Assembly (NCBI GenBank): GCA_016780365.1
Contig: JADHMB010000004.1
Location: forward strand, 6,160-70,159
Source: Flavobacteriales bacterium
GTDB taxonomy: Bacteria > Bacteroidota > Bacteroidia > Flavobacteriales_D > Parvicellaceae
Direction: 5' to 3'
DNA: 64,000 nucleotides
Shown here: in pieces, positions 1 to 64,000 of the stretch
Layout: the number at the start of each line of letters is the position of its first letter
How positions within the stretch are numbered: position 1 is the first letter of the stretch
Translations under genes and position numbers: made by a program
The notes under the pieces: generated by a model
Seen by the model: only the letters and a program-made list of their open reading frames with translations
Database searches by the model: none
Told to the model about the DNA's origin: nothing

Positions 1-2
1 GA

Positions 3-1160
3 ATTACATGGGACCCTGCAGCAACTTTATTAAACGTCTATTATAATAATTTTCTTGTTTTAAATTATACTGGTGACATAGTAAATAATGTATTTAACGG
101 CAACCCTATGGTTTTCTGGGGTTTTACTGCCTCAACAGGTGGAGCTAGCAATTTTCACCAATTTTGTATAGATGTTCCTGATTTAATAATTGATAGTTCA
201 AACGTTATTGTCGAAAGTGAAAAATGTAACCAAGAAAATGGAAGCATTAGTGGAATTAATATTGTCGGAGGAATAAGCCCCTACAGCTGGACTTGGAATA
301 CCCAAAGCTCCTTAACTCTAGATACATTTAACTTAAATGGAGGTGGCTTTTTTCTAGAATTAACAGATGGGATGGGATGTGTTGCTAGTCACAACTTCAA
401 TGTTGCTGACCTTTCAGGACCAGAAATTGATACTTCTTTTGTGGTAATAAAAAATGAAGATTGTGGACAAGAAAATGGAGCTATTTCCAATATTATAGTG
501 ACATCTAATGCAGATAGCATACAGTTTTATTGGAACAATTTCTTATCGGACTCTTTAGATATATCCAATCTTATTGCAGATAATTATCAATTGGTTGTCT
601 TAGACAACAATAATTGCAGAGATACCTCCAACTTTCTTCTAATTGATACCAACTATCACAATATATCTATCAATTTTAACTCTACAATAATGGAACCTGA
701 TGAACCTATTGATTTTTTTCAAAACTCAATAGATTCTTCGATTGTTAATAACTGGTCTTTCGGAGACGATTCCACTAGTATAGAATACGAACCTACTCAT
801 ATTTACAAATATCCAGGGGATTATACAGTATGTCTAATAGCTGGGAATGAGTTTAATTGTTTTGACACCTCTTGTTTGGAAATTACTATTTTTCCTAATG
901 AAATTATTATTCCAAATATTTTTAGTCCTAATAATGATGTAGTCAACGACGAGTTTGTAATTTATGGAATCAATGATCTATTTGATATAAAAATTTACAA
1001 TCGATGGGGCAATCTAGTATTTGATCAAAATCCCTACGAAAATAAATGGAATGGAGAAAACAGTAATGGAAAAAAATTAAGCGAAGGGCAATACTTTTAC
1101 ATACTTAAAAATGACCAAGAACAAATTAAATTAAATGGAAGTGTAATGCTGGTAAGATAA
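3..1160 (+). CDS. Partial (5'-truncated by the window edge) secreted adhesin-like protein: lectin-like domain, SprB-type repeats, PKD domain, T9SS type B (gliding-motility-associated) C-terminal domain
   Basis: The frame is open back to nt 3, so the listed ATG at 108 is internal. The upstream translation ...NGNPMVFWGFTASTGGASNFHQFCI resembles the legume-lectin-like 'GF(T/S)AsTG' motif. Two repeats have the form C(N/G)QENG(S/A)IS...W(T/N)WN, as in SprB repeats. A PKD-like segment reads GDDSTSIEYEPTHIYKYPGDYTVCLI. The C-terminus IPNIFSPNNDVVNDEF...IYNRWGNLVF...W(N)G...G.YFYIL matches the type B sorting domain. Confidence 0.7.
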   Translation: MTWDPAATLLNVYYNNFLVLNYTGDIVNNVFNGNPMVFWGFTASTGGASNFHQFCIDVPDLIIDSSNVIVESEKCNQENGSISGINIVGGISPYSWTWNTQSSLTLDTFNLNGGGFFLELTDGMGCVASHNFNVADLSGPEIDTSFVVIKNEDCGQENGAISNIIVTSNADSIQFYWNNFLSDSLDISNLIADNYQLVVLDNNNCRDTSNFLLIDTNYHNISINFNSTIMEPDEPIDFFQNSIDSSIVNNWSFGDDSTSIEYEPTHIYKYPGDYTVCLIAGNEFNCFDTSCLEITIFPNEIIIPNIFSPNNDVVNDEFVIYGINDLFDIKIYNRWGNLVFDQNPYENKWNGENSNGKKLSEGQYFYILKNDQEQIKLNGSVMLVR

Positions 1161-1161
1161 A

Positions 1162-1479
1162 TTAAATGTGAGCATCTAACTTCTCTGCAAGTTGGTCCTT
1201 AGGAACTGCACCAACAACTTTATCAACTAATTCTCCATTTTTAAGAAATACAATAGTTGGGATATTTCTTACTCCAAACTGAGCAGCAATACCACCATGA
1301 AGATCGACATTTACTTTTCCAACAACAGCTTTTCCGTCGTATTCTTTAGAAAGTTCCTCAACATGAGGCCCCACCATACGACAAGGACCACACCATTCAG
1401 CCCAAAAATCTACCATAACAAGCTTGTCTGACTTTAACGCCGTAGATTCAAAATTTTCTTCAGTAAACTCTAATGCCAT
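1162..1479 (-). CDS. trxA: Thioredoxin
   Basis: 105 aa with the canonical WAEWCGPCRM active site and a typical thioredoxin length. Confidence 0.95.
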   Translation of the reverse strand: MALEFTEENFESTALKSDKLVMVDFWAEWCGPCRMVGPHVEELSKEYDGKAVVGKVNVDLHGGIAAQFGVRNIPTIVFLKNGELVDKVVGAVPKDQLAEKLDAHI

Positions 1480-1558
1480 TTTTATAAATTTAAATTATCA
1501 TCAAAGATATATATTTTGTTTAAATATGTTGCGAAATAATGTTTTTTACCGAGAATAA

Positions 1559-4500
1559 TTAAGGATTATTTTTTTCTAAATAATTTACCATATTTGATTT
1601 ATTAATAGAGTAACCCAAAAATCCATCTAACTGACTAATTTCATGTATTAACTCATTTGATACGTTGGACATAAACTTTCTTGAATTTAAGGTCACATAA
1701 GTTGAGGACTCAGAATCTAATAGTTCAAAAATAATTTGCTTTTTCCCTTTGTACTTTCCCATTAATTTTTCTAAGTCATTAATTTGATCCTCCTTTAAAC
1801 TTTCATAATCCCATTTTAAATACAACGAGTTAGACAATTTGTCCCGAATATCATCCAAAACATCAATTTGTTGAATTCTATATTCCTTTTGAAATTCATC
1901 TGACTTATAGTATTTTGGACGCTGTTGAACTTTTCCCTTAATATGTAAAAAATTACCGGGCACTAAAAAATGCATGAATTTCAAATATTGTTCACCAAAA
2001 AGCCTAAACTCCATTTGACCTTCCATATCCTGAAGCTCTAGAACTCCGTATTTGGTTCCTCTTCTACTTTCTAAATTAGCAGCACTACTTACTAATCCTA
2101 TAAAAGAAAATTCTCTCTCTGGAAGCTCTTGTAAATTTTCATTGAGAACTTTTAAATTAATATCACAGAAATATTTTAGTTCTAATAGATAATCTTGTAA
2201 TGGATGTCCTGAAATATAAATGCCTACTACCTCCTTTTCCTTTGTCAAAAGCTCAAAATTGCTCCATTCTTCTGTCGTTGGAATTTGTGGCTCAGCCAAT
2301 TCAAGAGATTCTCCAATGGCATCAAACATATTTACCTGCTGGGAATTGCTTTTTGACTGAAAAGCCTGCCCAAACTTTAATAATTTTTCTACAAATGAAA
2401 CCTGTTTCTCGTCTACATTAAAAAATTGAGCACGATGAAAATTATTAAATGAATCAAATGCTCCTGCCATGGCTAAACTTTCAATTACTCTTTTGTTACA
2501 GTCTTTAAGGCTAACCCGTTTTATAAAATCAAAAATTGTATTGAATTTTCCAGTCTCTTTTCGAATTGAAGAAATATTTTTAACTGGGCCCTCTCCCACC
2601 CCCTTTACAGCGCCAAGACCAAACCTAATTTCGCCTTTTTCATTTACTGCAAACTTGTACCAACTTTCATTGACATCTGGCCCTAGTACTTTCAATCCCA
2701 TTCTATTGCACTCTTTCATGAAAAAAGTAACAGATTTTATATCGTTCATATTATTGCTAAGTACTGAAGCCATATATTCTGCAGGGTAATGTGCTTTTAA
2801 ATATGCTGTTTGGTAAGCGATTAAAGCATAACAAGTACTATGTGACTTATTAAATGCATAAGAAGCAAACTTCTCCCAATCTTTCCATATTTTTTCTAAA
2901 ATTTCAGTATCATGACCCCTTTCTTGACCTTGTGAAAGAAATTGTGGCTTCATTTTATTTAGCAAGTCTACTTTTTTCTTACCCATTGCTTTTCTTAAAG
3001 TATCTGCCTCTCCCTTAGAAAAACCAGCTAACTCTTGTGACAAAAGCATAACCTGTTCTTGATAAACTGTAATACCGTAAGTTTCTTTTAAAAAGTCTTC
3101 CATTACCGGTAAATCGTATTCTATTTTCTCATTGCCATGCTTCCGTTTGATAAAACTTGGTATGTATTCAATAGGACCTGGTCTGTAAAGCGCATTCATT
3201 GCAATTAAATCTGAAAAAGCTGTTGGTCGCAAAGATTTTAAATGTTTTTGCATTCCTGGAGATTCGTATTGGAAAATCCCCACTGTTTCTCCTTTTTGAA
3301 AAAGTTCATACGTTGTTTCATCGTCAAGTGGTATTTCATCTATATCTATAGATTTGCCCGACATCGCTTTTATAATTTTTATGGTATCCTTTATTAGAGT
3401 TAGAGTTTTTAGCCCAAGAAAATCCATTTTCAACAAACCCGCAGACTCTGCTACAGAATTGTCAAATTGAGTACACCACATTTCGGAATCTTTGGCTAAT
3501 GAAACAGGGACAAAATCTCTTATGTCTGAGGGAGTGATTATAACTCCACATGCATGAATTCCTGTATTTCTTAACGAGCCCTCAACCAGCTTTGCTTGTC
3601 TAATAACTTCTCCTTCAATTCCTTCCTCCTCCAATTTATTAATGAGTTCTTCTGCATTTTTTAATTGATCAGGCGAGATATTACTTTTTACATCTTGTTT
3701 AGTCCAACTAAATAATTTATTCAATTTTACATCAGGAACCAACTTTGCCAACCTATCTGTCTGCTGCAAAGGCAAGTCCAAAACTCTTCCAGTATCTCTA
3801 ATTGAAGATTTTGCAGCCATAGTACCATAAGTAATTATCTGGGCAACTTGACTAGAACCGTATTTATCAATAACATATTGTATTACTCTTGATCTTCCTT
3901 CATCGTCAAAATCAATATCAATATCCGGCAAAGAAACTCTATCTGGATTAAGAAATCTCTCAAAAAGAAGATTGTACTTAATTGGATCAACATTTGTAAT
4001 TCCTATACAATATGCTACAGCAGAACCAGCGGCAGAACCTCTTCCAGGGCCAACTGAAACATTCATATCTCTAGCTGCAGAACAAAAATCTTGTACTATC
4101 AAAAAATAACCAGGATAGCCTGTATTTCTAATAATTTCTAACTCAAAATCTATTCTTTCTTTGATTTCGTCCGATAATTCTTGGTATCTAACTTTAGCTC
4201 CTTGATAAGTTAAATGTCTTAAGTAGTTGTTTTCTCCATTTTTAAGTGAAGTATCCTCTAAATCTTTCGGATCTTTAAATTCATCGGGTATTTCAAACTC
4301 AGGCAATAATACATCTGAAGCCAAACGATAAGATTCACATTTTGCAATTATTTCATTGGTGTTTATTATGGAATCAGGAATATCAGAAAATAAAGATTTC
4401 ATCTCCTTCTGAGATTTAAAGTAATATTCGGTATTTAAAAACCCAAATCTAAAACCTCTTCCTCTGCCAATCGGAGTTGATTTTCTTTCCCCATCCTTTA

Positions 4501-6004
4501 TACACAACAGTACATCATGGGCATCTGCATCGTCCTTATTTAGATAGTGAGTATTGTTAGAGGCAAAGTATTTAATAGAATGTTTTTTAGCAAATCTTAG
4601 TAAAACCTCATTTACTTTTTCCTCCTCTTCCAAACCATGCCTAACAATTTCTATATAAAAATCATCTTTAAAGTTTTCTTTCCACCACAAAAGAGACTCC
4701 TCCGCTTTTTGTTCCCCTTCATTTAATATTAGTTGGGCTATTTCTCCATACAATCCTCCTGTGGTTACAATCAAATCATTGGAATATTCTAAGATTATGT
4801 TTTTATCTATCCTAGGAACATAATAAAATCCTTCAATAAATCCGATGGAGGAAAGCTTGATTAGGTTTTGATAACCCTTTTTATTTTTGGCTAAAAAAGG
4901 AACTTGATAGCCATTATTTTTATAAGTCTTGTCATTTCTGTCCGGACAAACTTGGAACTCACACCCAACAATAGGAAGAATTTTTTTCTTTTCTAAATCT
5001 TGGATTTCTGTTTCTGAAACATTTGATTTTTTATTAGCCTCTTCAATTTTTTCATCAATGGATTGGTTATGTTTAAAACCCGCTTCCACAAATTGAAATG
5101 CCCCCATCATATTCCCAGAATCTGAAAAGGCAACTGCAGGCATTCCAAACTCTACCGCTTTTTCAATTAGAGTTTTTACATGAATAGTAGATTGAAGTAC
5201 AGAAAATTGAGTTTTGTTATGAAGATGGGAAAAGGGTACGTCTTTTAAATGAGAAATATCTTCTTTAGGAACTACAGTTTTACTAACCCCAGATTTTTTT
5301 TTCTCTACAAGTGCTTTACTTTGTTTAGATAAATTTATGTGCTTGATTCCAGCAGGAGTGAATTCTGAAGTATTCTTTACAAAAAAATCGGCATATTTTT
5401 CATCATCTAAAAAAAGATCTGATTTTTGGAAAGATCCTTTTCTAATAAGTTCAAAAAAACATCTAGCTGTTGCCTCAACATCTGCCGTAGCATTGTGCGC
5501 TTCTTTAAAAGGCACTTTAAATAAGCATTGATGAAGCTCAGATAAAGTTGGATATTTAAATTTACCTCCTCTTCCTCCTGGAAGTTTGCATAAAAATGCT
5601 GACTTTTCTGTACATGTGTCAAGTACTGGCATTTTTAGCCATTCATTGTCATACCCTAGTCTATGGAACTCCGATCCGACAATATTCAAATCAAACTTTA
5701 GATTTTGTCCAACCAAAACCTTTGTTTTGGCTAAAACATTTTTAAAAGAATTTAATACCTCTTTTAATGGCTCTCCCTTAGTTTTAGCCAATGCAGTAGA
5801 TATGCCATGAATTTTTTCAGATTGATAGGGAATATCGTAACCATCTGGTACAATTAAAAAATCATTGTGCTCTATTAATGTTCCATCATAGTCATGAAGC
5901 TGCCAAGCAATTTGAACACACCTTGGCCAATTGTCTAAATCGGTTATTGGCGCATTAAACTTTTTAGGTAAGCCTGTAGTTTCAGTATCAAAAATTAGGT
6001 ACAT
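1559..6004 (-). CDS. dnaE: DNA polymerase III alpha subunit with a fused N-terminal DEDDh (epsilon-like) 3'-5' exonuclease domain
   Basis: 1481 aa. The N-terminus carries FDTETTG (ExoI), GQNLKFDLNI (ExoII) and HNATADVEATARCF (ExoIII, H-x4-D). These are followed by a PHP start (FSHLHNKTQFSVLQS), the DnaE palm/fingers region (..GPGRGSAAGS.., ..LPDIDIDF..) and a C-terminal OB region. Confidence 0.9.
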   Translation of the reverse strand: MYLIFDTETTGLPKKFNAPITDLDNWPRCVQIAWQLHDYDGTLIEHNDFLIVPDGYDIPYQSEKIHGISTALAKTKGEPLKEVLNSFKNVLAKTKVLVGQNLKFDLNIVGSEFHRLGYDNEWLKMPVLDTCTEKSAFLCKLPGGRGGKFKYPTLSELHQCLFKVPFKEAHNATADVEATARCFFELIRKGSFQKSDLFLDDEKYADFFVKNTSEFTPAGIKHINLSKQSKALVEKKKSGVSKTVVPKEDISHLKDVPFSHLHNKTQFSVLQSTIHVKTLIEKAVEFGMPAVAFSDSGNMMGAFQFVEAGFKHNQSIDEKIEEANKKSNVSETEIQDLEKKKILPIVGCEFQVCPDRNDKTYKNNGYQVPFLAKNKKGYQNLIKLSSIGFIEGFYYVPRIDKNIILEYSNDLIVTTGGLYGEIAQLILNEGEQKAEESLLWWKENFKDDFYIEIVRHGLEEEEKVNEVLLRFAKKHSIKYFASNNTHYLNKDDADAHDVLLCIKDGERKSTPIGRGRGFRFGFLNTEYYFKSQKEMKSLFSDIPDSIINTNEIIAKCESYRLASDVLLPEFEIPDEFKDPKDLEDTSLKNGENNYLRHLTYQGAKVRYQELSDEIKERIDFELEIIRNTGYPGYFLIVQDFCSAARDMNVSVGPGRGSAAGSAVAYCIGITNVDPIKYNLLFERFLNPDRVSLPDIDIDFDDEGRSRVIQYVIDKYGSSQVAQIITYGTMAAKSSIRDTGRVLDLPLQQTDRLAKLVPDVKLNKLFSWTKQDVKSNISPDQLKNAEELINKLEEEGIEGEVIRQAKLVEGSLRNTGIHACGVIITPSDIRDFVPVSLAKDSEMWCTQFDNSVAESAGLLKMDFLGLKTLTLIKDTIKIIKAMSGKSIDIDEIPLDDETTYELFQKGETVGIFQYESPGMQKHLKSLRPTAFSDLIAMNALYRPGPIEYIPSFIKRKHGNEKIEYDLPVMEDFLKETYGITVYQEQVMLLSQELAGFSKGEADTLRKAMGKKKVDLLNKMKPQFLSQGQERGHDTEILEKIWKDWEKFASYAFNKSHSTCYALIAYQTAYLKAHYPAEYMASVLSNNMNDIKSVTFFMKECNRMGLKVLGPDVNESWYKFAVNEKGEIRFGLGAVKGVGEGPVKNISSIRKETGKFNTIFDFIKRVSLKDCNKRVIESLAMAGAFDSFNNFHRAQFFNVDEKQVSFVEKLLKFGQAFQSKSNSQQVNMFDAIGESLELAEPQIPTTEEWSNFELLTKEKEVVGIYISGHPLQDYLLELKYFCDINLKVLNENLQELPEREFSFIGLVSSAANLESRRGTKYGVLELQDMEGQMEFRLFGEQYLKFMHFLVPGNFLHIKGKVQQRPKYYKSDEFQKEYRIQQIDVLDDIRDKLSNSLYLKWDYESLKEDQINDLEKLMGKYKGKKQIIFELLDSESSTYVTLNSRKFMSNVSNELIHEISQLDGFLGYSINKSNMVNYLEKNNP

Positions 6005-6074
6005 GAATTAGATTCTCCATCTAATGTAAAAAGTACTTGGAATTATATAATAAATTGTTGAAAACTTTAATATC

Positions 6075-7115
6075 TTAAAAAGTACTAGATTGAGAATATC
6101 GCCTCCATTTATTAAGTACTTCCTCAAAATAATCTGGCAACTCACTATCATAACTTAAATCTTTTTTCAGAGTTGGATGGTAAAACCCGAGTGACTTTGC
6201 ATGAAGAGCTTGTCCTGGTAAAAGCTTAAAACAATTTTCTACAAATTGCTTGTATTTCGTAAAACTTGTTCCTTTTACAATTGTATCACCGCCATATTCT
6301 AAATCATTAAAAAGCGGGTGTCCAATATGTTTCATATGCGCCCTTATTTGATGTGTTCTGCCCGTTTCAAGCCTGCATTCTATAAGGGTAACGTAACCAA
6401 ACCTTTCAATTACACTATAATGAGTAACGGCATGCTTGCCATGATCTTTTTCTGGATAACACGTCATTAATTTTCTATTCTTTAAAGATCTACCTAAATA
6501 TAAATCTACTGTTCCTTCCTCCTTTTCAACATCGCCCCAAACTAGTGCATGATATCTTCTTTTAGTAGTTCTATCAAAAAATTGCTTTGCCAAATTGGTT
6601 AAAGTATTCTCTGTCTTAGCTACTACCATTATTCCTGTAGTATGTTTGTCTAGTCGATGAACCAGTCCTGGTCGACCAAAATAATCAGATGGTAGTTCCG
6701 GTAATTTTTCGAAATGGTATAACAATGCATTTACTAATGTACCATCGTAATTTCCATATCCTGGATGAACCACCATATTTGCAGATTTATTAACCAAACA
6801 TAATTGATCATCTTCATAAATAATATCAACAGGAATATCTTGTGGAATTAACTCTAATTGCCTTACTGGATAAGGTAAAACTATAGAAACCTCATCTTTT
6901 GGCTTTACCTTGTAATTTGGCTTCACTGGTAATTTATTAACTAGAATATTTCCATTATGAGCAGCAATTTGAATTTTGTTCCTAGATGTATTTGCAATTC
7001 GAGCCATTAAAAACTTATCAATTCTTAATTTCTCTTGCCCTTTATCAGCTATAAAATTGTAGTGTTCAAACAGCTCTTCCTCCTGATCGTCAATATTTTT
7101 AACTTCCTTAGTCAT
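6075..7115 (-). CDS. rluD: RluA/RluD-family 23S rRNA pseudouridine synthase with an N-terminal S4 domain
   Basis: Has the catalytic motif HRLDKHTTGIMVVAKT, an S4-like N-terminus (LRIDKFLMARI..SRNKIQ) and a GRTHQIRAH motif. Confidence 0.85.
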   Translation of the reverse strand: MTKEVKNIDDQEEELFEHYNFIADKGQEKLRIDKFLMARIANTSRNKIQIAAHNGNILVNKLPVKPNYKVKPKDEVSIVLPYPVRQLELIPQDIPVDIIYEDDQLCLVNKSANMVVHPGYGNYDGTLVNALLYHFEKLPELPSDYFGRPGLVHRLDKHTTGIMVVAKTENTLTNLAKQFFDRTTKRRYHALVWGDVEKEEGTVDLYLGRSLKNRKLMTCYPEKDHGKHAVTHYSVIERFGYVTLIECRLETGRTHQIRAHMKHIGHPLFNDLEYGGDTIVKGTSFTKYKQFVENCFKLLPGQALHAKSLGFYHPTLKKDLSYDSELPDYFEEVLNKWRRYSQSSTF

Positions 7116-9358
7116 TAATGATGTTGGACAATTAGTTTTTCAACTTTAATTTCTCCATTTTTAAATTTAAACTTTATGAGATAAATACCATTGAGTAAGT
7201 TTTTAACCATAATAGAGTTTTCATGGTCCATACTTAAAATATTTACCATTCTTCCATTCAAATCGTAAATTTCAATACTCTCAACATCTTTATTAGAAAT
7301 TAGAACTAAATCGTCTGCAGGATTTGGGTAAAAGGAAATATTTTCCTCTTTACTAAGCAACTCTGGATAGTTCACAACATTATCCATTGGTGAAACAAAT
7401 ACAGGACGCATCATGAGCGCACCATCAAAAATGGTATTTTGAAAACCCGAACCTAAATTGTAAAATATATCAAGTTTTCTATTAATGTTTTTATCAAAAC
7501 CTATATTTAATCTTGAGGATGAAGTCTGTTTCCAGCCTATATAAAATGTATCACTTACAGGAACTAAAGAAGGTAATTCGTATTCAAAGAATCCATTCAG
7601 CCCTGAGTTATACTCTGGATAGTAAAGCTCGGGAAAATCAAAATCGTCTGTAGTATAAATCAAACTTCCTGGAGACCCCAAACTATCGTCCCATATTTGA
7701 AGAAAAAATGGATCATTAGAAGCATCATTTACAGAGGGAGAAAAATGTATTTTAATACTTTTTAAAGTATCTGTTCCGTTACCCTCTAAAATTGAAAACC
7801 TATAGGCTAGTTCTACTCCATTACCTATTAAACCATAAGCAGCTTCTGCAGAACCATCGTCGTAAGAATAATAATTTTGAAATGACTGATGGTGTAAAAT
7901 AGTATCATTTACACTTAATCTTTCAGGCGTTGTATTGGTAGATAAATAAAATCTGTAAGTATAATCTACAAAAGTATCTGTAAGTGAAGTATTAAGCTCA
8001 AAAGTAGATCCAAAATCGTAAAACATATCAAAATAACTTAATTCCGGAACGTTTAGAACAGTGGCCGAATATGGAAAAGAGGATTGTAATATATCTTCGT
8101 AAAACAAATCCATGGAACAAGGTTGTAATAATTTGGGATTATCAGATGAGTTATAGGATGGAATTATAGCGTTTTTTAGCAATATGTCAGAAGTTGTATT
8201 TTTAAAATGTTTCCAAGGGACAGAACTATAATTGTCTAGCATGGAAACTGGTGGAGATGTGAATGCCCAATCTTGCATTAGTGTATCGTTCATAGAACGA
8301 CTTTCATTGAAATAAACATAGTCAAGATTCCAGTGGTCTAAACTCCCATTTAGACTTCCGTAAGAATTAAACCTAAATCTAAATCCATCTTGAAAATATT
8401 TTGAGGAATCCAGTAGAATATGCTCATAATACCATTGATCGCTATCAAAACCGTTGGTAGACCAAACCGAATTCCACTCGTTGTTAGAAGGATTATAAAA
8501 TTCTAATAGGAGTGAATCGTCTGAATCTGGTGTTTCCCCATATCCTCCAGCTTGAAAATAGAAAGAGAAATACAAGGAATCGCTAATATCTTTATTGCCT
8601 AAAAAAATTGGTTTAGAAGTTAATTGATCTGACCAGTCTGTAGCCCCGGTAGTCCAATCATACGGATTACCAGACGAGTTTAAACCATCAAAAGTAACTA
8701 CGCCAAGAGTCCAAGGATTTTTTGGGTAATTGTAATTTAAAAATACATCGTTGTCTAACCAGATTTTATTTAAGTCTTCAATTTCAGGAGAAACAAAATA
8801 TAAAGAAATAGAATCTTGACTGTAATCCGAAGAAAGATTGGCAAAAGTTGTATCAGGACTAGCTGCTGTCCAAAGTGAATCTATAATAGTAACATTTGGC
8901 CATAAAATTATTGTATCACTGGTAATAGGGTAATAGAAAAGATTATTTATTATTAATGTATCTGGATCGTTTTGAATTGTTAACATAATTAGAGTATCCA
9001 GCCCGTTAGAATTTATGCTATCATAAGCATAGGTGAAGGTTGGAGAAGACATATAGCTATTTGTAAGAGGAACCAAACTCCCATCTAAAAAGAACAGATA
9101 ATTCCAGGAAGAATCTGAAATATTAGGACCACTTGTATCGGTTTTGTATACTTTAAATTTATTGGTAGAAAAATCATCAATTAATGGCAAACTAAGGGTG
9201 TCTGTCAAATAAATAAAATCAAAATTCTCTATGGACTGCGTTCTTTTAGAAGATGAAATATCCAACAATGACATATTGGTTCTCAGAGGCTGGAGACTCT
9301 CCTGAGAAACAAGAAAGAATGGAATTAAAAAGAAAGAAAGCGAAAAAAAATTTTTCAA
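7115..9358 (-). CDS. Secreted protein of unknown function with a T9SS type A C-terminal sorting domain
   Basis: TTG start with a Sec signal (MKNFFSLSFFLIPFFLVSQ). The C-terminus FYPNPADDLVLISNK...IEIYDLNGRMV...NGIYLIKFKFKNGEIKVEKLIV is a typical Por/T9SS CTD. The rest of the protein is rich in S/T/N/D/Y. Confidence 0.7.
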   Translation of the reverse strand: MKNFFSLSFFLIPFFLVSQESLQPLRTNMSLLDISSSKRTQSIENFDFIYLTDTLSLPLIDDFSTNKFKVYKTDTSGPNISDSSWNYLFFLDGSLVPLTNSYMSSPTFTYAYDSINSNGLDTLIMLTIQNDPDTLIINNLFYYPITSDTIILWPNVTIIDSLWTAASPDTTFANLSSDYSQDSISLYFVSPEIEDLNKIWLDNDVFLNYNYPKNPWTLGVVTFDGLNSSGNPYDWTTGATDWSDQLTSKPIFLGNKDISDSLYFSFYFQAGGYGETPDSDDSLLLEFYNPSNNEWNSVWSTNGFDSDQWYYEHILLDSSKYFQDGFRFRFNSYGSLNGSLDHWNLDYVYFNESRSMNDTLMQDWAFTSPPVSMLDNYSSVPWKHFKNTTSDILLKNAIIPSYNSSDNPKLLQPCSMDLFYEDILQSSFPYSATVLNVPELSYFDMFYDFGSTFELNTSLTDTFVDYTYRFYLSTNTTPERLSVNDTILHHQSFQNYYSYDDGSAEAAYGLIGNGVELAYRFSILEGNGTDTLKSIKIHFSPSVNDASNDPFFLQIWDDSLGSPGSLIYTTDDFDFPELYYPEYNSGLNGFFEYELPSLVPVSDTFYIGWKQTSSSRLNIGFDKNINRKLDIFYNLGSGFQNTIFDGALMMRPVFVSPMDNVVNYPELLSKEENISFYPNPADDLVLISNKDVESIEIYDLNGRMVNILSMDHENSIMVKNLLNGIYLIKFKFKNGEIKVEKLIVQHH

Positions 9359-10200
9359 ATATTATAGTTTAATCCTACGGTGTCTTTGGCATAAATACTA
9401 TCCAACGGGGTGGAAAGATTTGCATCTATTATCACTAAACTTCCAATTGAAATAAAGGATTTGTTATCCGTCTTGGGGGATGGGTATTGATTGAAGATTA
9501 CTGCACGGTTTGAATCCTTAAAATCAAGAACAGAATCATTGTAATTAATCTCTAGTTCAAGTCCTATTTCGCTTGCTTTATTATTTGCTAAATAGATATT
9601 CATTCCTCTAAAATCTGGTAATTCAATTGGCTTCCCTTTATCGCCAGATCCATAAATTAATTTTAAAGTAGCCCCTTTTAATAATTTTCTTCCAGCTTTA
9701 ACAATCTCATCTTGGAACCTAATTTCAAGTACTTTGTCTCTGTCTTTATGATTTCTCATTTCTAAATCCACCTTAAACCCAAGCCTTTCTAATTTGGTTT
9801 TGCCAATATTTTTAGAATTAACATTGGACATTAAATCTGGGACGGTTTTGTAAATTTCTTGTTTTTTTACAATAGTTAAATATAGGTTCCTATTGGGCTT
9901 TATATAGTTTGGAAAGTCTTCTGAATGTGGTTTTGGATCTTGTTGAATAATCATACCCATTGGATGGTTTTCAGAATATATCGAGTCTCGTATTTCATAC
10001 CTTAGTTCTAATTTTTCTAAAGTATCATTTAAATTATTGATTTGAATACCTAATAAATTGGGAACTTCAATTTTAATATTATGGTTGGTGTATTTATCTA
10101 GATTATCCATTGTATAATAGAAAATTCCGTATAAAGTTGCACTGGCCAAAAGGAAGTTTATCCAGAAGAATTTTGAAAATATAAATCTTATTATTTTCAT
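9355..10200 (-). CDS. Membrane-anchored PASTA-domain protein (three PASTA-like repeats, no kinase or PBP domain)
   Basis: Has an N-terminal TM segment (FFWINFLLASATLYGIFYY). Three repeats begin VPNLLG.., VPDLMS.., LPDFRGM.., each about 65-70 aa with PASTA-like spacing. Confidence 0.6.
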   Translation of the reverse strand: MKIIRFIFSKFFWINFLLASATLYGIFYYTMDNLDKYTNHNIKIEVPNLLGIQINNLNDTLEKLELRYEIRDSIYSENHPMGMIIQQDPKPHSEDFPNYIKPNRNLYLTIVKKQEIYKTVPDLMSNVNSKNIGKTKLERLGFKVDLEMRNHKDRDKVLEIRFQDEIVKAGRKLLKGATLKLIYGSGDKGKPIELPDFRGMNIYLANNKASEIGLELEINYNDSVLDFKDSNRAVIFNQYPSPKTDNKSFISIGSLVIIDANLSTPLDSIYAKDTVGLNYNI

Positions 10201-10366
10201 TTATTACTTTTTAAGTTTTCTAAACTCAATACCATAACGACAAAAATATTTAATTATTCTTTTAAAATAGTATATCTCTTAATAATAAAGATGATTTAAT
10301 TATGTTGAAAATAAAAAAATTAAATCTATATAGAAGTATTTGTATTTTTACGCGAGATTAAATCAA

Positions 10367-11944
10367 ATGAAAAAAAAGTCAATTTTATTTATAATTACAA
10401 TCTTAATAATAAGCTGTAATAATTCTAAAAAAACAAAAAACTTTTTTTCTCCGTTGTACGGTGTCAATTCCTCCAATATATCCAGCAATTATATTTCTGG
10501 AAGCTATAGCGAAGATTCCATTTTAGTTACATTCAAAACCGAAAGTGATTTAAAATTAAAATTGATTTACAATCTAGATACAATTACAGGATCCAATGAA
10601 ATTACTTACCATTTAAAAAAATTAATTCCCAAGCTAATTAACATCCCAACAGCAATTGAAGATTACAGTAAATACGTAAATAATTGGAAAGCACCAATAG
10701 GTGAATTTTCTTCCTTTCATCAAATTAAGGTACTTGCACTAAAAAATAATATTATCGTGGATTCTTCAATTTATAATTATTTATTGGGTTTAAAATCCGA
10801 ACTTAAATTTGCAATTGTAAATTTAAAAGTTGATTCCAAAACTTTATTTGATGATGAAGAAGGATGCTATGTTCCAGGGAATAGTTTTAATAGAGAAAAA
10901 GACCAAACATCTGGAAATTTCTACAAGTTTAAAAAGAGAAAGCAAACAGGAAAAATTGAAATATTTAACAAAAAAGAAATATTTTTAAAGGGCAGTTTCC
11001 CTTTTAGAATTCATGGATATGTTACTCCTTTAGCACCTCAAAAAAGCCTCAGATTTTACATCCATCAAAAAAACAATGTAAATACTCTTTTAGAGCTAGA
11101 TCATCAAGTTGACAAAATTATTTTGAGGTCTTCTTTTTCTGGATGGGGAAACGAAATATTTGTCGATGGTTGGATTTCTAAAATATGTAAAAATTTAAAC
11201 GTAGATGTAATGAGCTACCAACCAGTTTTGGTTTATTTAAACGGAGAATACTGGGGAATTCATGGCTTGAGAGAGAGAATGGATCTAAAGGCAATTTCTA
11301 ATAAATATAAAACAAAAGAAAAAAAATTAATCGATGCGGATGACAAGGGTTATTCAAAAAAAGAGGGATATGGTGATTTGAATAGTTTACTTCTAGAAAT
11401 AAAGAAAAATCCAAAAACTAATTATGAAAAAATTGCCAAAAAATTCAATATGAGTTCGATTGTAGATTGGTTCATAATTGAACTATTCTTTCAAAATAAC
11501 GACTGGCCTTGCAACAACACTTTTTTTTGGAAAAAAAGAAGAGGCAATAAGCCTTGGAATGCTGTTTTGATAGATATGGATGCATGCGTAGGAAATCCGG
11601 AATTTAATATGTTTGATTATGTTCAAAGAGATTGGTCTCCAGCTTTAGGAGGAGAATTAATTAATTATTTACTAAAACAAAGTGAATTTGAAATGTTATT
11701 TACTAAAAGAGTTAATTATTTACTTGAAAATGAACTTTCATCAGAAAATTTAATGGCCAATCTTATAGAATTTAAAAAATCATTTTCACCAATGGTTGAA
11801 GAACACTATAGTAGATGGGGTTATAAAAATGGAACAAAAAAATATAAAAAGGGGTTGAGTGTTCTAGAAAAATTTTGTGTGGATAGACCTGAAAATTTTA
11901 AAAATAATATGAATCAATATTTTAAAAATATTTCTAATCTTTAA
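10367..11944 (+). CDS. CotH-family (atypical protein kinase fold) lipoprotein
   Basis: Lipoprotein signal MKKKSILFIITILIISC. CotH-like core: ..SLRFY..ILRSS.., VLVYLNGEYWGIHGLRERMD, and NNDWPCNNTFFWKK...PWNAVLIDMDACVG (acidic active-site region). The ORF track starts at a TTG at 10340. The ATG at 10367 gives a clean signal peptide. Confidence 0.7.
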   Translation: MKKKSILFIITILIISCNNSKKTKNFFSPLYGVNSSNISSNYISGSYSEDSILVTFKTESDLKLKLIYNLDTITGSNEITYHLKKLIPKLINIPTAIEDYSKYVNNWKAPIGEFSSFHQIKVLALKNNIIVDSSIYNYLLGLKSELKFAIVNLKVDSKTLFDDEEGCYVPGNSFNREKDQTSGNFYKFKKRKQTGKIEIFNKKEIFLKGSFPFRIHGYVTPLAPQKSLRFYIHQKNNVNTLLELDHQVDKIILRSSFSGWGNEIFVDGWISKICKNLNVDVMSYQPVLVYLNGEYWGIHGLRERMDLKAISNKYKTKEKKLIDADDKGYSKKEGYGDLNSLLLEIKKNPKTNYEKIAKKFNMSSIVDWFIIELFFQNNDWPCNNTFFWKKRRGNKPWNAVLIDMDACVGNPEFNMFDYVQRDWSPALGGELINYLLKQSEFEMLFTKRVNYLLENELSSENLMANLIEFKKSFSPMVEEHYSRWGYKNGTKKYKKGLSVLEKFCVDRPENFKNNMNQYFKNISNL

Positions 11945-11947
11945 ATT

Positions 11948-12781
11948 ATGGAAATAAATCAATTTGTAAAACTAGCAATTCAAGAAGACGTTAAGCAAGG
12001 CGACCACTCTACCCTTTCTTGTATACCAAAAAATAGTGTAGGTTCGGCAAAACTCCTAGTAAAAGAAAATGGAATCATTTCTGGAATTAATTTAGCTAAA
12101 GAAATATTTAATTGCTATGATCCAACTATTGATTTTAAAAGTATTTTAAAAGATGGACAAAAAGTAACTATTGGCGATGTTGCTTTTATCGTAAGTGGTA
12201 AATCTATCTCTATATTAACTATTGAAAGATTGGTTTTAAATGTAATGCAAAGAATGAGTGCTATTTCAACTTTGACTAATATGTATGTGGAAAAACTAAA
12301 AGGTTTGAATAGTAAAATTTTAGACACAAGAAAAACTACTCCTTTAAATAGGTTTTTAGAAAAACAAGCTGTTAAAATAGGAGGCGGTTACAACCATAGA
12401 TTTGGACTTTACGACATGATTATGCTTAAAGATAACCACATAGATTTTGCAGGTGGAATCCCACAAGCAATTAAAAAAACCAATAGCTATTTAAAAGAGA
12501 ATAAATTGGATATAAAAATTGAAATTGAAACTAGAAATTTAGAGGAAGTTAGAAAAGTTTTAGAGTGTGGAAATATACATAGAATAATGATGGATAATTT
12601 TAATTATCAAGATTTAAAAACTGGAGTTGAATTAATCAATGGTGTATATGAAACAGAGGCTTCCGGTGGTATAAATTTAGATACAGTAAAAAACTATGCT
12701 ATGTGTGGTGTTGATTATATTTCAGTTGGTGCCTTGACTCACTCCGTGAACAATATGGACTTGAGTTTAAAAGCAGTATAA
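11948..12781 (+). CDS. nadC: Nicotinate-nucleotide pyrophosphorylase (carboxylating)
   Basis: Motifs LDTRKTTP..R..EK.AV..GGG.NHRFGLYD..MLKDNHI and a C-terminal GVDYISVGALTHS. Length is 277 aa. Confidence 0.9.
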   Translation: MEINQFVKLAIQEDVKQGDHSTLSCIPKNSVGSAKLLVKENGIISGINLAKEIFNCYDPTIDFKSILKDGQKVTIGDVAFIVSGKSISILTIERLVLNVMQRMSAISTLTNMYVEKLKGLNSKILDTRKTTPLNRFLEKQAVKIGGGYNHRFGLYDMIMLKDNHIDFAGGIPQAIKKTNSYLKENKLDIKIEIETRNLEEVRKVLECGNIHRIMMDNFNYQDLKTGVELINGVYETEASGGINLDTVKNYAMCGVDYISVGALTHSVNNMDLSLKAV

Positions 12782-12788
12782 TAACTAA

Positions 12789-13355
12789 TTAAAGTCCTAG
12801 CATTTCATCTTTTAGACTGTCATCTGCAGGATTTCCACCAAGCCAAATACCAAAAAGTGCTTGTTTAAACTCTAATCCGTCAAATGTTCCTCTTTCTTTA
12901 TTGTTTTTGTATAAGTGAACAGCTTCGCCCTTATGGTAATTAAGAACAATTTCGTCTCCCTCTACAAAAGGATCACTTAAGAATTTTTTAAACTTGTCTA
13001 CATCAGATGAAGATGATTTTCCAGCGGTTGTATTAACAAATCCTTCCTCCAAAGCTTCAATAAATCTTTCTCTAGTAACTAATCCAGAAACAATAACAAT
13101 TCTAATTCCCATATTTTCATCTGCCATAACTATCTTATCAGCATCAGAAGATGTTTTATTTATGTATAGTCCTCCAACATACAAATCCATAAATCCATAT
13201 TTCTCTCTTAAACCTCCTCCGTTCAGAACAGTTTTTTCTCCGTTAATTTCTTGAACAGAATTGAATTCAACATCTTCTATTTTTTTTGTCTGAGCATTAA
13301 CAGTAAAAAAAGAAAGAACTATCGCAATTGAAAAAAGATATTTAAAAAAATTCAT
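12789..13355 (-). CDS. Secreted chalcone-isomerase-like family protein
   Basis: Signal peptide ending ..TVNAQ. The pattern LNGGGLREKYGFMDLYVGGLY is typical of bacterial chalcone-isomerase-like (Chalcone_3-type) proteins. Confidence 0.55.
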   Translation of the reverse strand: MNFFKYLFSIAIVLSFFTVNAQTKKIEDVEFNSVQEINGEKTVLNGGGLREKYGFMDLYVGGLYINKTSSDADKIVMADENMGIRIVIVSGLVTRERFIEALEEGFVNTTAGKSSSSDVDKFKKFLSDPFVEGDEIVLNYHKGEAVHLYKNNKERGTFDGLEFKQALFGIWLGGNPADDSLKDEMLGL

Positions 13356-13460
13356 GGTATGGGTTTTGATTGTTAATTTAGTAAGTAATTGATTCTAAAT
13401 TACATTATTTTTTTTCAATTTTAAATATTTACATTGAATTATGCTTAAAATAATATCGGA

Positions 13461-14147
13461 GTGACAACTTTTTTAACAGATAGTATAGAAAATGGAATAT
13501 GCTTTTTGACCGAAAGTGAATCTCGGCATGCCATAAAGGTTTTAAGAATGAAGAACAAAGACGAGTTATCAATTATAAATGGTAATGGACTGTATGGAAA
13601 AGGAGAAATTATCGATTCCAATCCAAAAAAAACAAAAATTAAAATCTATGAGCTAAAAGAAATTAAAAAGCCTGTTCCATTAGCTCTTGCATTTTGTCCT
13701 ACAAAAAATAGCGATAGAAATAAATTAATCATTGAAAAAGCTACAGAAATTGGTGTTACTGATTTTTTCCCACTTATTTCACAAAATTCTGAAAGGAGAA
13801 AATGGAATACAGAAAAGTTTGAAAAAATTTTAATTTCTTCCATTAAACAGTCGCAAAGGTTTTGGTTGCCAACAATTCATCCTGCAGGAAAATTTAACGA
13901 CTTCATAAAAAAAATCTCATACAAATTAAAGTTTCTAGCTCACTGTAAAGAAGGAGAAAAAATTCAACTAAAAAAAAATTCAAACTCTTTAGAATCTCAA
14001 GTTGTAGTCATAGGTCCAGAAGGAGATTTCACCTTTGAGGAAATAGAACTTGCAAAAGAAAATAATTATAAAATGATTAGTCTTGGAAATAACAGACTAA
14101 GAACTGAAACTGCTTGTATAGCAGCAGTAACACTAATGAAACTTTAA
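13461..14147 (+). CDS. rsmE: 16S rRNA (uracil1498-N3)-methyltransferase
   Basis: GTG start. Has a PUA-like N-terminus (ESRHAIKVLRM) and a SPOUT C-terminus (IGPEGDFTFEEIELAKENNYKMISLGNNRLRTETA). Confidence 0.85.
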   Translation: MTTFLTDSIENGICFLTESESRHAIKVLRMKNKDELSIINGNGLYGKGEIIDSNPKKTKIKIYELKEIKKPVPLALAFCPTKNSDRNKLIIEKATEIGVTDFFPLISQNSERRKWNTEKFEKILISSIKQSQRFWLPTIHPAGKFNDFIKKISYKLKFLAHCKEGEKIQLKKNSNSLESQVVVIGPEGDFTFEEIELAKENNYKMISLGNNRLRTETACIAAVTLMKL

Positions 14148-14154
14148 AAAAAAT

Positions 14155-15498
14155 TTATATACCTGTATAGTTGAAAGGAGTTATTTGATTCAACTCTGTT
14201 TTTAAATCTTCAGAAACATCCAAATTATCTATAAAAATTTTCATTGATTTTTCTGTGATTTTCTCATTTTTCCTTGTTAGATTTTTCAATAATTCGTATG
14301 GGTTTTTAACTCCCTCCCTTCTTAAAATGGTTTGAATCGCTTCTGCAACTACCGCCCAATTATTTTCTAAATCTTTTTCCATAGCATCGTTGTTTAGAAG
14401 AAGTTTATCCAATCCTTTTTGAGTAGATAAAATTGCAATAAGTCCATGGGAGAAAGGGACACCAACATTTCTAAGAACTGTACTATCTGTTAAATCTCTT
14501 TGTAGTCTGCTTACTGGAAGTTTAGCACTTAAATGCTCTAAAATCGCATTGGCAATCCCAATATTTCCTTCTGAATTCTCAAAGTCAATAGGATTCACCT
14601 TATGAGGCATGGCAGAAGATCCAATTTCTCCTTTTTTAATTTTCTGTTTAAAATAATCCATAGAAATATAGGTCCACATATCTCTGTTTAAATCCAATAT
14701 TATCGTATTTATTCTTTTAACAACATCAAATAAAGATGCCAAATGATCGTAGTGTTCAATTTGGGTTGTTGTTTGAGATCTTACCAATTTTAGTTTATCT
14801 ACTAAGAAATCGTTGGCAAATTTTTTCCAATCTATGGACGGGTAAGCAACATGATGGGCATTAAAATTTCCAGTTGCTCCTCCAAATTTACCAGCATGGG
14901 TTATGGATTTAAGGATTTCTAACTGTTGATTTAATCTTTCCACAAATACATAAAGTTCTTTGCCAAGTTTGGTTGGAGATGCAGGCTGACCATGGGTTTT
15001 AGCCAACATTGGAATAGAGGACCACTTACTGGAAAGAATTTCTAAATTCTTAATAAGATTATCAATCGCAGGTTGATATATTTTTTCTAATGCATCCTTT
15101 ATACTCATTGGAATAGCAGTGTTATTAATGTCTTGAGAAGTAAGTCCAAAATGAACAAACTCCTTAGCATCACCAATACCATCTTTCTCCATTCTTTCTT
15201 TAATAAAATACTCAACAGCTTTTACATCGTGATTGGTTATAGTTTCAATATCTTTTACTCTTTGGGCATCGCTATGATTAAAAACTTCGTAGTAAGATCT
15301 TAAAGTTTTAAAAAGGTTACTGTCAAAATTTTTTAACTGTGGAAGAGGTAATTCACATAAGGATATAAAGTATTCAATTTCTACTTTTACTCTATAACGA
15401 ATCAAAGAGGACTCAGAAAAAAAAGAACTAAGGACCTTTGTTTTGTTAAAATAACGTCCGTCAATAGGACTAATGGCATTCAATGAATAATTGGACAT
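14155..15498 (-). CDS. purB: Adenylosuccinate lyase
   Basis: 447 aa. Has SPIDGRY at the N-terminus, GLTSQDINNTA, and the fumarate-lyase signature GSSAMPHKVNP. Confidence 0.93.
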   Translation of the reverse strand: MSNYSLNAISPIDGRYFNKTKVLSSFFSESSLIRYRVKVEIEYFISLCELPLPQLKNFDSNLFKTLRSYYEVFNHSDAQRVKDIETITNHDVKAVEYFIKERMEKDGIGDAKEFVHFGLTSQDINNTAIPMSIKDALEKIYQPAIDNLIKNLEILSSKWSSIPMLAKTHGQPASPTKLGKELYVFVERLNQQLEILKSITHAGKFGGATGNFNAHHVAYPSIDWKKFANDFLVDKLKLVRSQTTTQIEHYDHLASLFDVVKRINTIILDLNRDMWTYISMDYFKQKIKKGEIGSSAMPHKVNPIDFENSEGNIGIANAILEHLSAKLPVSRLQRDLTDSTVLRNVGVPFSHGLIAILSTQKGLDKLLLNNDAMEKDLENNWAVVAEAIQTILRREGVKNPYELLKNLTRKNEKITEKSMKIFIDNLDVSEDLKTELNQITPFNYTGI

Positions 15499-15599
15499 AT
15501 CTATGTTTTAATATTGTAAATTTAACAATATGGTGGATAGTAAACTAAAATTATGACAATACCATTATATTTATTTAATTTTAGAAAACAATATTTCTT

Positions 15600-16970
15600 A
15601 TGAAACACCAAAAATTTATTTTCAAGCTAGTTCTATTATTTCTTTTAATATGCAATGTAAAATCAGTTTTATCGCAAGAGGAAGGTCTTTTAAACAAAAC
15701 TAAATCTCAAATAAAACTTACAGAAACAAAGCAACTTTATTTACAAGGAAATATTAAAACTGCTCTTTTAAATTACAAAGAGATTATTGCATTAAATCCC
15801 TCAAGCGCAAAAGCTCATTTCGGAATTTCAAGATGTTATTACAAATTACATGATTATAAAAAGGCAAAATACCATGCAGAAATTGCAGAAAAGAACGACC
15901 CAAAAGTAGATGAAGATTTACATTATTTAATGGGAGAAATTTACTTTAGACTAGAGGAATTAAAAAAATCTAAAACCAGTTATGAAAAATTTGTTTCTGA
16001 AATAAAATCTAAACAAAAAATAAAAGACTACTCGATTGATTTAAAAATTAGTCAATTGGCTTTTGCAGAGTTAGAATTGAAGAAAACAAATAATAAAATA
16101 ATTATTTCAAATATGGGTCCTGTTCTTAATTCTAAAGGATCTGATTTTGCACCATCGTTGAGCAATAATGGAAAATATTTAATGTTTACTTCCAGAAGAG
16201 CAGATACCAAAGGAGGAAATGTTGATCAGTATTTTGACCATCAGTATTTTTCAGATATATACTTATCTAAATGGGATAGTATTGGGGAAAAGTGGTTGAA
16301 TCCTTCCAACAAATTGGGGAAAATAAATACTGATTTTCACGATGCCTCTTTAAGTTTTAAAGCTGATAATTCCATAATCATTTACAGAAATATTCCATAT
16401 TTAACCAGAAGTGGAGATATTTATGAAGCTGCATACACAAAATCTGGTAGTTGGTCTTCTCCAAAACCAATTTTGAATAGAGATAAAAAAATCAGTAATA
16501 AAATAAATAGTTCCTATTTTGAAAGTTCTGCTAGTATTACAGAGGATGAATCTTATATATATTTTGTTTCTGAAAGACCAACTGGTCTAGGCAAAACAGA
16601 TATATATTATGTTAAAAAAACTAATAAAACTTATTCAGAACCAATTCACCTAGGGAACGAAATTAATACCATAGGAGATGAAAAATGTGTTTTTATTCAC
16701 CCTAGTGGAAACTTACTTTTCTTTACATCAAATGGAAGAAAACAAAGCGTTGGAAGTTACGACATATACTATTGTACCGGCGGACATGAAAATTGGAGTT
16801 CACCTATTAACATAGGAAGCCCTATTAATACTACCATGGAAGAAAAAACAATATGTATTTCAAAAGATGGAAATACTGCTTATGTAGGTGGCTATTATGA
16901 CTTCGATAACATGGGAGATGCTGATTTGTATCAAATAGATATATCTAGTCTGCAATTAATCTCCAAGTAA
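15600..16970 (+). CDS. Secreted TPR plus TolB/PD40-like beta-propeller repeat protein (no OmpA-like C-terminal domain)
   Basis: Has a Sec signal. TPR-like helices occupy residues about 40-130 (ALLNYKEIIALNPSSAKAHFGISRCYYKLHDYKKA...). Recurring PD40-like units follow (GSDFAPSLSNNGKYLMFTSRR, ESSASITEDESYIYFVSERP, EKCVFIHPSGNLLFFTSNG, DIYY). Confidence 0.6.
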   Translation: MKHQKFIFKLVLLFLLICNVKSVLSQEEGLLNKTKSQIKLTETKQLYLQGNIKTALLNYKEIIALNPSSAKAHFGISRCYYKLHDYKKAKYHAEIAEKNDPKVDEDLHYLMGEIYFRLEELKKSKTSYEKFVSEIKSKQKIKDYSIDLKISQLAFAELELKKTNNKIIISNMGPVLNSKGSDFAPSLSNNGKYLMFTSRRADTKGGNVDQYFDHQYFSDIYLSKWDSIGEKWLNPSNKLGKINTDFHDASLSFKADNSIIIYRNIPYLTRSGDIYEAAYTKSGSWSSPKPILNRDKKISNKINSSYFESSASITEDESYIYFVSERPTGLGKTDIYYVKKTNKTYSEPIHLGNEINTIGDEKCVFIHPSGNLLFFTSNGRKQSVGSYDIYYCTGGHENWSSPINIGSPINTTMEEKTICISKDGNTAYVGGYYDFDNMGDADLYQIDISSLQLISK

Positions 16971-17023
16971 TTTTACATTTGTAAAATTTTGTTTGGAAAA
17001 ATTATCCATTATTATAAAATTAA

Positions 17024-18712
17024 ATGATTAATAAAATTGTCACATTTATGTTATTAGCTTTTTTCTTAAGTTCTTGTCAGGAAAATAAAAAACAAGCAAT
17101 CAACAGCTTTTCATTTAAAAAATCAATATTGAATATAGAAAATAATGAACTGGTTAATTTATATCTTGAAAGCGATACTATCAAAGTAAAAGTATTTAAA
17201 ACCCATGAATATATTTCCATTCATTGTAAAAATGGAAAAAGACTCTACAGGAAAAAAAAGTTTAGATTATACGCTCTTAATAATAGCAATGATTTAGAAT
17301 TAGCCCGATCAATTATTTCTTTTAATGAAGATTTAAAATCTAACGATCTCATTGGAGTTTATTCTAAATTAATTACCATTGAAAACAAAGATTATTTATT
17401 TCAGGAAGAAATAGGGAAAAGACTTATTGAGTCCAATTCAAAGAGAGAGGGTGTAATTTTCAAAATAGAAATTAACGATTCTCTTAGAGTAGGTACTACA
17501 AAAGGCGAAAATATACCTCCTAAATTTGTAAACTCAGTAAAAGAATTAGTCAAAACAGAAAGACTCAATAATAAATATTTTAATGAAATTGATTGGATAA
17601 AGTTTAAAGACCTATCCAAAAAATATTTTAAAAATTTAAATCCTAATTATTATTACCTAAACCCAGTAACTTTTCGGTTAGAACCAATTTTTTTCGGTAC
17701 GAAAGTAGCTGTTTTACCAACTCAAGATCCTGAAATTTACAGCCCTGAAATATCCTTAGATTTTTTAAAATATTTTAAATATTCTGAAGATTCAAATTCA
17801 GTTGTTCTTAAAAAAAGAAACACCATTATAAGAAATAAGATTATGATTCCAAAAGGACTTAAGGTTGTTTTAAAAGCAGGTGAGACCATTGACTTAACAA
17901 GTTCTGGTAGTATTTTATCCTATAGTGCTTTTAATATAAACGGAGAAATTGGTAAAATGGTGAAAGTAACATCTTCGGATAGCACTGGAGAAGGAATTCA
18001 TATCATTCAAAACAGCGACTCAAGTAAAATTAACTACCTAGATTTTTCCAATCAATTTTCCTTGTACGACACTTTGAAATATATTCACCAGAGCCTACCA
18101 AGTGCATTTACAGTATATGGTGGAAAAGTAACTATTGAAAATAGTGACTTTAAAAATCTAAAAAGTGAAGATGCTGTAAATTTATTTAGATGTGAATTTA
18201 AAATAGGAAATATTAAAATTGAAAATACATTTTCAGATGCATTTGATGCAGATTTTTGTGTTGGATTCTTAAAAAACTGCAGCTTTTTAAATTGCGGGAA
18301 TGATGGTGTTGATATTTCTGGTGGAAGATTAGAAATATCAGAAAGTAAGTTTTTAAATATTAAAGACAAGGCTATAAGTGCAGGAGAAGAAAGTAAATTA
18401 AAAGCTAGTAAATGTACCGTCCAAAATTCTTCTATGGGAATTATTTCAAAAGATTTATCAGTCGTTGAATCTATTGAAAATAAATTATTGGATTGTGAAA
18501 TTGGTTATTGTGCTTTTCAAAAAAAGGGAGAGTTTGGCCCTGCAGAGATTTTATCTACTAGTGATGAGATTACCAATTGTTCAGTAAATAATCTTATAGA
18601 GTACCATTCTAGTCTTACTTTTAATGGCGAAAAAGATAAAGTTTTTCAAAATAATGTAATAGATTATCTTTATGGTAAAAAGTATGGTAAAGCTACTTTT
18701 AAGAAAAACTAA
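17024..18712 (+). CDS. Lipoprotein with a degenerate CotH-like N-terminal region and a right-handed parallel beta-helix (PbH1-like) C-terminal region
   Basis: Lipobox MLLAFFLSSC. The C-terminal half shows periodic roughly 22-25 aa units (IENSDFKNL.., IENTFSDAFDADF.., LKNCSFLNCGNDGVDISGG.., ISESKFLNIKDKAISAG.., KCTVQNSSMGIIS..). The N-terminal segments KKFRLYALNNSNDLELARSII... and NPNYYYLNPVTFRLEPIFFG resemble CotH blocks, judged by eye only. Confidence 0.45.
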   Translation: MINKIVTFMLLAFFLSSCQENKKQAINSFSFKKSILNIENNELVNLYLESDTIKVKVFKTHEYISIHCKNGKRLYRKKKFRLYALNNSNDLELARSIISFNEDLKSNDLIGVYSKLITIENKDYLFQEEIGKRLIESNSKREGVIFKIEINDSLRVGTTKGENIPPKFVNSVKELVKTERLNNKYFNEIDWIKFKDLSKKYFKNLNPNYYYLNPVTFRLEPIFFGTKVAVLPTQDPEIYSPEISLDFLKYFKYSEDSNSVVLKKRNTIIRNKIMIPKGLKVVLKAGETIDLTSSGSILSYSAFNINGEIGKMVKVTSSDSTGEGIHIIQNSDSSKINYLDFSNQFSLYDTLKYIHQSLPSAFTVYGGKVTIENSDFKNLKSEDAVNLFRCEFKIGNIKIENTFSDAFDADFCVGFLKNCSFLNCGNDGVDISGGRLEISESKFLNIKDKAISAGEESKLKASKCTVQNSSMGIISKDLSVVESIENKLLDCEIGYCAFQKKGEFGPAEILSTSDEITNCSVNNLIEYHSSLTFNGEKDKVFQNNVIDYLYGKKYGKATFKKN

Positions 18713-18729
18713 AGGAACAAAGATTTTAA

Positions 18730-19497
18730 ATGTCTGATATTCATTCCATATTATTAAATTATAAACCCATAAGTTTAGCAGCTATGGATGAAGTTGCATT
18801 AATGGAAAGAGTGGATGAAAAATTTACAGTTTCCCTTGACAACACTTTAGAAGTTTTATCAAAAATTAGCGATAAATATTACTGTCTTGAAATAGATGGA
18901 AAAAGATTTTTCAATTATCAAACAGAGTATTTTGACAACGATAATAAAACACTATTTAAAAATCACCAAAACGGGAAGTTAAACAGATATAAAATTAGAT
19001 TTAGAGATTACATAGAGTCTAAGAAAACTTTTTTAGAAGTTAAATTTAAATCCAATAAAGGGGTTACTAAAAAAACTAGAATTGGTGTTCCTTTTAAAGA
19101 AAAGGAATTAAACAAAAAAAATATCAAATTTTTAGAGGAACAAACACCTTACTCCTTAAAGAATTTTGAAATAACAATTAAAAATAATTTTGATAGAATT
19201 ACCTTGGTCAATTTTCAAACAAAAGAACGTGTCACAATAGATTTAAATTTGAAGTTTAGTTCTGATAATTTAAATAAAGAATTAGAAAATATTTGTATTA
19301 TTGAGGTAAAGAGAGAAAAAGGAAATAGAAAGTCTGAAATACTCTCAATTTTAAAGCTTAAAAGAATTAGACCAACTATATTCAGCAAATATACTATTGG
19401 ATCTTGTATTTTAAATCCAAATTTGAAATACAATAATTTTAAAAGAAAACTATTATTCATTAATAAAATAAGCAAGAATGGAATTGTATGGAATTGA
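18730..19497 (+). CDS. VTC-domain (polyphosphate-polymerase-type triphosphate tunnel, CYTH-like) protein, soluble
   Basis: Has MERVDEKFTV near the N-terminus, YQTEYFDNDN, and the basic tunnel strand NRYKIRFRDY....FLEVKFKSNKGVTKKTRI, followed by IIEVKRE. No TM segments were seen. Confidence 0.75.
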   Translation: MSDIHSILLNYKPISLAAMDEVALMERVDEKFTVSLDNTLEVLSKISDKYYCLEIDGKRFFNYQTEYFDNDNKTLFKNHQNGKLNRYKIRFRDYIESKKTFLEVKFKSNKGVTKKTRIGVPFKEKELNKKNIKFLEEQTPYSLKNFEITIKNNFDRITLVNFQTKERVTIDLNLKFSSDNLNKELENICIIEVKREKGNRKSEILSILKLKRIRPTIFSKYTIGSCILNPNLKYNNFKRKLLFINKISKNGIVWN

Positions 19498-20080
19498 TTT
19501 TTTTAATTTAGAAGACTTTTCAAAGTTGTTATTCAAATTTGGAATAAACTTTATTTTTCTAATCATAATTGTAAGACTTATTTACTACAGAGTAAAAGAT
19601 GATAAAGATTATGTATTTACTTACATAATGTTCAATATACTTACTTTTTTCATTTGTTTTCTTCTAAGAAAAGTTCCTATGGAAATGGGATTTGCTTTGG
19701 GATTATTTGCAGTTTTCGGTATTCTAAGGTATCGTACAGAAGCCATTCCTATAAGACAAATGACTTATTTGTTCATTGTTATTGGAATTTCTATGATCAA
19801 TGCTCTTTCAAATAAATCCGTAAGTATTTTCGAGGTGTTGTTCTCCAATGGTTTAATTACCCTAATAACTTACTTAATAGACAGATTGTGGTTTCAAACT
19901 ATTGAGGAAAAGAAAAACATTGTATATGAGAAAATAGAACTTATAAAACCTGAGAATAAACAAGAGCTAATTAAAGACTTAAAAGAGAGAACTGGACTGC
20001 CAATTCACGAAGTAAAAGTAGATAAAATAGACTTTTTAAGAGACACTGCAGCAGTTACTATTTATTACAACCGAGACTAA
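19478..20080 (+). CDS. DUF4956-family multi-pass membrane protein
   Basis: Has 4-5 hydrophobic helices and the conserved-looking core GFALGLFAVFGILRYRTEAIPIRQMTYLFIVIGISMIN, then a soluble tail of about 60 aa. Its ATG lies 20 nt inside the end of the VTC gene. Confidence 0.7.
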   Translation: MELYGIDFFNLEDFSKLLFKFGINFIFLIIIVRLIYYRVKDDKDYVFTYIMFNILTFFICFLLRKVPMEMGFALGLFAVFGILRYRTEAIPIRQMTYLFIVIGISMINALSNKSVSIFEVLFSNGLITLITYLIDRLWFQTIEEKKNIVYEKIELIKPENKQELIKDLKERTGLPIHEVKVDKIDFLRDTAAVTIYYNRD

Positions 20081-20084
20081 AATA

Positions 20085-20651
20085 GTGAAGAAAATTATTT
20101 CAATTTGTATCTTTTGTTGGATGGTTTCGAGCTGCTCAACAGAGAAAAAAGAAATAATAAACCTATCTAATAATTATACAGCAATTGTAGAAATTCCAGC
20201 TGGCACCAATAAAAAGTTTGAATACAATTACAGTACCAAAACTTTTGAAATTGAAACCAAAAACGGAGTAGAACGCACTATAAATTATCTTCCATATCCT
20301 GGAAATTATGGTTTTATATCCAATACCTATATGGATCCTGAAATTGGGGGAGACGGAGATGCGTTGGATGTTTTAATTATTTCTGAATCTATTCAACAAG
20401 GAAAAAAAGTAGAAATAAACCCAGTAGCAATTCTAAGACTATTAGATCGTGGGCAAGAAGATCATAAAGTTATTGCCACTTTAAAAAATAGCAAAATAAA
20501 CTTTTCAAAGGACTCTTTACCAAGTTCTATGAAAACAATTATTAAAACTTGGTTTTGTAATTACAAAGGACCAAATAAGATGGAATTTATTGTTTGGGGT
20601 GACAAAAAAGATGCCATTGATGAAATTGAAAAATGGGCAGTAAATAAATAA
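20085..20651 (+). CDS. ppa: Family I inorganic pyrophosphatase, apparently with a lipoprotein signal peptide
   Basis: PPase motifs: EIPAGTNKKFEY, YPGNYGFISNT, GGDGDALDVLII, LLDRGQEDHKVIA, NYKG. With the GTG start at 20085 the N-terminus is KKIISICIFCWMVSSC (positive residues, hydrophobic stretch, VSSC lipobox). The alternative ATG at 20121 would give a cytoplasmic form. Confidence 0.8.
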   Translation: MKKIISICIFCWMVSSCSTEKKEIINLSNNYTAIVEIPAGTNKKFEYNYSTKTFEIETKNGVERTINYLPYPGNYGFISNTYMDPEIGGDGDALDVLIISESIQQGKKVEINPVAILRLLDRGQEDHKVIATLKNSKINFSKDSLPSSMKTIIKTWFCNYKGPNKMEFIVWGDKKDAIDEIEKWAVNK

Positions 20652-20727
20652 TTTTGGATACCATAAAGATGGTAATTTCAACTACCAACCCCTTCCCATC
20701 CTAGAATATTGCGTATATTTACATACT

Positions 20728-21921
20728 ATGAAAAATACAATTACTTTTTTAATATTAGTTTTATTTGCATTTCAGGTATCTGCCCAAACATCCACTGAGA
20801 ATGAAGAGAAAAACGAAAACTTGGTTCTTATAATTAAGAATAGTGGTGGAGAATACATAGGTGAAATAGTTTCTGATGATGGAAGAGAAATTCTTCTAAT
20901 CACAAAAACTATTGGAAAAATATACATAAATAAGTCTGAAATTTCTTCCATTTCTAAAGTAGATGAGAACGTAAAAAGTAATAAAAATGGGGAGTTTAGA
21001 GCATCTGGACCATTTACAACAAGGTATTATTTTACCAACAACGCTCTTCCTATTAAAAAAAATGAAAACTATGCTCTAGTTCATATTTATGGACCAGAAG
21101 TTCATTTTAGTGTAGGAAATAAAACCTCTTTAGGGGTAATGGCAAGTTGGATAGCAAGTCCAATAGGGTTGGTTTTAAAGCAACAAATATTTAGTAAAAA
21201 TAAATTACATGTTTCAGTTGGAAGTATATTGGGTTCTTCAGGATATATCAACCAAGGGCAGACCTATGGTGGTTTGCATTGGGGAACTATTACAATTGGG
21301 GACAGAACCTCTAACATAAGTTTTTCTGCAGGTTTGGCACATATTAATTGGCCTACCAACAATACAGATTTTATGAGCGGTGCTAGAGAAATTGGTGACA
21401 AATATTCCTATAGTTTTTACGACCAGGATCATCCATATCCTATAGCTGAAGACGATTGGAATGCGCAGATGGCTTTTGAAGATTCGTTGGGACTTTATAA
21501 CTGGAATTCTAATTTTAACGATAGATACCTTTACAGAAATCAACAGCTAGCTACAGTAATTGGTGTTTCTGGAATTGCTCCTATTGGAAAAAAAGCAAGC
21601 TTTATATTTGATTCTATGATTTTTATTGCAAACAAGGCAAAAGTAAATTATACTTCTAAGGAAAAAGAAATTACTTATGAGAGATACAATAATGCAACAG
21701 GAAATACGCAATTAACTAACTTTACGGCTGTCTATGGCGAGGGTGTAATTAGTCCTGAAACTAGCAGAAATATTACTTTTATATTGATGCCGGCTATGAG
21801 GTTCAATCAATCTTATGAAAAAGCATTTCAAGTTGCCTTGGCTGGATTTATTAATTACGATGAAATAAACGGGTTAAATTCTGCACCGGTTCCAATGATT
21901 TCTTGGCTAAGAAAATTCTAA
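20728..21921 (+). CDS. Secreted hypothetical protein, probable outer-membrane beta-barrel
   Basis: Signal peptide ending FQVSAQ. Amphipathic beta-like segments run throughout, and the protein ends in an aromatic residue (...SWLRKF), as in many OMPs. Confidence 0.4.
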   Translation: MKNTITFLILVLFAFQVSAQTSTENEEKNENLVLIIKNSGGEYIGEIVSDDGREILLITKTIGKIYINKSEISSISKVDENVKSNKNGEFRASGPFTTRYYFTNNALPIKKNENYALVHIYGPEVHFSVGNKTSLGVMASWIASPIGLVLKQQIFSKNKLHVSVGSILGSSGYINQGQTYGGLHWGTITIGDRTSNISFSAGLAHINWPTNNTDFMSGAREIGDKYSYSFYDQDHPYPIAEDDWNAQMAFEDSLGLYNWNSNFNDRYLYRNQQLATVIGVSGIAPIGKKASFIFDSMIFIANKAKVNYTSKEKEITYERYNNATGNTQLTNFTAVYGEGVISPETSRNITFILMPAMRFNQSYEKAFQVALAGFINYDEINGLNSAPVPMISWLRKF

Positions 21922-23165
21922 TTTTTTAACAGTTCTAATCTCAATAAATTTAAAACAGAGAGTGATGAAACATGAATGTTTCTTTCTCTGTTGTAACCTA
22001 AATTTAGTTTTTTAGAAACCACTTTGTCTTTATTAGCCACTGCTATCCATACAGTTCCTACTGGTTTTTCAGTAGTTCCTCCACTTGGCCCAGCAATCCC
22101 AGAAGTTGAAATTCCGAAGTCAGAATTAAATTTCAACCTAACGTTTGCTGCCATTTGCTCTACTACTTGTTGGCTTACAGCACCATATTTTTCAATATTT
22201 TGTTCATTTACATCCAATAGTTCTGATTTTGATTGATTGGAATAAGAAACAATACTTCCATTAAAAAAAGAAGAACTTCCGCTTATGCTAGTAAGCATCT
22301 TAGAAACATTACCACCAGTACAACTCTCAGCAGTTGAAAGGGTTCGATTGTTCTCTTTTAGTAACTCCCCAACTACGCCTTCCATAGAGGCATTTCCATA
22401 ACCATATATTTGATCTGGAATAAGTTTAACGAGTTCTGAAACGTAGTAATTTAACTTTTCTTCCGAAGAAGCTTTGTCTTTTCCAATAATAGAAATTCTC
22501 AATTTAACTATTCCTGGAGATGGTAAATAGGCAAGTTTCAAATCGTCTTTTAACAAATTATTTTCCCAGGATTTTATTACCTCAGCTAAAAAAGATTCTC
22601 CCATTCCATGGGTTCTTACAGTTCTATTAATTACTACACTACCTTCTCCTTTAAGAGCTAATAACTTGGTAAAAACATGGTCGTTCATAATTCCCTTCAT
22701 TTCATAAGGGACACCAGGCAAGGAAATAAAAATTACTCCGTTTTTTTCAAACCACATTCCACTAGCCGACCCCCTACTATTGGGTAAAACTTGACAAGCT
22801 TTTGGAATGAGAGCTTGGTCTTTATTGGTCTGTAAAATTGGTAGATTTCTATTAGTAAAATAATCTATTATATTTTGTTCAATTTCTTTATCCAGCTCTA
22901 AAGTGGTATTAAAATACTCTGTTAAAGTGTGCTTAGTAATATCATCATTAGTAGGTCCAAGTCCCCCTGTAATTAAAACAATATCAGATCTATTTTCTGC
23001 TTGATTTAGGGCGTTAACAATATCTTTTTTTTGATCTGAAATAACCAGGCCATGCGCTATTGTAAAACCAAGATTATTTAGTTGCTCTCCAAGCCAAGAA
23101 GCATTGGTATTAATTGTTTGTCCAATTAACAATTCATCTCCTACAGAAATTAATTCACACTTCAT
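21918..23165 (-). CDS. cinA: CinA-family protein (MoCF-binding domain plus nicotinamide-nucleotide amidohydrolase PncC domain)
   Basis: N-terminus MKCELISVGDELLIGQTINTNASWL, TGGLGPTNDDITK, and a C-terminal PncC-like segment (STAESCTGG...SGIAGPSGG). Confidence 0.88.
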   Translation of the reverse strand: MKCELISVGDELLIGQTINTNASWLGEQLNNLGFTIAHGLVISDQKKDIVNALNQAENRSDIVLITGGLGPTNDDITKHTLTEYFNTTLELDKEIEQNIIDYFTNRNLPILQTNKDQALIPKACQVLPNSRGSASGMWFEKNGVIFISLPGVPYEMKGIMNDHVFTKLLALKGEGSVVINRTVRTHGMGESFLAEVIKSWENNLLKDDLKLAYLPSPGIVKLRISIIGKDKASSEEKLNYYVSELVKLIPDQIYGYGNASMEGVVGELLKENNRTLSTAESCTGGNVSKMLTSISGSSSFFNGSIVSYSNQSKSELLDVNEQNIEKYGAVSQQVVEQMAANVRLKFNSDFGISTSGIAGPSGGTTEKPVGTVWIAVANKDKVVSKKLNLGYNRERNIHVSSLSVLNLLRLELLKN

Positions 23166-23245
23166 TCTGTTAAATTAAAATTAAGTTTTAATATTAAGAA
23201 TTAGTTTGGCAAAATTTTTGATACTTTAACATTAAATATTAATTA

Positions 23246-24010
23246 ATGAAAAATAAAATAAAATTTTCTTTACTAATAACATGTACAATTTTCATGTTTA
23301 GCCATTGTATTGGACAAATAAATATCAATAAGATATCCAATAAGGTAAAATCTCAAATCCCAAAACAAAAAAAAGAAGGGTCTAGTGCTTTAAGCAATGA
23401 TCAAGTTATAAAAGGTCTTAAAGAAGCCTTAAATGTTGGTGTAAACAAAGGTTCTGAGCAAGCTTCTGCAATTGGAGGATTTCTAAAAAACGATTTAATA
23501 AGAATACCATTTCCACCGGAAGCAAAAGCCGTAAGAGATAAAGCTATGCAATGGGGTTTAGATACAAAAGTGGAAAAATTTGAAAGAACTCTTAACGAAG
23601 CAGCAGAAGAAGCTTGTAAAACAGCTGCGCCAATTTTTATAAATGCAATTAAAAACATGTCGGTAAGTGACGGTTTTAAAATACTTAAAGGAAGTGATAA
23701 TGCAGCAACCAATTATTTAAGAGAACAAACCAATACCGAGCTATATAACTTATTTTTACCAGAAGTAAAAAAGGCAATTGAAAAAGTAAAACTAACTGCT
23801 TATTGGGAACCTCTTGTGAAAAAATACAATCAATCCACCAGGATTTCAGGAAAAGAATCTATTGAAACAGATTTGAATAAATATGTCACAGAAAGAGCAG
23901 TTCTAGGATTATTTAAGTTGGTAGCAATTCAAGAAAAGGAAATAAGAAAAAATCCAATGAAAAGAACATCAGATATTTTGAAAAAAGTTTTCAGCAGTTT
24001 AGACCCTTGA
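23246..24010 (+). CDS. Secreted DUF4197-family protein
   Basis: Has a signal peptide and the conserved-looking string LSNDQVIKGLKEALNVGVNKGSEQ...IRIPFPPEA...LNEAAEEA...DGFKILKGSDNAATNYL. Confidence 0.6.
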   Translation: MKNKIKFSLLITCTIFMFSHCIGQININKISNKVKSQIPKQKKEGSSALSNDQVIKGLKEALNVGVNKGSEQASAIGGFLKNDLIRIPFPPEAKAVRDKAMQWGLDTKVEKFERTLNEAAEEACKTAAPIFINAIKNMSVSDGFKILKGSDNAATNYLREQTNTELYNLFLPEVKKAIEKVKLTAYWEPLVKKYNQSTRISGKESIETDLNKYVTERAVLGLFKLVAIQEKEIRKNPMKRTSDILKKVFSSLDP

Positions 24011-24036
24011 GAAGTTATTTTTTCTAAATTTAGTTA

Positions 24037-24927
24037 ATGCTCCAAGAAGCTAATTCAAACTATAAAACTATTCCCCCAACTGAGCTTATAATTACAGAGG
24101 AAGGAAGAATTTATCATTTAGACTTGAAACCCGATGAAATTGGTCAAACAATTATTTTGGTGGGTGACCAGGAAAGAGTACCAACTATTTCAAAATATTT
24201 TGATAGAATAGAGTTTAAGAGATGTAAGAGAGAATTTGTAACTCATACTGGACTAATTAACAATAAGCGAGTCTCTGTAATTTCTACAGGAATTGGTTGT
24301 GACAATATAGACATTGTAATTAATGAATTGGATGCTCTAGTTAATATTAATTTTGATAAAAAAAGTATAAAAAGAAAACATACATCCTTAGATATAATAA
24401 GAATAGGAACAAGTGGCTCTTTACAAAATGAAATTCCTGTTGACACTTTTGTTTTATCTACTTTTGGACTAGGTTTTGATGGATTACTATCCTTTTACAA
24501 ACCAGTATATGAGCCTGAGGAAAAGGCTCTTCAAAAAGCTTTTTTACAACAGACTCCTTGGCCAAATGACGCGAACAAACCCTACTTTGTAAAGGGAAGT
24601 GAATTACTTGCAAGTAAAATTGGCAAGGGAATGTTTAAAGGAATTACTGCAACTGCAAATGGATTTTATGGACCTCAGGGCAGAACATTAAGATTGAATA
24701 CTAGAGTTCCTGATATGAATGAATTTCTTAAAAGGTTTGAGTATAAAAATCATAAAATTTTAAACTTTGAAATGGAAACATCTGCTTTGTATGGATTGAG
24801 TGCTTTACTTGGACATAATTCGTGCACAGTTTGTGCAGTGATAGGAAATAGATTTACCAATACGTTTTCAGAAGACTACAAGAAAACAGTTGCAAAGTTG
24901 GTAGAGAAAGTACTGAAAAGAATTTAA
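24037..24927 (+). CDS. Nucleoside phosphorylase family protein (PNP/UDP type 1, uridine-phosphorylase-like)
   Basis: GDQERV.., ISTGIGCDNIDIVINEL, IIRIGTSGSL and NFEMETSALYG are typical of the PNP_UDP_1 fold. Confidence 0.7.
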   Translation: MLQEANSNYKTIPPTELIITEEGRIYHLDLKPDEIGQTIILVGDQERVPTISKYFDRIEFKRCKREFVTHTGLINNKRVSVISTGIGCDNIDIVINELDALVNINFDKKSIKRKHTSLDIIRIGTSGSLQNEIPVDTFVLSTFGLGFDGLLSFYKPVYEPEEKALQKAFLQQTPWPNDANKPYFVKGSELLASKIGKGMFKGITATANGFYGPQGRTLRLNTRVPDMNEFLKRFEYKNHKILNFEMETSALYGLSALLGHNSCTVCAVIGNRFTNTFSEDYKKTVAKLVEKVLKRI

Positions 24928-24990
24928 ATCTAAATTCTGACAACTTTTATAGAAAAATAGCGTACAAACAAATAGATTTAATTCTTTTGT

Positions 24991-25869
24991 ATGAAAAGCA
25001 GAAATGAAATAGATGCACTGGTTAGTTTACTTGACGATCCGGACGAAATAATTTTCAATCAGATTAAAAGTCAACTATTAGAACTTGGTACAGATTGTAT
25101 TGCTCACTTAGAAAAAGCAAATTTTGAAAATGAGTACGGTCCAATATTTAAATCTAGAATAAGTGAAATAACTCATGAAATAAGCCTTTCAAAAATTTTG
25201 AAAGAACACAAAGAGTGGATTCATCATCCAGTAAACTTAATTGATGGAGTAAATCAAATTGATCAATACTTTTTTCCAAATATTACAGAATCTTACATTC
25301 AAAATGAATTAAGTACGATAGCATCAGAAATTTCCGAGCATTTATCTCTTAGCATGAGTCCTATTGAAAAAGTAAGTGTCATCAATGATATTTTGTATGA
25401 CAATTACAATTTTAGAGGAGACAAAAAAAATTACCATTCTCCTGAAAATTCTTCTTTTGGGAAGTTATTACAAACCAAAAAAGGAAATCCCTTAACAAAT
25501 TCTATTTTATATATAGAGATTGGAAGGCTATTAAATCTACCAATAATGGGAGTAAATTTACCAAACCATTTTATAGTTGGTTATTTAAATTCTAAAGAAA
25601 ATCATCAATACCCTAACAATTACAAATTCACTAAAAAAGACGTTAAATTTTACATAAATCCTTTTAGCCAAGGAGTTGTATTAAAGCACGAAGATGTTCA
25701 AGACTTTATTCAAGAAATTAATGTTATAAACAATGAATATTATTACATCCCTTGTCCATATAGCCATATTACCAAAAGAATTTTAACCAATCTTAATTTT
25801 AGCCATAAAAAATCAGATAACATTCTTTTAAAAAGTGATATTAAAAAAATCATTGCTCTTTATCATTAA
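24991..25869 (+). CDS. Transglutaminase-like (SirB1/UPF0162-type) family protein
   Basis: The segment NYHSPENSSFGKLLQTKKGNPLTNSILYIEIGRLLNLPIMGVNLPNHFIVGY matches the Transglut_core2 pattern (N.. ..G.p..l..ly..ig..l.l...gv..P.HF.v). Confidence 0.55.
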   Translation: MKSRNEIDALVSLLDDPDEIIFNQIKSQLLELGTDCIAHLEKANFENEYGPIFKSRISEITHEISLSKILKEHKEWIHHPVNLIDGVNQIDQYFFPNITESYIQNELSTIASEISEHLSLSMSPIEKVSVINDILYDNYNFRGDKKNYHSPENSSFGKLLQTKKGNPLTNSILYIEIGRLLNLPIMGVNLPNHFIVGYLNSKENHQYPNNYKFTKKDVKFYINPFSQGVVLKHEDVQDFIQEINVINNEYYYIPCPYSHITKRILTNLNFSHKKSDNILLKSDIKKIIALYH

Positions 25870-25944
25870 ATTTTAGCAGTTCATCATTAAAAAGATGCCA
25901 ACATTAACAAACATTATATATATTTAATTTAAAATAGATTAATA

Positions 25945-26505
25945 GTGGATTTTGTCGAATCTATAGATAATGTATATAATAATTCCATAAAAGCAATTCA
26001 AGATGCTTCTGGAAATCTTCTTCTTACACACTTGGGAGAAATGAAACCAGATACCATAACCAATTTAAGTGAAAAAGCAGAATCAAAACTTTTTGAAATA
26101 AGCGCTGCTAAAAGAAATATTAAAAATATTTTTAATATTTTAATTGAGGGTCTACAAAACATCAAAAATCATGGCGAATTTAGCCCAGAAAACAATCAGA
26201 TTGCTTTTTTCCATATGTATGATTTGGAAGATTCTTTTATTTGTAATTTCTCCAACCTAATTGATAATAATTACATTGAAAAAATATCTAAAAATATTGA
26301 CCATTTAAATACACTTGAAAGACCTGAACTAAAAGCACTGTATCTAGAAACTTTGACTAATGGGCAAATATCCAAAAAAGGAGGAGCTGGCCTTGGTATT
26401 ATAATTATGGCAATGAAGTCAAAAAATAAAATTGATTATAAGACTTTTTCTATTGATAGAAATTTATCTATGCTATCGTTAAATATTAAGGTTACTAAAG
26501 CATAA
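25945..26505 (+). CDS. Small GHKL/anti-sigma-kinase-like ATPase (SiaB-like family)
   Basis: 186 aa with a GTG start. Near the C-terminus it has a G-box, KKGGAGLGIIIMAMKS. The size and layout recall SiaB/RsbW-like single-domain kinases. Confidence 0.4.
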   Translation: MDFVESIDNVYNNSIKAIQDASGNLLLTHLGEMKPDTITNLSEKAESKLFEISAAKRNIKNIFNILIEGLQNIKNHGEFSPENNQIAFFHMYDLEDSFICNFSNLIDNNYIEKISKNIDHLNTLERPELKALYLETLTNGQISKKGGAGLGIIIMAMKSKNKIDYKTFSIDRNLSMLSLNIKVTKA

Positions 26506-26509
26506 TTTG

Positions 26510-27967
26510 CTACTTCAAATAATAATTTACTTTATCCAATAATTTCCAATTTCCTTTGGTAAAATCTGGAATTTTCATTGGCTTACTCCCCTTGTTTACC
26601 GACTTTTTAGATAACTCCACAATCGAAGACCATTCAGCTGCATCGTAGACATCTTGATCTAGTGGAAGTCCATTTCTTAGACAGTAAATTAATCTATAAT
26701 CCATTATATAATCCATTCCCCCATGTCCTCCTATTTGCTTTGCTGTATCTTTAATTTGTTTGATTACAGTTGGCTCATATTTAGAAAGTGTATCGTTAAT
26801 ATCTTCTACACTTATTGAACGATGTGCTTTGGGCTCAAAGGCCATGGATTTAACAGGATATTTTTGAACAAAACCATTAGTTCCACTTAAAGTAAATAGT
26901 CTAGAATAAGGCCTAGGACTAGTCACGTCGTGTTGCAACATGATAGTCTTGCCCTTATGAGTTCTGATTAGTGTTGTATTCATATCTCCCTTTTCAAAAC
27001 TATTTCCATTCCATTTATTTTCAGGTGCAAAATTTTCCTCTGAATATTTTGTTAATCCATATTGATTACTAGACATAGACACTAAATGAGTCATTTTATC
27101 CCCTCTATGAATGTCTAACAGGTGTGCTAATGGTCCTAAACCATGGGTTGGATAAGTATTGCCGTTTGTTTTTTGTAAATTCTTTAATCTCCAGTGATTC
27201 CAATAGTAAGTATTGCTAAAATTTAAGGCTCGTAAATCGTGTATGTAGGCTCCCTCCGCATGGACTAAATCACCAAATAAATTATTTTGAGACATATTTA
27301 GGACTGTAATTTCAAAAAAATCATACATACAATTTTCTAATTGAATACAATGTTTTCTTGTCTTCTCTGCTGTTTTCACCAACTTCCAACAATCTTTTAC
27401 TGTCATCGCTGCTGGAACTTCGACTGCAACATGTTTGTCATTTTTCATTGCATAAATTGCTATTGGAGAATGCAATTCCCAATGGGTACAGACATAAATT
27501 AAATCAATATCATTTCTTTGACAGATAACCTTCCAATCCTCTTTACCATAATACTTTACGGGTTTTTTATATTGGTAATTTTTAAAATATTTTTCGTGTA
27601 AATTATTTACTTTATTTGAGTCAATATCTGCTATGGCAACTATTTTTAATCCTGGAATATTTGGGAGTCTACCTAATGCAGATTGTCCACGGTTTCCCAG
27701 TCCTATTACAGCAATTCTAACGGTATCAATTTTTGGACAGCTTAATGCTAGAGCATGGTTATTTTCATCTAAAGTATTATTCCATTTAACAAAAAGAGCG
27801 TCGTAGGAATTATCTTCTAGAAAAGTATTTTGTGCATTAAATAAAGAAATATTTAGGGATAGTAATAATCCTACAGAGAGTCTAAGAAAGAATATTGAAA
27901 AATAATTCTTTAAAATATTTAAATTAAAAGCATACAGCATTGCATCGTAATTTAAAGAAAAAAACAA
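26510..27967 (-). CDS. Gfo/Idh/MocA-family NAD-dependent enzyme, GH109 (alpha-N-acetylgalactosaminidase)-like, secreted
   Basis: Rossmann start IAVIGLGNRGQS after a hydrophobic signal. The C-terminal GGHGGMDYIMDYRLIYCLRNGLPLDQDVYDAAEWS is typical of GH109-type proteins. The start may instead be the internal Met at 27940. Confidence 0.65.
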   Translation of the reverse strand: MFFSLNYDAMLYAFNLNILKNYFSIFFLRLSVGLLLSLNISLFNAQNTFLEDNSYDALFVKWNNTLDENNHALALSCPKIDTVRIAVIGLGNRGQSALGRLPNIPGLKIVAIADIDSNKVNNLHEKYFKNYQYKKPVKYYGKEDWKVICQRNDIDLIYVCTHWELHSPIAIYAMKNDKHVAVEVPAAMTVKDCWKLVKTAEKTRKHCIQLENCMYDFFEITVLNMSQNNLFGDLVHAEGAYIHDLRALNFSNTYYWNHWRLKNLQKTNGNTYPTHGLGPLAHLLDIHRGDKMTHLVSMSSNQYGLTKYSEENFAPENKWNGNSFEKGDMNTTLIRTHKGKTIMLQHDVTSPRPYSRLFTLSGTNGFVQKYPVKSMAFEPKAHRSISVEDINDTLSKYEPTVIKQIKDTAKQIGGHGGMDYIMDYRLIYCLRNGLPLDQDVYDAAEWSSIVELSKKSVNKGSKPMKIPDFTKGNWKLLDKVNYYLK

Positions 27968-27985
27968 AGCTAACAGTAAATAATT

Positions 27986-30763
27986 CTAGGAACACAAACT
28001 TTTTTGAGGTGGTGCAAACTTTGTTAAATTGATTCCGACTACTGCACTTTCATACTCATCCATGGAAGGTGTTCTACCTAAAATTGCAGAAAGAACAACT
28101 ACTGGTGTAGAAGCCAACAAAGACTCTCCTTTCTTCCTGTCAGAGTCTGCAACAACACGTCCTTGAAATAACCGAGTAGAAGTAGCCATAACAGTATCTC
28201 CTTTTTCAGCTTTTTCTTGATTTCCCATACAAAGGTTACATCCTGGCCTCTCTAAATACATCATATTCTCATATTCCTTACGGGCAGTGTTTTTAGGGGC
28301 ACTGTCGTTAAATACAAAGCCCGAATATTTTTGTAATACATCCCAGTCTCCCTCTGCAGTTAATTCGTCAATAATGTTGTAAGTAGGAGCTGCAACCACT
28401 AGGGGGGCATGAAATTCTACTTTGCCATGAATATCTTCTAAATTTCTAAGCATTTGGGCAAGAATCTTAAGATCTCCCTTATGAACCATACAAGAGCCTA
28501 CAAATCCAAGATCAACTTTTTTATTTCCACCATAATATGAAAGTGGTCTAATAGTATCGTGGGTATATCTTTTAGAAACATCTTCATTATTCACATCTGG
28601 ATCTGCTATCATTGGTTGAGCAATAATATCTAAATCTACTTCAAATTCGGCAAAATACTTAGCATTAGAATCTGGTGTTAATGCAGGTTTTTTTCCTGAT
28701 TTAATTTCTGAAATTCTTTTATTTGCTCTGTCTATAAGACTTTGAAGGACCTTTAGTTTATTGTCCATTCCTTTTTCTATCATTATGCTAATTCTACTTT
28801 TAGCAACCTCTAATGATTCTATAAGAGTATCATCTTCAGAAATACAAATAGAGGCTTTTGCCTTCATTTCTGCAGTCCAATCAGTAAAAGTAAATGCTTT
28901 ATCTGCAAGAAGAGTACCAATATGAACTTCAATAATTTTTCCTTGAAAAACATTTTCTCCGTCAAACCTGTCCAGCATTTGAGATTGTGTAGCGTGAACA
29001 ACATCTCGAAAATCCATATGAGGCTTCATTTCTCCTTTAAAAGTAACTTTTACAGATTCTGGAATGGGCATAGAGGCTTCTCCAGTTGCAAGTGCAAGAG
29101 CAACTGTTCCTGAGTCAGCACCAAAAGCAACTCCCTTAGACATTCTAGTATGAGAATCTCCACCAATAATAATTGCCCAATCGTCTACTGTAAGATCATT
29201 TAAAACCTTATGAATCACATCCGTCATTGCATGGTATTTTCCAAGTGGATCACGAGCAGTAATAAGTCCAAAATCGTTCATAAACCTCATAAGTTTAGGG
29301 ATATTTTCTTGGGCCTTTTTATCCCATACCGATGCTGTATGACATCCAGACTGATAAGCTCCATCAACAATAGGCGAGATAATTGTAGCGGCCATAGACT
29401 CTAATTCTTGGGAGGTCATTAGTCCAGTAGTATCTTGTGAGCCAACTATATTAACCTCAACACGAACATCAGAACCGGCATGTAATACTTTTCCTGGAGT
29501 TGTTCCAACAGCATTTTTATTAAATATTTTTTCTACTGCTGTTAATCCTTGACCTGGATGAGAAATTTCTTTGGAAGGAGCAAACACTACAGGCATATCA
29601 ATACCTAAAGTTTTGGCTGCAAATGTTTGTAATTTTTTTCCAAATACAATTGCATATGAACCGCCTGCTCTCATAAACTCCATTTTTTGGGGAGTAAATG
29701 CTGCAGAAACATCACTTAGTTCTGTTGGTCCATTGTAAAGTTTTTTGTTTTTTGTATTTATGGTGAGAACTGTTCCCGTTTTAACAGAATAAACTTCTTC
29801 TAATACTGGCTCACCATCTGAATCCATCACAGTATTTCCATCTGCGTCTTTTTTCTTAACCCAATTTTTTAAATCCAAACCTATTCCTCCAGTAACACCT
29901 ACTGTAGTAAGGAAAATTGGAGAAATCCCATTAGTACCAGCAACTACAGGTGCGATATTAATAAATGGAACAAAAGAACTTGCTTGTTTCCCAATCCATA
30001 GTGCTACATTATTTACACCAGACATTCTTGACGATCCAACACCCATAGTTCCTTTTTCTGCTATCAACATAATTGTTTTATCTGGGTGCTTCTCTTTTAA
30101 AGCTAGGAGTTCATTTTGACGTTCTACATTGTGTTCAAACATACATTTACCATGTAACTCTCTATCTGATCTAGAATGGGCATCACTTCCGGGAGATAAT
30201 AAATCTGTAGATATATCTCCTACTCCAGCTACATAGGTAACTACTTTTATTTCATCTTTAACTGCTGGAAGTTTGGTAAAAAATTCTGCATTTGCATAAC
30301 TTTCTAAAATCTCTTTGGCTAATAAATTTCCATTACTATATGCATCTTCTAATCGAGACATATCAGCTTCATAAAGAAAAACTTGAGTCTTAAGTACTTT
30401 AGCTGCTTGTTTGGCATTAGAAGAATCGCTACTTAAAGCTAAATCAAGAAGAACGTCAATAGAAGGACCACCTTTCATGTGAGACAATAGTTCAAAGGCA
30501 AAAGCTGGTGAAATTTCTTCTAAAGAGAAGGTTTTAAGGATGATTTCTTTTAAAAATTTAGCTTTAACTGCTGCAGCACTTGTTGTTCCAGGAATAACAT
30601 TGTAGGTAAAGAAATTAATTGAATCGCCTCTATATTGGTGGGTTTCATCTTTTATTTGGTTAATAATTTCACTGAGTAATTCTCCATCTTCAATTGGCTT
30701 AGGGTGAAGCCCATCTTTTTTTCGCAAATCAATTTCTTTTAAGTACTCTTGGTATAAACTCAT
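27986..30763 (-). CDS. acnB: Aconitate hydratase B (bifunctional aconitase 2 / 2-methylisocitrate dehydratase type)
   Basis: 925 aa. Has an AcnB-type N-terminal HEAT-like domain (YLKEIDLRKKDGLHPKPI), swivel and catalytic regions with GGDSHT, and Cys ligand contexts (GCHTAS, GSCM, PGCNLCMGNQ). Confidence 0.9.
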   Translation of the reverse strand: MSLYQEYLKEIDLRKKDGLHPKPIEDGELLSEIINQIKDETHQYRGDSINFFTYNVIPGTTSAAAVKAKFLKEIILKTFSLEEISPAFAFELLSHMKGGPSIDVLLDLALSSDSSNAKQAAKVLKTQVFLYEADMSRLEDAYSNGNLLAKEILESYANAEFFTKLPAVKDEIKVVTYVAGVGDISTDLLSPGSDAHSRSDRELHGKCMFEHNVERQNELLALKEKHPDKTIMLIAEKGTMGVGSSRMSGVNNVALWIGKQASSFVPFINIAPVVAGTNGISPIFLTTVGVTGGIGLDLKNWVKKKDADGNTVMDSDGEPVLEEVYSVKTGTVLTINTKNKKLYNGPTELSDVSAAFTPQKMEFMRAGGSYAIVFGKKLQTFAAKTLGIDMPVVFAPSKEISHPGQGLTAVEKIFNKNAVGTTPGKVLHAGSDVRVEVNIVGSQDTTGLMTSQELESMAATIISPIVDGAYQSGCHTASVWDKKAQENIPKLMRFMNDFGLITARDPLGKYHAMTDVIHKVLNDLTVDDWAIIIGGDSHTRMSKGVAFGADSGTVALALATGEASMPIPESVKVTFKGEMKPHMDFRDVVHATQSQMLDRFDGENVFQGKIIEVHIGTLLADKAFTFTDWTAEMKAKASICISEDDTLIESLEVAKSRISIMIEKGMDNKLKVLQSLIDRANKRISEIKSGKKPALTPDSNAKYFAEFEVDLDIIAQPMIADPDVNNEDVSKRYTHDTIRPLSYYGGNKKVDLGFVGSCMVHKGDLKILAQMLRNLEDIHGKVEFHAPLVVAAPTYNIIDELTAEGDWDVLQKYSGFVFNDSAPKNTARKEYENMMYLERPGCNLCMGNQEKAEKGDTVMATSTRLFQGRVVADSDRKKGESLLASTPVVVLSAILGRTPSMDEYESAVVGINLTKFAPPQKSLCS

Positions 30764-30922
30764 ATTTTAAAGACTTTTAAATTTTTTAAAATTTGGAAAT
30801 TACAAACTACCTTACAGATTACAATCCAAAAATTTTAGGATTCAAATTTACTGAATTTGAGCGAAGTAACAAAGATAGTTTGCTCAATATTAAATAAAAA
30901 AAACTGTTTTAAAAGAGGCAAT

Positions 30923-31621
30923 TTATAGAAGAATATTTTTAATTTCTTTTAAGCTCGTAACTTCTTTCCATACATTTGAATTATTTGATTTTTGATTAGG
31001 GTTAAAATATATAGCTTTCATTCCCAACTCTAAAGCGCCTTGAATATCTGTGTTTAAATCATCACCTATCATTACAGAATTCTCTAGACTTGCTCCAGCT
31101 TTTTCTAAAGCATAATTAAATATTAAAGGACTTGGTTTCTTTGCTCCTGCCATTTCAGATGTTACAACTATTTTAAAAAATTTAGACAACCCAGACTGGT
31201 CAATTTTGACATGTTGCACTTCCTCAAAACCATTGGTAATTATATGCAATTGATAATTATGCTGTAGTTCGGTTAGTAACTCTATAGTATTTGGAATTAA
31301 AATTGTTCTGTAAGGAGAGTTTTTTACGTAATCATCCCCAATTTTAATTGAAAGCTCTAAATTATAAATGCCAAAATATTCAAGGGTTTCTTTAAATCTC
31401 TCGAATCTTAAATTTTCTTTACTAAGTTGATTTAATCTATATCTTTCCCAGCACTTTTCATTAATTTTTTTATAAACTTTTACAAATTCTTCTGCTATGG
31501 AAATTCCTTTTTGATGCAAATTGTGACAATTGTATAAATTAATCAATTCATTAAAAGAATTGGTTTCAAAATCCCATAAAGTTCTGTCTAAATCAAAAAA
31601 CAAATGCTTTATATCCATCAA
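30923..31621 (-). CDS. HAD-superfamily hydrolase (subfamily IA, YjjG-like nucleotidase type)
   Basis: Has motif I FFDLDRTLWDF, motif II ITNG, and motif III/IV K(K)P...IGDDLNTDI. The start is either the TTG at 31621 or the ATG at 31618. Confidence 0.7.
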   Translation of the reverse strand: MMDIKHLFFDLDRTLWDFETNSFNELINLYNCHNLHQKGISIAEEFVKVYKKINEKCWERYRLNQLSKENLRFERFKETLEYFGIYNLELSIKIGDDYVKNSPYRTILIPNTIELLTELQHNYQLHIITNGFEEVQHVKIDQSGLSKFFKIVVTSEMAGAKKPSPLIFNYALEKAGASLENSVMIGDDLNTDIQGALELGMKAIYFNPNQKSNNSNVWKEVTSLKEIKNILL

Positions 31622-32064
31622 TTAAAAATAAAGTGATTTATAAAGGTTAAAATAAAAGAAATTGAAGCAAGAGAGGTAAAGACTAACCAATAAGTCAATT
31701 TCCTATCTCCATAAAATTTAAGAACTACAAAAGTTCCTATTGGAATTGTTAAAAAAACTGGGGCTAGTGAGCACAAAATTAAATAACCTAATTTTGAATT
31801 TTTAATTCTAATTATTATCCTATTTCTTTTCTTGAAATTTTTTTTGCTCTTTTTTAAAAAAACTCTGTCTTTGGAAGGATTATTTTTAAAAAAAATAAAT
31901 CGTCCAATCAAATAGGAAACATTGTAACAGAACAATGCGCCGAGGGTAGATGATAATAAAATTTCTAGAAAATTTAAGTCTGTTGTGGCTTCTGCAATTG
32001 ATGCAGCAAATAAAAACTTAACATGTGCTAAAAAAAATACATATACATAGACATCCCAACTCAT
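31618..32064 (-). CDS. Small 4-TM membrane protein of unknown function
   Basis: 148 aa with four hydrophobic helices and a basic central loop (KKSKKNFKKRNR). The start overlaps the upp stop (ATGA), and the stop overlaps the HAD ATG. Confidence 0.5.
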   Translation of the reverse strand: MSWDVYVYVFFLAHVKFLFAASIAEATTDLNFLEILLSSTLGALFCYNVSYLIGRFIFFKNNPSKDRVFLKKSKKNFKKRNRIIIRIKNSKLGYLILCSLAPVFLTIPIGTFVVLKFYGDRKLTYWLVFTSLASISFILTFINHFIFN

Positions 32065-32717
32065 TCATCTTCTTTTTTTCCAAACGCCAAATCTCCAGCA
32101 TCTCCTAGTCCTGGAACAATATAAGACTCACTAGTCATTTTAGAATCAATTCCTCCAATCCAAAGGGTAGTGTCTTCAGGAAAGTTTTTGGAAATATATT
32201 CAACCCCTTGTTCACTTCCAATAACACAAACAATATGAATTTTAGAAGGAGTCCCTTTTTTTAAAAGCGCCTTATAAGCTAAAACTATAGACCTTCCGGT
32301 AGCCAACATTGGATCTGAAAGCAAAACAATCTTATCTGTTAAGTTAGGACTTGCCATATATTGAATCTCCACCTCAAATTCTTCTTTACTAGTGTGTTTC
32401 CGGTATGCTGAAATAAAACAATTTTCAGCGTTGTCGTAATATTTTAATAATCCATTGTGAAGGGGTAAGCCAGCTCTCAAAACAGTGGCTAAAACCAAGT
32501 TTTCGGATGGAACAGAAGTTTTGGAAGTACCAAGAGGAGTTTTAGTGACTTGGGAATAACCCTGTAAAGTTTTACTAATTTCATAAGCAGATATCTCCCC
32601 TAAACGCTCTAGATTCTTTCTAAATCTCATACTGTCTTTTTGAATATTTTCGTCTCTAAGCTCCGATAAAAACTTATTGTAAAGAGATGAATACTGACTA
32701 AAATTATAAACTTTCAT
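32061..32717 (-). CDS. upp: Uracil phosphoribosyltransferase
   Basis: Has the PRPP-binding loop LLSDPMLATGRS, a C-terminal IVPGLGDAGD, and a length of 218 aa. Confidence 0.92.
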   Translation of the reverse strand: MKVYNFSQYSSLYNKFLSELRDENIQKDSMRFRKNLERLGEISAYEISKTLQGYSQVTKTPLGTSKTSVPSENLVLATVLRAGLPLHNGLLKYYDNAENCFISAYRKHTSKEEFEVEIQYMASPNLTDKIVLLSDPMLATGRSIVLAYKALLKKGTPSKIHIVCVIGSEQGVEYISKNFPEDTTLWIGGIDSKMTSESYIVPGLGDAGDLAFGKKEDE

Positions 32718-32744
32718 GGTATGAATTTAACGAACAAAAGTGGA

Positions 32745-34025
32745 TTAATCTAACCAAGTTGTCTCAAAGACTGATCTCCATCCTTTCCACCTGTCCTGAT
32801 TACTTAAGGATTCGTTATGCCAAACAGCATTAAATGCACCGTTAACTTTTCTCACTTCATGCTTTATTTTAGAGATTAGTTTAGATGAATATTCTGGAGT
32901 CATATTTAATTTATCATTTAAAACACCATCCATATATGCAAATGGAAATATTTTTAAATCTGTGGTACATTCATTCTCTAGATCATAAAAATAAAATGGT
33001 GTACAGGTTCCAGCTCTAAAGCCTATTCTATCTGAAAAACCCATGCTGTAATCCTGCTTAATTCCAGCTTTCAATAAAATCTGATAGGATGTTGGAAAGT
33101 TGAATTTAAGATAATGAAATCTAGAAATACTTGTTTTACTGGTAATTTTATCTATTCTAGAAATTTCCATCTTTAATATCTCTAAATTATTAAATGACGT
33201 ATAAGACGGGTGAATTCCAGTTAAATGTTTCTTGGATATAGAACGTATTAAATTTATTAAATAAGGATGCTTGTGATTGATGTTCTTATCCATCTTCGCA
33301 TAATCACCTAACAAAAAGAAAAAGATTGATTTTAATTGATTTGTTTTTAAAAATTCAAGAATGTAATCATAGTTATCATATGGGTCTTTAATTTTCCCTA
33401 TAAGAAATTCAAGTCTTTGCTTTAGCTTATAAAATCTAAAACTAATTAAATCTTTAAAAAACGAACCAAAAGATCTCGAGAAACCCTTATACTTAAAAGC
33501 ATAAGCATTGTCAATATCAAAAGTAGGATACTGATGGAATTTTCTTGGGGAAGTTATTTCCACATTAAATTTTGCATTTAATTGACTTAATAGCGAAAAA
33601 CACCACTGATCAACTATAGGATTTTGCTCTAAATTTAATTTTACTAGACTAGAATTGCTAGAAATAAATCTCTGGTGCTCATCATAATCTTTAGTATAGT
33701 ACTCTTCCATTCTAGATATTATAAAAAAAATAGAACTTAAAATATCAAAATCGTGATCGCCTTTTTCTTCAGGGAAAAAGTAGTTTGACTTGTTTTTTAA
33801 GAAAATATACTTTTTAAAATCCCAATTGCCATCTACTAGAAATCCTGATGGCTGTATTTGATAATTTTGAAATGGAAGTATCTCATCTGAATAATTAAGT
33901 ATAACTCCTTCTAAATTTGTTGAATCTTGAGTCCATTTAAATTCAATTTCTAATAGATTTTCAAAAATAAAATGGAGTACATATTCCAATCTAGAACTTT
34001 TTACAGATGAATATACAGTAATCAT
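32745..34025 (-). CDS. Polysaccharide-deacetylase-like family protein (function unknown)
   Basis: The C-terminal half (HPSY..., SRFHYLKF..., GFSDRIGFRAGTCTPFYFYD) resembles a conserved deacetylase-like family often found beside wecB. It overlaps wecB by 4 nt. The call rests on recollection, not a search. Confidence 0.4.
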   Translation of the reverse strand: MITVYSSVKSSRLEYVLHFIFENLLEIEFKWTQDSTNLEGVILNYSDEILPFQNYQIQPSGFLVDGNWDFKKYIFLKNKSNYFFPEEKGDHDFDILSSIFFIISRMEEYYTKDYDEHQRFISSNSSLVKLNLEQNPIVDQWCFSLLSQLNAKFNVEITSPRKFHQYPTFDIDNAYAFKYKGFSRSFGSFFKDLISFRFYKLKQRLEFLIGKIKDPYDNYDYILEFLKTNQLKSIFFFLLGDYAKMDKNINHKHPYLINLIRSISKKHLTGIHPSYTSFNNLEILKMEISRIDKITSKTSISRFHYLKFNFPTSYQILLKAGIKQDYSMGFSDRIGFRAGTCTPFYFYDLENECTTDLKIFPFAYMDGVLNDKLNMTPEYSSKLISKIKHEVRKVNGAFNAVWHNESLSNQDRWKGWRSVFETTWLD

Positions 34026-35164
34026 GAAAATTGATTGAGCATTTCTTGAGCTATGAATGAAGCTGCGTTTCCATTGCCAAAGACTTCAGGAAACTCTAAA
34101 TCTGGATTTGATAGGAATCTTTCTGTGGCTTCTAAAATTATCTTGGAGTTGGTATCTGAAATAACTGCACTTTTAGTTTCTACAATTTCTACCCACTCTG
34201 TTTGAGGTCTTAAAATAATACATGGTTTTTTAAAAAAATAAGCCTCTTTTTGAACTCCTCCACTATCTGTTATTATTAATTCAGCATTTTTCTCTAGTGC
34301 AATCATATCTAGAAAACCAGCTGGATTAATAATGGTAAGTAAATTAGATTCTTGGATTTTCTTTAAAAGTATAGAATCTAAAAGCTGCTCCATCATTTTA
34401 GAAGTCCTTGGGTGCAATGGAAGAATAATTTTTAGCTGGTGTATTTCAGTAATTTCTAAAAAAGTAGAAAATAAATCTGTTAATTTAATTTTAGAATCGG
34501 TATTGTCATTTCTATGAACTGTTGCTAAAATGAATTTTTCATTTCGCAATTTTAATTTTTCTAAAATATCTGAATTTTCATCGCTAAGCTTAGAAAAGTA
34601 AAGACTATTGTCATACATAACATCACCGCAATGGTAAATGTTTGGGTGATCTGCAGATGCTTTATTTGAATATTCTTTTGAAAAACCTTCATTTAGAAGA
34701 TTGTTAAATCCGCTTTTTGTTGGCGAAAAAAGTAAAGTGGAAACATGATCACACAAAATTCTATTTATTTCCTCTGGCATTTTTTTATTAAATGATCTAA
34801 GACCAGACTCTATATGGACAATAGGAATATGAAGCTTCGAAGCAGCTATAGCTGAAGCTAAAGTAGAATTGGTGTCGCCGTAAACAACTACAGCATCTGG
34901 AGAATATTCTTGCATTACTTTTTCAATTTTCTCAATCATTAATGCTGTTTGAGCTCCATGAGAAGAAGAACCTACTTTTAAATTAATTTGTGGTTTGGGA
35001 ATTTCTAGTTCAGTAAAGAAAACATCAGACATGTTTTTATCATAATGCTGACCTGTATGCACTATTATCTCTTCAATATTATGAAAGTTATTTGAAATAA
35101 CTCTGGATAAAGCTGCAGCTTTTATAATTTGAGGCCTTGCCCCTACTATAGTTAAAATTATCAT
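34022..35164 (-). CDS. wecB: UDP-N-acetylglucosamine 2-epimerase (non-hydrolysing)
   Basis: N-terminus MIILTIVGARPQIIKAA, HTGQHYD, VYGDTNSTLA, HIESGLRS and TDSGGVQKEA. Confidence 0.9.
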   Translation of the reverse strand: MIILTIVGARPQIIKAAALSRVISNNFHNIEEIIVHTGQHYDKNMSDVFFTELEIPKPQINLKVGSSSHGAQTALMIEKIEKVMQEYSPDAVVVYGDTNSTLASAIAASKLHIPIVHIESGLRSFNKKMPEEINRILCDHVSTLLFSPTKSGFNNLLNEGFSKEYSNKASADHPNIYHCGDVMYDNSLYFSKLSDENSDILEKLKLRNEKFILATVHRNDNTDSKIKLTDLFSTFLEITEIHQLKIILPLHPRTSKMMEQLLDSILLKKIQESNLLTIINPAGFLDMIALEKNAELIITDSGGVQKEAYFFKKPCIILRPQTEWVEIVETKSAVISDTNSKIILEATERFLSNPDLEFPEVFGNGNAASFIAQEMLNQFS

Positions 35165-35284
35165 CTAATAAATTAAATTATCAATACCAATAAATATAAC
35201 AAACTTCTATTTACAGAACTTATTATACAACATAATGAATAAAAAATTTTGGATTTAACCGTTAAATTTCATGATTTATTATGC

Positions 35285-35313
35285 AAAAAAAAAAGAGCTA
35301 TTAAAGCTCTTTT
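35285..35313 (-). terminator. Rho-independent terminator downstream of rpsT (symmetrical A-run/T-run)
   Basis: AGAGCT (35294-35299) and AGCTCT (35305-35310) form a stem with a 5-nt loop. On the minus strand the hairpin is followed by a run of ten T. Confidence 0.6.
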
Positions 35314-35338
35314 AAATATTTTTAGAAATTACTAAATT

Positions 35339-35590
35339 TTATAAAGCGTTAACTTTTTTAGTAAGTTTTGACTTAAGGTTGGAAGCTTTATTTTTATGAA
35401 TGATATTTTTCTTCACTAACTTATCTATCATAGAAGATACAAATACTAAAAGAGAACTAGCCTCTTTTTTATCCGTAGTTTCTCTAAGCTTCTGAATAGC
35501 TGTTCGAGCAGACTTGTGCTGGTACTTATTTCTAAAGGTCTTGTCTTTATTGGACCTAATTCTTTTTATTGCAGATTTATGGTTTGCCAT
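35339..35590 (-). CDS. rpsT: 30S ribosomal protein S20
   Basis: 83 aa, with N-terminus MANHKSAIKRIR and a highly basic composition. Confidence 0.93.
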   Translation of the reverse strand: MANHKSAIKRIRSNKDKTFRNKYQHKSARTAIQKLRETTDKKEASSLLVFVSSMIDKLVKKNIIHKNKASNLKSKLTKKVNAL

Positions 35591-35605
35591 ATTATTTTAT
35601 TTTAG

Positions 35606-35677
35606 TAGCCCGTAGGGGAATCGAACCCCTGTTTCCAGGATGAAAACCTGGCGTCCTAACCCCTAGACGAACGGGCC
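35606..35677 (-). tRNA. tRNA-Glu (anticodon UUC)
   Basis: The hand-folded cloverleaf is GGCCCGU-UC-GUCU-AGGGGUUA-GGAC-G-CCAGG-UUUUCAU-CCUGG-AAAC-AGGGG-UUCGAUU-CCCCU-ACGGGCU-A. It has a 4-nt variable loop and a G1-U72 wobble, and CCA is not encoded. Confidence 0.9.
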
Positions 35678-35696
35678 ATTTTTATCAAATGGAGCG

Positions 35697-35726
35697 CAAA
35701 TTTAGTTTTTTTTTTAGTTAGGCAAA
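35697..35726 (-). promoter_or_regulatory. Bacteroidetes-type promoter for tRNA-Glu (and possibly rpsT)
   Basis: On the minus strand there is a TTTG at 35726-35723, an 18-nt spacer, then TAAATTTG (the TAnnTTTG -7 box) at 35704-35697. This box ends 20 nt upstream of the tRNA 5' end. Confidence 0.5.
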
Positions 35727-35747
35727 AAAAAATCAAATTAAATAAAA

Positions 35748-36437
35748 TTAAATTTCGTCATTATTGCTCTCAAATACGAAGCCCAATCTTTTAGCGGTTC
35801 TTAATTTATGATGGTCTCCAACTTGTTTTACCTCGTTAACAGAAACTTTATTTACAAGGTCATAACTAGGTACCAAAAGGTCAAAGTCTAAGGAATACAA
35901 TATAGCAGACTGGACAATAGATTTAAGCTTGTCTTTATCCACAGTTGCATTAATAAAGTCGTTGTACAAAAAACCCAATTGTCTTTTGCCTTGAACCATG
36001 AAATGGTTTTCATGATTGATAAATAATCTTCCTATTAAATATCCTAAATCGTTGGATCTGTTATATTTAAAAGAATCGTTTAAGAAATTATAAATATTAA
36101 TTAAACCACAATAACCTCTATTTGTATTTTCTGAAATATAGCTCGTCTTCCAGAGACTATTTTCTGGATCAAATTTGAAAACATTAGAATGCATTTGAAA
36201 AACCAATAAATCACCCGAAACTCGTAATTGAGCTTCAAACTCTCCAGAATCTTTGTATTCAATTATTATTCTTTCGTCAATATCCGAAAGCTTATCGTTT
36301 AAATCATCTCCTATTTCCTTTAAGACTCCTTTAAGGACTTTGAAATTTAAAATGATATTGCTAAAAACATCCTGCTTAAGAACACTCTTGTCCTTAATTA
36401 AATTGAAAAGTAATTCTTGGTTTTTTTTATAATCCAT
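35748..36437 (-). CDS. Hypothetical cytoplasmic protein (no recognised domain)
   Basis: 229-aa ORF with no competing frame and no signal peptide or TM segment. It sits 9 nt downstream of proS. Confidence 0.5.
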   Translation of the reverse strand: MDYKKNQELLFNLIKDKSVLKQDVFSNIILNFKVLKGVLKEIGDDLNDKLSDIDERIIIEYKDSGEFEAQLRVSGDLLVFQMHSNVFKFDPENSLWKTSYISENTNRGYCGLINIYNFLNDSFKYNRSNDLGYLIGRLFINHENHFMVQGKRQLGFLYNDFINATVDKDKLKSIVQSAILYSLDFDLLVPSYDLVNKVSVNEVKQVGDHHKLRTAKRLGFVFESNNDEI

Positions 36438-36446
36438 TGATTATTT

Positions 36447-37922
36447 TTAATATGCTCTAGCAAATATAACTTTCTTAGAATTAGGTTCCCCAGTGAGGAC
36501 ACAATTTCCATTTTCAGAACCCTCCAAAGGAATACACCTGATAGTAGCTTTTGTTAAATCTTTAATTTTTTGTTCAGAAATAGAATCTCCATTCCAAAAA
36601 GCTTCTACAAAACCACCTTTAGTATTTAGAATTTGGTTCATTTGATCAATTGAATCTACCTGAATAGTATTTTCATTTAAAAACAAACTAGCTTTTGAAA
36701 ATAATTCTTCTTGAATTTTATCCAGAGTCTCTAACAATAACTTTGGCAAACCTTCTTGTGCAACTGTAGATTTAGTTAAATTATCTCTTCTTGCTAGTTC
36801 CACAGTTTTGTTTTCCATATCCCTTGGACCAACTGCAATTCTAAGCGGAACCCCTTTCATTTCATATTCTGCGAACTTCCAACCAGGTTTTTTATTATCG
36901 TCATTATCAAATTTTACTGAAATATTAAGTTCTGAAAGTTCTTTTTTTAATTTACTAGCATAATCGGAAATAATATTAAGTTGATCTTCATTTTTGTAAA
37001 TAGGAACTATTACTATTTGAATTGGAGACAATTTAGGTGGCAAAACAAGACCTTTGTCATCTGAATGGGTCATAATTAGAGCACCCATAAGTCTAGTAGA
37101 AACACCCCACGAAGTAGCCCAAACATGATTCTTTTTTCCTTCTTTATCTGCATAAGTAACATCAAATGCTTTTGCAAAGTTTTGACCTAAAAAATGGGAG
37201 GTGCCTGCCTGTAAAGCTTTACCATCTTGCATAAGAGCTTCAATACAGTAGGTTTCTTCAGCACCAGCAAATCTTTCATTTTCTGATTTAACCCCTTTTA
37301 TAACTGGAACTGCCATGAAATTTTCTACAAAGTTTGCATAAACATCTAGCATCTGCTCGGTTTCTTCAATAGCTTCTAATTTAGTAGCATGAGCTGTATG
37401 TCCTTCTTGCCATAAAAACTCAGAAGTTCTAAGGAAAAGTCTTGTTCTCATTTCCCATCTAACAACATTGGCCCACTGGTTCACTAATATTGGCAAATCT
37501 CTGTAGGATTGAATCCATTTTTTATACGTATTCCAAATAATTGTTTCAGAAGTTGGTCTTATAATTAATTCTTCTTCTAATTTGGCAGCTGGATCAACTA
37601 CAACGCCAGAACCATCCTCAGAGTTTTTTAGTCTGTAGTGGGTAACTACTGCACATTCTTTTGCGAAACCTTCTACATGAGCAGCTTCTTTACTTAAATA
37701 AGATTTTGGAATAAGTAATGGAAAGTAAGCATTTTGATGTCCAGTTTCCTTAAACATTACATCTAATTGATCTTTGATTTTTTCCCAAATAGCATAACCA
37801 TAAGGTTTAATAATCATACATCCTCTAACATCGGAGTGCTCTGCTAAGTCGGCTTTTAAAACTAACTCATTATACCATCTTGAAAAATCTTCACTTCTTT
37901 TAACTATACCATTTGACGACAT
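36447..37922 (-). CDS. proS: Proline--tRNA ligase (archaeal/eukaryote-like type)
   Basis: 491 aa. Has an N-terminal [12 protein letters not shown], class II motifs ([31 protein letters not shown]) and a C-terminal ...FARAY. Confidence 0.92.
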
Positions 37923-37991
37923 ATAAATATATTTGACAGTCTAAATTACCAATTTGAAGGGATATGTGAGAAGGAATAGTAAATAAATACC

Positions 37992-38783
37992 TTATTTGGC
38001 ACTTAAAACCTTATTTATTTTTCTATTCATCTTTGTACTTTGCTCATCGGCGAGTAACGCATCTACTAAGATTCTACCACTATGTTCGTCAACTATAATT
38101 TTCTTTCTAGCTGCAATATCTAATTGAACTTGCGGTGGTATTTTAATAAAAGATCCACCTGATGCTCCTCTTTCAACAGGAACTACAGCCAAACCGTTTT
38201 TAGAAGCTCCTCTTATCCTATTATAAGCTTTTAAAAATCTTTCATCAATAGATTTAGAAGCTTTAAGTGATTCTTCCATTAATATTTTCTCTTCTCTTTC
38301 AGTTTCTGAAATAATTTCTTCTAATTTTTTTTTCTTATCTTCTAAAGCTTCTTCTTTAGACTTGTGAAGGTTTTGAATTTCTTCTAAAATTTCTTTTTTA
38401 CCATCAATTCTTGCTGAATTTTCTTTAATTCTTTTTTCTGCCAATTGAGCTTCTAATTCTTGGTACTCAATTTCTTTACTTAAAGAATCAAATTCTCTGT
38501 TATTTCTAACATTTTTTTGTTTCTCTAAATATTTCTTGATGGAAGACTTAGATTCCTCTATAATATTTTTCTTTTCTAAAATTAGTTGCTTAAGTCCTTC
38601 AGTTTCTTCTTCAACTTTTTCCAATCTTTTGTTAAGACCAACCATTTCGTCCTCCAAATCTTTAACTTCCATAGGTAATTCTCCTCTTACCTCCCTCATA
38701 TTATCTATTCTAGAATGAATGAATTGAAGATTGAATAATGATCTTAAAGTTTCTTCTGGTGTGTATTTTTTTGTTCTGGCCAT
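37992..38783 (-). CDS. COG1579-type coiled-coil protein with a degenerate (Cys-less) C-terminal zinc-ribbon region
   Basis: A long coiled coil is followed by ERGASGGSFIKIPPQ...IIVDEHSGRILVD. The gene lies immediately downstream of a Nif3-like gene, which is the usual Nif3/COG1579 pairing. Confidence 0.7.
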   Translation of the reverse strand: MARTKKYTPEETLRSLFNLQFIHSRIDNMREVRGELPMEVKDLEDEMVGLNKRLEKVEEETEGLKQLILEKKNIIEESKSSIKKYLEKQKNVRNNREFDSLSKEIEYQELEAQLAEKRIKENSARIDGKKEILEEIQNLHKSKEEALEDKKKKLEEIISETEREEKILMEESLKASKSIDERFLKAYNRIRGASKNGLAVVPVERGASGGSFIKIPPQVQLDIAARKKIIVDEHSGRILVDALLADEQSTKMNRKINKVLSAK

Positions 38784-38785
38784 TT

Positions 38786-39874
38786 TTATAAATAATTAAT
38801 TGGATTAGTATTAACTGTTGTTAAACGGATTGCAAAATTAGTAAATTTTTTCATTAAAAATTCACTTATTAAATCTATTGTGAATTGTTCGGACTCATAA
38901 TGGCCAATATCAGCAATTAAAATTCTGTTTTCAGCTTCAAAAAACTGATGGTATTTATAATCAGAAGTGATAAAAATATCCGCTTTTTCTGCCATAGCAT
39001 TTTTTAATAAAAAACTTCCTGAACCACCGCATAAAGCAACCTTTTTAATTGGCTTGTTAATTAATTTAGTGTGTCTGATACCTGCTGCGTGAAACTTTTT
39101 CTTAATTAAATTTAGAAATTCTAGCTCTTCTATTGGCTTTTCTAGCTCTCCAATCATCCCTGAACCTGTGTTAGAATTATTTTGAAGTTTAAAAATATCA
39201 TAAGCAACTTCTTCATAAGGATGAGCGCTATTCATAGATTGAATTATGTCAGAAAGAAGATAATCTGGAAAAATAACTTCTAATTTTTCTTCTTTTACTT
39301 TTTCTAGCCTACCTTCTTTTCCCTTAAATGGTTTTGAGCCTGAAACAGGAAGAAAACTTCCTTCTCCATAAGAAGAAAAAATACAATTTTTATAATTTCC
39401 TATGTTTCCTGCTCCTGAGCTAAAAAGAGCTTGAGAAACTTGTTCTGAATGAGATTCTGGAACAAAAACTGCCAATTTTAGAAGATTTTGCTTTGGTAGA
39501 AGAATCTTTTTTCTTTTAAGACCAATAATTTCTGCAATTTTAGCATTTACTCCATTTTTAACATTGTCCAAGTTAGTGTGAATCGCATAAATATTTATAT
39601 GATTTTTAATAGCTTTAAAAACAATAGAACCTGTTAATGAGTTGTTAGTTACACTTTTGATTTCTCCAAAAATAACAGGATGATGAGCTACTATTAAGTT
39701 ACACTTTTGATTAATAGCATCGTCAATAACTTCTAAGGTAACATCTAAAGATACCAATACCCCTTTTAGCTCACTATTGTAATCCCCAACTTGAAGTCCA
39801 GAATTGTCGTAACTCTCTTGTAAATGCAAAGGAGCTATTTTTTCTAAATATTTTGTTACATCTTTGACTATCAT
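38786..39874 (-). CDS. Nif3-like dinuclear metal centre protein (YqfO/YbgI family)
   Basis: Has DNSGLQVG, LIVAHHPVIF, IYAIHTNLD, an inserted PII-like middle domain, and a C-terminal ADIGHYESEQ. Confidence 0.85.
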   Translation of the reverse strand: MIVKDVTKYLEKIAPLHLQESYDNSGLQVGDYNSELKGVLVSLDVTLEVIDDAINQKCNLIVAHHPVIFGEIKSVTNNSLTGSIVFKAIKNHINIYAIHTNLDNVKNGVNAKIAEIIGLKRKKILLPKQNLLKLAVFVPESHSEQVSQALFSSGAGNIGNYKNCIFSSYGEGSFLPVSGSKPFKGKEGRLEKVKEEKLEVIFPDYLLSDIIQSMNSAHPYEEVAYDIFKLQNNSNTGSGMIGELEKPIEELEFLNLIKKKFHAAGIRHTKLINKPIKKVALCGGSGSFLLKNAMAEKADIFITSDYKYHQFFEAENRILIADIGHYESEQFTIDLISEFLMKKFTNFAIRLTTVNTNPINYL

Positions 39875-39904
39875 AATTTGAAAAATGAATTCAAATATAA
39901 AACA

Positions 39905-40936
39905 ATGAAATGGTACAATTGGATATTATTGCCAATATCATTGGTGTATTGGATAATTACCAGTACAAGAAATTTATTTTTTGAGATTGAAATATTCAAG
40001 CAGAATAAATTTAATATTCCAATTGTTGGAGTAGGAAATATAACAGTGGGAGGAACAGGAAAAACACCACATTCACAATATATTTCTGAATTATTACAAA
40101 ACAATTTCAAGATTGCTATTTTATCCAAGGGATATGGAAGAAGAACAAAAGAATTTAAATATGTAAATATAGATAGCAACTGTGATGAAGTTGGAGACGA
40201 GCCTCTTCAAATGAAAAGAAATTTACCAAAAGAAATTGTTGCAGTAGACCATAAAAGAGTAAATGGAGTAAATAAAATTATGAAGGAACACCCTGAAATA
40301 AACTGTATTATTCTTGATGATGCATTTCAACACAGAACCGTTAAAATTGGCTTTAATATTTTACTTTGTGACTACAACAACCCTATTTATAATGATTGGA
40401 TGTTGCCAGTTGGCCTTCTTAGAGAATCTAAGAAAGGAATTAAAAGAGCAGATTGTGTGGTAATTTCTAAGTGTCCTGAAAATTTAACCTTGGAAGAATC
40501 TAATAGAATAAAGAAAAAACTAAATTTCACAAAAGAGGTTTTTTTTAGTAAAATAATTTATGACAAAATAGTTTCTTTAAATGGAAATAAAACCATTGAA
40601 AAATCATCCCTAAAAAAGGTATTATTGGTTACTGGAATTGCAAATTCTAGTCCAATTATTGAATATTTAGATAAATTAAATATTCAAATTAAACATCTTA
40701 AATATAAAGACCACTTTCAATACCAAAAAAAGGATATTAATAAAATTATTGATAATTACAAAAAAGAAAACAGCGAAATAATAATATTAACTACTGAGAA
40801 AGATGCTCAGAAAATGCAGGAATTTGAAGAATTATCGAGGTTTCCTGTATACTATTTAAAAGTTAGTATTGATTTTATAAGGAATAAAGATAAATTTGAA
40901 GAAAAAATTATGAAGTATGTTAGAGCTCATTCATAA
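39905..40936 (+). CDS. lpxK: Tetraacyldisaccharide 4'-kinase
   Basis: Has the P-loop VGNITVGGTGKTP and ILSKGYGR. The ORF opens at 39878, but the ATG at 39905 (MKWYNWILLPISLVYWIITSTRN) gives the usual LpxK N-terminal helix. Confidence 0.88.
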   Translation: MKWYNWILLPISLVYWIITSTRNLFFEIEIFKQNKFNIPIVGVGNITVGGTGKTPHSQYISELLQNNFKIAILSKGYGRRTKEFKYVNIDSNCDEVGDEPLQMKRNLPKEIVAVDHKRVNGVNKIMKEHPEINCIILDDAFQHRTVKIGFNILLCDYNNPIYNDWMLPVGLLRESKKGIKRADCVVISKCPENLTLEESNRIKKKLNFTKEVFFSKIIYDKIVSLNGNKTIEKSSLKKVLLVTGIANSSPIIEYLDKLNIQIKHLKYKDHFQYQKKDINKIIDNYKKENSEIIILTTEKDAQKMQEFEELSRFPVYYLKVSIDFIRNKDKFEEKIMKYVRAHS

Positions 40937-41729
40937 CAGCGTTGAGTATTTAAAAAAGGCAACTGACTTTCAACCAGAAATTGGCATTATTTTAGGGACA
41001 GGGCTTGGTGGTTTAGTGGATGAAATTAAAACAGAAAAATCTATCTCCTACAAAGATATTCCCAACTTTCCTGTTTCCACAGTAGAAGGACACCAAGGGA
41101 AATTAATATTTGGTTTATTGGGGAATAAAAAAGTAATTGCAATGCAAGGTAGATTTCATTTTTATGAGGGCTACACAATGAGTCAAATTGTATTCCCTAT
41201 AAGAGTAATGAAGTTTATGGGCATTAATAAATTAATTGTAAGCAATGCCTCCGGAGGAGTAAATCCCAATTTTGAAATTGGAGATATTATGATAATTAAT
41301 GACCATATAAATCTTTTTCCAACCAATCCTTTAATTGGTCCTAACATAGAAGAACTTGGAACTAGATTTCCCGATATGAGCGATGCATACGATGAAAATC
41401 TTATAGCCCTAGCTCAATCTCTTTCAAAAAATTTAAATATTAAAACGGTAAATGGTGTTTATGCAGGTCTAACCGGTCCGACTCTTGAGACACCAGCAGA
41501 ATATTCCTACATTAGGAAAATAGGTGCCGATGCGGTTGGAATGAGTACAGTTCCAGAAGTTATTGCAGCTAGACATATGCAAATTCCCTGTTTCGGATTA
41601 TCTATAATAACCGATTTAGGAGTTCCAGGAAAAATTGTAAAAGTAACCCACCAAGATGTACAAAATGTTGCTTCTAAAGCAGAACAAAACTTGACAAAAC
41701 TTATTAAAAAACTCTTAGAATCTATTTAG
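40917..41729 (+). CDS. Purine nucleoside phosphorylase (trimeric PNP/PunA type)
   Basis: IGIILGTGLG, VEGHQGKL, MQGRFHFYEGY, SNASGG, GPT.ETPAE and VGMSTVPE. Confidence 0.9.
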   Translation: MLELIHNSVEYLKKATDFQPEIGIILGTGLGGLVDEIKTEKSISYKDIPNFPVSTVEGHQGKLIFGLLGNKKVIAMQGRFHFYEGYTMSQIVFPIRVMKFMGINKLIVSNASGGVNPNFEIGDIMIINDHINLFPTNPLIGPNIEELGTRFPDMSDAYDENLIALAQSLSKNLNIKTVNGVYAGLTGPTLETPAEYSYIRKIGADAVGMSTVPEVIAARHMQIPCFGLSIITDLGVPGKIVKVTHQDVQNVASKAEQNLTKLIKKLLESI

Positions 41730-41731
41730 AA

Positions 41732-43189
41732 ATGGAGCTAGAAAATGTATTATCAAAATACGAGCCTGTAATAGGAATTGAAATTCATGCACAGCTTAAA
41801 ACAAATACAAAGGCATATTGTAGCGATAAAAATGAATTTGGAGCCACACCTAACACCCTAACTTCACCAATATCACTAGGCCACCCTGGGACATTACCAA
41901 AATTCAATAAAGAATTAGTAAATCATGCTGTAAAATTAGGCTTGGCTTTAGATTGTGATATAACAAGAGAAATGCATTTTGATAGAAAAAATTATTTCTA
42001 TGCAGATTTGCCTAAGGGATACCAGATAACTCAAGACAAAAAACCAATCTGTAAAAATGGTAAAATTTTAATTAGATTAGAAAATAACAAAACCAAGGAT
42101 ATTGAATTAACTAGGATTCATATGGAAGAAGATTCTGGTAAAAGCATACACGATTTAGACCCATTTAATACCCTTATAGATCTAAACAGAGCAGGCGTTC
42201 CACTTTTGGAAATAGTCACTGAACCAGTAATTAAAACTTCCAACGAAGCCTATCAATATGTTTCTGAAATAAGAAAACTTCTAAGGTATTTGGATATATG
42301 TGATGGGAATATGGAAGAAGGGAGTATGAGATGTGACGTAAATATTTCAATTATGCCCATTGGAAACGATAAATTTGGAGATCGAGTAGAAATTAAAAAT
42401 CTAAATTCCATTAGAAATGTTCAAAGGTCTATTGATTATGAAATTGTTAGACAAGCAAAATTATTGGATAAAAACAAGAAAGTAAATGTAGAAACAAGAA
42501 CTTTTGATGCGCCAAGTGGAAAAACTAGCGCTATGCGAAAAAAAGAAGCAGCACACGATTATAGATATTTTCCAGAACCAGATTTGAATCCAATAAAAAT
42601 TGAAGAAAAACTGCTCATGGATATTCAATCATCTATGCCTAATCTTCCAAATGATTTATTTGAAAAATTTACTACCAAATATGGACTGTCTAATTACGAT
42701 GCTTTAGTAATTATTGAGCAAAAAGAAATTGCTTTTTATTACGAAAGTATTTTAGAATTTACCAAAAACTATAAAGGAGCAACCAATTGGCTAATGGGAA
42801 GTATTAAATCCTACTTAAATCAAAAGGCAGTAGAAATAACAAATTTCCCAATTAAAGCTGAAAACATTGGCATTCTTATAAATATGATTGATGATGGAAT
42901 AATTACTCATTCTTTGGCCAGCCAAAAATTATTTCCAGAAATGTTAAAATATCCACTCGAAAATCCAAATTCAATAGCTAAAAAAAACCAGTGGATCAAT
43001 CAACAAAACGAAAATAATTTAGAAGTCTTGATAAAAGAAATATTGGATAAAAATCCCGAAGAAAAAGAAAGATTTAAAAATGGAGAAAAAAAACTTACTG
43101 GTTTTTTCATTGGTAAAATAATGAAGGCATCCAATGGTACCGCCGATCCAAAAAAAATAAATCAATTACTCAACCAATTAACCAATTAA
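41732..43189 (+). CDS. gatB: Asp-tRNA(Asn)/Glu-tRNA(Gln) amidotransferase subunit B
   Basis: YEPVIGIEIHAQL, HPGTLP, DRKNYFYADLPKGYQITQ, HMEEDSGK, MRCDVNIS, and a C-terminal GatB/YqeY domain. Confidence 0.93.
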   Translation: MELENVLSKYEPVIGIEIHAQLKTNTKAYCSDKNEFGATPNTLTSPISLGHPGTLPKFNKELVNHAVKLGLALDCDITREMHFDRKNYFYADLPKGYQITQDKKPICKNGKILIRLENNKTKDIELTRIHMEEDSGKSIHDLDPFNTLIDLNRAGVPLLEIVTEPVIKTSNEAYQYVSEIRKLLRYLDICDGNMEEGSMRCDVNISIMPIGNDKFGDRVEIKNLNSIRNVQRSIDYEIVRQAKLLDKNKKVNVETRTFDAPSGKTSAMRKKEAAHDYRYFPEPDLNPIKIEEKLLMDIQSSMPNLPNDLFEKFTTKYGLSNYDALVIIEQKEIAFYYESILEFTKNYKGATNWLMGSIKSYLNQKAVEITNFPIKAENIGILINMIDDGIITHSLASQKLFPEMLKYPLENPNSIAKKNQWINQQNENNLEVLIKEILDKNPEEKERFKNGEKKLTGFFIGKIMKASNGTADPKKINQLLNQLTN

Positions 43190-43193
43190 AAAA

Positions 43194-44336
43194 ATGAAAA
43201 AAATTATTTCAATTTTACTGATTTTAGTTATAATAAGCTGTAAAGGGGAAAAAGCAACTATTAATAATGAGAATAATTATTTTTTAGAATTTATCCAACA
43301 AACCGATCAGTATATTTATTTATATAAAATTGATCGAAACAACCCTTTAAAAATTGATTCGTCAAAATCCAATAAAGGAATTCATCAATTTAATATTAGT
43401 ATACAGAAATCGGATATTTTTTTAGTTGGTACTTCCCCAGAAAAAAGTGTTCTTTTTATAGGAAGCCCTAATGAGCGCAATAAATTTCTTTTTACAAATG
43501 GAGAGTATAACGAATTGGTTGTAACAGGTGATTCCACCAACATATTGTTACAAAAATACTTTAGGTTTAGAAATAATATTATAAGTCAGATACAAAGTAT
43601 AAATACTCCCAGCGAAGAAGAAAAAATAATAGCTAGAAATAGTATCCTAATAAACTATCAATCTTATATAAAAAAGTTTATTAATGAAAATAAAAACTCA
43701 CCATCAATCATAATGCTTCTTGGAGAAATTCAGAACCCCATAGATTTTAAAAATGAGTTAATGATAATTAAAAATATAGTTCAGGAAAAATTTGAAAAAC
43801 AAAAATATTTGAATGAAGTAGTAAAGCTAATAGAACAAGCCAAACAGCAAGAAGATTATATATTTCAACAAAAAAATAGAGTTAACGAAGAGAAGAACAT
43901 AAGAGAACAATTAGGGATAAATATAGGAGCAATTGCACCTGAAATAAATCTTAAAAGTCCCGATGGAAAGTTGATAGCTTTAAGCTCACTTAAGGGAAAA
44001 GTAGTGCTTTTAGACTTTTGGGCTTCGTGGTGCAGACCTTGTAGAGCTGAAAACCCTAACGTAGTTAGACTATATAACAAGTATAAAGACAAAGGGTTTA
44101 CAGTCTACAGCGTTTCTCTAGACCAAAACAAAGACAAATGGATGGCTGCAATAACTCAAGACCAATTGACATGGTCGAATCATGTTAGTGAGCTTACTGG
44201 TTGGAAATCTTCAGCTGGTAATAAATATGGAGTCTCTAGTATTCCTAAAACATTTTTAATTGATGCTAAAGGAAAAATAATAGCTTATGATTTAAGAGGA
44301 AATGATTTAGAAAAAAAACTTTCTGAAATACTGTAA
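43194..44336 (+). CDS. TlpA-family thiol:disulfide oxidoreductase lipoprotein (N-terminal DUF4369-like region plus thioredoxin fold)
   Basis: Lipobox LVIISC. The C-terminal domain carries LLDFWASWCRPCRAENP. Confidence 0.8.
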   Translation: MKKIISILLILVIISCKGEKATINNENNYFLEFIQQTDQYIYLYKIDRNNPLKIDSSKSNKGIHQFNISIQKSDIFLVGTSPEKSVLFIGSPNERNKFLFTNGEYNELVVTGDSTNILLQKYFRFRNNIISQIQSINTPSEEEKIIARNSILINYQSYIKKFINENKNSPSIIMLLGEIQNPIDFKNELMIIKNIVQEKFEKQKYLNEVVKLIEQAKQQEDYIFQQKNRVNEEKNIREQLGINIGAIAPEINLKSPDGKLIALSSLKGKVVLLDFWASWCRPCRAENPNVVRLYNKYKDKGFTVYSVSLDQNKDKWMAAITQDQLTWSNHVSELTGWKSSAGNKYGVSSIPKTFLIDAKGKIIAYDLRGNDLEKKLSEIL

Positions 44337-44345
44337 ATTATAAGT

Positions 44346-47300
44346 ATGAAGCGTCTAATCATAACAATAACAACCTGTTTTGTTGTATTAATTTCTAATA
44401 GTCAAGAATACTTTCAACAAAAAGTAGATACTTATATAGATGTTGAATTGGATGATGAAAATCATATTTTACGAGGTTTTGAAAAAATGGTTTATTACAA
44501 CAACTCCTCTTTAAATTTGGATAAGATTATTATTCATCTTTGGCCAAATGCTTATAAGAATAGTAATACAAACCTCGCTAAACAAAAATATTCTGATGGG
44601 AGCACTTCTTTTAAATATGCCGACTCCATAGACTTAGGCTATATAGACTCTCTTGATTTTAAAGTAAATGGCGAAATTGTAAAGTGGCAATTTTTAAATG
44701 AACAAATAGACATTTCTGAACTCCTTCTTACAAAACCTTTAAAGCCAGGAGATTCAATTATAATCACGACGCCATTTAGAGTTAAGATTCCCTCTGGCAA
44801 GTTTTCAAGACTTGGTCACATAGGTCAGTCTTATCAAATTACGCAGTGGTTTGCCAAACCTGCAGTATTTGATAAAAATGGATGGCATCCAATGTCTTAT
44901 TTAGATCAAGGAGAATTTTTCTCAGAATTTGGGAATTACGATGTAAGTATAACAGTACCAAAAAATTATGTACTTATGGCAACAGGAGATTTACAGAACA
45001 AAGAAGAGCTTGAGTTTCTCAATGAAAAAGCAGAATTAACCTCTCAACTTATAAAAGAAAACAAACTACCTGTTAGAGATTCTCTTGGCAGAAAAGACAT
45101 GAGTTTCCCGAAGAGTAGCGTAGAGAAAAAAACATTAAGATTCATTCAAAAAAACGTTCATGATTTTGCGTGGTTCACAGACAAAAGGTATCACGTATTA
45201 AAAGGGGAAGTAAATGTAAATAATAGAAAAATAACATCTTGGGCATTATTCACCAATAACGAGGCCAAGCTATGGAGAAGATCTATAGAATATATCAATG
45301 ATGCAACTCGATATTTCTCAAAATGGGTTGGAGAATATCCATACAACCATGTAACAGCAGTTGATGGAACTATTAGTGCAGGAGGTGGAATGGAATATCC
45401 AAATATCACAGTAATAGGCAGTTCTGGAGATAGTAAATCGCTTGAAACAGTAATTGTTCATGAAGTTGGCCACAACTGGTATTATGGGATTCTAGGAAGT
45501 AATGAGAGAGAAAATGCTTGGATGGATGAAGGTCTCAATACCTATATAGAAATAAGATACATGGAAGAAAAATATCCAAATGGATATTTTAGAAAAAAGG
45601 ACTCCACTCAAAATAAATCAAGAGGTATCTCATTAAATATTCCAATGGAAGAAAAAGAATTGCAACATATTGCCTATCAATTTAATGCCTCTAGAAATTA
45701 CGATCAACCCCTGAAAATGGGATCTAAAGATTTTACCCAAATGAATTATGGAGCAATGGTTTATTGTAAAACTGGCATAGGGTTTCATTACTTAAAAGCA
45801 TTCCTAGGAGAAGCGCTTTTTGACAATTGTATGAACGAGTATTTCAATCAATGGAAATTTAAACATCCAAATCCAAATGATATTAAAATAGTATTTGAAA
45901 ATGTTAGCAAGGAAAATTTGGATTGGTTTTTTGAAGATTATATTAAAACCACCAAAAAAACAGACTACTCCTTAAAAAAAGTATCTAAAATAAATGACCA
46001 AGAATACTTAATTAAATTAAAAAATGTGACAGGCTATAATTCTCCTATCCCAGTTCAGATGATTAATGACTCTAACGAAATAATTTCTGAGAAATGGATC
46101 AATGGATTTAAAAAAGACACAACTTTTGTTTACAAAACAAGTGTAAAGCCCTCGAGAATTGCTATGGATTATGATGTGATAACCACAGATTATAATTACA
46201 AGAATCATATAGCAAAAGCAAATGGAATATTTAAATTTTACAAACCAATAAAATTCAAATTTCTTCCAGTAAGTATAAACAATAATAAAGAAAACCTAAT
46301 TTATTATTCCCCAATTATAGCAGGAAATGCTTACGACAAAACAATGGTTGGACTAGTACTTTATAATTCTGGCATAAACGATAAAAAAGTAGAATGGTTG
46401 ATAAATCCTCTTTACGGTTTTGGATCAAAAAAATTGGTTGGATCTGGAAAAATTCAAACCAATATCAATACCAATGGACTTTTCCCAAGAATAGAATTGG
46501 GCTATAAAATTAGAAGTTATAATAACGAACATAATGAACTATACAAAGAACAAAGATGGACCAAGCAGGAGATATTTACAGATTTAAGAATAAAATCTAA
46601 AAACTTAAGAAGCTCACCATTTCAAAATATTATACTTAGAACTATAAGAGTTGATGACTTTGGGCCAGATGGAACATTTATTTGGCCTGCTGAACCAATA
46701 GGAAAAACAGCCTATTATGGGGAAATAGAATACAATTTAAAAAGTAGACAAATTCTAAAACCTAAAGAACTAAAATTAAATTACATATATGGTTTTAATG
46801 AAAATATCAACCTAGTAAATTGTTTACAATTAACTTCGAAAATAGAAAAATCCTACAACAAAAGTTCGGATAAAATTAGATGGAGATTTTTTGCTGGCTA
46901 CCATTTTAACCAAGACATTTCCAAACAGTATTCATTTTATCTTAGCGGAAAAAATGGACGAACAGATTATTTATACGACAACATCTATTTAGGGAGGAAT
47001 TATTCAAATCAAGAACATTTATTATCAAGGCAAAATGATAATTCTTATGGTGGATTTAAGGTAATGGATACCACTTTGAGAAGTAACAGTTGGATGATTT
47101 CCAATAATTTTAAAATGGATATTCCGAAACTTCCAATTGGTATATTTGCCGATCTTGGAATTTTTAAATCTAGTTCGGGAGATAATAAAATTAAATGGGG
47201 ATACAATGCTGGAATATACACTAGCATCGTTGTAAATGAAGAAATAATAGGAATTTATCTTCCTATATTGTATTCTGATAATATAGGAGGAACATTAAAT

Positions 47301-47387
47301 GATTTTAAAGTATTACAAAGAATAAATTTTATATTTAATCTTAAGAGTATAAACCCCTTCACTATTAAAAAAACTATAAAGCCATAA
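44346..47387 (+). CDS. Secreted M1-family zinc metallopeptidase with a C-terminal extension of about 450-500 aa
   Basis: Has a signal peptide, the gluzincin motif VIVHEVGHNWYYG ... WMDEGLNTY, and a beta-rich C-terminal half with no motif I recognise. Confidence 0.75.
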   Translation: MKRLIITITTCFVVLISNSQEYFQQKVDTYIDVELDDENHILRGFEKMVYYNNSSLNLDKIIIHLWPNAYKNSNTNLAKQKYSDGSTSFKYADSIDLGYIDSLDFKVNGEIVKWQFLNEQIDISELLLTKPLKPGDSIIITTPFRVKIPSGKFSRLGHIGQSYQITQWFAKPAVFDKNGWHPMSYLDQGEFFSEFGNYDVSITVPKNYVLMATGDLQNKEELEFLNEKAELTSQLIKENKLPVRDSLGRKDMSFPKSSVEKKTLRFIQKNVHDFAWFTDKRYHVLKGEVNVNNRKITSWALFTNNEAKLWRRSIEYINDATRYFSKWVGEYPYNHVTAVDGTISAGGGMEYPNITVIGSSGDSKSLETVIVHEVGHNWYYGILGSNERENAWMDEGLNTYIEIRYMEEKYPNGYFRKKDSTQNKSRGISLNIPMEEKELQHIAYQFNASRNYDQPLKMGSKDFTQMNYGAMVYCKTGIGFHYLKAFLGEALFDNCMNEYFNQWKFKHPNPNDIKIVFENVSKENLDWFFEDYIKTTKKTDYSLKKVSKINDQEYLIKLKNVTGYNSPIPVQMINDSNEIISEKWINGFKKDTTFVYKTSVKPSRIAMDYDVITTDYNYKNHIAKANGIFKFYKPIKFKFLPVSINNNKENLIYYSPIIAGNAYDKTMVGLVLYNSGINDKKVEWLINPLYGFGSKKLVGSGKIQTNINTNGLFPRIELGYKIRSYNNEHNELYKEQRWTKQEIFTDLRIKSKNLRSSPFQNIILRTIRVDDFGPDGTFIWPAEPIGKTAYYGEIEYNLKSRQILKPKELKLNYIYGFNENINLVNCLQLTSKIEKSYNKSSDKIRWRFFAGYHFNQDISKQYSFYLSGKNGRTDYLYDNIYLGRNYSNQEHLLSRQNDNSYGGFKVMDTTLRSNSWMISNNFKMDIPKLPIGIFADLGIFKSSSGDNKIKWGYNAGIYTSIVVNEEIIGIYLPILYSDNIGGTLNDFKVLQRINFIFNLKSINPFTIKKTIKP

Positions 47388-48130
47388 AAAATAGAACTAA
47401 AATATATTTTGCTTCTGATTTTCATTTAGGAAGTCATAATGACAGTAAAGATAGAGAGGATAGAATAATCCGTTGGCTATCTTCTATTGAAAACGATGCA
47501 AAAGAAATTTTTCTTGTTGGAGATATTTTCGATTTTTGGTTTGAACACAAGCATACTGTCCCCAAAGGAAACACTCGGTTTCTAGGTAAGCTTGCAGCCT
47601 TAATAGATAATGGTATTGATATCCATATTTTTACAGGAAATCACGACCTGTGGATGTTTGGTTATTTAGAAAAAGAAATTGGAGTAAAAGTACTTAAGAA
47701 ACCTATTTTAAGAGAAATAGATGGTAGTATTTTTTTTATTGGTCATGGAGACGGACTTGGACCAGGTGACAATAAATATAAGTTCGTAAAAAAGTTTTTT
47801 ACCAACCCGTTTTGTCAATGGCTATTTTCTAAAATTCATCCCAATTTAAGTTTTTCATTAGCAAGGTATTGGTCTAGGAAAAGCAGAGAGAATGAAAAAG
47901 GAGGAAGTCCTTCGTTTCTTGGCGAAGAAAAGGAATGGTTAATTCAATTTAGTAAAGAGGAATATCAAAAAAATAAAGACATTAATTACTTTATTTTTGG
48001 TCATAGACATTTTCCTATAGAGCACAAATTAGATAAAGATTGTATATATATAAATCTAGGTGATTGGATAAATCACTTCACCTATGCGGTTTACAATGGA
48101 AAAACCACCGAACTTAAGAAATTTAAGTAG
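47384..48130 (+). CDS. lpxH: UDP-2,3-diacylglucosamine diphosphatase, apparently starting at a non-canonical ATA
   Basis: The frame is open from 47369. It encodes KIYFASDFHLG (D-x-H), LVGDIFDFW (GD-x2-D), TGNHDLW (GNHD) and FIFGHRH. The first ATG (47654) lies downstream of three of these motifs, and there is no ATG, GTG or TTG between 47369 and 47650. The ATA at 47384 gives (M)KNRTKIYFASDFHLG. Confidence 0.75.
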   Translation: MKNRTKIYFASDFHLGSHNDSKDREDRIIRWLSSIENDAKEIFLVGDIFDFWFEHKHTVPKGNTRFLGKLAALIDNGIDIHIFTGNHDLWMFGYLEKEIGVKVLKKPILREIDGSIFFIGHGDGLGPGDNKYKFVKKFFTNPFCQWLFSKIHPNLSFSLARYWSRKSRENEKGGSPSFLGEEKEWLIQFSKEEYQKNKDINYFIFGHRHFPIEHKLDKDCIYINLGDWINHFTYAVYNGKTTELKKFK

Positions 48131-48136
48131 AATAAA

Positions 48137-49191
<1,055 letters not shown>

Positions 49192-49211
49192 AAATAATAT
49201 TTTGATAAATT

Positions 49212-52200
49212 TTAGTACTTGATAAATTTGACTACTTCTTGTTCTTCACCAGCTTTAACAACAACTAAGTAAGTACCCATTGATAATTCAGAAGCATTTA
49301 TTGGAGAACTATTATTTCCTTTATTCATTCTAACATTATTATATAATGTTTTTACTAAACTACCATTCAAATTATAAATTGAAATATTTACAAGACTAGA
49401 ACTATTTAGATCAAATGAAATATTTGCATTTTGAACTACAGGATTAGGGTAAATTTTACTAGAAGATATATTTTTAGAAACTTCATTTTGAACAATTGGT
49501 TCAGATAATGAAAGTAAATTATCAGCTCTCCAAACTCCTCTTCCATAAGTACAAGCATAAATAGCTCCAGGATTATTTACTTGTCTGTATCCACCTTCCA
49601 TTGGATCTTCCCAATCTCTCCACTGTTGACAAATGTCGTAAACTGGAATAGTCCCAATCTCTGTATTATTAGAAACCCAATTTGTACTAGACCCAGCAAT
49701 ATTATCAGTTGAGAAAACTCCGTATGTAGTTCCTATTATAATAACATCTGTAGTAGGATCTCTTTCAACAATACATCCAAAAACTGGCATATCTGGTAAA
49801 TCACCGTCAATAGAATTAAAAGATGGATTGGAAGACGTAGCATTTGTTGAATAATAAACATGATTGGTTGATGTTCCTGAAGTAACTACACATACATTGT
49901 CTGGATTATTTGGATCCACAGAAATGTCAGTTATAGTTCCTGGGAAATTGGATACACTTTCGTAGTGAACTTTGTATGAAATTTCTGAACCATTTTGTTT
50001 TGTATATAGATTTCCATCCTGAGCAAAATTAATTTGATTCACTAAAGAACCAGTAATAAAATTACCAGTTGCAATTTCTATCAAAGTATCAGTTGCTGAA
50101 GGTCTGTAAGCAATATCAGCTTCTTGCTTTGAATAAGCATTTCCAAGACCTGTGATTCTAACAAGACTTCCATTGTAAGAACCACACCATGCATAGTTCA
50201 TATCATGTGAAATTTCAAAACTTCTTATTGAACTTGATAAATTATAAATTCTCCACCATTCAGGAACAGTAGTATATCTCATCATATCTCTAGTAACGTA
50301 AACTGAAGCATCATTTTGTGTTATAAAATAAGATTGAACATAGTCAGGTAGAGTAAGAGTATCAGCACCAGTGACAGTTACAAATGTATCAGTTCCTACG
50401 ATATTCATTGTATCGTATACATTTAAGTTTTGAGTTAGAACATGTTTGATAGGAATGCCAAATGATTTACTGTAGTAGGTAATAGTATCACCACTTAATT
50501 TATCCTCACTAGGAACATATTCTACAGAATCTTTAGTATTTAAATCCTCAGGATTTTCCATAAGCGCAATAGCATTGTAAAAAGGACCACAGTTCTCACC
50601 AACAATTCCTGTACATGGTGCAGGAACGGATTGGCTAGTAGTTCCTCCATCACTAGATCTAGAGATAGAACCATTGTATACCGTAGTTACAAATGCATTA
50701 CTATTTAAATAGGAAACTTCACATTCGAAACCGTCTCCTCCAGAAACTTGCGCAAATTCCTTAGACCATGGCATGGAGTTATCTTTGTACTGAGTACCAT
50801 TATCTTGAGATCCAGCAATTACAGAACCATTTCCTCCAAAAGCCATAGAGTAAAACTGAGTTACATTGTATCCTTTATTAATTACAGAACCAAATTGGTT
50901 GGTACCGGATCCTCCAGTTCTAACCTGAACACCACCATCGTTGCCAACAAATAATGTATAATCATTCTTCCATAAAAGACGATGGTTGTCGGCATGAATA
51001 TAAATAGGCACAGAAGGGTCTACATACCAAGCTGAAACTGCATACCATTGGCCATTTTCTGGGTCTGCAGAATTTGGAGTATGTACCCATGACCATAAAT
51101 CGATTCCACCAATTATACATTCTTCACCGTCAGGTCTTGATGTAACAACCAAATCATAATTACCTTGACCACTTCTTCCCGTTAAAGGAGTGAAGTTTCC
51201 TGTAGCACCTGGAGCTATTTGATACCATGTAGTACCATTATCTACTGATCTATAAACTCCTCCAAGAGTACCGGCAGAGGATGCAAATAAGGCATATAGA
51301 GTATAATTATTAGCATCATTTTTATTCTTAGAAATAGCATATTCTCCTCTAATTGTACCAGTTCCTGATAATTCACCGTTAGAATGTAAATCTGTCCAAT
51401 TAAGACCTCCATCTTGGCTAATCCACGATCTTATTCCACCTTGATCTAAGCCTAAAATCATAACTTGTCCATCTTCTGAAACCTTCAAGTCACCAATTGT
51501 AGCATTGGTCGGAATTCCAGAAATAGTATTAGCTTCAGGGATGACATTCATTCCCTGTTCAATTTTATTTAATCCAACACCCATTCCAACAAAATAAGCG
51601 CCATTAGGATCGTTCGGGTTGGTAACCACTTTTAAAATATCTTTGTTGTCAGTACCTGGAATTTGATTAAAGGTTGGTGAACTGGTGTTAATATTGGAAC
51701 TTACCCAAACACCATCTCCGTCTATAAGGCCTTCACCAAATCTTGAACCTCCAGTAGCAACGTACAACATATTACCATTATCAGAAAAAGCAATAGATGA
51801 AATACCAAGTGATCCTACACCACCTGCACTGTTTACCATAGTATTGTCGAATTCTTGGACTCTAGTCCAATTTGAACCACCATTTACTGTTTTGAAAAGA
51901 CCTCCAGAAACAGAGCCTGCATACATTACATTATCGTCATTTGGGTGAATAGCTATTCCTCTTGTTCTTCCACCGACATTATCAGGTCCTTCTTCAACAA
52001 AACTTAAATTGGTAGATCTGGACTGCATTCTTTGAAGAACTTGATCTTTCGCAGCTGCCAATTTGGCTAATTCAACTTTTCCAGTAACAACATCCTTATA
52101 CATTAATTCTGCATACTCTTGGGCACCCTTAGCACCAGCAAAAGCTTTGGAATCTGAAATTTCTTTAAAAGAATATTTTCTAGAAATATTATTATCGTTT

Positions 52201-52268
52201 TTTGACAAGGAGTAGAAAGATATTACAACTCCTAAAAACATTAACAGATATAAAACTATTTTTTTCAT
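49212..52268 (-). CDS. Secreted BNR/Asp-box (sortilin/VPS10- or GH74-like beta-propeller) repeat protein with a T9SS type A C-terminal sorting domain
   Basis: Has a signal anchor. Contains multiple S-x-D-x-G-x-T/N-W-like boxes (TVNGGSNWTRV, SQDGGLNWTDL, SVDNGTTWYQI, SSDGGTT). The C-terminus is KIYPNPVVQNANISF...ISIYNLNGSLV...GTYLVVVKAGEE..VKFIKY. Confidence 0.7.
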   Translation of the reverse strand: MKKIVLYLLMFLGVVISFYSLSKNDNNISRKYSFKEISDSKAFAGAKGAQEYAELMYKDVVTGKVELAKLAAAKDQVLQRMQSRSTNLSFVEEGPDNVGGRTRGIAIHPNDDNVMYAGSVSGGLFKTVNGGSNWTRVQEFDNTMVNSAGGVGSLGISSIAFSDNGNMLYVATGGSRFGEGLIDGDGVWVSSNINTSSPTFNQIPGTDNKDILKVVTNPNDPNGAYFVGMGVGLNKIEQGMNVIPEANTISGIPTNATIGDLKVSEDGQVMILGLDQGGIRSWISQDGGLNWTDLHSNGELSGTGTIRGEYAISKNKNDANNYTLYALFASSAGTLGGVYRSVDNGTTWYQIAPGATGNFTPLTGRSGQGNYDLVVTSRPDGEECIIGGIDLWSWVHTPNSADPENGQWYAVSAWYVDPSVPIYIHADNHRLLWKNDYTLFVGNDGGVQVRTGGSGTNQFGSVINKGYNVTQFYSMAFGGNGSVIAGSQDNGTQYKDNSMPWSKEFAQVSGGDGFECEVSYLNSNAFVTTVYNGSISRSSDGGTTSQSVPAPCTGIVGENCGPFYNAIALMENPEDLNTKDSVEYVPSEDKLSGDTITYYSKSFGIPIKHVLTQNLNVYDTMNIVGTDTFVTVTGADTLTLPDYVQSYFITQNDASVYVTRDMMRYTTVPEWWRIYNLSSSIRSFEISHDMNYAWCGSYNGSLVRITGLGNAYSKQEADIAYRPSATDTLIEIATGNFITGSLVNQINFAQDGNLYTKQNGSEISYKVHYESVSNFPGTITDISVDPNNPDNVCVVTSGTSTNHVYYSTNATSSNPSFNSIDGDLPDMPVFGCIVERDPTTDVIIIGTTYGVFSTDNIAGSSTNWVSNNTEIGTIPVYDICQQWRDWEDPMEGGYRQVNNPGAIYACTYGRGVWRADNLLSLSEPIVQNEVSKNISSSKIYPNPVVQNANISFDLNSSSLVNISIYNLNGSLVKTLYNNVRMNKGNNSSPINASELSMGTYLVVVKAGEEQEVVKFIKY

Positions 52269-52357
52269 GGATATTTATTTAACTACTTCAAAGATACAAA
52301 TTATTAAATTATTCAAGCAGTTGTTGAATGAATTTTATTAAAAATAAATTAAACAAT

Positions 52358-53218
52358 TTAAAATAAGTGTTTTTCAGCGTGATAACTAGACCTAACCAAA
52401 GGACCACTTTCAACAAACCTAAACCCCGCTTTTAGACCAAATTCTTTATATTTTGCAAACTGCTCTGGTGTTATAAATTCTTCAACAGGTGCATGTTTTG
52501 GTGTTGGTTGTAAATACTGACCTATAGTTACAATATCAACTTTCACAGATCTTAAATCTTCAAGAGTTTCAAAAACTTCTTCTTCTGTCTCTCCTAATCC
52601 CAGCATTAAGCCAGACTTCGTTTTCATCCCTCCTTGTTTAAGACGTAACAAAAGCTCTAAACTTCTGTTGTATTTTGCTTGTACTCTAATTGTTTTTGTT
52701 AGTCTTCTAACAGTTTCAATATTATGAGAAACAATTTCTGGAGCAACTTCAATTATGTTATTCAAGTTTTCCCAAATTCCAGCAAAATCCGGAATTAAAG
52801 TCTCTAACGTAGTAGTAGGAGATTGTCTTCGAATTGCTTTGACAGTACTTACCCAAATATTGGAACCTCCATCTGGTAAGTCGTCACGGTCAACAGAAGT
52901 AATTACCGCATGCTTAACTTTCATCAATTTAACTGAATTAGCCACTCTTCCAGGCTCAAAAACATCTACAGCTTCGGGTTTTCCTGTAGCAACTGCACAA
53001 AAACCACAAGATCTTGTACAAACATTACCCAAAATCATAAAAGTAGCTGTACCAGCACCCCAACATTCACCCATGTTTGGACAATTCCCACTTTCACATA
53101 TTGTGTGAAGTTTATGTTCGGTAACAAGGTTTCTTACATTTTTATAAGATTCCCCAGTAGGTAATTTTACTTTAAGCCATTTCGGCTTTTTAGTTTTCAC
53201 AGCAGTATCAACACTCAT
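52358..53218 (-). CDS. lipA: Lipoyl synthase
   Basis: Has the auxiliary cluster motif [12 protein letters not shown] and the radical-SAM motif CTRSCGFC. Length is 286 aa. Confidence 0.95.
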
Positions 53219-53979
53219 TAATAAAATTTATTTCCGATAGAACAATTAATATATACACTAGGATAAAATCTGTAGTTGTTATTTTCTACCATTAAAATTA
53301 TAGGTTTAGAAAAGACATCAAGACAAACCCCAACCTCCAAAGAATTTATGATTTCTCGATTACTTGAATAATCAAAATCAAGTCCCAACTTAAAAAACAT
53401 ACCTGGATTTATTTTTGTTTCCATTAAACCAGCTGCCCAAGAAGCTCTGCCATAAATATTATAAAAGTTATGTAATTCAGGATCGTATCTTTCTGTTGCA
53501 ATTCCTGCAATTCTTCCTGAAAAATCGTATTTAAAAACTTCTAAAAAAACTGGTTTCACTAGGCCTAAGGATGGCCCTACTGTGTAATTCATTGTAATCT
53601 GTAAACCATTTTCTCTTAGTTTTTCATATAAAATTTTTCTATTTCCGAAACCCAATCTTACAGTGTAAAGAGAGTTTAACTTGCCAAAAATAAATTTCTT
53701 CGCATTTTCATCGAAAGATCCAAATATTTTATACTCTTTATCGTGGTTGATGCTTACTAGATCTACATTAATTAAAGATTTTTTCTTGTAGGTTTTAAAC
53801 TTAGACGTACCATAGTTCAATGCAAAACCGCTAGAATGAACAGTACCTCCCAACCAAATTTCTTTAGAAATTCTCACCATCAACTTTTCATTAACAGGTA
53901 CCTGAGAAAAAACAGAAATTAAAAAAGTCTGAAATAATAATATTAATGAAAGGGTTGCTATTCTATACATCAATAACAA
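53218..53979 (-). CDS. Secreted hypothetical protein, possible small outer-membrane beta-barrel
   Basis: Has a signal peptide (..LISVFSQ), alternating-hydrophobicity strands and a C-terminal ..GNKFY. Its stop overlaps the lipA ATG (TAATG). Confidence 0.4.
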
Positions 53980-54046
53980 AAATAAAGAAAATGTAGAATA
54001 AAAAGAATTGTTTAAAGGAAAGTTTAAAACAAATAAAGTACTTTAA

Positions 54047-54223
54047 TTAAAAGTTGGCTTTTTTAGTTTTTTTATCTTGCAATGTAATTAACTCTTTATG
54101 GTTATCCTCTTGAGCATTTAAACTGTAAGCTGGACATGTTTTCTGTGGTGGTTGGAATACAAAACAAGAAGACAAAGAGGACAAAACTATAATTGCAAAT
54201 GTGTAAGTGAATAATTTTTTCAT
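54047..54223 (-). CDS. Small (58 aa) putative lipoprotein, below the ORF-track length cutoff
   Basis: Hand translation gives MKKLFTYTFAIIVLSSLSSCFVFQPPQKTCPAYSLNAQEDNHKELITLQDKKTKKANF*. It has a classical signal plus an LSSC lipobox and lies in an otherwise empty 342-nt gap. Confidence 0.5.
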   Translation of the reverse strand: MKKLFTYTFAIIVLSSLSSCFVFQPPQKTCPAYSLNAQEDNHKELITLQDKKTKKANF

Positions 54224-54321
54224 GATTTTTTCGTAATAGCTATTAACAAAATTATTAAAAAAGACATACCAACAATAAAATCAAATGATTTTTATTTAAT
54301 TGAAGGAGAATTAATAACAAA

Positions 54322-54987
54322 TTGAATACAAAACAATTACATAGAGAATGGATATCCATATTTGAAAAAGAGTTTTCTAAAAAATATTTTCAAAAAATAA
54401 ATAGTGAAGTAAATAATTGCAGCTCTAATAAGTTACTATGTCCAAAAAAAGAAAATATCTTCAAAGCATTTGAAAAAACAAACTTTACTGATTTAAAAAT
54501 AGTAATCTTAGGCCAAGACCCCTACCATGGCAATGACCAAGCAAACGGACTTGCATTTGCAGTCAATGAAAATCAAAAGACCCCACCCTCTTTAAGAAAT
54601 ATTTTTAAAGAAATTAAAAACGACTTAAATCACCATACGCAAACCAAAAAAAATCTTGAATTTTGGGCAAAACAAGGAGTTCTTTTATTAAATTCCTCAT
54701 TGACTGTAAAGTTAGGAACAGCAAACTCTCATAGTAATTTAGGATGGGATTTATTTACCAATAATATCTTAAAAGAAATTTCGTTATTGAAAAATAAAGT
54801 TGTTTTTATTTTATGGGGGAATTACGCCCAGAAAAAGGAAATTTTAATAGATTTTAAAAAGCATCTTATTTTAAAAGCACCACACCCATCCCCTCTTTCA
54901 GCATATAGAGGTTTTTTTGGTTGTAAACATTTTTCTAAGGCAAATGAGTTTTTAAAATCGAACCATTTAAAAGAAATTATTTGGTAA
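54322..54987 (+). CDS. ung: Uracil-DNA glycosylase (family 1)
   Basis: Has GQDPYHG, the water-activating loop context, and HPSPLSA. The start is a TTG. Confidence 0.9.
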   Translation: MNTKQLHREWISIFEKEFSKKYFQKINSEVNNCSSNKLLCPKKENIFKAFEKTNFTDLKIVILGQDPYHGNDQANGLAFAVNENQKTPPSLRNIFKEIKNDLNHHTQTKKNLEFWAKQGVLLLNSSLTVKLGTANSHSNLGWDLFTNNILKEISLLKNKVVFILWGNYAQKKEILIDFKKHLILKAPHPSPLSAYRGFFGCKHFSKANEFLKSNHLKEIIW

Positions 54988-56648
54988 GAATGGGTTTAAA
55001 GAAAACAATAGTATTCATCTTTTTTTTTCCAATATTATTTTTTGGACAACAAGTAAATTTCTTAGAAATTTATAAGAATCTTGAGCTTTTTAAAGCCGAA
55101 AAAATTAATTCTAACAGAGTTAGAGAACTAGTAAATAATATTTTGCTTTCAGAAATTGAAAGTGGATATTTTACTTGTAATGTTGACTCGATAAATCTAA
55201 AAAATCAAAAATTAAAAATCTATTTACAGACTGGAAATCTAATTTCATTAAACAGTATAAAAGTAAATTCACCAAATTCTTTATCGCTTAAACTAAGAGA
55301 GGATTTTATTAGTGATAAAACTTATTTTAATGCCAATGATTTTTCTGAGAAAATAAAAAAATGGATTGTTCTGATGAATAACAATGGATTTCCATTTGCC
55401 GAATTTGAATTCGAAAAGAGTGAAATTATAAACTCAAAAATTAATTTAATATGTAATTTAATCTCTGGACCTTTGGTAAAAATTGATTCTATTATAAATC
55501 CAGAAATCACTAAAAAAGAACTACAACTTGTATATAAATTTACAGACATTAGAAATGGAGACCTATTTGAACTAAATAAGATTTATAAAATCAGTGAAAA
55601 TATTAAAAACACAGGATTTATTGAAGAAATAAGACCGCCAGCATATGAGTTTATTGACAACAAAGCATCCATATATACTTACTTTAAACCACAGTCCAAA
55701 AATAGTATAAATGGCCTTGTTGGCATTCAACCTGGAGAAAATGAAACTGTACAATTTACAGGAAATGTAGCTCTAAATTTTCAAAATGCTTTGAGCTATG
55801 GTGAAGTACTTAAATTTAATTGGAGAAGAATGTTCAACTCTTCACAAAATCTTATTGCTGAGCTTAGTTATCCATTTCTATTTAATACAAATTTCGAAGT
55901 TCAAGGAGGACTAGATATGATTAAGAAAGACAGTTCGTTTTTTAATTTTAATTCAAAGCTGATAATTAATTATAAATCCAACTCCAATTTTTCTAATGGC
56001 TTTTTATTTACAAACAATAATTCTACCAACCTCTTAGAAGATGAATATAGCTCCACATCTGTTAATAGCTTTGGGTTTGTAACCAATTTTAAAAAACTAG
56101 ACAATCCATTCAACCCTAGAAAAGGATTTAAAATTAAAAGTGAAATTGCTTATGGATGGAAAGAAACTTATGCAATAGACACAGTGGCCAATAACATTCT
56201 AAAATCACCAAATTTTAATGGGAATTTATCTTTTTCAAGTTATCTGAGCTTACTTAAAAGAACTACGTTTAAAATTAAACTTTCTGGATCTACCATTCAA
56301 AATAATATTCTTTATGAAAATGAATTAACTAGGATAGGCGGCTATAAAACTATAAGAGGGTTTGATGAAGAATCTATATGGGTTAGTTCATTTGTCCTAG
56401 GAAATTTTGAATTTAGATATCTTATTGATGAGAAATCTAATGTTTTTCTTTTCTCAGATTTTGCCTGGACTGAAAGTAAAACCAATAATTTTTTGATGGA
56501 GGATTATTTTCAAAGTTTTGGATTTGGAACCAATATTTCTATGCCAAATGGTCTTTTAACCTTGATTTATGGTTTGGGCAGAAAAATTGACAATCCATTT
56601 CTAATCAGAACAGGGAAAATTCACCTGGGTTTCACAAGTTATTTCTAA
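54981..56648 (+). CDS. Omp85/BamA-TamA-like outer-membrane protein
   Basis: Has a signal peptide. The barrel region carries ..IGGYKTIRGFDEESI...GNFEFRYLI.. and a terminal ..HLGFTSYF (C-terminal Phe). Confidence 0.55.
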   Translation: MVRMGLKKTIVFIFFFPILFFGQQVNFLEIYKNLELFKAEKINSNRVRELVNNILLSEIESGYFTCNVDSINLKNQKLKIYLQTGNLISLNSIKVNSPNSLSLKLREDFISDKTYFNANDFSEKIKKWIVLMNNNGFPFAEFEFEKSEIINSKINLICNLISGPLVKIDSIINPEITKKELQLVYKFTDIRNGDLFELNKIYKISENIKNTGFIEEIRPPAYEFIDNKASIYTYFKPQSKNSINGLVGIQPGENETVQFTGNVALNFQNALSYGEVLKFNWRRMFNSSQNLIAELSYPFLFNTNFEVQGGLDMIKKDSSFFNFNSKLIINYKSNSNFSNGFLFTNNNSTNLLEDEYSSTSVNSFGFVTNFKKLDNPFNPRKGFKIKSEIAYGWKETYAIDTVANNILKSPNFNGNLSFSSYLSLLKRTTFKIKLSGSTIQNNILYENELTRIGGYKTIRGFDEESIWVSSFVLGNFEFRYLIDEKSNVFLFSDFAWTESKTNNFLMEDYFQSFGFGTNISMPNGLLTLIYGLGRKIDNPFLIRTGKIHLGFTSYF

Positions 56649-56684
56649 TTTTAATCAACAAACCTTAGACAAAGTTATTTACTC

Positions 56685-56715
56685 TTGTTTTTTATAAGTC
56701 TAAAAACTACATTTG
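56685..56715 (+). promoter_or_regulatory. Bacteroidetes-type promoter for ahcY
   Basis: There is a TTG at 56685-56687, a 20-nt spacer, then TACATTTG (TAnnTTTG) at 56708-56715. This box ends 17 nt upstream of the ATG at 56733. Confidence 0.45.
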
Positions 56716-56732
56716 CCAAAAAAATATTAAAC

Positions 56733-58043
56733 ATGACTAATTCAGTAAAAGAAAATTTTAAAGTAAAAGATATCAGTCTTTCTGACTGGGGAAGAAAAGA
56801 AATAAGATTAGCAGAAGCAGAAATGCCAGGGTTAATTTCTTTAAGAGAAGAGTACAAAGGCGAATTCCCTCTTAAAGGAGCTAGAATAGCTGGATGTCTT
56901 CACATGACTATTCAAACTGCAGTTCTTATAGAAACCCTTATTGATTTAGGGGCAGAAGTTACTTGGTCCTCATGTAATATATTTTCAACACAAGATCATG
57001 CTGCAGCAGCTATTGCTAAAGAGGGTATTCCAGTGTTTGCTTGGAAAGGAATGAATGACCAAGAATTTGATTGGTGTATTGAACAAACTCTATTTGCCTT
57101 TGAAGACAACCAACCATTGAACATGATTTTAGATGACGGTGGAGATTTAACAAATATGGTTTTGGATAACTATCCAGAACTGGTAAAAGATATCAGAGGT
57201 CTTTCTGAAGAAACAACTACTGGAGTTCACAGACTTTACGAAAGAATGAAGAATGGAACACTTCCAATGCCAGCAATTAATATAAATGACTCTGTAACAA
57301 AATCGAAATTTGACAACAAGTACGGTTGCAAAGAATCATTAGTAGATGCTATAAGAAGATCTACCGATGTAATGATGGCTGGTAAAGTAGCTGTTGTTGC
57401 AGGTTATGGAGACGTTGGTAAAGGATCTGCAGCCTCTCTTCAAGGTGCTGGAGCAAGAGTAATAGTCACAGAAATTGATCCTATTTGCGCACTTCAAGCT
57501 GCAATGGATGGTTTTGAGGTAAAGAAAATGGAAAATGCAGTAGCCGAAGCAGATATAGTGGTTACAGCAACTGGTAATAAAGACATCATTAAAGGAAAGC
57601 ATTTTGAAATGATGAAAGACAAAACTATTGTTTGTAATATCGGACATTTTGACAACGAGATAGATGTTGCTTGGCTTGATAACAACCATGGATCAACAAA
57701 AACTACTATTAAACCACAAGTAGACATGTATACGATAAATGGTAAAGATGTTATCTTATTAGCGGAAGGAAGACTAGTTAACTTGGGATGCGCTACAGGT
57801 CATCCATCTTTTGTAATGAGTAATTCATTTACCAATCAAACATTAGCACAATTAGAGCTGTGGAAAAATAGTGAGAATTATAAAAATGAAGTTTATATGT
57901 TGCCAAAACACCTTGATGAAAAAGTTGCCCTTCTGCACCTTGCAAAAATTGGTGTAGAACTAGAGACTTTAAGAGACGATCAAGCCGAATACATTGGTGT
58001 TAAAGTTGAAGGGCCATTCAAGCCAGAATATTATAGATATTAA
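56733..58043 (+). CDS. ahcY: Adenosylhomocysteinase
   Basis: [20 protein letters not shown], the NAD-binding GYGDVGKG, and a C-terminal ..PEYYRY. The ORF track starts at the TTG at 56685. The ATG at 56733 is preferred because the promoter boxes lie inside that extension. Confidence 0.93.
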
Positions 58044-58064
58044 TCACCCCATTGGGATATTTAA

Positions 58065-58742
58065 ATGAACTTTTTAAACAGACTTAAATTTTACCTTGTA
58101 GGTTTTATTTTAGGTCTGTTTTTTGTTTATTCTCTTTTCAGCGATAGAGAATGGGATTGGCTTCCTGAAAACAAAATAAAAAATTTCCTTTTGGCCAATC
58201 CGATAAATATTAATATTGAAAAATCAAAAGTCATACATTTAAATGAGAGTTTTTCTAAAAAAGTTTTCGATGTTGTAATAAATGGCAATGTACTTTTCTC
58301 TAAAAGTAAAACCAAAACCGATACCAAAAACTATTTCTTAGAAAGCAACAACGATACTATTTCTATAGATATTTCATTTGATGATTCTACTTGTAGAATC
58401 ACTTCCTTTAATAATCAAAACTTTACCAGAAATCAATCTATCAATCATATAGACACCAATGTTTATATGGATAATTTTAACTTTTATAAAGTTGTAGAAA
58501 AACTGAAAAAAAAGTATAGCAAAGAATTTATTACAGACTTAGAGAATTTTCAATTAAACGAAAAAGATATTGAGAAAAACTTAAAAAAAATTAAGATAAA
58601 CTGGACAAGGTCTAGTGGGTTTAGAATTGCAAATCCTTTTTACATAGGAAGAATAAATATTGAGGGATTAGATTATGAAATCTCCATGGAGAAAGGAAAC
58701 AAGAAAATAAGATTTAAAAGATTAAAAAAAATAATTCACTAA
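58065..58742 (+). CDS. Hypothetical membrane-anchored protein
   Basis: 225 aa with a single N-terminal TM segment (LKFYLVGFILGLFFVYSLF) and no recognised domain. Confidence 0.45.
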   Translation: MNFLNRLKFYLVGFILGLFFVYSLFSDREWDWLPENKIKNFLLANPININIEKSKVIHLNESFSKKVFDVVINGNVLFSKSKTKTDTKNYFLESNNDTISIDISFDDSTCRITSFNNQNFTRNQSINHIDTNVYMDNFNFYKVVEKLKKKYSKEFITDLENFQLNEKDIEKNLKKIKINWTRSSGFRIANPFYIGRINIEGLDYEISMEKGNKKIRFKRLKKIIH

Positions 58743-59830
58743 GAGATTAACCTTCTATAGAACAAAAAGATAGCTACTACAGAAAAGAAAATATTTGGAA
58801 ACCACACTGCCAATATTGTATTCCAACCAATGTTTACTGCAGCAACGGTAGTCATTTTCATAAAAAAGACGTAGACCAGACCGCAACAAAGACCTATAAC
58901 TAAATTCTTCCCAACACCCTCTCTTGATTTTCGAGAAGCTACAGAAATTCCTATAACTGTTAAAATATATGCAGCAAATGGATAAGCTGTTCTTTCGTGT
59001 CTACTGATGTCAATTTGAGCAATAGAGTTTCCTTTATTTTCCTCTTTTTCTCTGTATTTAATGAGTTCTGGAGTGGTCATAGCATAGGTAATTGCAGAAC
59101 GCTGTCCAAGGTCACTTATGTTAAAAGACAGAACTGTATCAATTATTTTTCTGGTGATAAGTTCGTCATTGATTTTGCCAATTTTTCTTATAAAAGTATT
59201 TTTAAGCTTCCAGTTGTACAATACACTATCTCCTTCAGCACGCTCTACTTGCATATCACTTTCTAGCTCCCATTGTCCATTTTCATTTTCTCTCCAATTC
59301 TCCACCCAAAGTCGTCTAACTGTAGTAGTATTTCCTATAAACTGACGATAACTAACAATCGTTCCTTCACTAACCTCCAAATGAACATCTTTAAAATTTA
59401 CATTGTATTTGGTAAATTTATTTTCAAAATCCAACCTATTCTTATTTGCATAAGGAGCAACATAGTGATTCATTAAAACTGAAATAACTAATAAAAAAGA
59501 AGAAGCAATAATATAGGGTCTGGAAAACCTCCAAAAACTAACCCCATTACTTAAAATTGCAACAATTTCTAATCTTTGAGCCATAAAACTTGTAAACCAC
59601 AGTACAGATAGAAAGATAATTAACGAGGAAAATAAATTTGCGTAATGAATAAAGAAATAAGGGTAGTATTCAGTAATTATTTTATAAAATGTAAGGTTGT
59701 TTTCAGGATTAATAAAGTCTTTCAATTTTTCTGAAACATCAAAAATTATAGATATACTCATAACTACACCTATCATGAAAACATAGGTTCCAAGGAATTT
59801 TTTCACAATAAACCAATCTAATTTTTTCAT
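58739..59830 (-). CDS. LptF/LptG-family (YjgP/YjgQ) LPS export permease
   Basis: 363 aa with three N-terminal TM segments, a periplasmic beta-jellyroll-like middle and three C-terminal TM segments, which is the typical family layout. Confidence 0.75.
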   Translation of the reverse strand: MKKLDWFIVKKFLGTYVFMIGVVMSISIIFDVSEKLKDFINPENNLTFYKIITEYYPYFFIHYANLFSSLIIFLSVLWFTSFMAQRLEIVAILSNGVSFWRFSRPYIIASSFLLVISVLMNHYVAPYANKNRLDFENKFTKYNVNFKDVHLEVSEGTIVSYRQFIGNTTTVRRLWVENWRENENGQWELESDMQVERAEGDSVLYNWKLKNTFIRKIGKINDELITRKIIDTVLSFNISDLGQRSAITYAMTTPELIKYREKEENKGNSIAQIDISRHERTAYPFAAYILTVIGISVASRKSREGVGKNLVIGLCCGLVYVFFMKMTTVAAVNIGWNTILAVWFPNIFFSVVAIFLFYRRLIS

Positions 59831-59838
59831 TTTTTACT

Positions 59839-60969
59839 TTAGAGTCTTTCAACGAGTTTAACAACCATTTTATTTTTCCATTCCGTAAAAGTTCCTTCCT
59901 CAATTTTAATTCTAGATTCGTTTACTAGCCACAAATAGAAAGAAAGATTATGGATACTTGCAATTTGAGGACCTAGCATTTCTTTTGACACAAATAAATG
60001 TCTAAGATAGGATCTGGAATAACGTTTGTCAACACTAGAAAAACCATTGGGGTCAATCGGATTAAAATCATTTTCCCATTTTTTATTTTTTATATTTATT
60101 ATTCCCTCACTTGTAAATAACATTCCATTTCTTGCATTTCTTGATGGCATAACACAATCAAACATATCAATTCCCAAAGCAATACATTCCAATAAATTAG
60201 ATGGTGTTCCCACCCCCATTAAATACCTTGGTTTATCAACAGGTAAAATAGCACAAACTTCTTCTGTATGTTTGTACATTAAATCATGTGGCTCACCAAC
60301 AGAAAGACCGCCAATTGCATTGCCTGGCATATCAAAAGATGCAATTAATTCTGCACTTTGTTTTCTTAAATCTGAATAAGTGCTTCCTTGAACAATAGGA
60401 AAAAGAACTTGTGAATAATCGTATTTAAAAGGAGTTGAATTAAACCCATCTACACATCTTTTTAGCCAACGGTGGGTCATTTCCATAGAATCCTTAGCAT
60501 AAGAATAATCGCATGGATATGGGGTACATTCGTCAAAAGCCATTATAATATCTGCACCAATTGATTTTTGAATTTCCATTACGTTTTCTGGTGTGAAAAA
60601 ATGGGAAGATCCATCAATATGGGATTTAAATTTAACCCCTTGTTCAGTAATTTTCCTTCTTCCGGAAAGACTATAAACTTGGTATCCTCCAGAGTCTGTT
60701 AAGATAGGTCTGTCCCATGAAATAAATTTATGTAATCCTCCTATACTTTCTAGAGTTTCAATACCCGGTCTTAAATATAAATGGTATGTATTGCCTAAAA
60801 TTATTTGTGCGTTAATTTGATCTTCTAAATCTCTTTGGGAAACTGATTTTACCGTTCCTGCAGTCCCAACAGGCATAAATATTGGTGTTTTTATCTCACC
60901 ATGGTCAGTTTTTAAAATACCTGACCTTGCATTTGAATTCTTATCTTTTTTTGAGAGAGTAAAGTTCAT
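59839..60969 (-). CDS. tgt: tRNA-guanine(34) transglycosylase
   Basis: TPIFMPVGT, LTDSGG(Y)Q, the catalytic MAFDEC, GGLSVGE, and the zinc-site context CxC..C (a variant here: DCVMPSRNARNG). Confidence 0.93.
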   Translation of the reverse strand: MNFTLSKKDKNSNARSGILKTDHGEIKTPIFMPVGTAGTVKSVSQRDLEDQINAQIILGNTYHLYLRPGIETLESIGGLHKFISWDRPILTDSGGYQVYSLSGRRKITEQGVKFKSHIDGSSHFFTPENVMEIQKSIGADIIMAFDECTPYPCDYSYAKDSMEMTHRWLKRCVDGFNSTPFKYDYSQVLFPIVQGSTYSDLRKQSAELIASFDMPGNAIGGLSVGEPHDLMYKHTEEVCAILPVDKPRYLMGVGTPSNLLECIALGIDMFDCVMPSRNARNGMLFTSEGIINIKNKKWENDFNPIDPNGFSSVDKRYSRSYLRHLFVSKEMLGPQIASIHNLSFYLWLVNESRIKIEEGTFTEWKNKMVVKLVERL

Positions 60970-61052
60970 AAAACTGTGGATAAACTGCTGTAGAACAAAT
61001 ATAGAACATCTTAATTAAGCAATACTTTTAATTTTTAAATGTTTTAATACAA

Positions 61053-62144
61053 ATGACCTATTTTGAAATTGGATTTATTTTTCTTGTTGCAAGTTTTTTA
61101 ATTCAATGTTTTTATTTGTTTTATTTCAGCGCTAGAGTAGCCTTTATCAAAGAAAATAAAAGTGTAGAGAAAAAAGGGATAACCGTAATTATTTGCGCAA
61201 GAAATGAAAATGAAAACCTTAAAAAAAATCTTCCATTAATACTTAATCAAAAATACGATGACTTTGAGGTCATTGTTGTTAATGACAGGTCTTGGGATAA
61301 TAGTATTGAAATATTAAACAATTTTAAAGCTCAGTACTCCCATCTTAAAATAGTGGATATTCCCGATAATAAAACCGATAATTTTGGAAAAAAACTAGCA
61401 ATTACCATTGGGATAAAGGCGGCCAAAAACAACTATTTATTGTTTACAGATGCGGACTGTCATCCCTTGTCAGAATATTGGATAAATGAAATGAGTAAAG
61501 GCTTTCAAGAGGAAAAGCAAATAGTAATTGGCGTAGGCATATACGAAAAAGAAAAAGGATTTTTAAATAAAATTATAAGATTTGACACAGTTCAAATAGC
61601 AATAAACTCTTTAGGATATGCAAAAGCAAAATTAGCCTACATGGGCGTTGGCAGGAATTTAGCTTACCACCAGGATGTTTATTACTTAAACGATGGATTT
61701 AAATCCCATTACCATGTAGAGTCTGGAGATGATGATCTATTTGTTAATCAAGCATCCAATATAAGCAACACCCAAGTCATATTTAATTCTAAAAGCATGA
61801 CAATATCAAAGCCCAAAAAAGAATTTAAAAACTGGGTTTATCAAAAAAGAAGACACCATACTACAAATTTTAAATACAAGAAAAAGCACAAAATTTTATT
61901 AGGTATGCAATATTTAAGTGCATTAGCCTTCTACTTTTCAGTAATATTTTCACTCTTTTCAATTAATTATATTAAGATTGGTCTACTTCTCTTTACAGTA
62001 AGGTATTTATTAATAATAGCTATAAATTTCAAAGCTTTCAAGATTATGATGTGCAAAGATCTTCTTTGGGCATTCCCAATTTATGAAATCATCTTACTAT
62101 TTTGTCATCCTATCTTTCAAATAAATAGAAGAATTAGACTTTAA
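61053..62144 (+). CDS. Family 2 glycosyltransferase, membrane-associated
   Basis: ITVIICARNE...EVIVVNDRSWD, and a D-x-D-like segment (FTDADC). The C-terminus has TM helices. Confidence 0.75.
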   Translation: MTYFEIGFIFLVASFLIQCFYLFYFSARVAFIKENKSVEKKGITVIICARNENENLKKNLPLILNQKYDDFEVIVVNDRSWDNSIEILNNFKAQYSHLKIVDIPDNKTDNFGKKLAITIGIKAAKNNYLLFTDADCHPLSEYWINEMSKGFQEEKQIVIGVGIYEKEKGFLNKIIRFDTVQIAINSLGYAKAKLAYMGVGRNLAYHQDVYYLNDGFKSHYHVESGDDDLFVNQASNISNTQVIFNSKSMTISKPKKEFKNWVYQKRRHHTTNFKYKKKHKILLGMQYLSALAFYFSVIFSLFSINYIKIGLLLFTVRYLLIIAINFKAFKIMMCKDLLWAFPIYEIILLFCHPIFQINRRIRL

Positions 62145-62761
62145 TGGAGAAAGAAAAATCGTTATCACACCTTTCGGAAAAGGCTCAAAAAGATTATGAA
62201 TTAGTCCTAAGAGCGACCAATAACAAAGACCAACAAGCATTTTCTGATTTAATGGATAAGTATAAAGATCCAATATACTATATGTTATTAAAGATGGTTA
62301 ATAATAATGATGATGCAGAAGATTTAACATTAGAGGCATTTGGGAAAGCATTCAACAGATTAAACCAATACACTCCAAATTTTGCATTTAGTACTTGGCT
62401 ATTTAAAATTGCAACAAATAATTGTATCGATTTTCTTAGAAAAAAGAAGAAAAACGTAATGTCTATAGATAATCTTGTCTCCAATAATGACGGAGAGGAA
62501 TATATGTTCGAAATAAAAAGTGACGGAATGACTCCTGAGCAAATAGCTATGAATGAGCAGAAAATACAATTAATGAGACAGTATGTGAAAAAATTAAAAC
62601 CTAGATACGAAATCTTAGTTGAAATGAGGTATTTTAAAGAAATGAGCTACGAGGAAATATCTATAGAGCTAAATCTACCATTAGGAACAGTTAAAGCTCA
62701 ACTCTTTAGAGCAAGAGAATTTCTGTACAACATAATGAAACACAGCTTTGAAACAATTTGA
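62144..62761 (+). CDS. Sigma-70 family (group 4/ECF-like) RNA polymerase sigma factor
   Basis: Region 2 reads DLTLEAFGKAF....FSTWLFKIATNNCIDFLRKKK. Region 4 reads MSYEEISIELNLPLGTVKAQLFRAREFL. Confidence 0.8.
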   Translation: MEKEKSLSHLSEKAQKDYELVLRATNNKDQQAFSDLMDKYKDPIYYMLLKMVNNNDDAEDLTLEAFGKAFNRLNQYTPNFAFSTWLFKIATNNCIDFLRKKKKNVMSIDNLVSNNDGEEYMFEIKSDGMTPEQIAMNEQKIQLMRQYVKKLKPRYEILVEMRYFKEMSYEEISIELNLPLGTVKAQLFRAREFLYNIMKHSFETI

Positions 62762-63395
62762 TTCCGCAAAAATAATTCAATATTATTTTCCAAACTTAGA
62801 TCAAAATCAAATGCATCAATTTGAAACTCTTAAAGATCTTTATCTAGATTGGAATTCTAAAATTAATGTTATTAGCAGAAAAGATACAGAAAACTTTTAT
62901 ACAAGACATGTGTTACATTCATTAGCCATAGCTAAATTTATTGATTTTAAAAAATACACAAAAATATTAGATGTAGGAACTGGCGGTGGTTTTCCTGGCA
63001 TTCCATTAGCGATATATTTTAAGGACACTTCATTTACATTGGTTGATTCAATTGGCAAAAAAATAAAGGTTGTTGACCAAATTATTGAGGATTTGGAAAT
63101 AAAAAATGTTAAATCAAAAATTGAAAGAGCTGAAAATATTTCTGAGAAATTTGACTTTATAGTTAGTAGAGCAGTAACCCAACTTGAGAGATTTTGTCCT
63201 TGGGTAGAACAAAACATTGCAAAATCAAATAAAAATGAAATTCAAAATGGAATTATTTATTTAAAAGGTGGTGATTTGAAAGAAGAAATTCAAAAAGTCT
63301 CTAAACGGTACAATTTTAAAATCGAGAAAATTATTAATTATTTTGAAGATTCTTTTTTTGAGAGTAAATCAATTTTATACCTACACAAAAAATAA
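62748..63395 (+). CDS. rsmG: 16S rRNA (guanine527-N7)-methyltransferase
   Basis: WNSKINVISRK.....RHVLHSL, and the SAM motif LDVGTGGGFPGIPLAI. The start is a TTG that overlaps the sigma gene by 14 nt. Confidence 0.88.
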   Translation: MKQFDSAKIIQYYFPNLDQNQMHQFETLKDLYLDWNSKINVISRKDTENFYTRHVLHSLAIAKFIDFKKYTKILDVGTGGGFPGIPLAIYFKDTSFTLVDSIGKKIKVVDQIIEDLEIKNVKSKIERAENISEKFDFIVSRAVTQLERFCPWVEQNIAKSNKNEIQNGIIYLKGGDLKEEIQKVSKRYNFKIEKIINYFEDSFFESKSILYLHKK

Positions 63396-63468
63396 ATTTT
63401 AACATATACCTTTTTTTGTTTGAATTAAGCTAATTTAACAGAATAGAAAATTATAATTCATAAAGAAA

Positions 63469-64000
63469 TTGCCAACTAGACATATTATATTATCTATACT
63501 AACCGTTTTAGCTTTTAATATTCTTGGGCAGAATTTAGAATCTAGATCTACAGATGTCAAAATTCAAAGGTTATTGTTTCTTATTGAACAAATGTATGTA
63601 GAGGAGGTGGATGAAAATAAACTGCAAAGTGATTTAGTTCTAGGAATGTATAATTACCTAAGACCAATGGCACTTTACCAACCTGACTCTATATTTGAAA
63701 CGCTTGGTATAACACCATCTGAAAAAACCTCTCTTGGTTTTACAATTAAATTCAAAAAAGGAAAAATTCTTGTTGATAGTGTGTTTAAAGGCAGTGGTGC
63801 AGAAATATCAAACATTAAAAAAAATGATCAAGTTCTAGAAATTAATAACAATAATTTAAAAGAGTTTTACTATTATTCTGAATTCAATAAGGTGTTGTGC
63901 GGTGAAAAAAATTCAAAATGTGAGGTTAAATTAGTCAGAGATAAAGACACTTTAAAGCTTGATGTGGTTAGAAAAAAAATACCAAATTCAAGTATCATAC
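63469..64000 (+). CDS. Partial (3'-truncated) S41-family C-terminal processing peptidase, N-terminal and PDZ region
   Basis: TTG start with a signal-like segment HIILSILTVLAFNILGQ. Has an S41 N-terminal helix (KIQRLLFLIEQMYVEEVDENKL) and a PDZ-like segment GFTIKFKKGKILVDSVFKGSGAEISNIKKNDQVLEINN. The ORF runs off the window end. Confidence 0.55.
   Translation, partial: MPTRHIILSILTVLAFNILGQNLESRSTDVKIQRLLFLIEQMYVEEVDENKLQSDLVLGMYNYLRPMALYQPDSIFETLGITPSEKTSLGFTIKFKKGKILVDSVFKGSGAEISNIKKNDQVLEINNNNLKEFYYYSEFNKVLCGEKNSKCEVKLVRDKDTLKLDVVRKKIPNSSII

What the first reader, a model, noticed from the sequence alone, without database searches (positions are those of the whole stretch)
17024..20651. 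Tightly coupled beta-helix lipoprotein / VTC-domain / DUF4956 / lipoprotein-PPase block: candidate envelope polyphosphate-pyrophosphate system
Four co-directional genes are packed with a 17-nt gap, a 20-nt overlap and a 4-nt gap, which is what an operon looks like. The VTC domain is the triphosphate-tunnel catalytic domain of the eukaryotic Vtc4 polyphosphate polymerase. In yeast it works only when coupled to a membrane channel that translocates the nascent chain. Here a soluble VTC-domain protein with an intact basic strand (RYKIRFRDY...EVKFK...KKTR) is translationally overlapped with a 4-5-TM DUF4956 protein. That arrangement would suit a split polymerase/translocon analogue. The pair is bracketed by two predicted lipoproteins, which are extracytoplasmic: a beta-helix protein and a family I pyrophosphatase. 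Canonical bacterial polyP synthesis uses PPK1/PPK2, and to my knowledge no bacterial VTC/DUF4956 pair has an assigned function. From memory, VTC, DUF4956 and CotH genes tend to co-occur, and a real CotH gene lies about 5 kb upstream (10367-11944). I have not verified that co-occurrence.
Basis: partly seen in the sequence, partly recalled or inferred. Interest (0 to 1): 0.72.

Follow-up and report, generated by a model that had tools for sequence, protein, structure and literature searches.

The report
Bacterial VTC–DUF4956–CotH-like envelope phosphate module
A marine flavobacterium carries a tightly packed four-gene block that pairs a yeast-type polyphosphate-polymerase domain with an unrelated membrane protein and two periplasm-facing lipoproteins (a hidden CotH-like/beta-helix protein and a pyrophosphatase), a conserved module whose chemistry is untested but which could be how some bacteria put phosphate polymers outside the cytoplasm.

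Summary
Four co-directional genes lie at 17024-20651 with a 17-nt gap, a 20-nt overlap and a 4-nt gap, and Pfam confirms VTC, DUF4956 and family I pyrophosphatase.

The VTC protein is closest in predicted fold to yeast Vtc4. It keeps the triphosphate/Mn contacts, including the Lys that separates active Vtc4 from inactive Vtc2/3. Two differences are Phe at the Tyr359 position and an extra invariant Asp.

VTC is followed by DUF4956 in 79 of 80 genome loci.

New here: the "beta-helix lipoprotein" has an N-terminal half that is a divergent CotH-family domain, apparently without the kinase Asp residues. Its roughly 860-aa relatives sit beside VTC and DUF4956 in unrelated genomes, once inside a Wzx/Wzy polysaccharide cluster.

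The pyrophosphatase has a conserved lipoprotein signal and an intact active site. It accompanies the pair only in one Flavobacteriales clade. Two other sampled loci have Metallophos genes nearby, most with signal peptides.

Best reading, inferred and not shown: a split VTC-type polymerase/exporter supplies phosphate polymer to the envelope. Literature has noted the CotH-VTC-DUF4956 trio beside Gram-positive pel loci, with no assigned biochemistry.

Verdict: a new variant of a known kind, interesting but unproven.

The parts
17024..18712 (+). ORF1, a 562-aa lipoprotein (Cys18). It combines a CotH-like domain with a right-handed beta-helix.
   Evidence: ORF. Cys18 is nearly invariant in 27 homologues. 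The AF2 model has pLDDT 86. Top Foldseek hits are B. cereus CotH 5jda/5jd9 (E 5e-6), then AlgG and lyase-type beta-helices.
17096..17788 (+). CotH-like N-terminal domain of ORF1 (residues ~25-255). It is probably not a canonical kinase.
   Evidence: A profile of this domain finds 907 proteins (E<=1e-3) among 1.84 billion representatives. Seven of 10 sampled hits pass Pfam CotH over the same stretch. The bridging family hits both ORF1 (1e-12 to 1e-30) and canonical CotH. The canonical QNxD and WDxD Asp residues are not aligned to Asp in ORF1. Pfam CotH itself hits 0 of 27 family members.
17789..18658 (+). Right-handed beta-helix domain of ORF1 (residues ~256-545), with invariant acidic motifs FSDAFDADF, GNDGVDISGG and DKAISAGE.
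   Evidence: The DSSP strand ladder runs over residues 259-533. PF13229 hits 7 of 27 family members, best E 8e-15. The same domain occurs at E ~1e-90 in 102 of 125 CotH-like relatives of ~860 aa.
18730..19497 (+). VTC-domain (triphosphate tunnel) protein, 255 aa, with no signal peptide. Predicted to be cytoplasmic.
   Evidence: PF09359 scores 77 bits. The AF2 model has pLDDT 91.7. The best PDB matches are Vtc4 3g3r and related entries, E 9e-13, TM 0.62.
19478..20080 (+). DUF4956 inner-membrane protein, 200 aa: five hydrophobic segments plus a ~65-aa C-terminal soluble domain. It overlaps the VTC gene by 20 nt.
   Evidence: PF16316 E 8e-55. Hydropathy and positive-inside counts over 78 homologues suggest N-out/C-in topology. 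GxxxGLFAxF..RYRT and MTYLF are invariant. It follows VTC in 79/80 loci.
20085..20651 (+). Family I inorganic pyrophosphatase with a lipoprotein signal (Cys17), 188 aa from a GTG start.
   Evidence: PF00719 E 5e-29, but far below the NCBIfam equivalog cut-offs. The signal peptide plus Cys is conserved in all 8 orthologues, including those with ATG starts. The catalytic Glu/Lys/Arg/Tyr/Asp set is present. Public gene calls disagree on the start: 188 aa versus 176 aa.
10340..11944 (+). Canonical CotH-family lipoprotein (likely start 10367). It is a separate transcription unit about 5 kb upstream.
   Evidence: PF08757 E 1e-36. The QNxD, N and D catalytic columns are invariant in alignment A3, whose profile hits PDB 5jd9 at 7e-27. 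The same relative position is kept in L004-L006 and L081.
15600..16970 (+). TPR + PD40 beta-propeller protein (PorE/CHU_0125-like N-terminal part, without OmpA), 53 nt upstream of ORF1. It may be co-transcribed and is not core.
   Evidence: Pfam and NCBIfam hits are. It is present upstream of ORF1 only in the nearer relatives L001-L006 and not in L008, L009 or L013.

Best explanation
The block is a compact, lipoprotein-type version of a widespread bacterial module with three core parts:
1. a cytoplasmic VTC-type triphosphate-tunnel enzyme;
2. a DUF4956 inner-membrane protein whose gene is translationally coupled to it;
3. an extracytoplasmic CotH-family/beta-helix protein (ORF1).
In this Flavobacteriales clade a periplasm-facing family I pyrophosphatase is added.

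Most likely mechanism, all steps inferred:
- The VTC protein uses ATP and a divalent metal to extend a phosphoanhydride chain, as Vtc4 does.
- It docks on the cytoplasmic face of DUF4956 (the conserved RYRT loop and the C-terminal domain).
- DUF4956, probably as an oligomer, passes the chain across the inner membrane.
- In the periplasm, ORF1 binds or uses the chain on an envelope polymer.
- The lipoprotein pyrophosphatase hydrolyses pyrophosphate or short chains back to phosphate.

Shown here: domain identities, residue conservation, predicted location of each part, and gene linkage.

Inferred: polymerase activity, translocation, and the roles of ORF1 and the pyrophosphatase.
For: VTC enzyme:
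- VTC Pfam match and best fold match to Vtc4.
- K31, K88, R90, K105, R156, S219, K220 and E192 align to Vtc4 K200, R264, R266, K281, R361, S457, K458 and E426, and are 80/80 conserved.
- These are the residues whose mutation lowers polyP in yeast. K458 is the one residue lost in inactive Vtc2/3.

Linkage to DUF4956:
- VTC>DUF4956 is adjacent in 79/80 loci, overlapping in 51 and within 30 nt in 26.

Partner genes are predicted to be extracytoplasmic:
- DUF2490 barrel (47 loci), CotH (21), Cthe_2159 (7), ORF1 (9) and PPase (8). Most partners have signal or lipoprotein N-termini, against 3/80 weak matches for VTC.
- Some CotH partners carry T9SS tails.

ORF1 family:
- ORF1 is CotH-family.
- Its ~860-aa relatives lie in DUF4956>CotH-like>VTC operons in 4 of 6 sampled contexts, once inside a Wzx/Wzy cluster.

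Hydrolase partner:
- PPase here with a conserved lipoprotein signal; Metallophos genes near the module in two other sampled loci, three of four with signal peptides.
- From my own knowledge, this mirrors lumenal polyphosphatases of VTC-filled compartments: yeast Ppn1/Ppn2 are Metallophos, and trypanosome acidocalcisomal VSP1 is a family I PPase.
Against: - No activity has been measured for any bacterial VTC protein in the papers I could search.
- The Tyr359 position is Phe in the window and in 69/80 relatives. Y359F lowers polyP in yeast.
- An invariant Asp29 sits where Vtc4 has Thr198. This gives an RxDxK strand closer to the ExExK of hydrolytic tunnel enzymes.
- DUF4956 shows no detectable similarity to the VTC channel domain, and I could not model its structure.
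- There is no SPX domain.
- ORF1 lacks the CotH catalytic Asp residues by alignment, so it may only bind.
- The PPase link is confined to one clade.
- The S. intermedius authors suggested the polyP may stay cytoplasmic.
Confidence: 0.4

Rival explanations
1. The VTC protein does make polyP, but the polymer stays in the cytoplasm. DUF4956 is only a membrane anchor or regulator (an MgtC/ACT-like sensor, as proposed for S. intermedius SIR_1592). The envelope genes are linked to it only through shared regulation of phosphate or surface-polymer physiology.
For: The authors of the S. intermedius Pel study proposed cytoplasmic polyP because the other VTC subunits are missing. They describe the membrane partner as 4 TM plus an ACT domain. 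The C-terminal domain of DUF4956 is predicted to be cytoplasmic. No channel-like homology was found.
Against: Near-universal translational coupling to a polytopic membrane protein is not what a soluble storage enzyme needs. Nor is the constant company of secreted, lipoprotein or outer-membrane partners. No MgtC Pfam signal appeared even at E<=10.
Confidence: 0.2
2. The tunnel enzyme is a hydrolase, a tripolyphosphatase or exopolyphosphatase like E. coli YgiF or plant TTM3, and not a polymerase. The block is then a scavenging system. The periplasmic pyrophosphatase and ORF1 process external pyrophosphate or polyphosphate, DUF4956 brings short chains in, and the VTC protein cleaves them.
For: Invariant Asp29 gives an acid at the second position of the ExExK-type strand. 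Phe replaces Tyr359. YgiF and other hydrolytic tunnel enzymes are the next-best fold matches. The organism is an abundant marine flavobacterium, where phosphorus is often scarce. The PPase active site is intact.
Against: Vtc4/Vtc3/Vtc2 are clearly better fold matches than any hydrolase. The Lys458 equivalent, specific to the active polymerase, is 80/80 conserved. The module is common in gut and sediment Bacteroidales and lies next to polysaccharide synthesis genes, CotH and two-component systems, not phosphate transporters. The PPase is absent from most loci.
Confidence: 0.12
3. The module modifies an envelope polysaccharide or protein with phosphate. The exported chain, or a phosphoryl group derived from it, is the donor. 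CotH-family proteins are the transferases, and the beta-helix holds the acidic or glycan substrate. The pyrophosphatase removes the leftover pyrophosphate. This is a more specific version of the best explanation.
For: CotH is a proven kinase fold (PDB 5jd9/5jda). There is no ATP outside the cytoplasm, yet the CotH partners are secreted. ORF1-type genes lie inside or beside polysaccharide clusters. The trio sits next to Gram-positive pel loci, and mutants of the CotH and membrane genes lower Pel-dependent aggregation. ORF1's beta-helix resembles alginate epimerases and lyases.
Against: ORF1 and its ~860-aa relatives do not align an Asp to the CotH catalytic Asp. The window ORF1 has Gly at the metal-Asp position. 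No phosphorylated glycan is known for this organism. No kinase is known to use polyP outside the cell. The canonical CotH of this genome is not in the operon.
Confidence: 0.18
4. ORF1 and the pyrophosphatase are merely neighbours of the VTC/DUF4956 pair and have no shared function with it.
For: ORF1 and the PPase accompany the pair in only 8-9 of 80 loci. No + strand terminator or promoter signal could be resolved either way.
Against: The order ORF1>VTC>DUF4956>PPase, with gaps of a few nucleotides, is kept down to 43% VTC identity, while outer flanks change (L008, L009, L013). Distant ORF1 relatives are again next to VTC and DUF4956 in other gene orders.
Confidence: 0.05

Closest known systems
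Yeast VTC complex (Vtc4/Vtc3/Vtc1), the polyphosphate polymerase coupled to a membrane channel
   Same: Same Pfam domain and tunnel fold. Same triphosphate- and metal-binding residues, including the Lys458 equivalent. The catalytic domain is obligatorily paired with a membrane protein. In this block a phosphoanhydride hydrolase is predicted on the far side of the membrane.
   Different: The catalytic domain is a free 255-aa protein, not fused to a membrane domain. There is no SPX domain and no Vtc1-type 3-TM channel. The partner is DUF4956, which has no detectable similarity to that channel. Tyr359 is Phe and Thr198 is Asp. Sequence similarity is so low that neither the single protein nor an ordinary filtered profile search reaches Vtc4; only an unfiltered profile alignment does. 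Activity is untested.
cotH / 'polyphosphate polymerase' / DUF4956 accessory genes next to Gram-positive pel loci (S. intermedius SIR_1594, SIR_1593, SIR_1592; also C. perfringens NELoc-2)
   Same: The same three families are linked: a secreted CotH-family member, a cytoplasmic VTC protein and a polytopic membrane partner.
   Different: Here the host is a Gram-negative marine flavobacterium, and no pel genes lie in the 8-26 kb examined. The CotH-family member is a degenerate domain fused to a beta-helix lipoprotein. A lipoprotein pyrophosphatase is added. The S. intermedius authors reported not finding the trio outside pel loci. This survey finds it widely in Bacteroidota and other genomes.
Bacillus CotH spore-coat protein kinase (PDB 5jd9/5jda)
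   Same: The ORF1 N-domain has CotH as its best structural match and is joined to CotH by an intermediate family. One Glu (ORF1 E128) is invariant across all three groups.
   Different: Pfam CotH does not detect ORF1. The catalytic Asp (B. subtilis D228) and the metal Asp (D251) are not conserved by alignment. ORF1 is an extracytoplasmic lipoprotein, not a mother-cell coat protein.
Family I soluble inorganic pyrophosphatases (E. coli PPA type; acidocalcisomal VSP1 type)
   Same: Pfam domain and the full catalytic residue set are present. The best PDB relative is the S. acidocaldarius PPase, E 5e-14.
   Different: It has a conserved lipoprotein signal, so it is predicted to be extracytoplasmic. 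It has a 5-residue insertion before the DxDxxD motif. It scores far below the NCBIfam equivalog cut-offs (58 bits against 200).
Hydrolytic triphosphate tunnel (CYTH/TTM) enzymes, such as E. coli YgiF and Arabidopsis TTM3
   Same: Same superfamily fold; they are the next-best structural matches. An acidic residue lies on the first tunnel strand.
   Different: They are weaker matches than Vtc4/3/2. The window protein has RxDxK and not ExExK. It has the Vtc4-specific Ser-Lys pair and belongs to Pfam VTC.
PPK1/PPK2, the canonical bacterial polyphosphate kinases
   Same: They would make the same product from ATP, if the inference is right.
   Different: The folds are unrelated. PPKs are not coupled to a dedicated membrane partner or to secreted partner proteins. 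I did not test whether this organism also has a ppk gene.

Membership tests
VTC / Vtc4-type polyphosphate polymerase (PF09359) | Match to the Pfam VTC model above the gathering score | tested here: met
   77 bits against a cut-off of 23, covering 2-234 of 235 profile positions.
VTC / Vtc4-type polyphosphate polymerase (PF09359) | Eight-stranded triphosphate tunnel fold closest to Vtc4 | tested here: met
   The AF2 model has pLDDT 91.7. The top 12 PDB matches are Vtc4/Vtc3/Vtc2 (E 9e-13 to 2e-10, TMq 0.57-0.62), ahead of YgiF.
VTC / Vtc4-type polyphosphate polymerase (PF09359) | Basic triphosphate contacts K200, R264, R266, K281 and R361, plus S457 and Mn-binding E426 | tested here: met
   K31, K88 (Lys in place of Arg), R90, K105, R156, S219 and E192, all 80/80 conserved. 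The last two pairs were aligned by motif (iiEVK/vLEVK, FSKY/FSKF), not by the local HMM alignment.
VTC / Vtc4-type polyphosphate polymerase (PF09359) | Lys458, present in active Vtc4 and replaced by Ile/Leu in inactive Vtc2/Vtc3 | tested here: met
   K220 in the motif FSKY, 80/80 conserved.
VTC / Vtc4-type polyphosphate polymerase (PF09359) | Tyr359 (Y359F lowers polyP in yeast) | tested here: not met
   F154 in the window. Across 80 relatives the position is Phe in 69 and Tyr in 11.
VTC / Vtc4-type polyphosphate polymerase (PF09359) | Fused or associated Vtc1-type 3-TM channel domain and an SPX regulatory domain | tested here: not met
   The protein is a single 255-aa domain. The neighbouring membrane protein is DUF4956, with no other Pfam match at E<=0.01.
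VTC / Vtc4-type polyphosphate polymerase (PF09359) | Synthesis of polyphosphate from ATP | not testable with these tools
   This needs an enzyme assay. No paper in the searchable library reports one for a bacterial VTC protein.
DUF4956 (PF16316) | Match to the Pfam model; polytopic membrane protein with a C-terminal soluble domain | tested here: met
   185.6 bits against a cut-off of 30.6. It has five hydrophobic segments plus a ~65-aa tail.
Family I inorganic pyrophosphatase (PF00719) | Pfam match and the catalytic Glu/Lys/Arg/Tyr/Asp set (E. coli E20, K29, E31, R43, Y55, D65, D67, D70, D97, D102, K104, Y141, K142) | tested here: met
   101.5 bits against a cut-off of 23.5. All positions are occupied in the alignment with E. 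coli PPA and with 1qez. The E. coli sequence and the residue list come from my own memory.
Family I inorganic pyrophosphatase (PF00719) | Cytoplasmic housekeeping enzyme (NCBIfam equivalog) | tested here: not met
   57.8 bits against a cut-off of 200 for NF002317. The lipoprotein signal and Cys are conserved in all 8 orthologues.
CotH kinase family (PF08757), for ORF1 | Match to the Pfam CotH model | tested here: not met
   0 of 27 ORF1-family members match, even at E<=10.
CotH kinase family (PF08757), for ORF1 | CotH-like fold and transitive profile homology | tested here: met
   Foldseek top hits are 5jda/5jd9, E 5e-6 over 270 columns. The ORF1 N-domain profile finds Pfam-CotH proteins at E 1e-15 to 1e-10. 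The bridging HMM hits both sides. Direct hhalign gives only E 0.013.
CotH kinase family (PF08757), for ORF1 | Catalytic Asp (B. subtilis D228, QNxD) and metal-binding Asp (D251, WDxD) | tested here: not met
   In the three-way alignment the first falls on a gap. The second is Gly in the window ORF1 and Asp in 3 of 15 family members. The alignment in this region is uncertain.
Right-handed beta-helix (PF13229), for ORF1 | Parallel beta-helix repeats | tested here: met
   The window protein is itself below threshold, but 7 of 27 family members match (best E 8e-15). The model shows a regular strand ladder, and AlgG, lyase and GH28 structures match.
Pel-locus accessory trio (cotH / VTC / DUF4956) | Contiguity with pelDEADAFG genes | tested here: not met
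   Genes within 8-26 kb of the window are housekeeping: nadC, rsmE, purB, cinA-like and others. The rest of the window was not scanned for pel genes.

The most novel reading that the evidence does not exclude
Bacteria possess their own split analogue of the eukaryotic VTC machine. A free VTC tunnel polymerase docks on an unrelated DUF4956 pore and threads polyphosphate out of the cytoplasm. The exported polymer serves as the energy-rich phosphoryl source for secreted CotH-family enzymes that phosphorylate or cross-link surface polysaccharides. Lipoprotein pyrophosphatases or secreted metallophosphatases recycle the remainder.
Probability: 0.2. Interest if true: 0.9.

Novelty: new variant of a known kind. 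Interest (0 to 1): 0.66.

Why it matters
PolyP synthesis in bacteria is attributed to PPK1/PPK2, and VTC is treated as the eukaryote-type enzyme. Some bacteria are reported to secrete or accumulate extracellular polyP. To my knowledge no dedicated export route is known.

Secreted CotH-family kinases also pose a donor problem, because ATP is absent outside the cytoplasm.

A conserved, tightly coupled VTC/DUF4956 pair that always travels with secreted partners offers a concrete, testable candidate for both questions. It occurs in genomes labelled Bacteroidota in this survey, and in clostridia, streptococci and bifidobacteria according to the literature.

The finding that ORF1 is a hidden CotH-family protein unifies several things into one module:
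- this marine block;
- the Bacteroidales VTC-DUF4956-DUF2490-CotH operons;
- the DUF4956>CotH-like>VTC operons found elsewhere, one of them inside a polysaccharide cluster;
- the Gram-positive pel accessory genes.

If the VTC protein turns out to be a hydrolase instead, the module would still define an uncharacterised envelope phosphate pathway.

Tried and rejected
- **VTC against PDB by sequence.** The single protein and the 26-sequence profile gave no hit. hhalign of the profile against the single Vtc4 sequence aligned only the N-terminal third, weakly. I resolved this by retrieving the true Vtc4 sequence from PDB and running an unfiltered HMM alignment.
- **ORF1 against PDB by sequence.** The profile gave no hit. 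Full-length hhalign of ORF1 against the CotH alignment matched only the signal peptides.
- **ORF1 beta-helix against the Cthe_2159 beta-helix.** This family is found after DUF2490 in 7 loci. The comparison was not significant (E 0.21), so they are not the same family.
- **DUF4956 as MgtC-like.** This was claimed for SIR_1592, but no MgtC Pfam hit appeared at E<=10.
- **Third large homologue search, on DUF4956.** The listed top 120 hits were all >=96% identical. That left no usable alignment, so DUF4956 was not modelled and the translocon idea could not be examined structurally.
- **Downstream 397-aa secreted protein (20728-21921) as a DUF2490 analogue.** hhalign matched only the signal peptide. 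The gene is absent downstream in L004, L006 and L008, so it was rejected as part of the block.
- **Promoter and terminator scan.** Counts were at shuffle level, there was no + strand terminator, and sigma-70 consensus is not appropriate for Bacteroidota.
- **Rfam and tRNA scans.** Nothing was found in the block.

Full report
**1. Observation**

- 17024-18712 (562 aa)
- 18730-19497 (255 aa)
- 19478-20080 (200 aa)
- 20085-20651 (188 aa, GTG start)

They are separated by a 17-nt gap, a 20-nt overlap and a 4-nt gap.

Pfam gives these matches:
- VTC (PF09359): E 2e-21, 77 bits against a cut-off of 23.
- DUF4956 (PF16316): E 8e-55.
- Pyrophosphatase (PF00719): E 5e-29.
- CotH (PF08757): E 1e-36 for the gene at 10340/10367-11944.
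- Nothing for the first gene.

NCBIfam recognises the pyrophosphatase only far below its equivalog cut-offs, at 58 bits against 200.

The nearest genome records are uncultured marine Flavobacteriales, 'Bacteroidetes bacterium MED-G20' and Crocinitomicaceae MAGs. A contig of GCA_016777455.1 carries the same gene order.

**2. The VTC protein**

Neither the protein nor a profile of 26 homologues reaches any PDB chain by sequence. I therefore obtained the Vtc4 catalytic-domain sequence from PDB entry 3g3q. Residue number equals position plus 190, checked against 8i6v. I aligned it to an HMM of 80 bacterial VTC proteins with HMMER's filters off.

The alignment pairs window residues with Vtc4 residues as follows:

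| Window | Vtc4 |
|---|---|
| R27 | R196 |
| K31 | K200 |
| K88 | R264 |
| R90 | R266 |
| K105 | K281 |
| K115 | K294 |
| F154 | Y359 |
| R156 | R361 |
| R167 | R373 |

The C-terminal motifs iiEVK/vLEVK and FSKY/FSKF place E192 on E426 and S219-K220 on S457-K458.

The cryo-EM study of yeast VTC (bioRxiv 10.1101/2023.01.27.525886) reports three relevant points:
- The triphosphate is held by K200, R264, R266, K281, R361, K458, S457 and Y359, and Mn2+ by E426.
- Alanine mutants of these residues, and Y359F, lower cellular polyP.
- K458 is the only one of these residues that differs in the inactive Vtc2/Vtc3.

In the 80 bacterial sequences every one of these positions is invariant, with one exception. 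The Tyr359 position is Phe in 69 and Tyr in 11.

A second deviation is an invariant Asp (D29) where Vtc4 has Thr198. This gives an RxDxK first strand that lies between Vtc4 (RxTxK) and the ExExK of hydrolytic tunnel enzymes. The ExExK comparison is from my own knowledge of the CYTH/TTM family.

An AlphaFold model built on the alignment has pLDDT 91.7. Its best PDB matches are Vtc4, E 9e-13 and TM 0.62. Vtc3 and Vtc2 follow, and only then E. coli YgiF and CYTH-type proteins.

The protein has no signal peptide. It is therefore a cytoplasmic VTC-family tunnel enzyme with a polymerase-like active site that carries two changes of unknown effect.

**3. DUF4956**

The protein has five hydrophobic segments followed by a soluble tail of about 65 residues. 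Summed Lys+Arg counts over 78 homologues favour an N-out, C-in topology. That puts the invariant LRYRT loop and the tail in the cytoplasm. This is an inference from the positive-inside rule.

TM3 carries an invariant GxxxGLFAxF motif.

Pfam shows no second family, MgtC included, even at E<=10. My third large homologue search listed only sequences at least 96% identical in its top 120. The organism appears in many marine metagenome samples (TARA among the sources). I therefore had no alignment for a structure prediction and could not examine the translocon idea structurally.

**4. The pyrophosphatase**

All 8 orthologues found beside VTC/DUF4956 begin with a hydrophobic signal ending in Cys. 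This includes three that start with ATG. The GTG start at 20085 is therefore preferred over the internal ATG that some gene callers chose (188 aa versus 176 aa).

The catalytic set of family I enzymes is complete. The E. coli reference sequence and residue list are from memory. A clade-specific 5-residue insertion precedes the DxDxxD motif.

It is thus an active-looking pyrophosphatase predicted to be tethered outside the cytoplasm.

**5. The first gene is more than a beta-helix**

Its family is small, with 215 proteins at E<=1e-3. The lipoprotein Cys18 is nearly invariant.

The model (pLDDT 86) has two halves. Against PDB the best matches are the Bacillus cereus CotH kinase (5jda/5jd9, E 5e-6, 270 columns). 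Next come AlgG, polysaccharide lyases and GH28-type beta-helices.

Pfam sees Beta_helix in 7 of 27 family members but CotH in none. Direct profile comparison with CotH is weak, E 0.013.

I therefore searched 1.84 billion representative proteins with a profile of the N-terminal domain alone. It found 907 proteins at E<=1e-3. Beyond the immediate family these are mostly proteins of about 840-900 aa:
- 7 of 10 sampled pass the Pfam CotH threshold over the matched stretch.
- 44 of 125 are hit by my own canonical CotH model.
- 102 of 125 share ORF1's C-terminal beta-helix at E around 1e-90.
- An HMM of this bridging family hits both ORF1 (1e-12 to 1e-30) and canonical CotH proteins.

ORF1 is therefore a short, lipoprotein member of a 'CotH-like + beta-helix' family.

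A three-way alignment shows the following:
- One Glu (ORF1 E128) is invariant in all three groups.
- An NPxTxxxEPI motif is shared by ORF1 and the bridging family.
- The catalytic Asp of CotH (B. subtilis D228) falls on a gap.
- The metal Asp (D251) is Asp/Glu in the bridging family but Gly in the window ORF1.

ORF1's CotH-like domain is therefore probably not a canonical kinase. The alignment in that region is uncertain.

**6. Gene neighbourhoods**

A scan of one genome per GTDB species returned 80 loci. Most are labelled Bacteroidota lineages. Others are a complete Methanospirillum stamsii chromosome, a Heimdallarchaeota MAG contig and a Neomarinimicrobiota MAG.

VTC is followed on the same strand by DUF4956 in 79 of 80 loci, and the 80th contig ends in VTC. 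The genes overlap in 51 loci and lie within 30 nt in 26.

The order ORF1>VTC>DUF4956>PPase occurs in L001-L006, L008 and L009. L013 has ORF1>VTC and then ends. This is one Flavobacteriales clade reaching down to 43% VTC identity, and the outer flanks differ among its members.

Elsewhere the pair has other partners:

| Partner | Loci (of 80) | Position |
|---|---|---|
| DUF2490 outer-membrane barrel | 47 | follows the pair |
| Canonical CotH | 21 | usually follows DUF2490 |
| Cthe_2159 beta-helix protein | 7 | follows DUF2490 |
| Small CarboxypepD_reg-like lipoprotein | 18 | usually just upstream of VTC |
| LytTR two-component system | 10-11 | usually downstream of CotH |

By a crude N-terminal test most partner proteins have signal or lipoprotein leaders. 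VTC gave only 3 weak matches in 80, and LytTR regulators gave none. Two long CotH partners carry type IX secretion tails.

I then looked up six members of the ~860-aa bridging family on their contigs:
- L086 reads DUF4956>CotH-like>VTC, with overlapping stops and starts. It sits in the middle of a Wzx/Wzy-type polysaccharide cluster.
- L089/L090 have the same three-gene order.
- L091 inserts a Metallophos gene between the CotH-like gene and VTC.
- L087/L088 read PMT_2>CotH-like>VTC. On L087, DUF4956, two further CotH genes and three Metallophos/purple-acid-phosphatase genes lie within 10 kb.
- The remaining two are 5.5-kb contigs showing only sugar-modification genes.

The ~860-aa proteins have an N-terminal signal-anchor. 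Three of four Metallophos partners have signal peptides.

The ORF1-type protein is thus linked to VTC and DUF4956 independently of the window's clade. An extracytoplasmic phosphohydrolase also turns up near the module in other sampled loci.

**7. What is known**

- The trio cotH / 'polyphosphate polymerase' / DUF4956 was noted beside Gram-positive pel loci (bioRxiv 10.1101/768473).
- In S. intermedius, deleting the membrane gene (SIR_1592) or the CotH gene (SIR_1594) lowers Pel and aggregation. The authors note that SIR_1593 has a Vtc4-like fold and the required catalytic residues. They suggest the polyP may remain cytoplasmic, and they report not finding the trio outside pel loci (PMC12345266; preprint).
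- C. perfringens NELoc-2 has VTC, a gene annotated 'tubulin/FtsZ' that is probably DUF4956, and CotH genes (PMC2879425).
- A 2025 review still treats VTC as the eukaryote-type enzyme (PMC12526157).
- I found no paper assigning an activity to a bacterial VTC or DUF4956 protein.

**8. Interpretation**

Established here:
- the domain identities;
- the conservation of a Vtc4-like active site;
- the predicted sidedness of each part;
- a very strong linkage of VTC with DUF4956, and of both with CotH-family and other secreted proteins.

The simplest mechanism that uses all of this is a split analogue of the eukaryotic machine. A cytoplasmic polymerase feeds a phosphate chain through DUF4956 to the envelope. 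There CotH-family/beta-helix proteins use or hold it, and a tethered pyrophosphatase (Metallophos elsewhere) recycles the ends.

From my own knowledge, VTC-filled compartments in eukaryotes also contain such hydrolases. Yeast vacuolar Ppn1/Ppn2 are metallophosphatases, and trypanosome acidocalcisomes have a family I pyrophosphatase that acts on short polyP.

I put this reading at about 0.4, because no step of the chemistry is shown and two active-site positions differ. The rivals are:
- cytoplasmic polyP with DUF4956 as anchor or regulator (0.2);
- a more specific phosphoryl-donor model for extracytoplasmic CotH enzymes acting on surface polymers (0.18, overlapping with the best reading);
- a hydrolase/scavenging system (0.12);
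- mere adjacency of the flanking genes (0.05).

**9. Verdict**

It is not categorically new, because the gene trio is in the literature. The Gram-negative lipoprotein variant, the hidden CotH-family identity of ORF1, the pyrophosphatase partner and the breadth of the VTC>DUF4956 coupling go beyond what I could find published.

I rate it a new variant of a known kind, with interest 0.66.

Noticed in passing
window 20085-20651; L081-L083: Public gene calls disagree on the pyrophosphatase start. The NCBI record gives 188 aa from GTG, while Logan assemblies give 176 aa from an internal ATG that removes the signal peptide. Cross-species conservation of the signal plus Cys favours the long form.
   Followed up: yes
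L056 (Methanospirillum stamsii chromosome NZ_CP176366.1) 9908-11373; L047 (Heimdallarchaeota MAG contig) 3465-4902: The VTC>DUF4956 pair also occurs in a complete methanogen genome, preceded by a 611-aa secreted IPT/TIG-domain protein. It also occurs on a contig binned as Heimdallarchaeota. The short MAG contig could be mis-binned.
   Followed up: partly
window 10340-16970 and L004-L006, L081: The canonical CotH lipoprotein is followed by housekeeping genes: nadC, a chalcone-isomerase-like gene, rsmE, purB and a TPR/PD40 protein. The CotH, TPR/PD40 and ORF1 spacing recurs in relatives with 62-69% VTC identity (full order seen on L081), so CotH stays about 5-7 kb upstream of the block without being in the operon.
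   Followed up: partly
window 15600-16970: The TPR + PD40 protein resembles the N-terminal two thirds of PorE/CHU_0125-type envelope proteins but lacks their OmpA-like C-terminus.
   Followed up: no
window 7115-9358 (-) and 9355-10200 (-): A 747-aa protein whose C-terminus looks like a type IX secretion sorting domain overlaps a 281-aa PASTA-like protein by 4 nt. The pair runs divergently from CotH and is syntenic in L004 and L006.
   Followed up: no
window 20728-21921: A 397-aa secreted protein with no Pfam match ends in an aromatic residue, as outer-membrane barrels often do. It is present downstream of the block only in the closest relatives.
   Followed up: partly
L087 1-13331 (GCA_964352085.1): This locus packs three CotH-family genes, DUF4956, VTC, three Metallophos/purple-acid-phosphatase genes, a PMT_2 glycosyltransferase and a sulfatase-family gene. 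It is an unusually rich version of the module and worth separate study.
   Followed up: no
L089 10549-13644: Two VTC genes of 221 aa lie on opposite strands within 3 kb of each other, next to DUF4956 and the CotH-like gene. This recalls the duplicated VTC genes of C. perfringens NELoc-2.
   Followed up: no
window 35605-35677 (-): A single tRNA-Glu(UUC) gene is the only Rfam or ARAGORN hit in the window.
   Followed up: no
window 19478-20080: The listed top 120 clusters (of 7,867 hits) for the DUF4956 protein are all at least 96% identical and come from many marine metagenome samples (TARA among the sources). The source organism therefore appears widespread in marine metagenomes.
   Followed up: no
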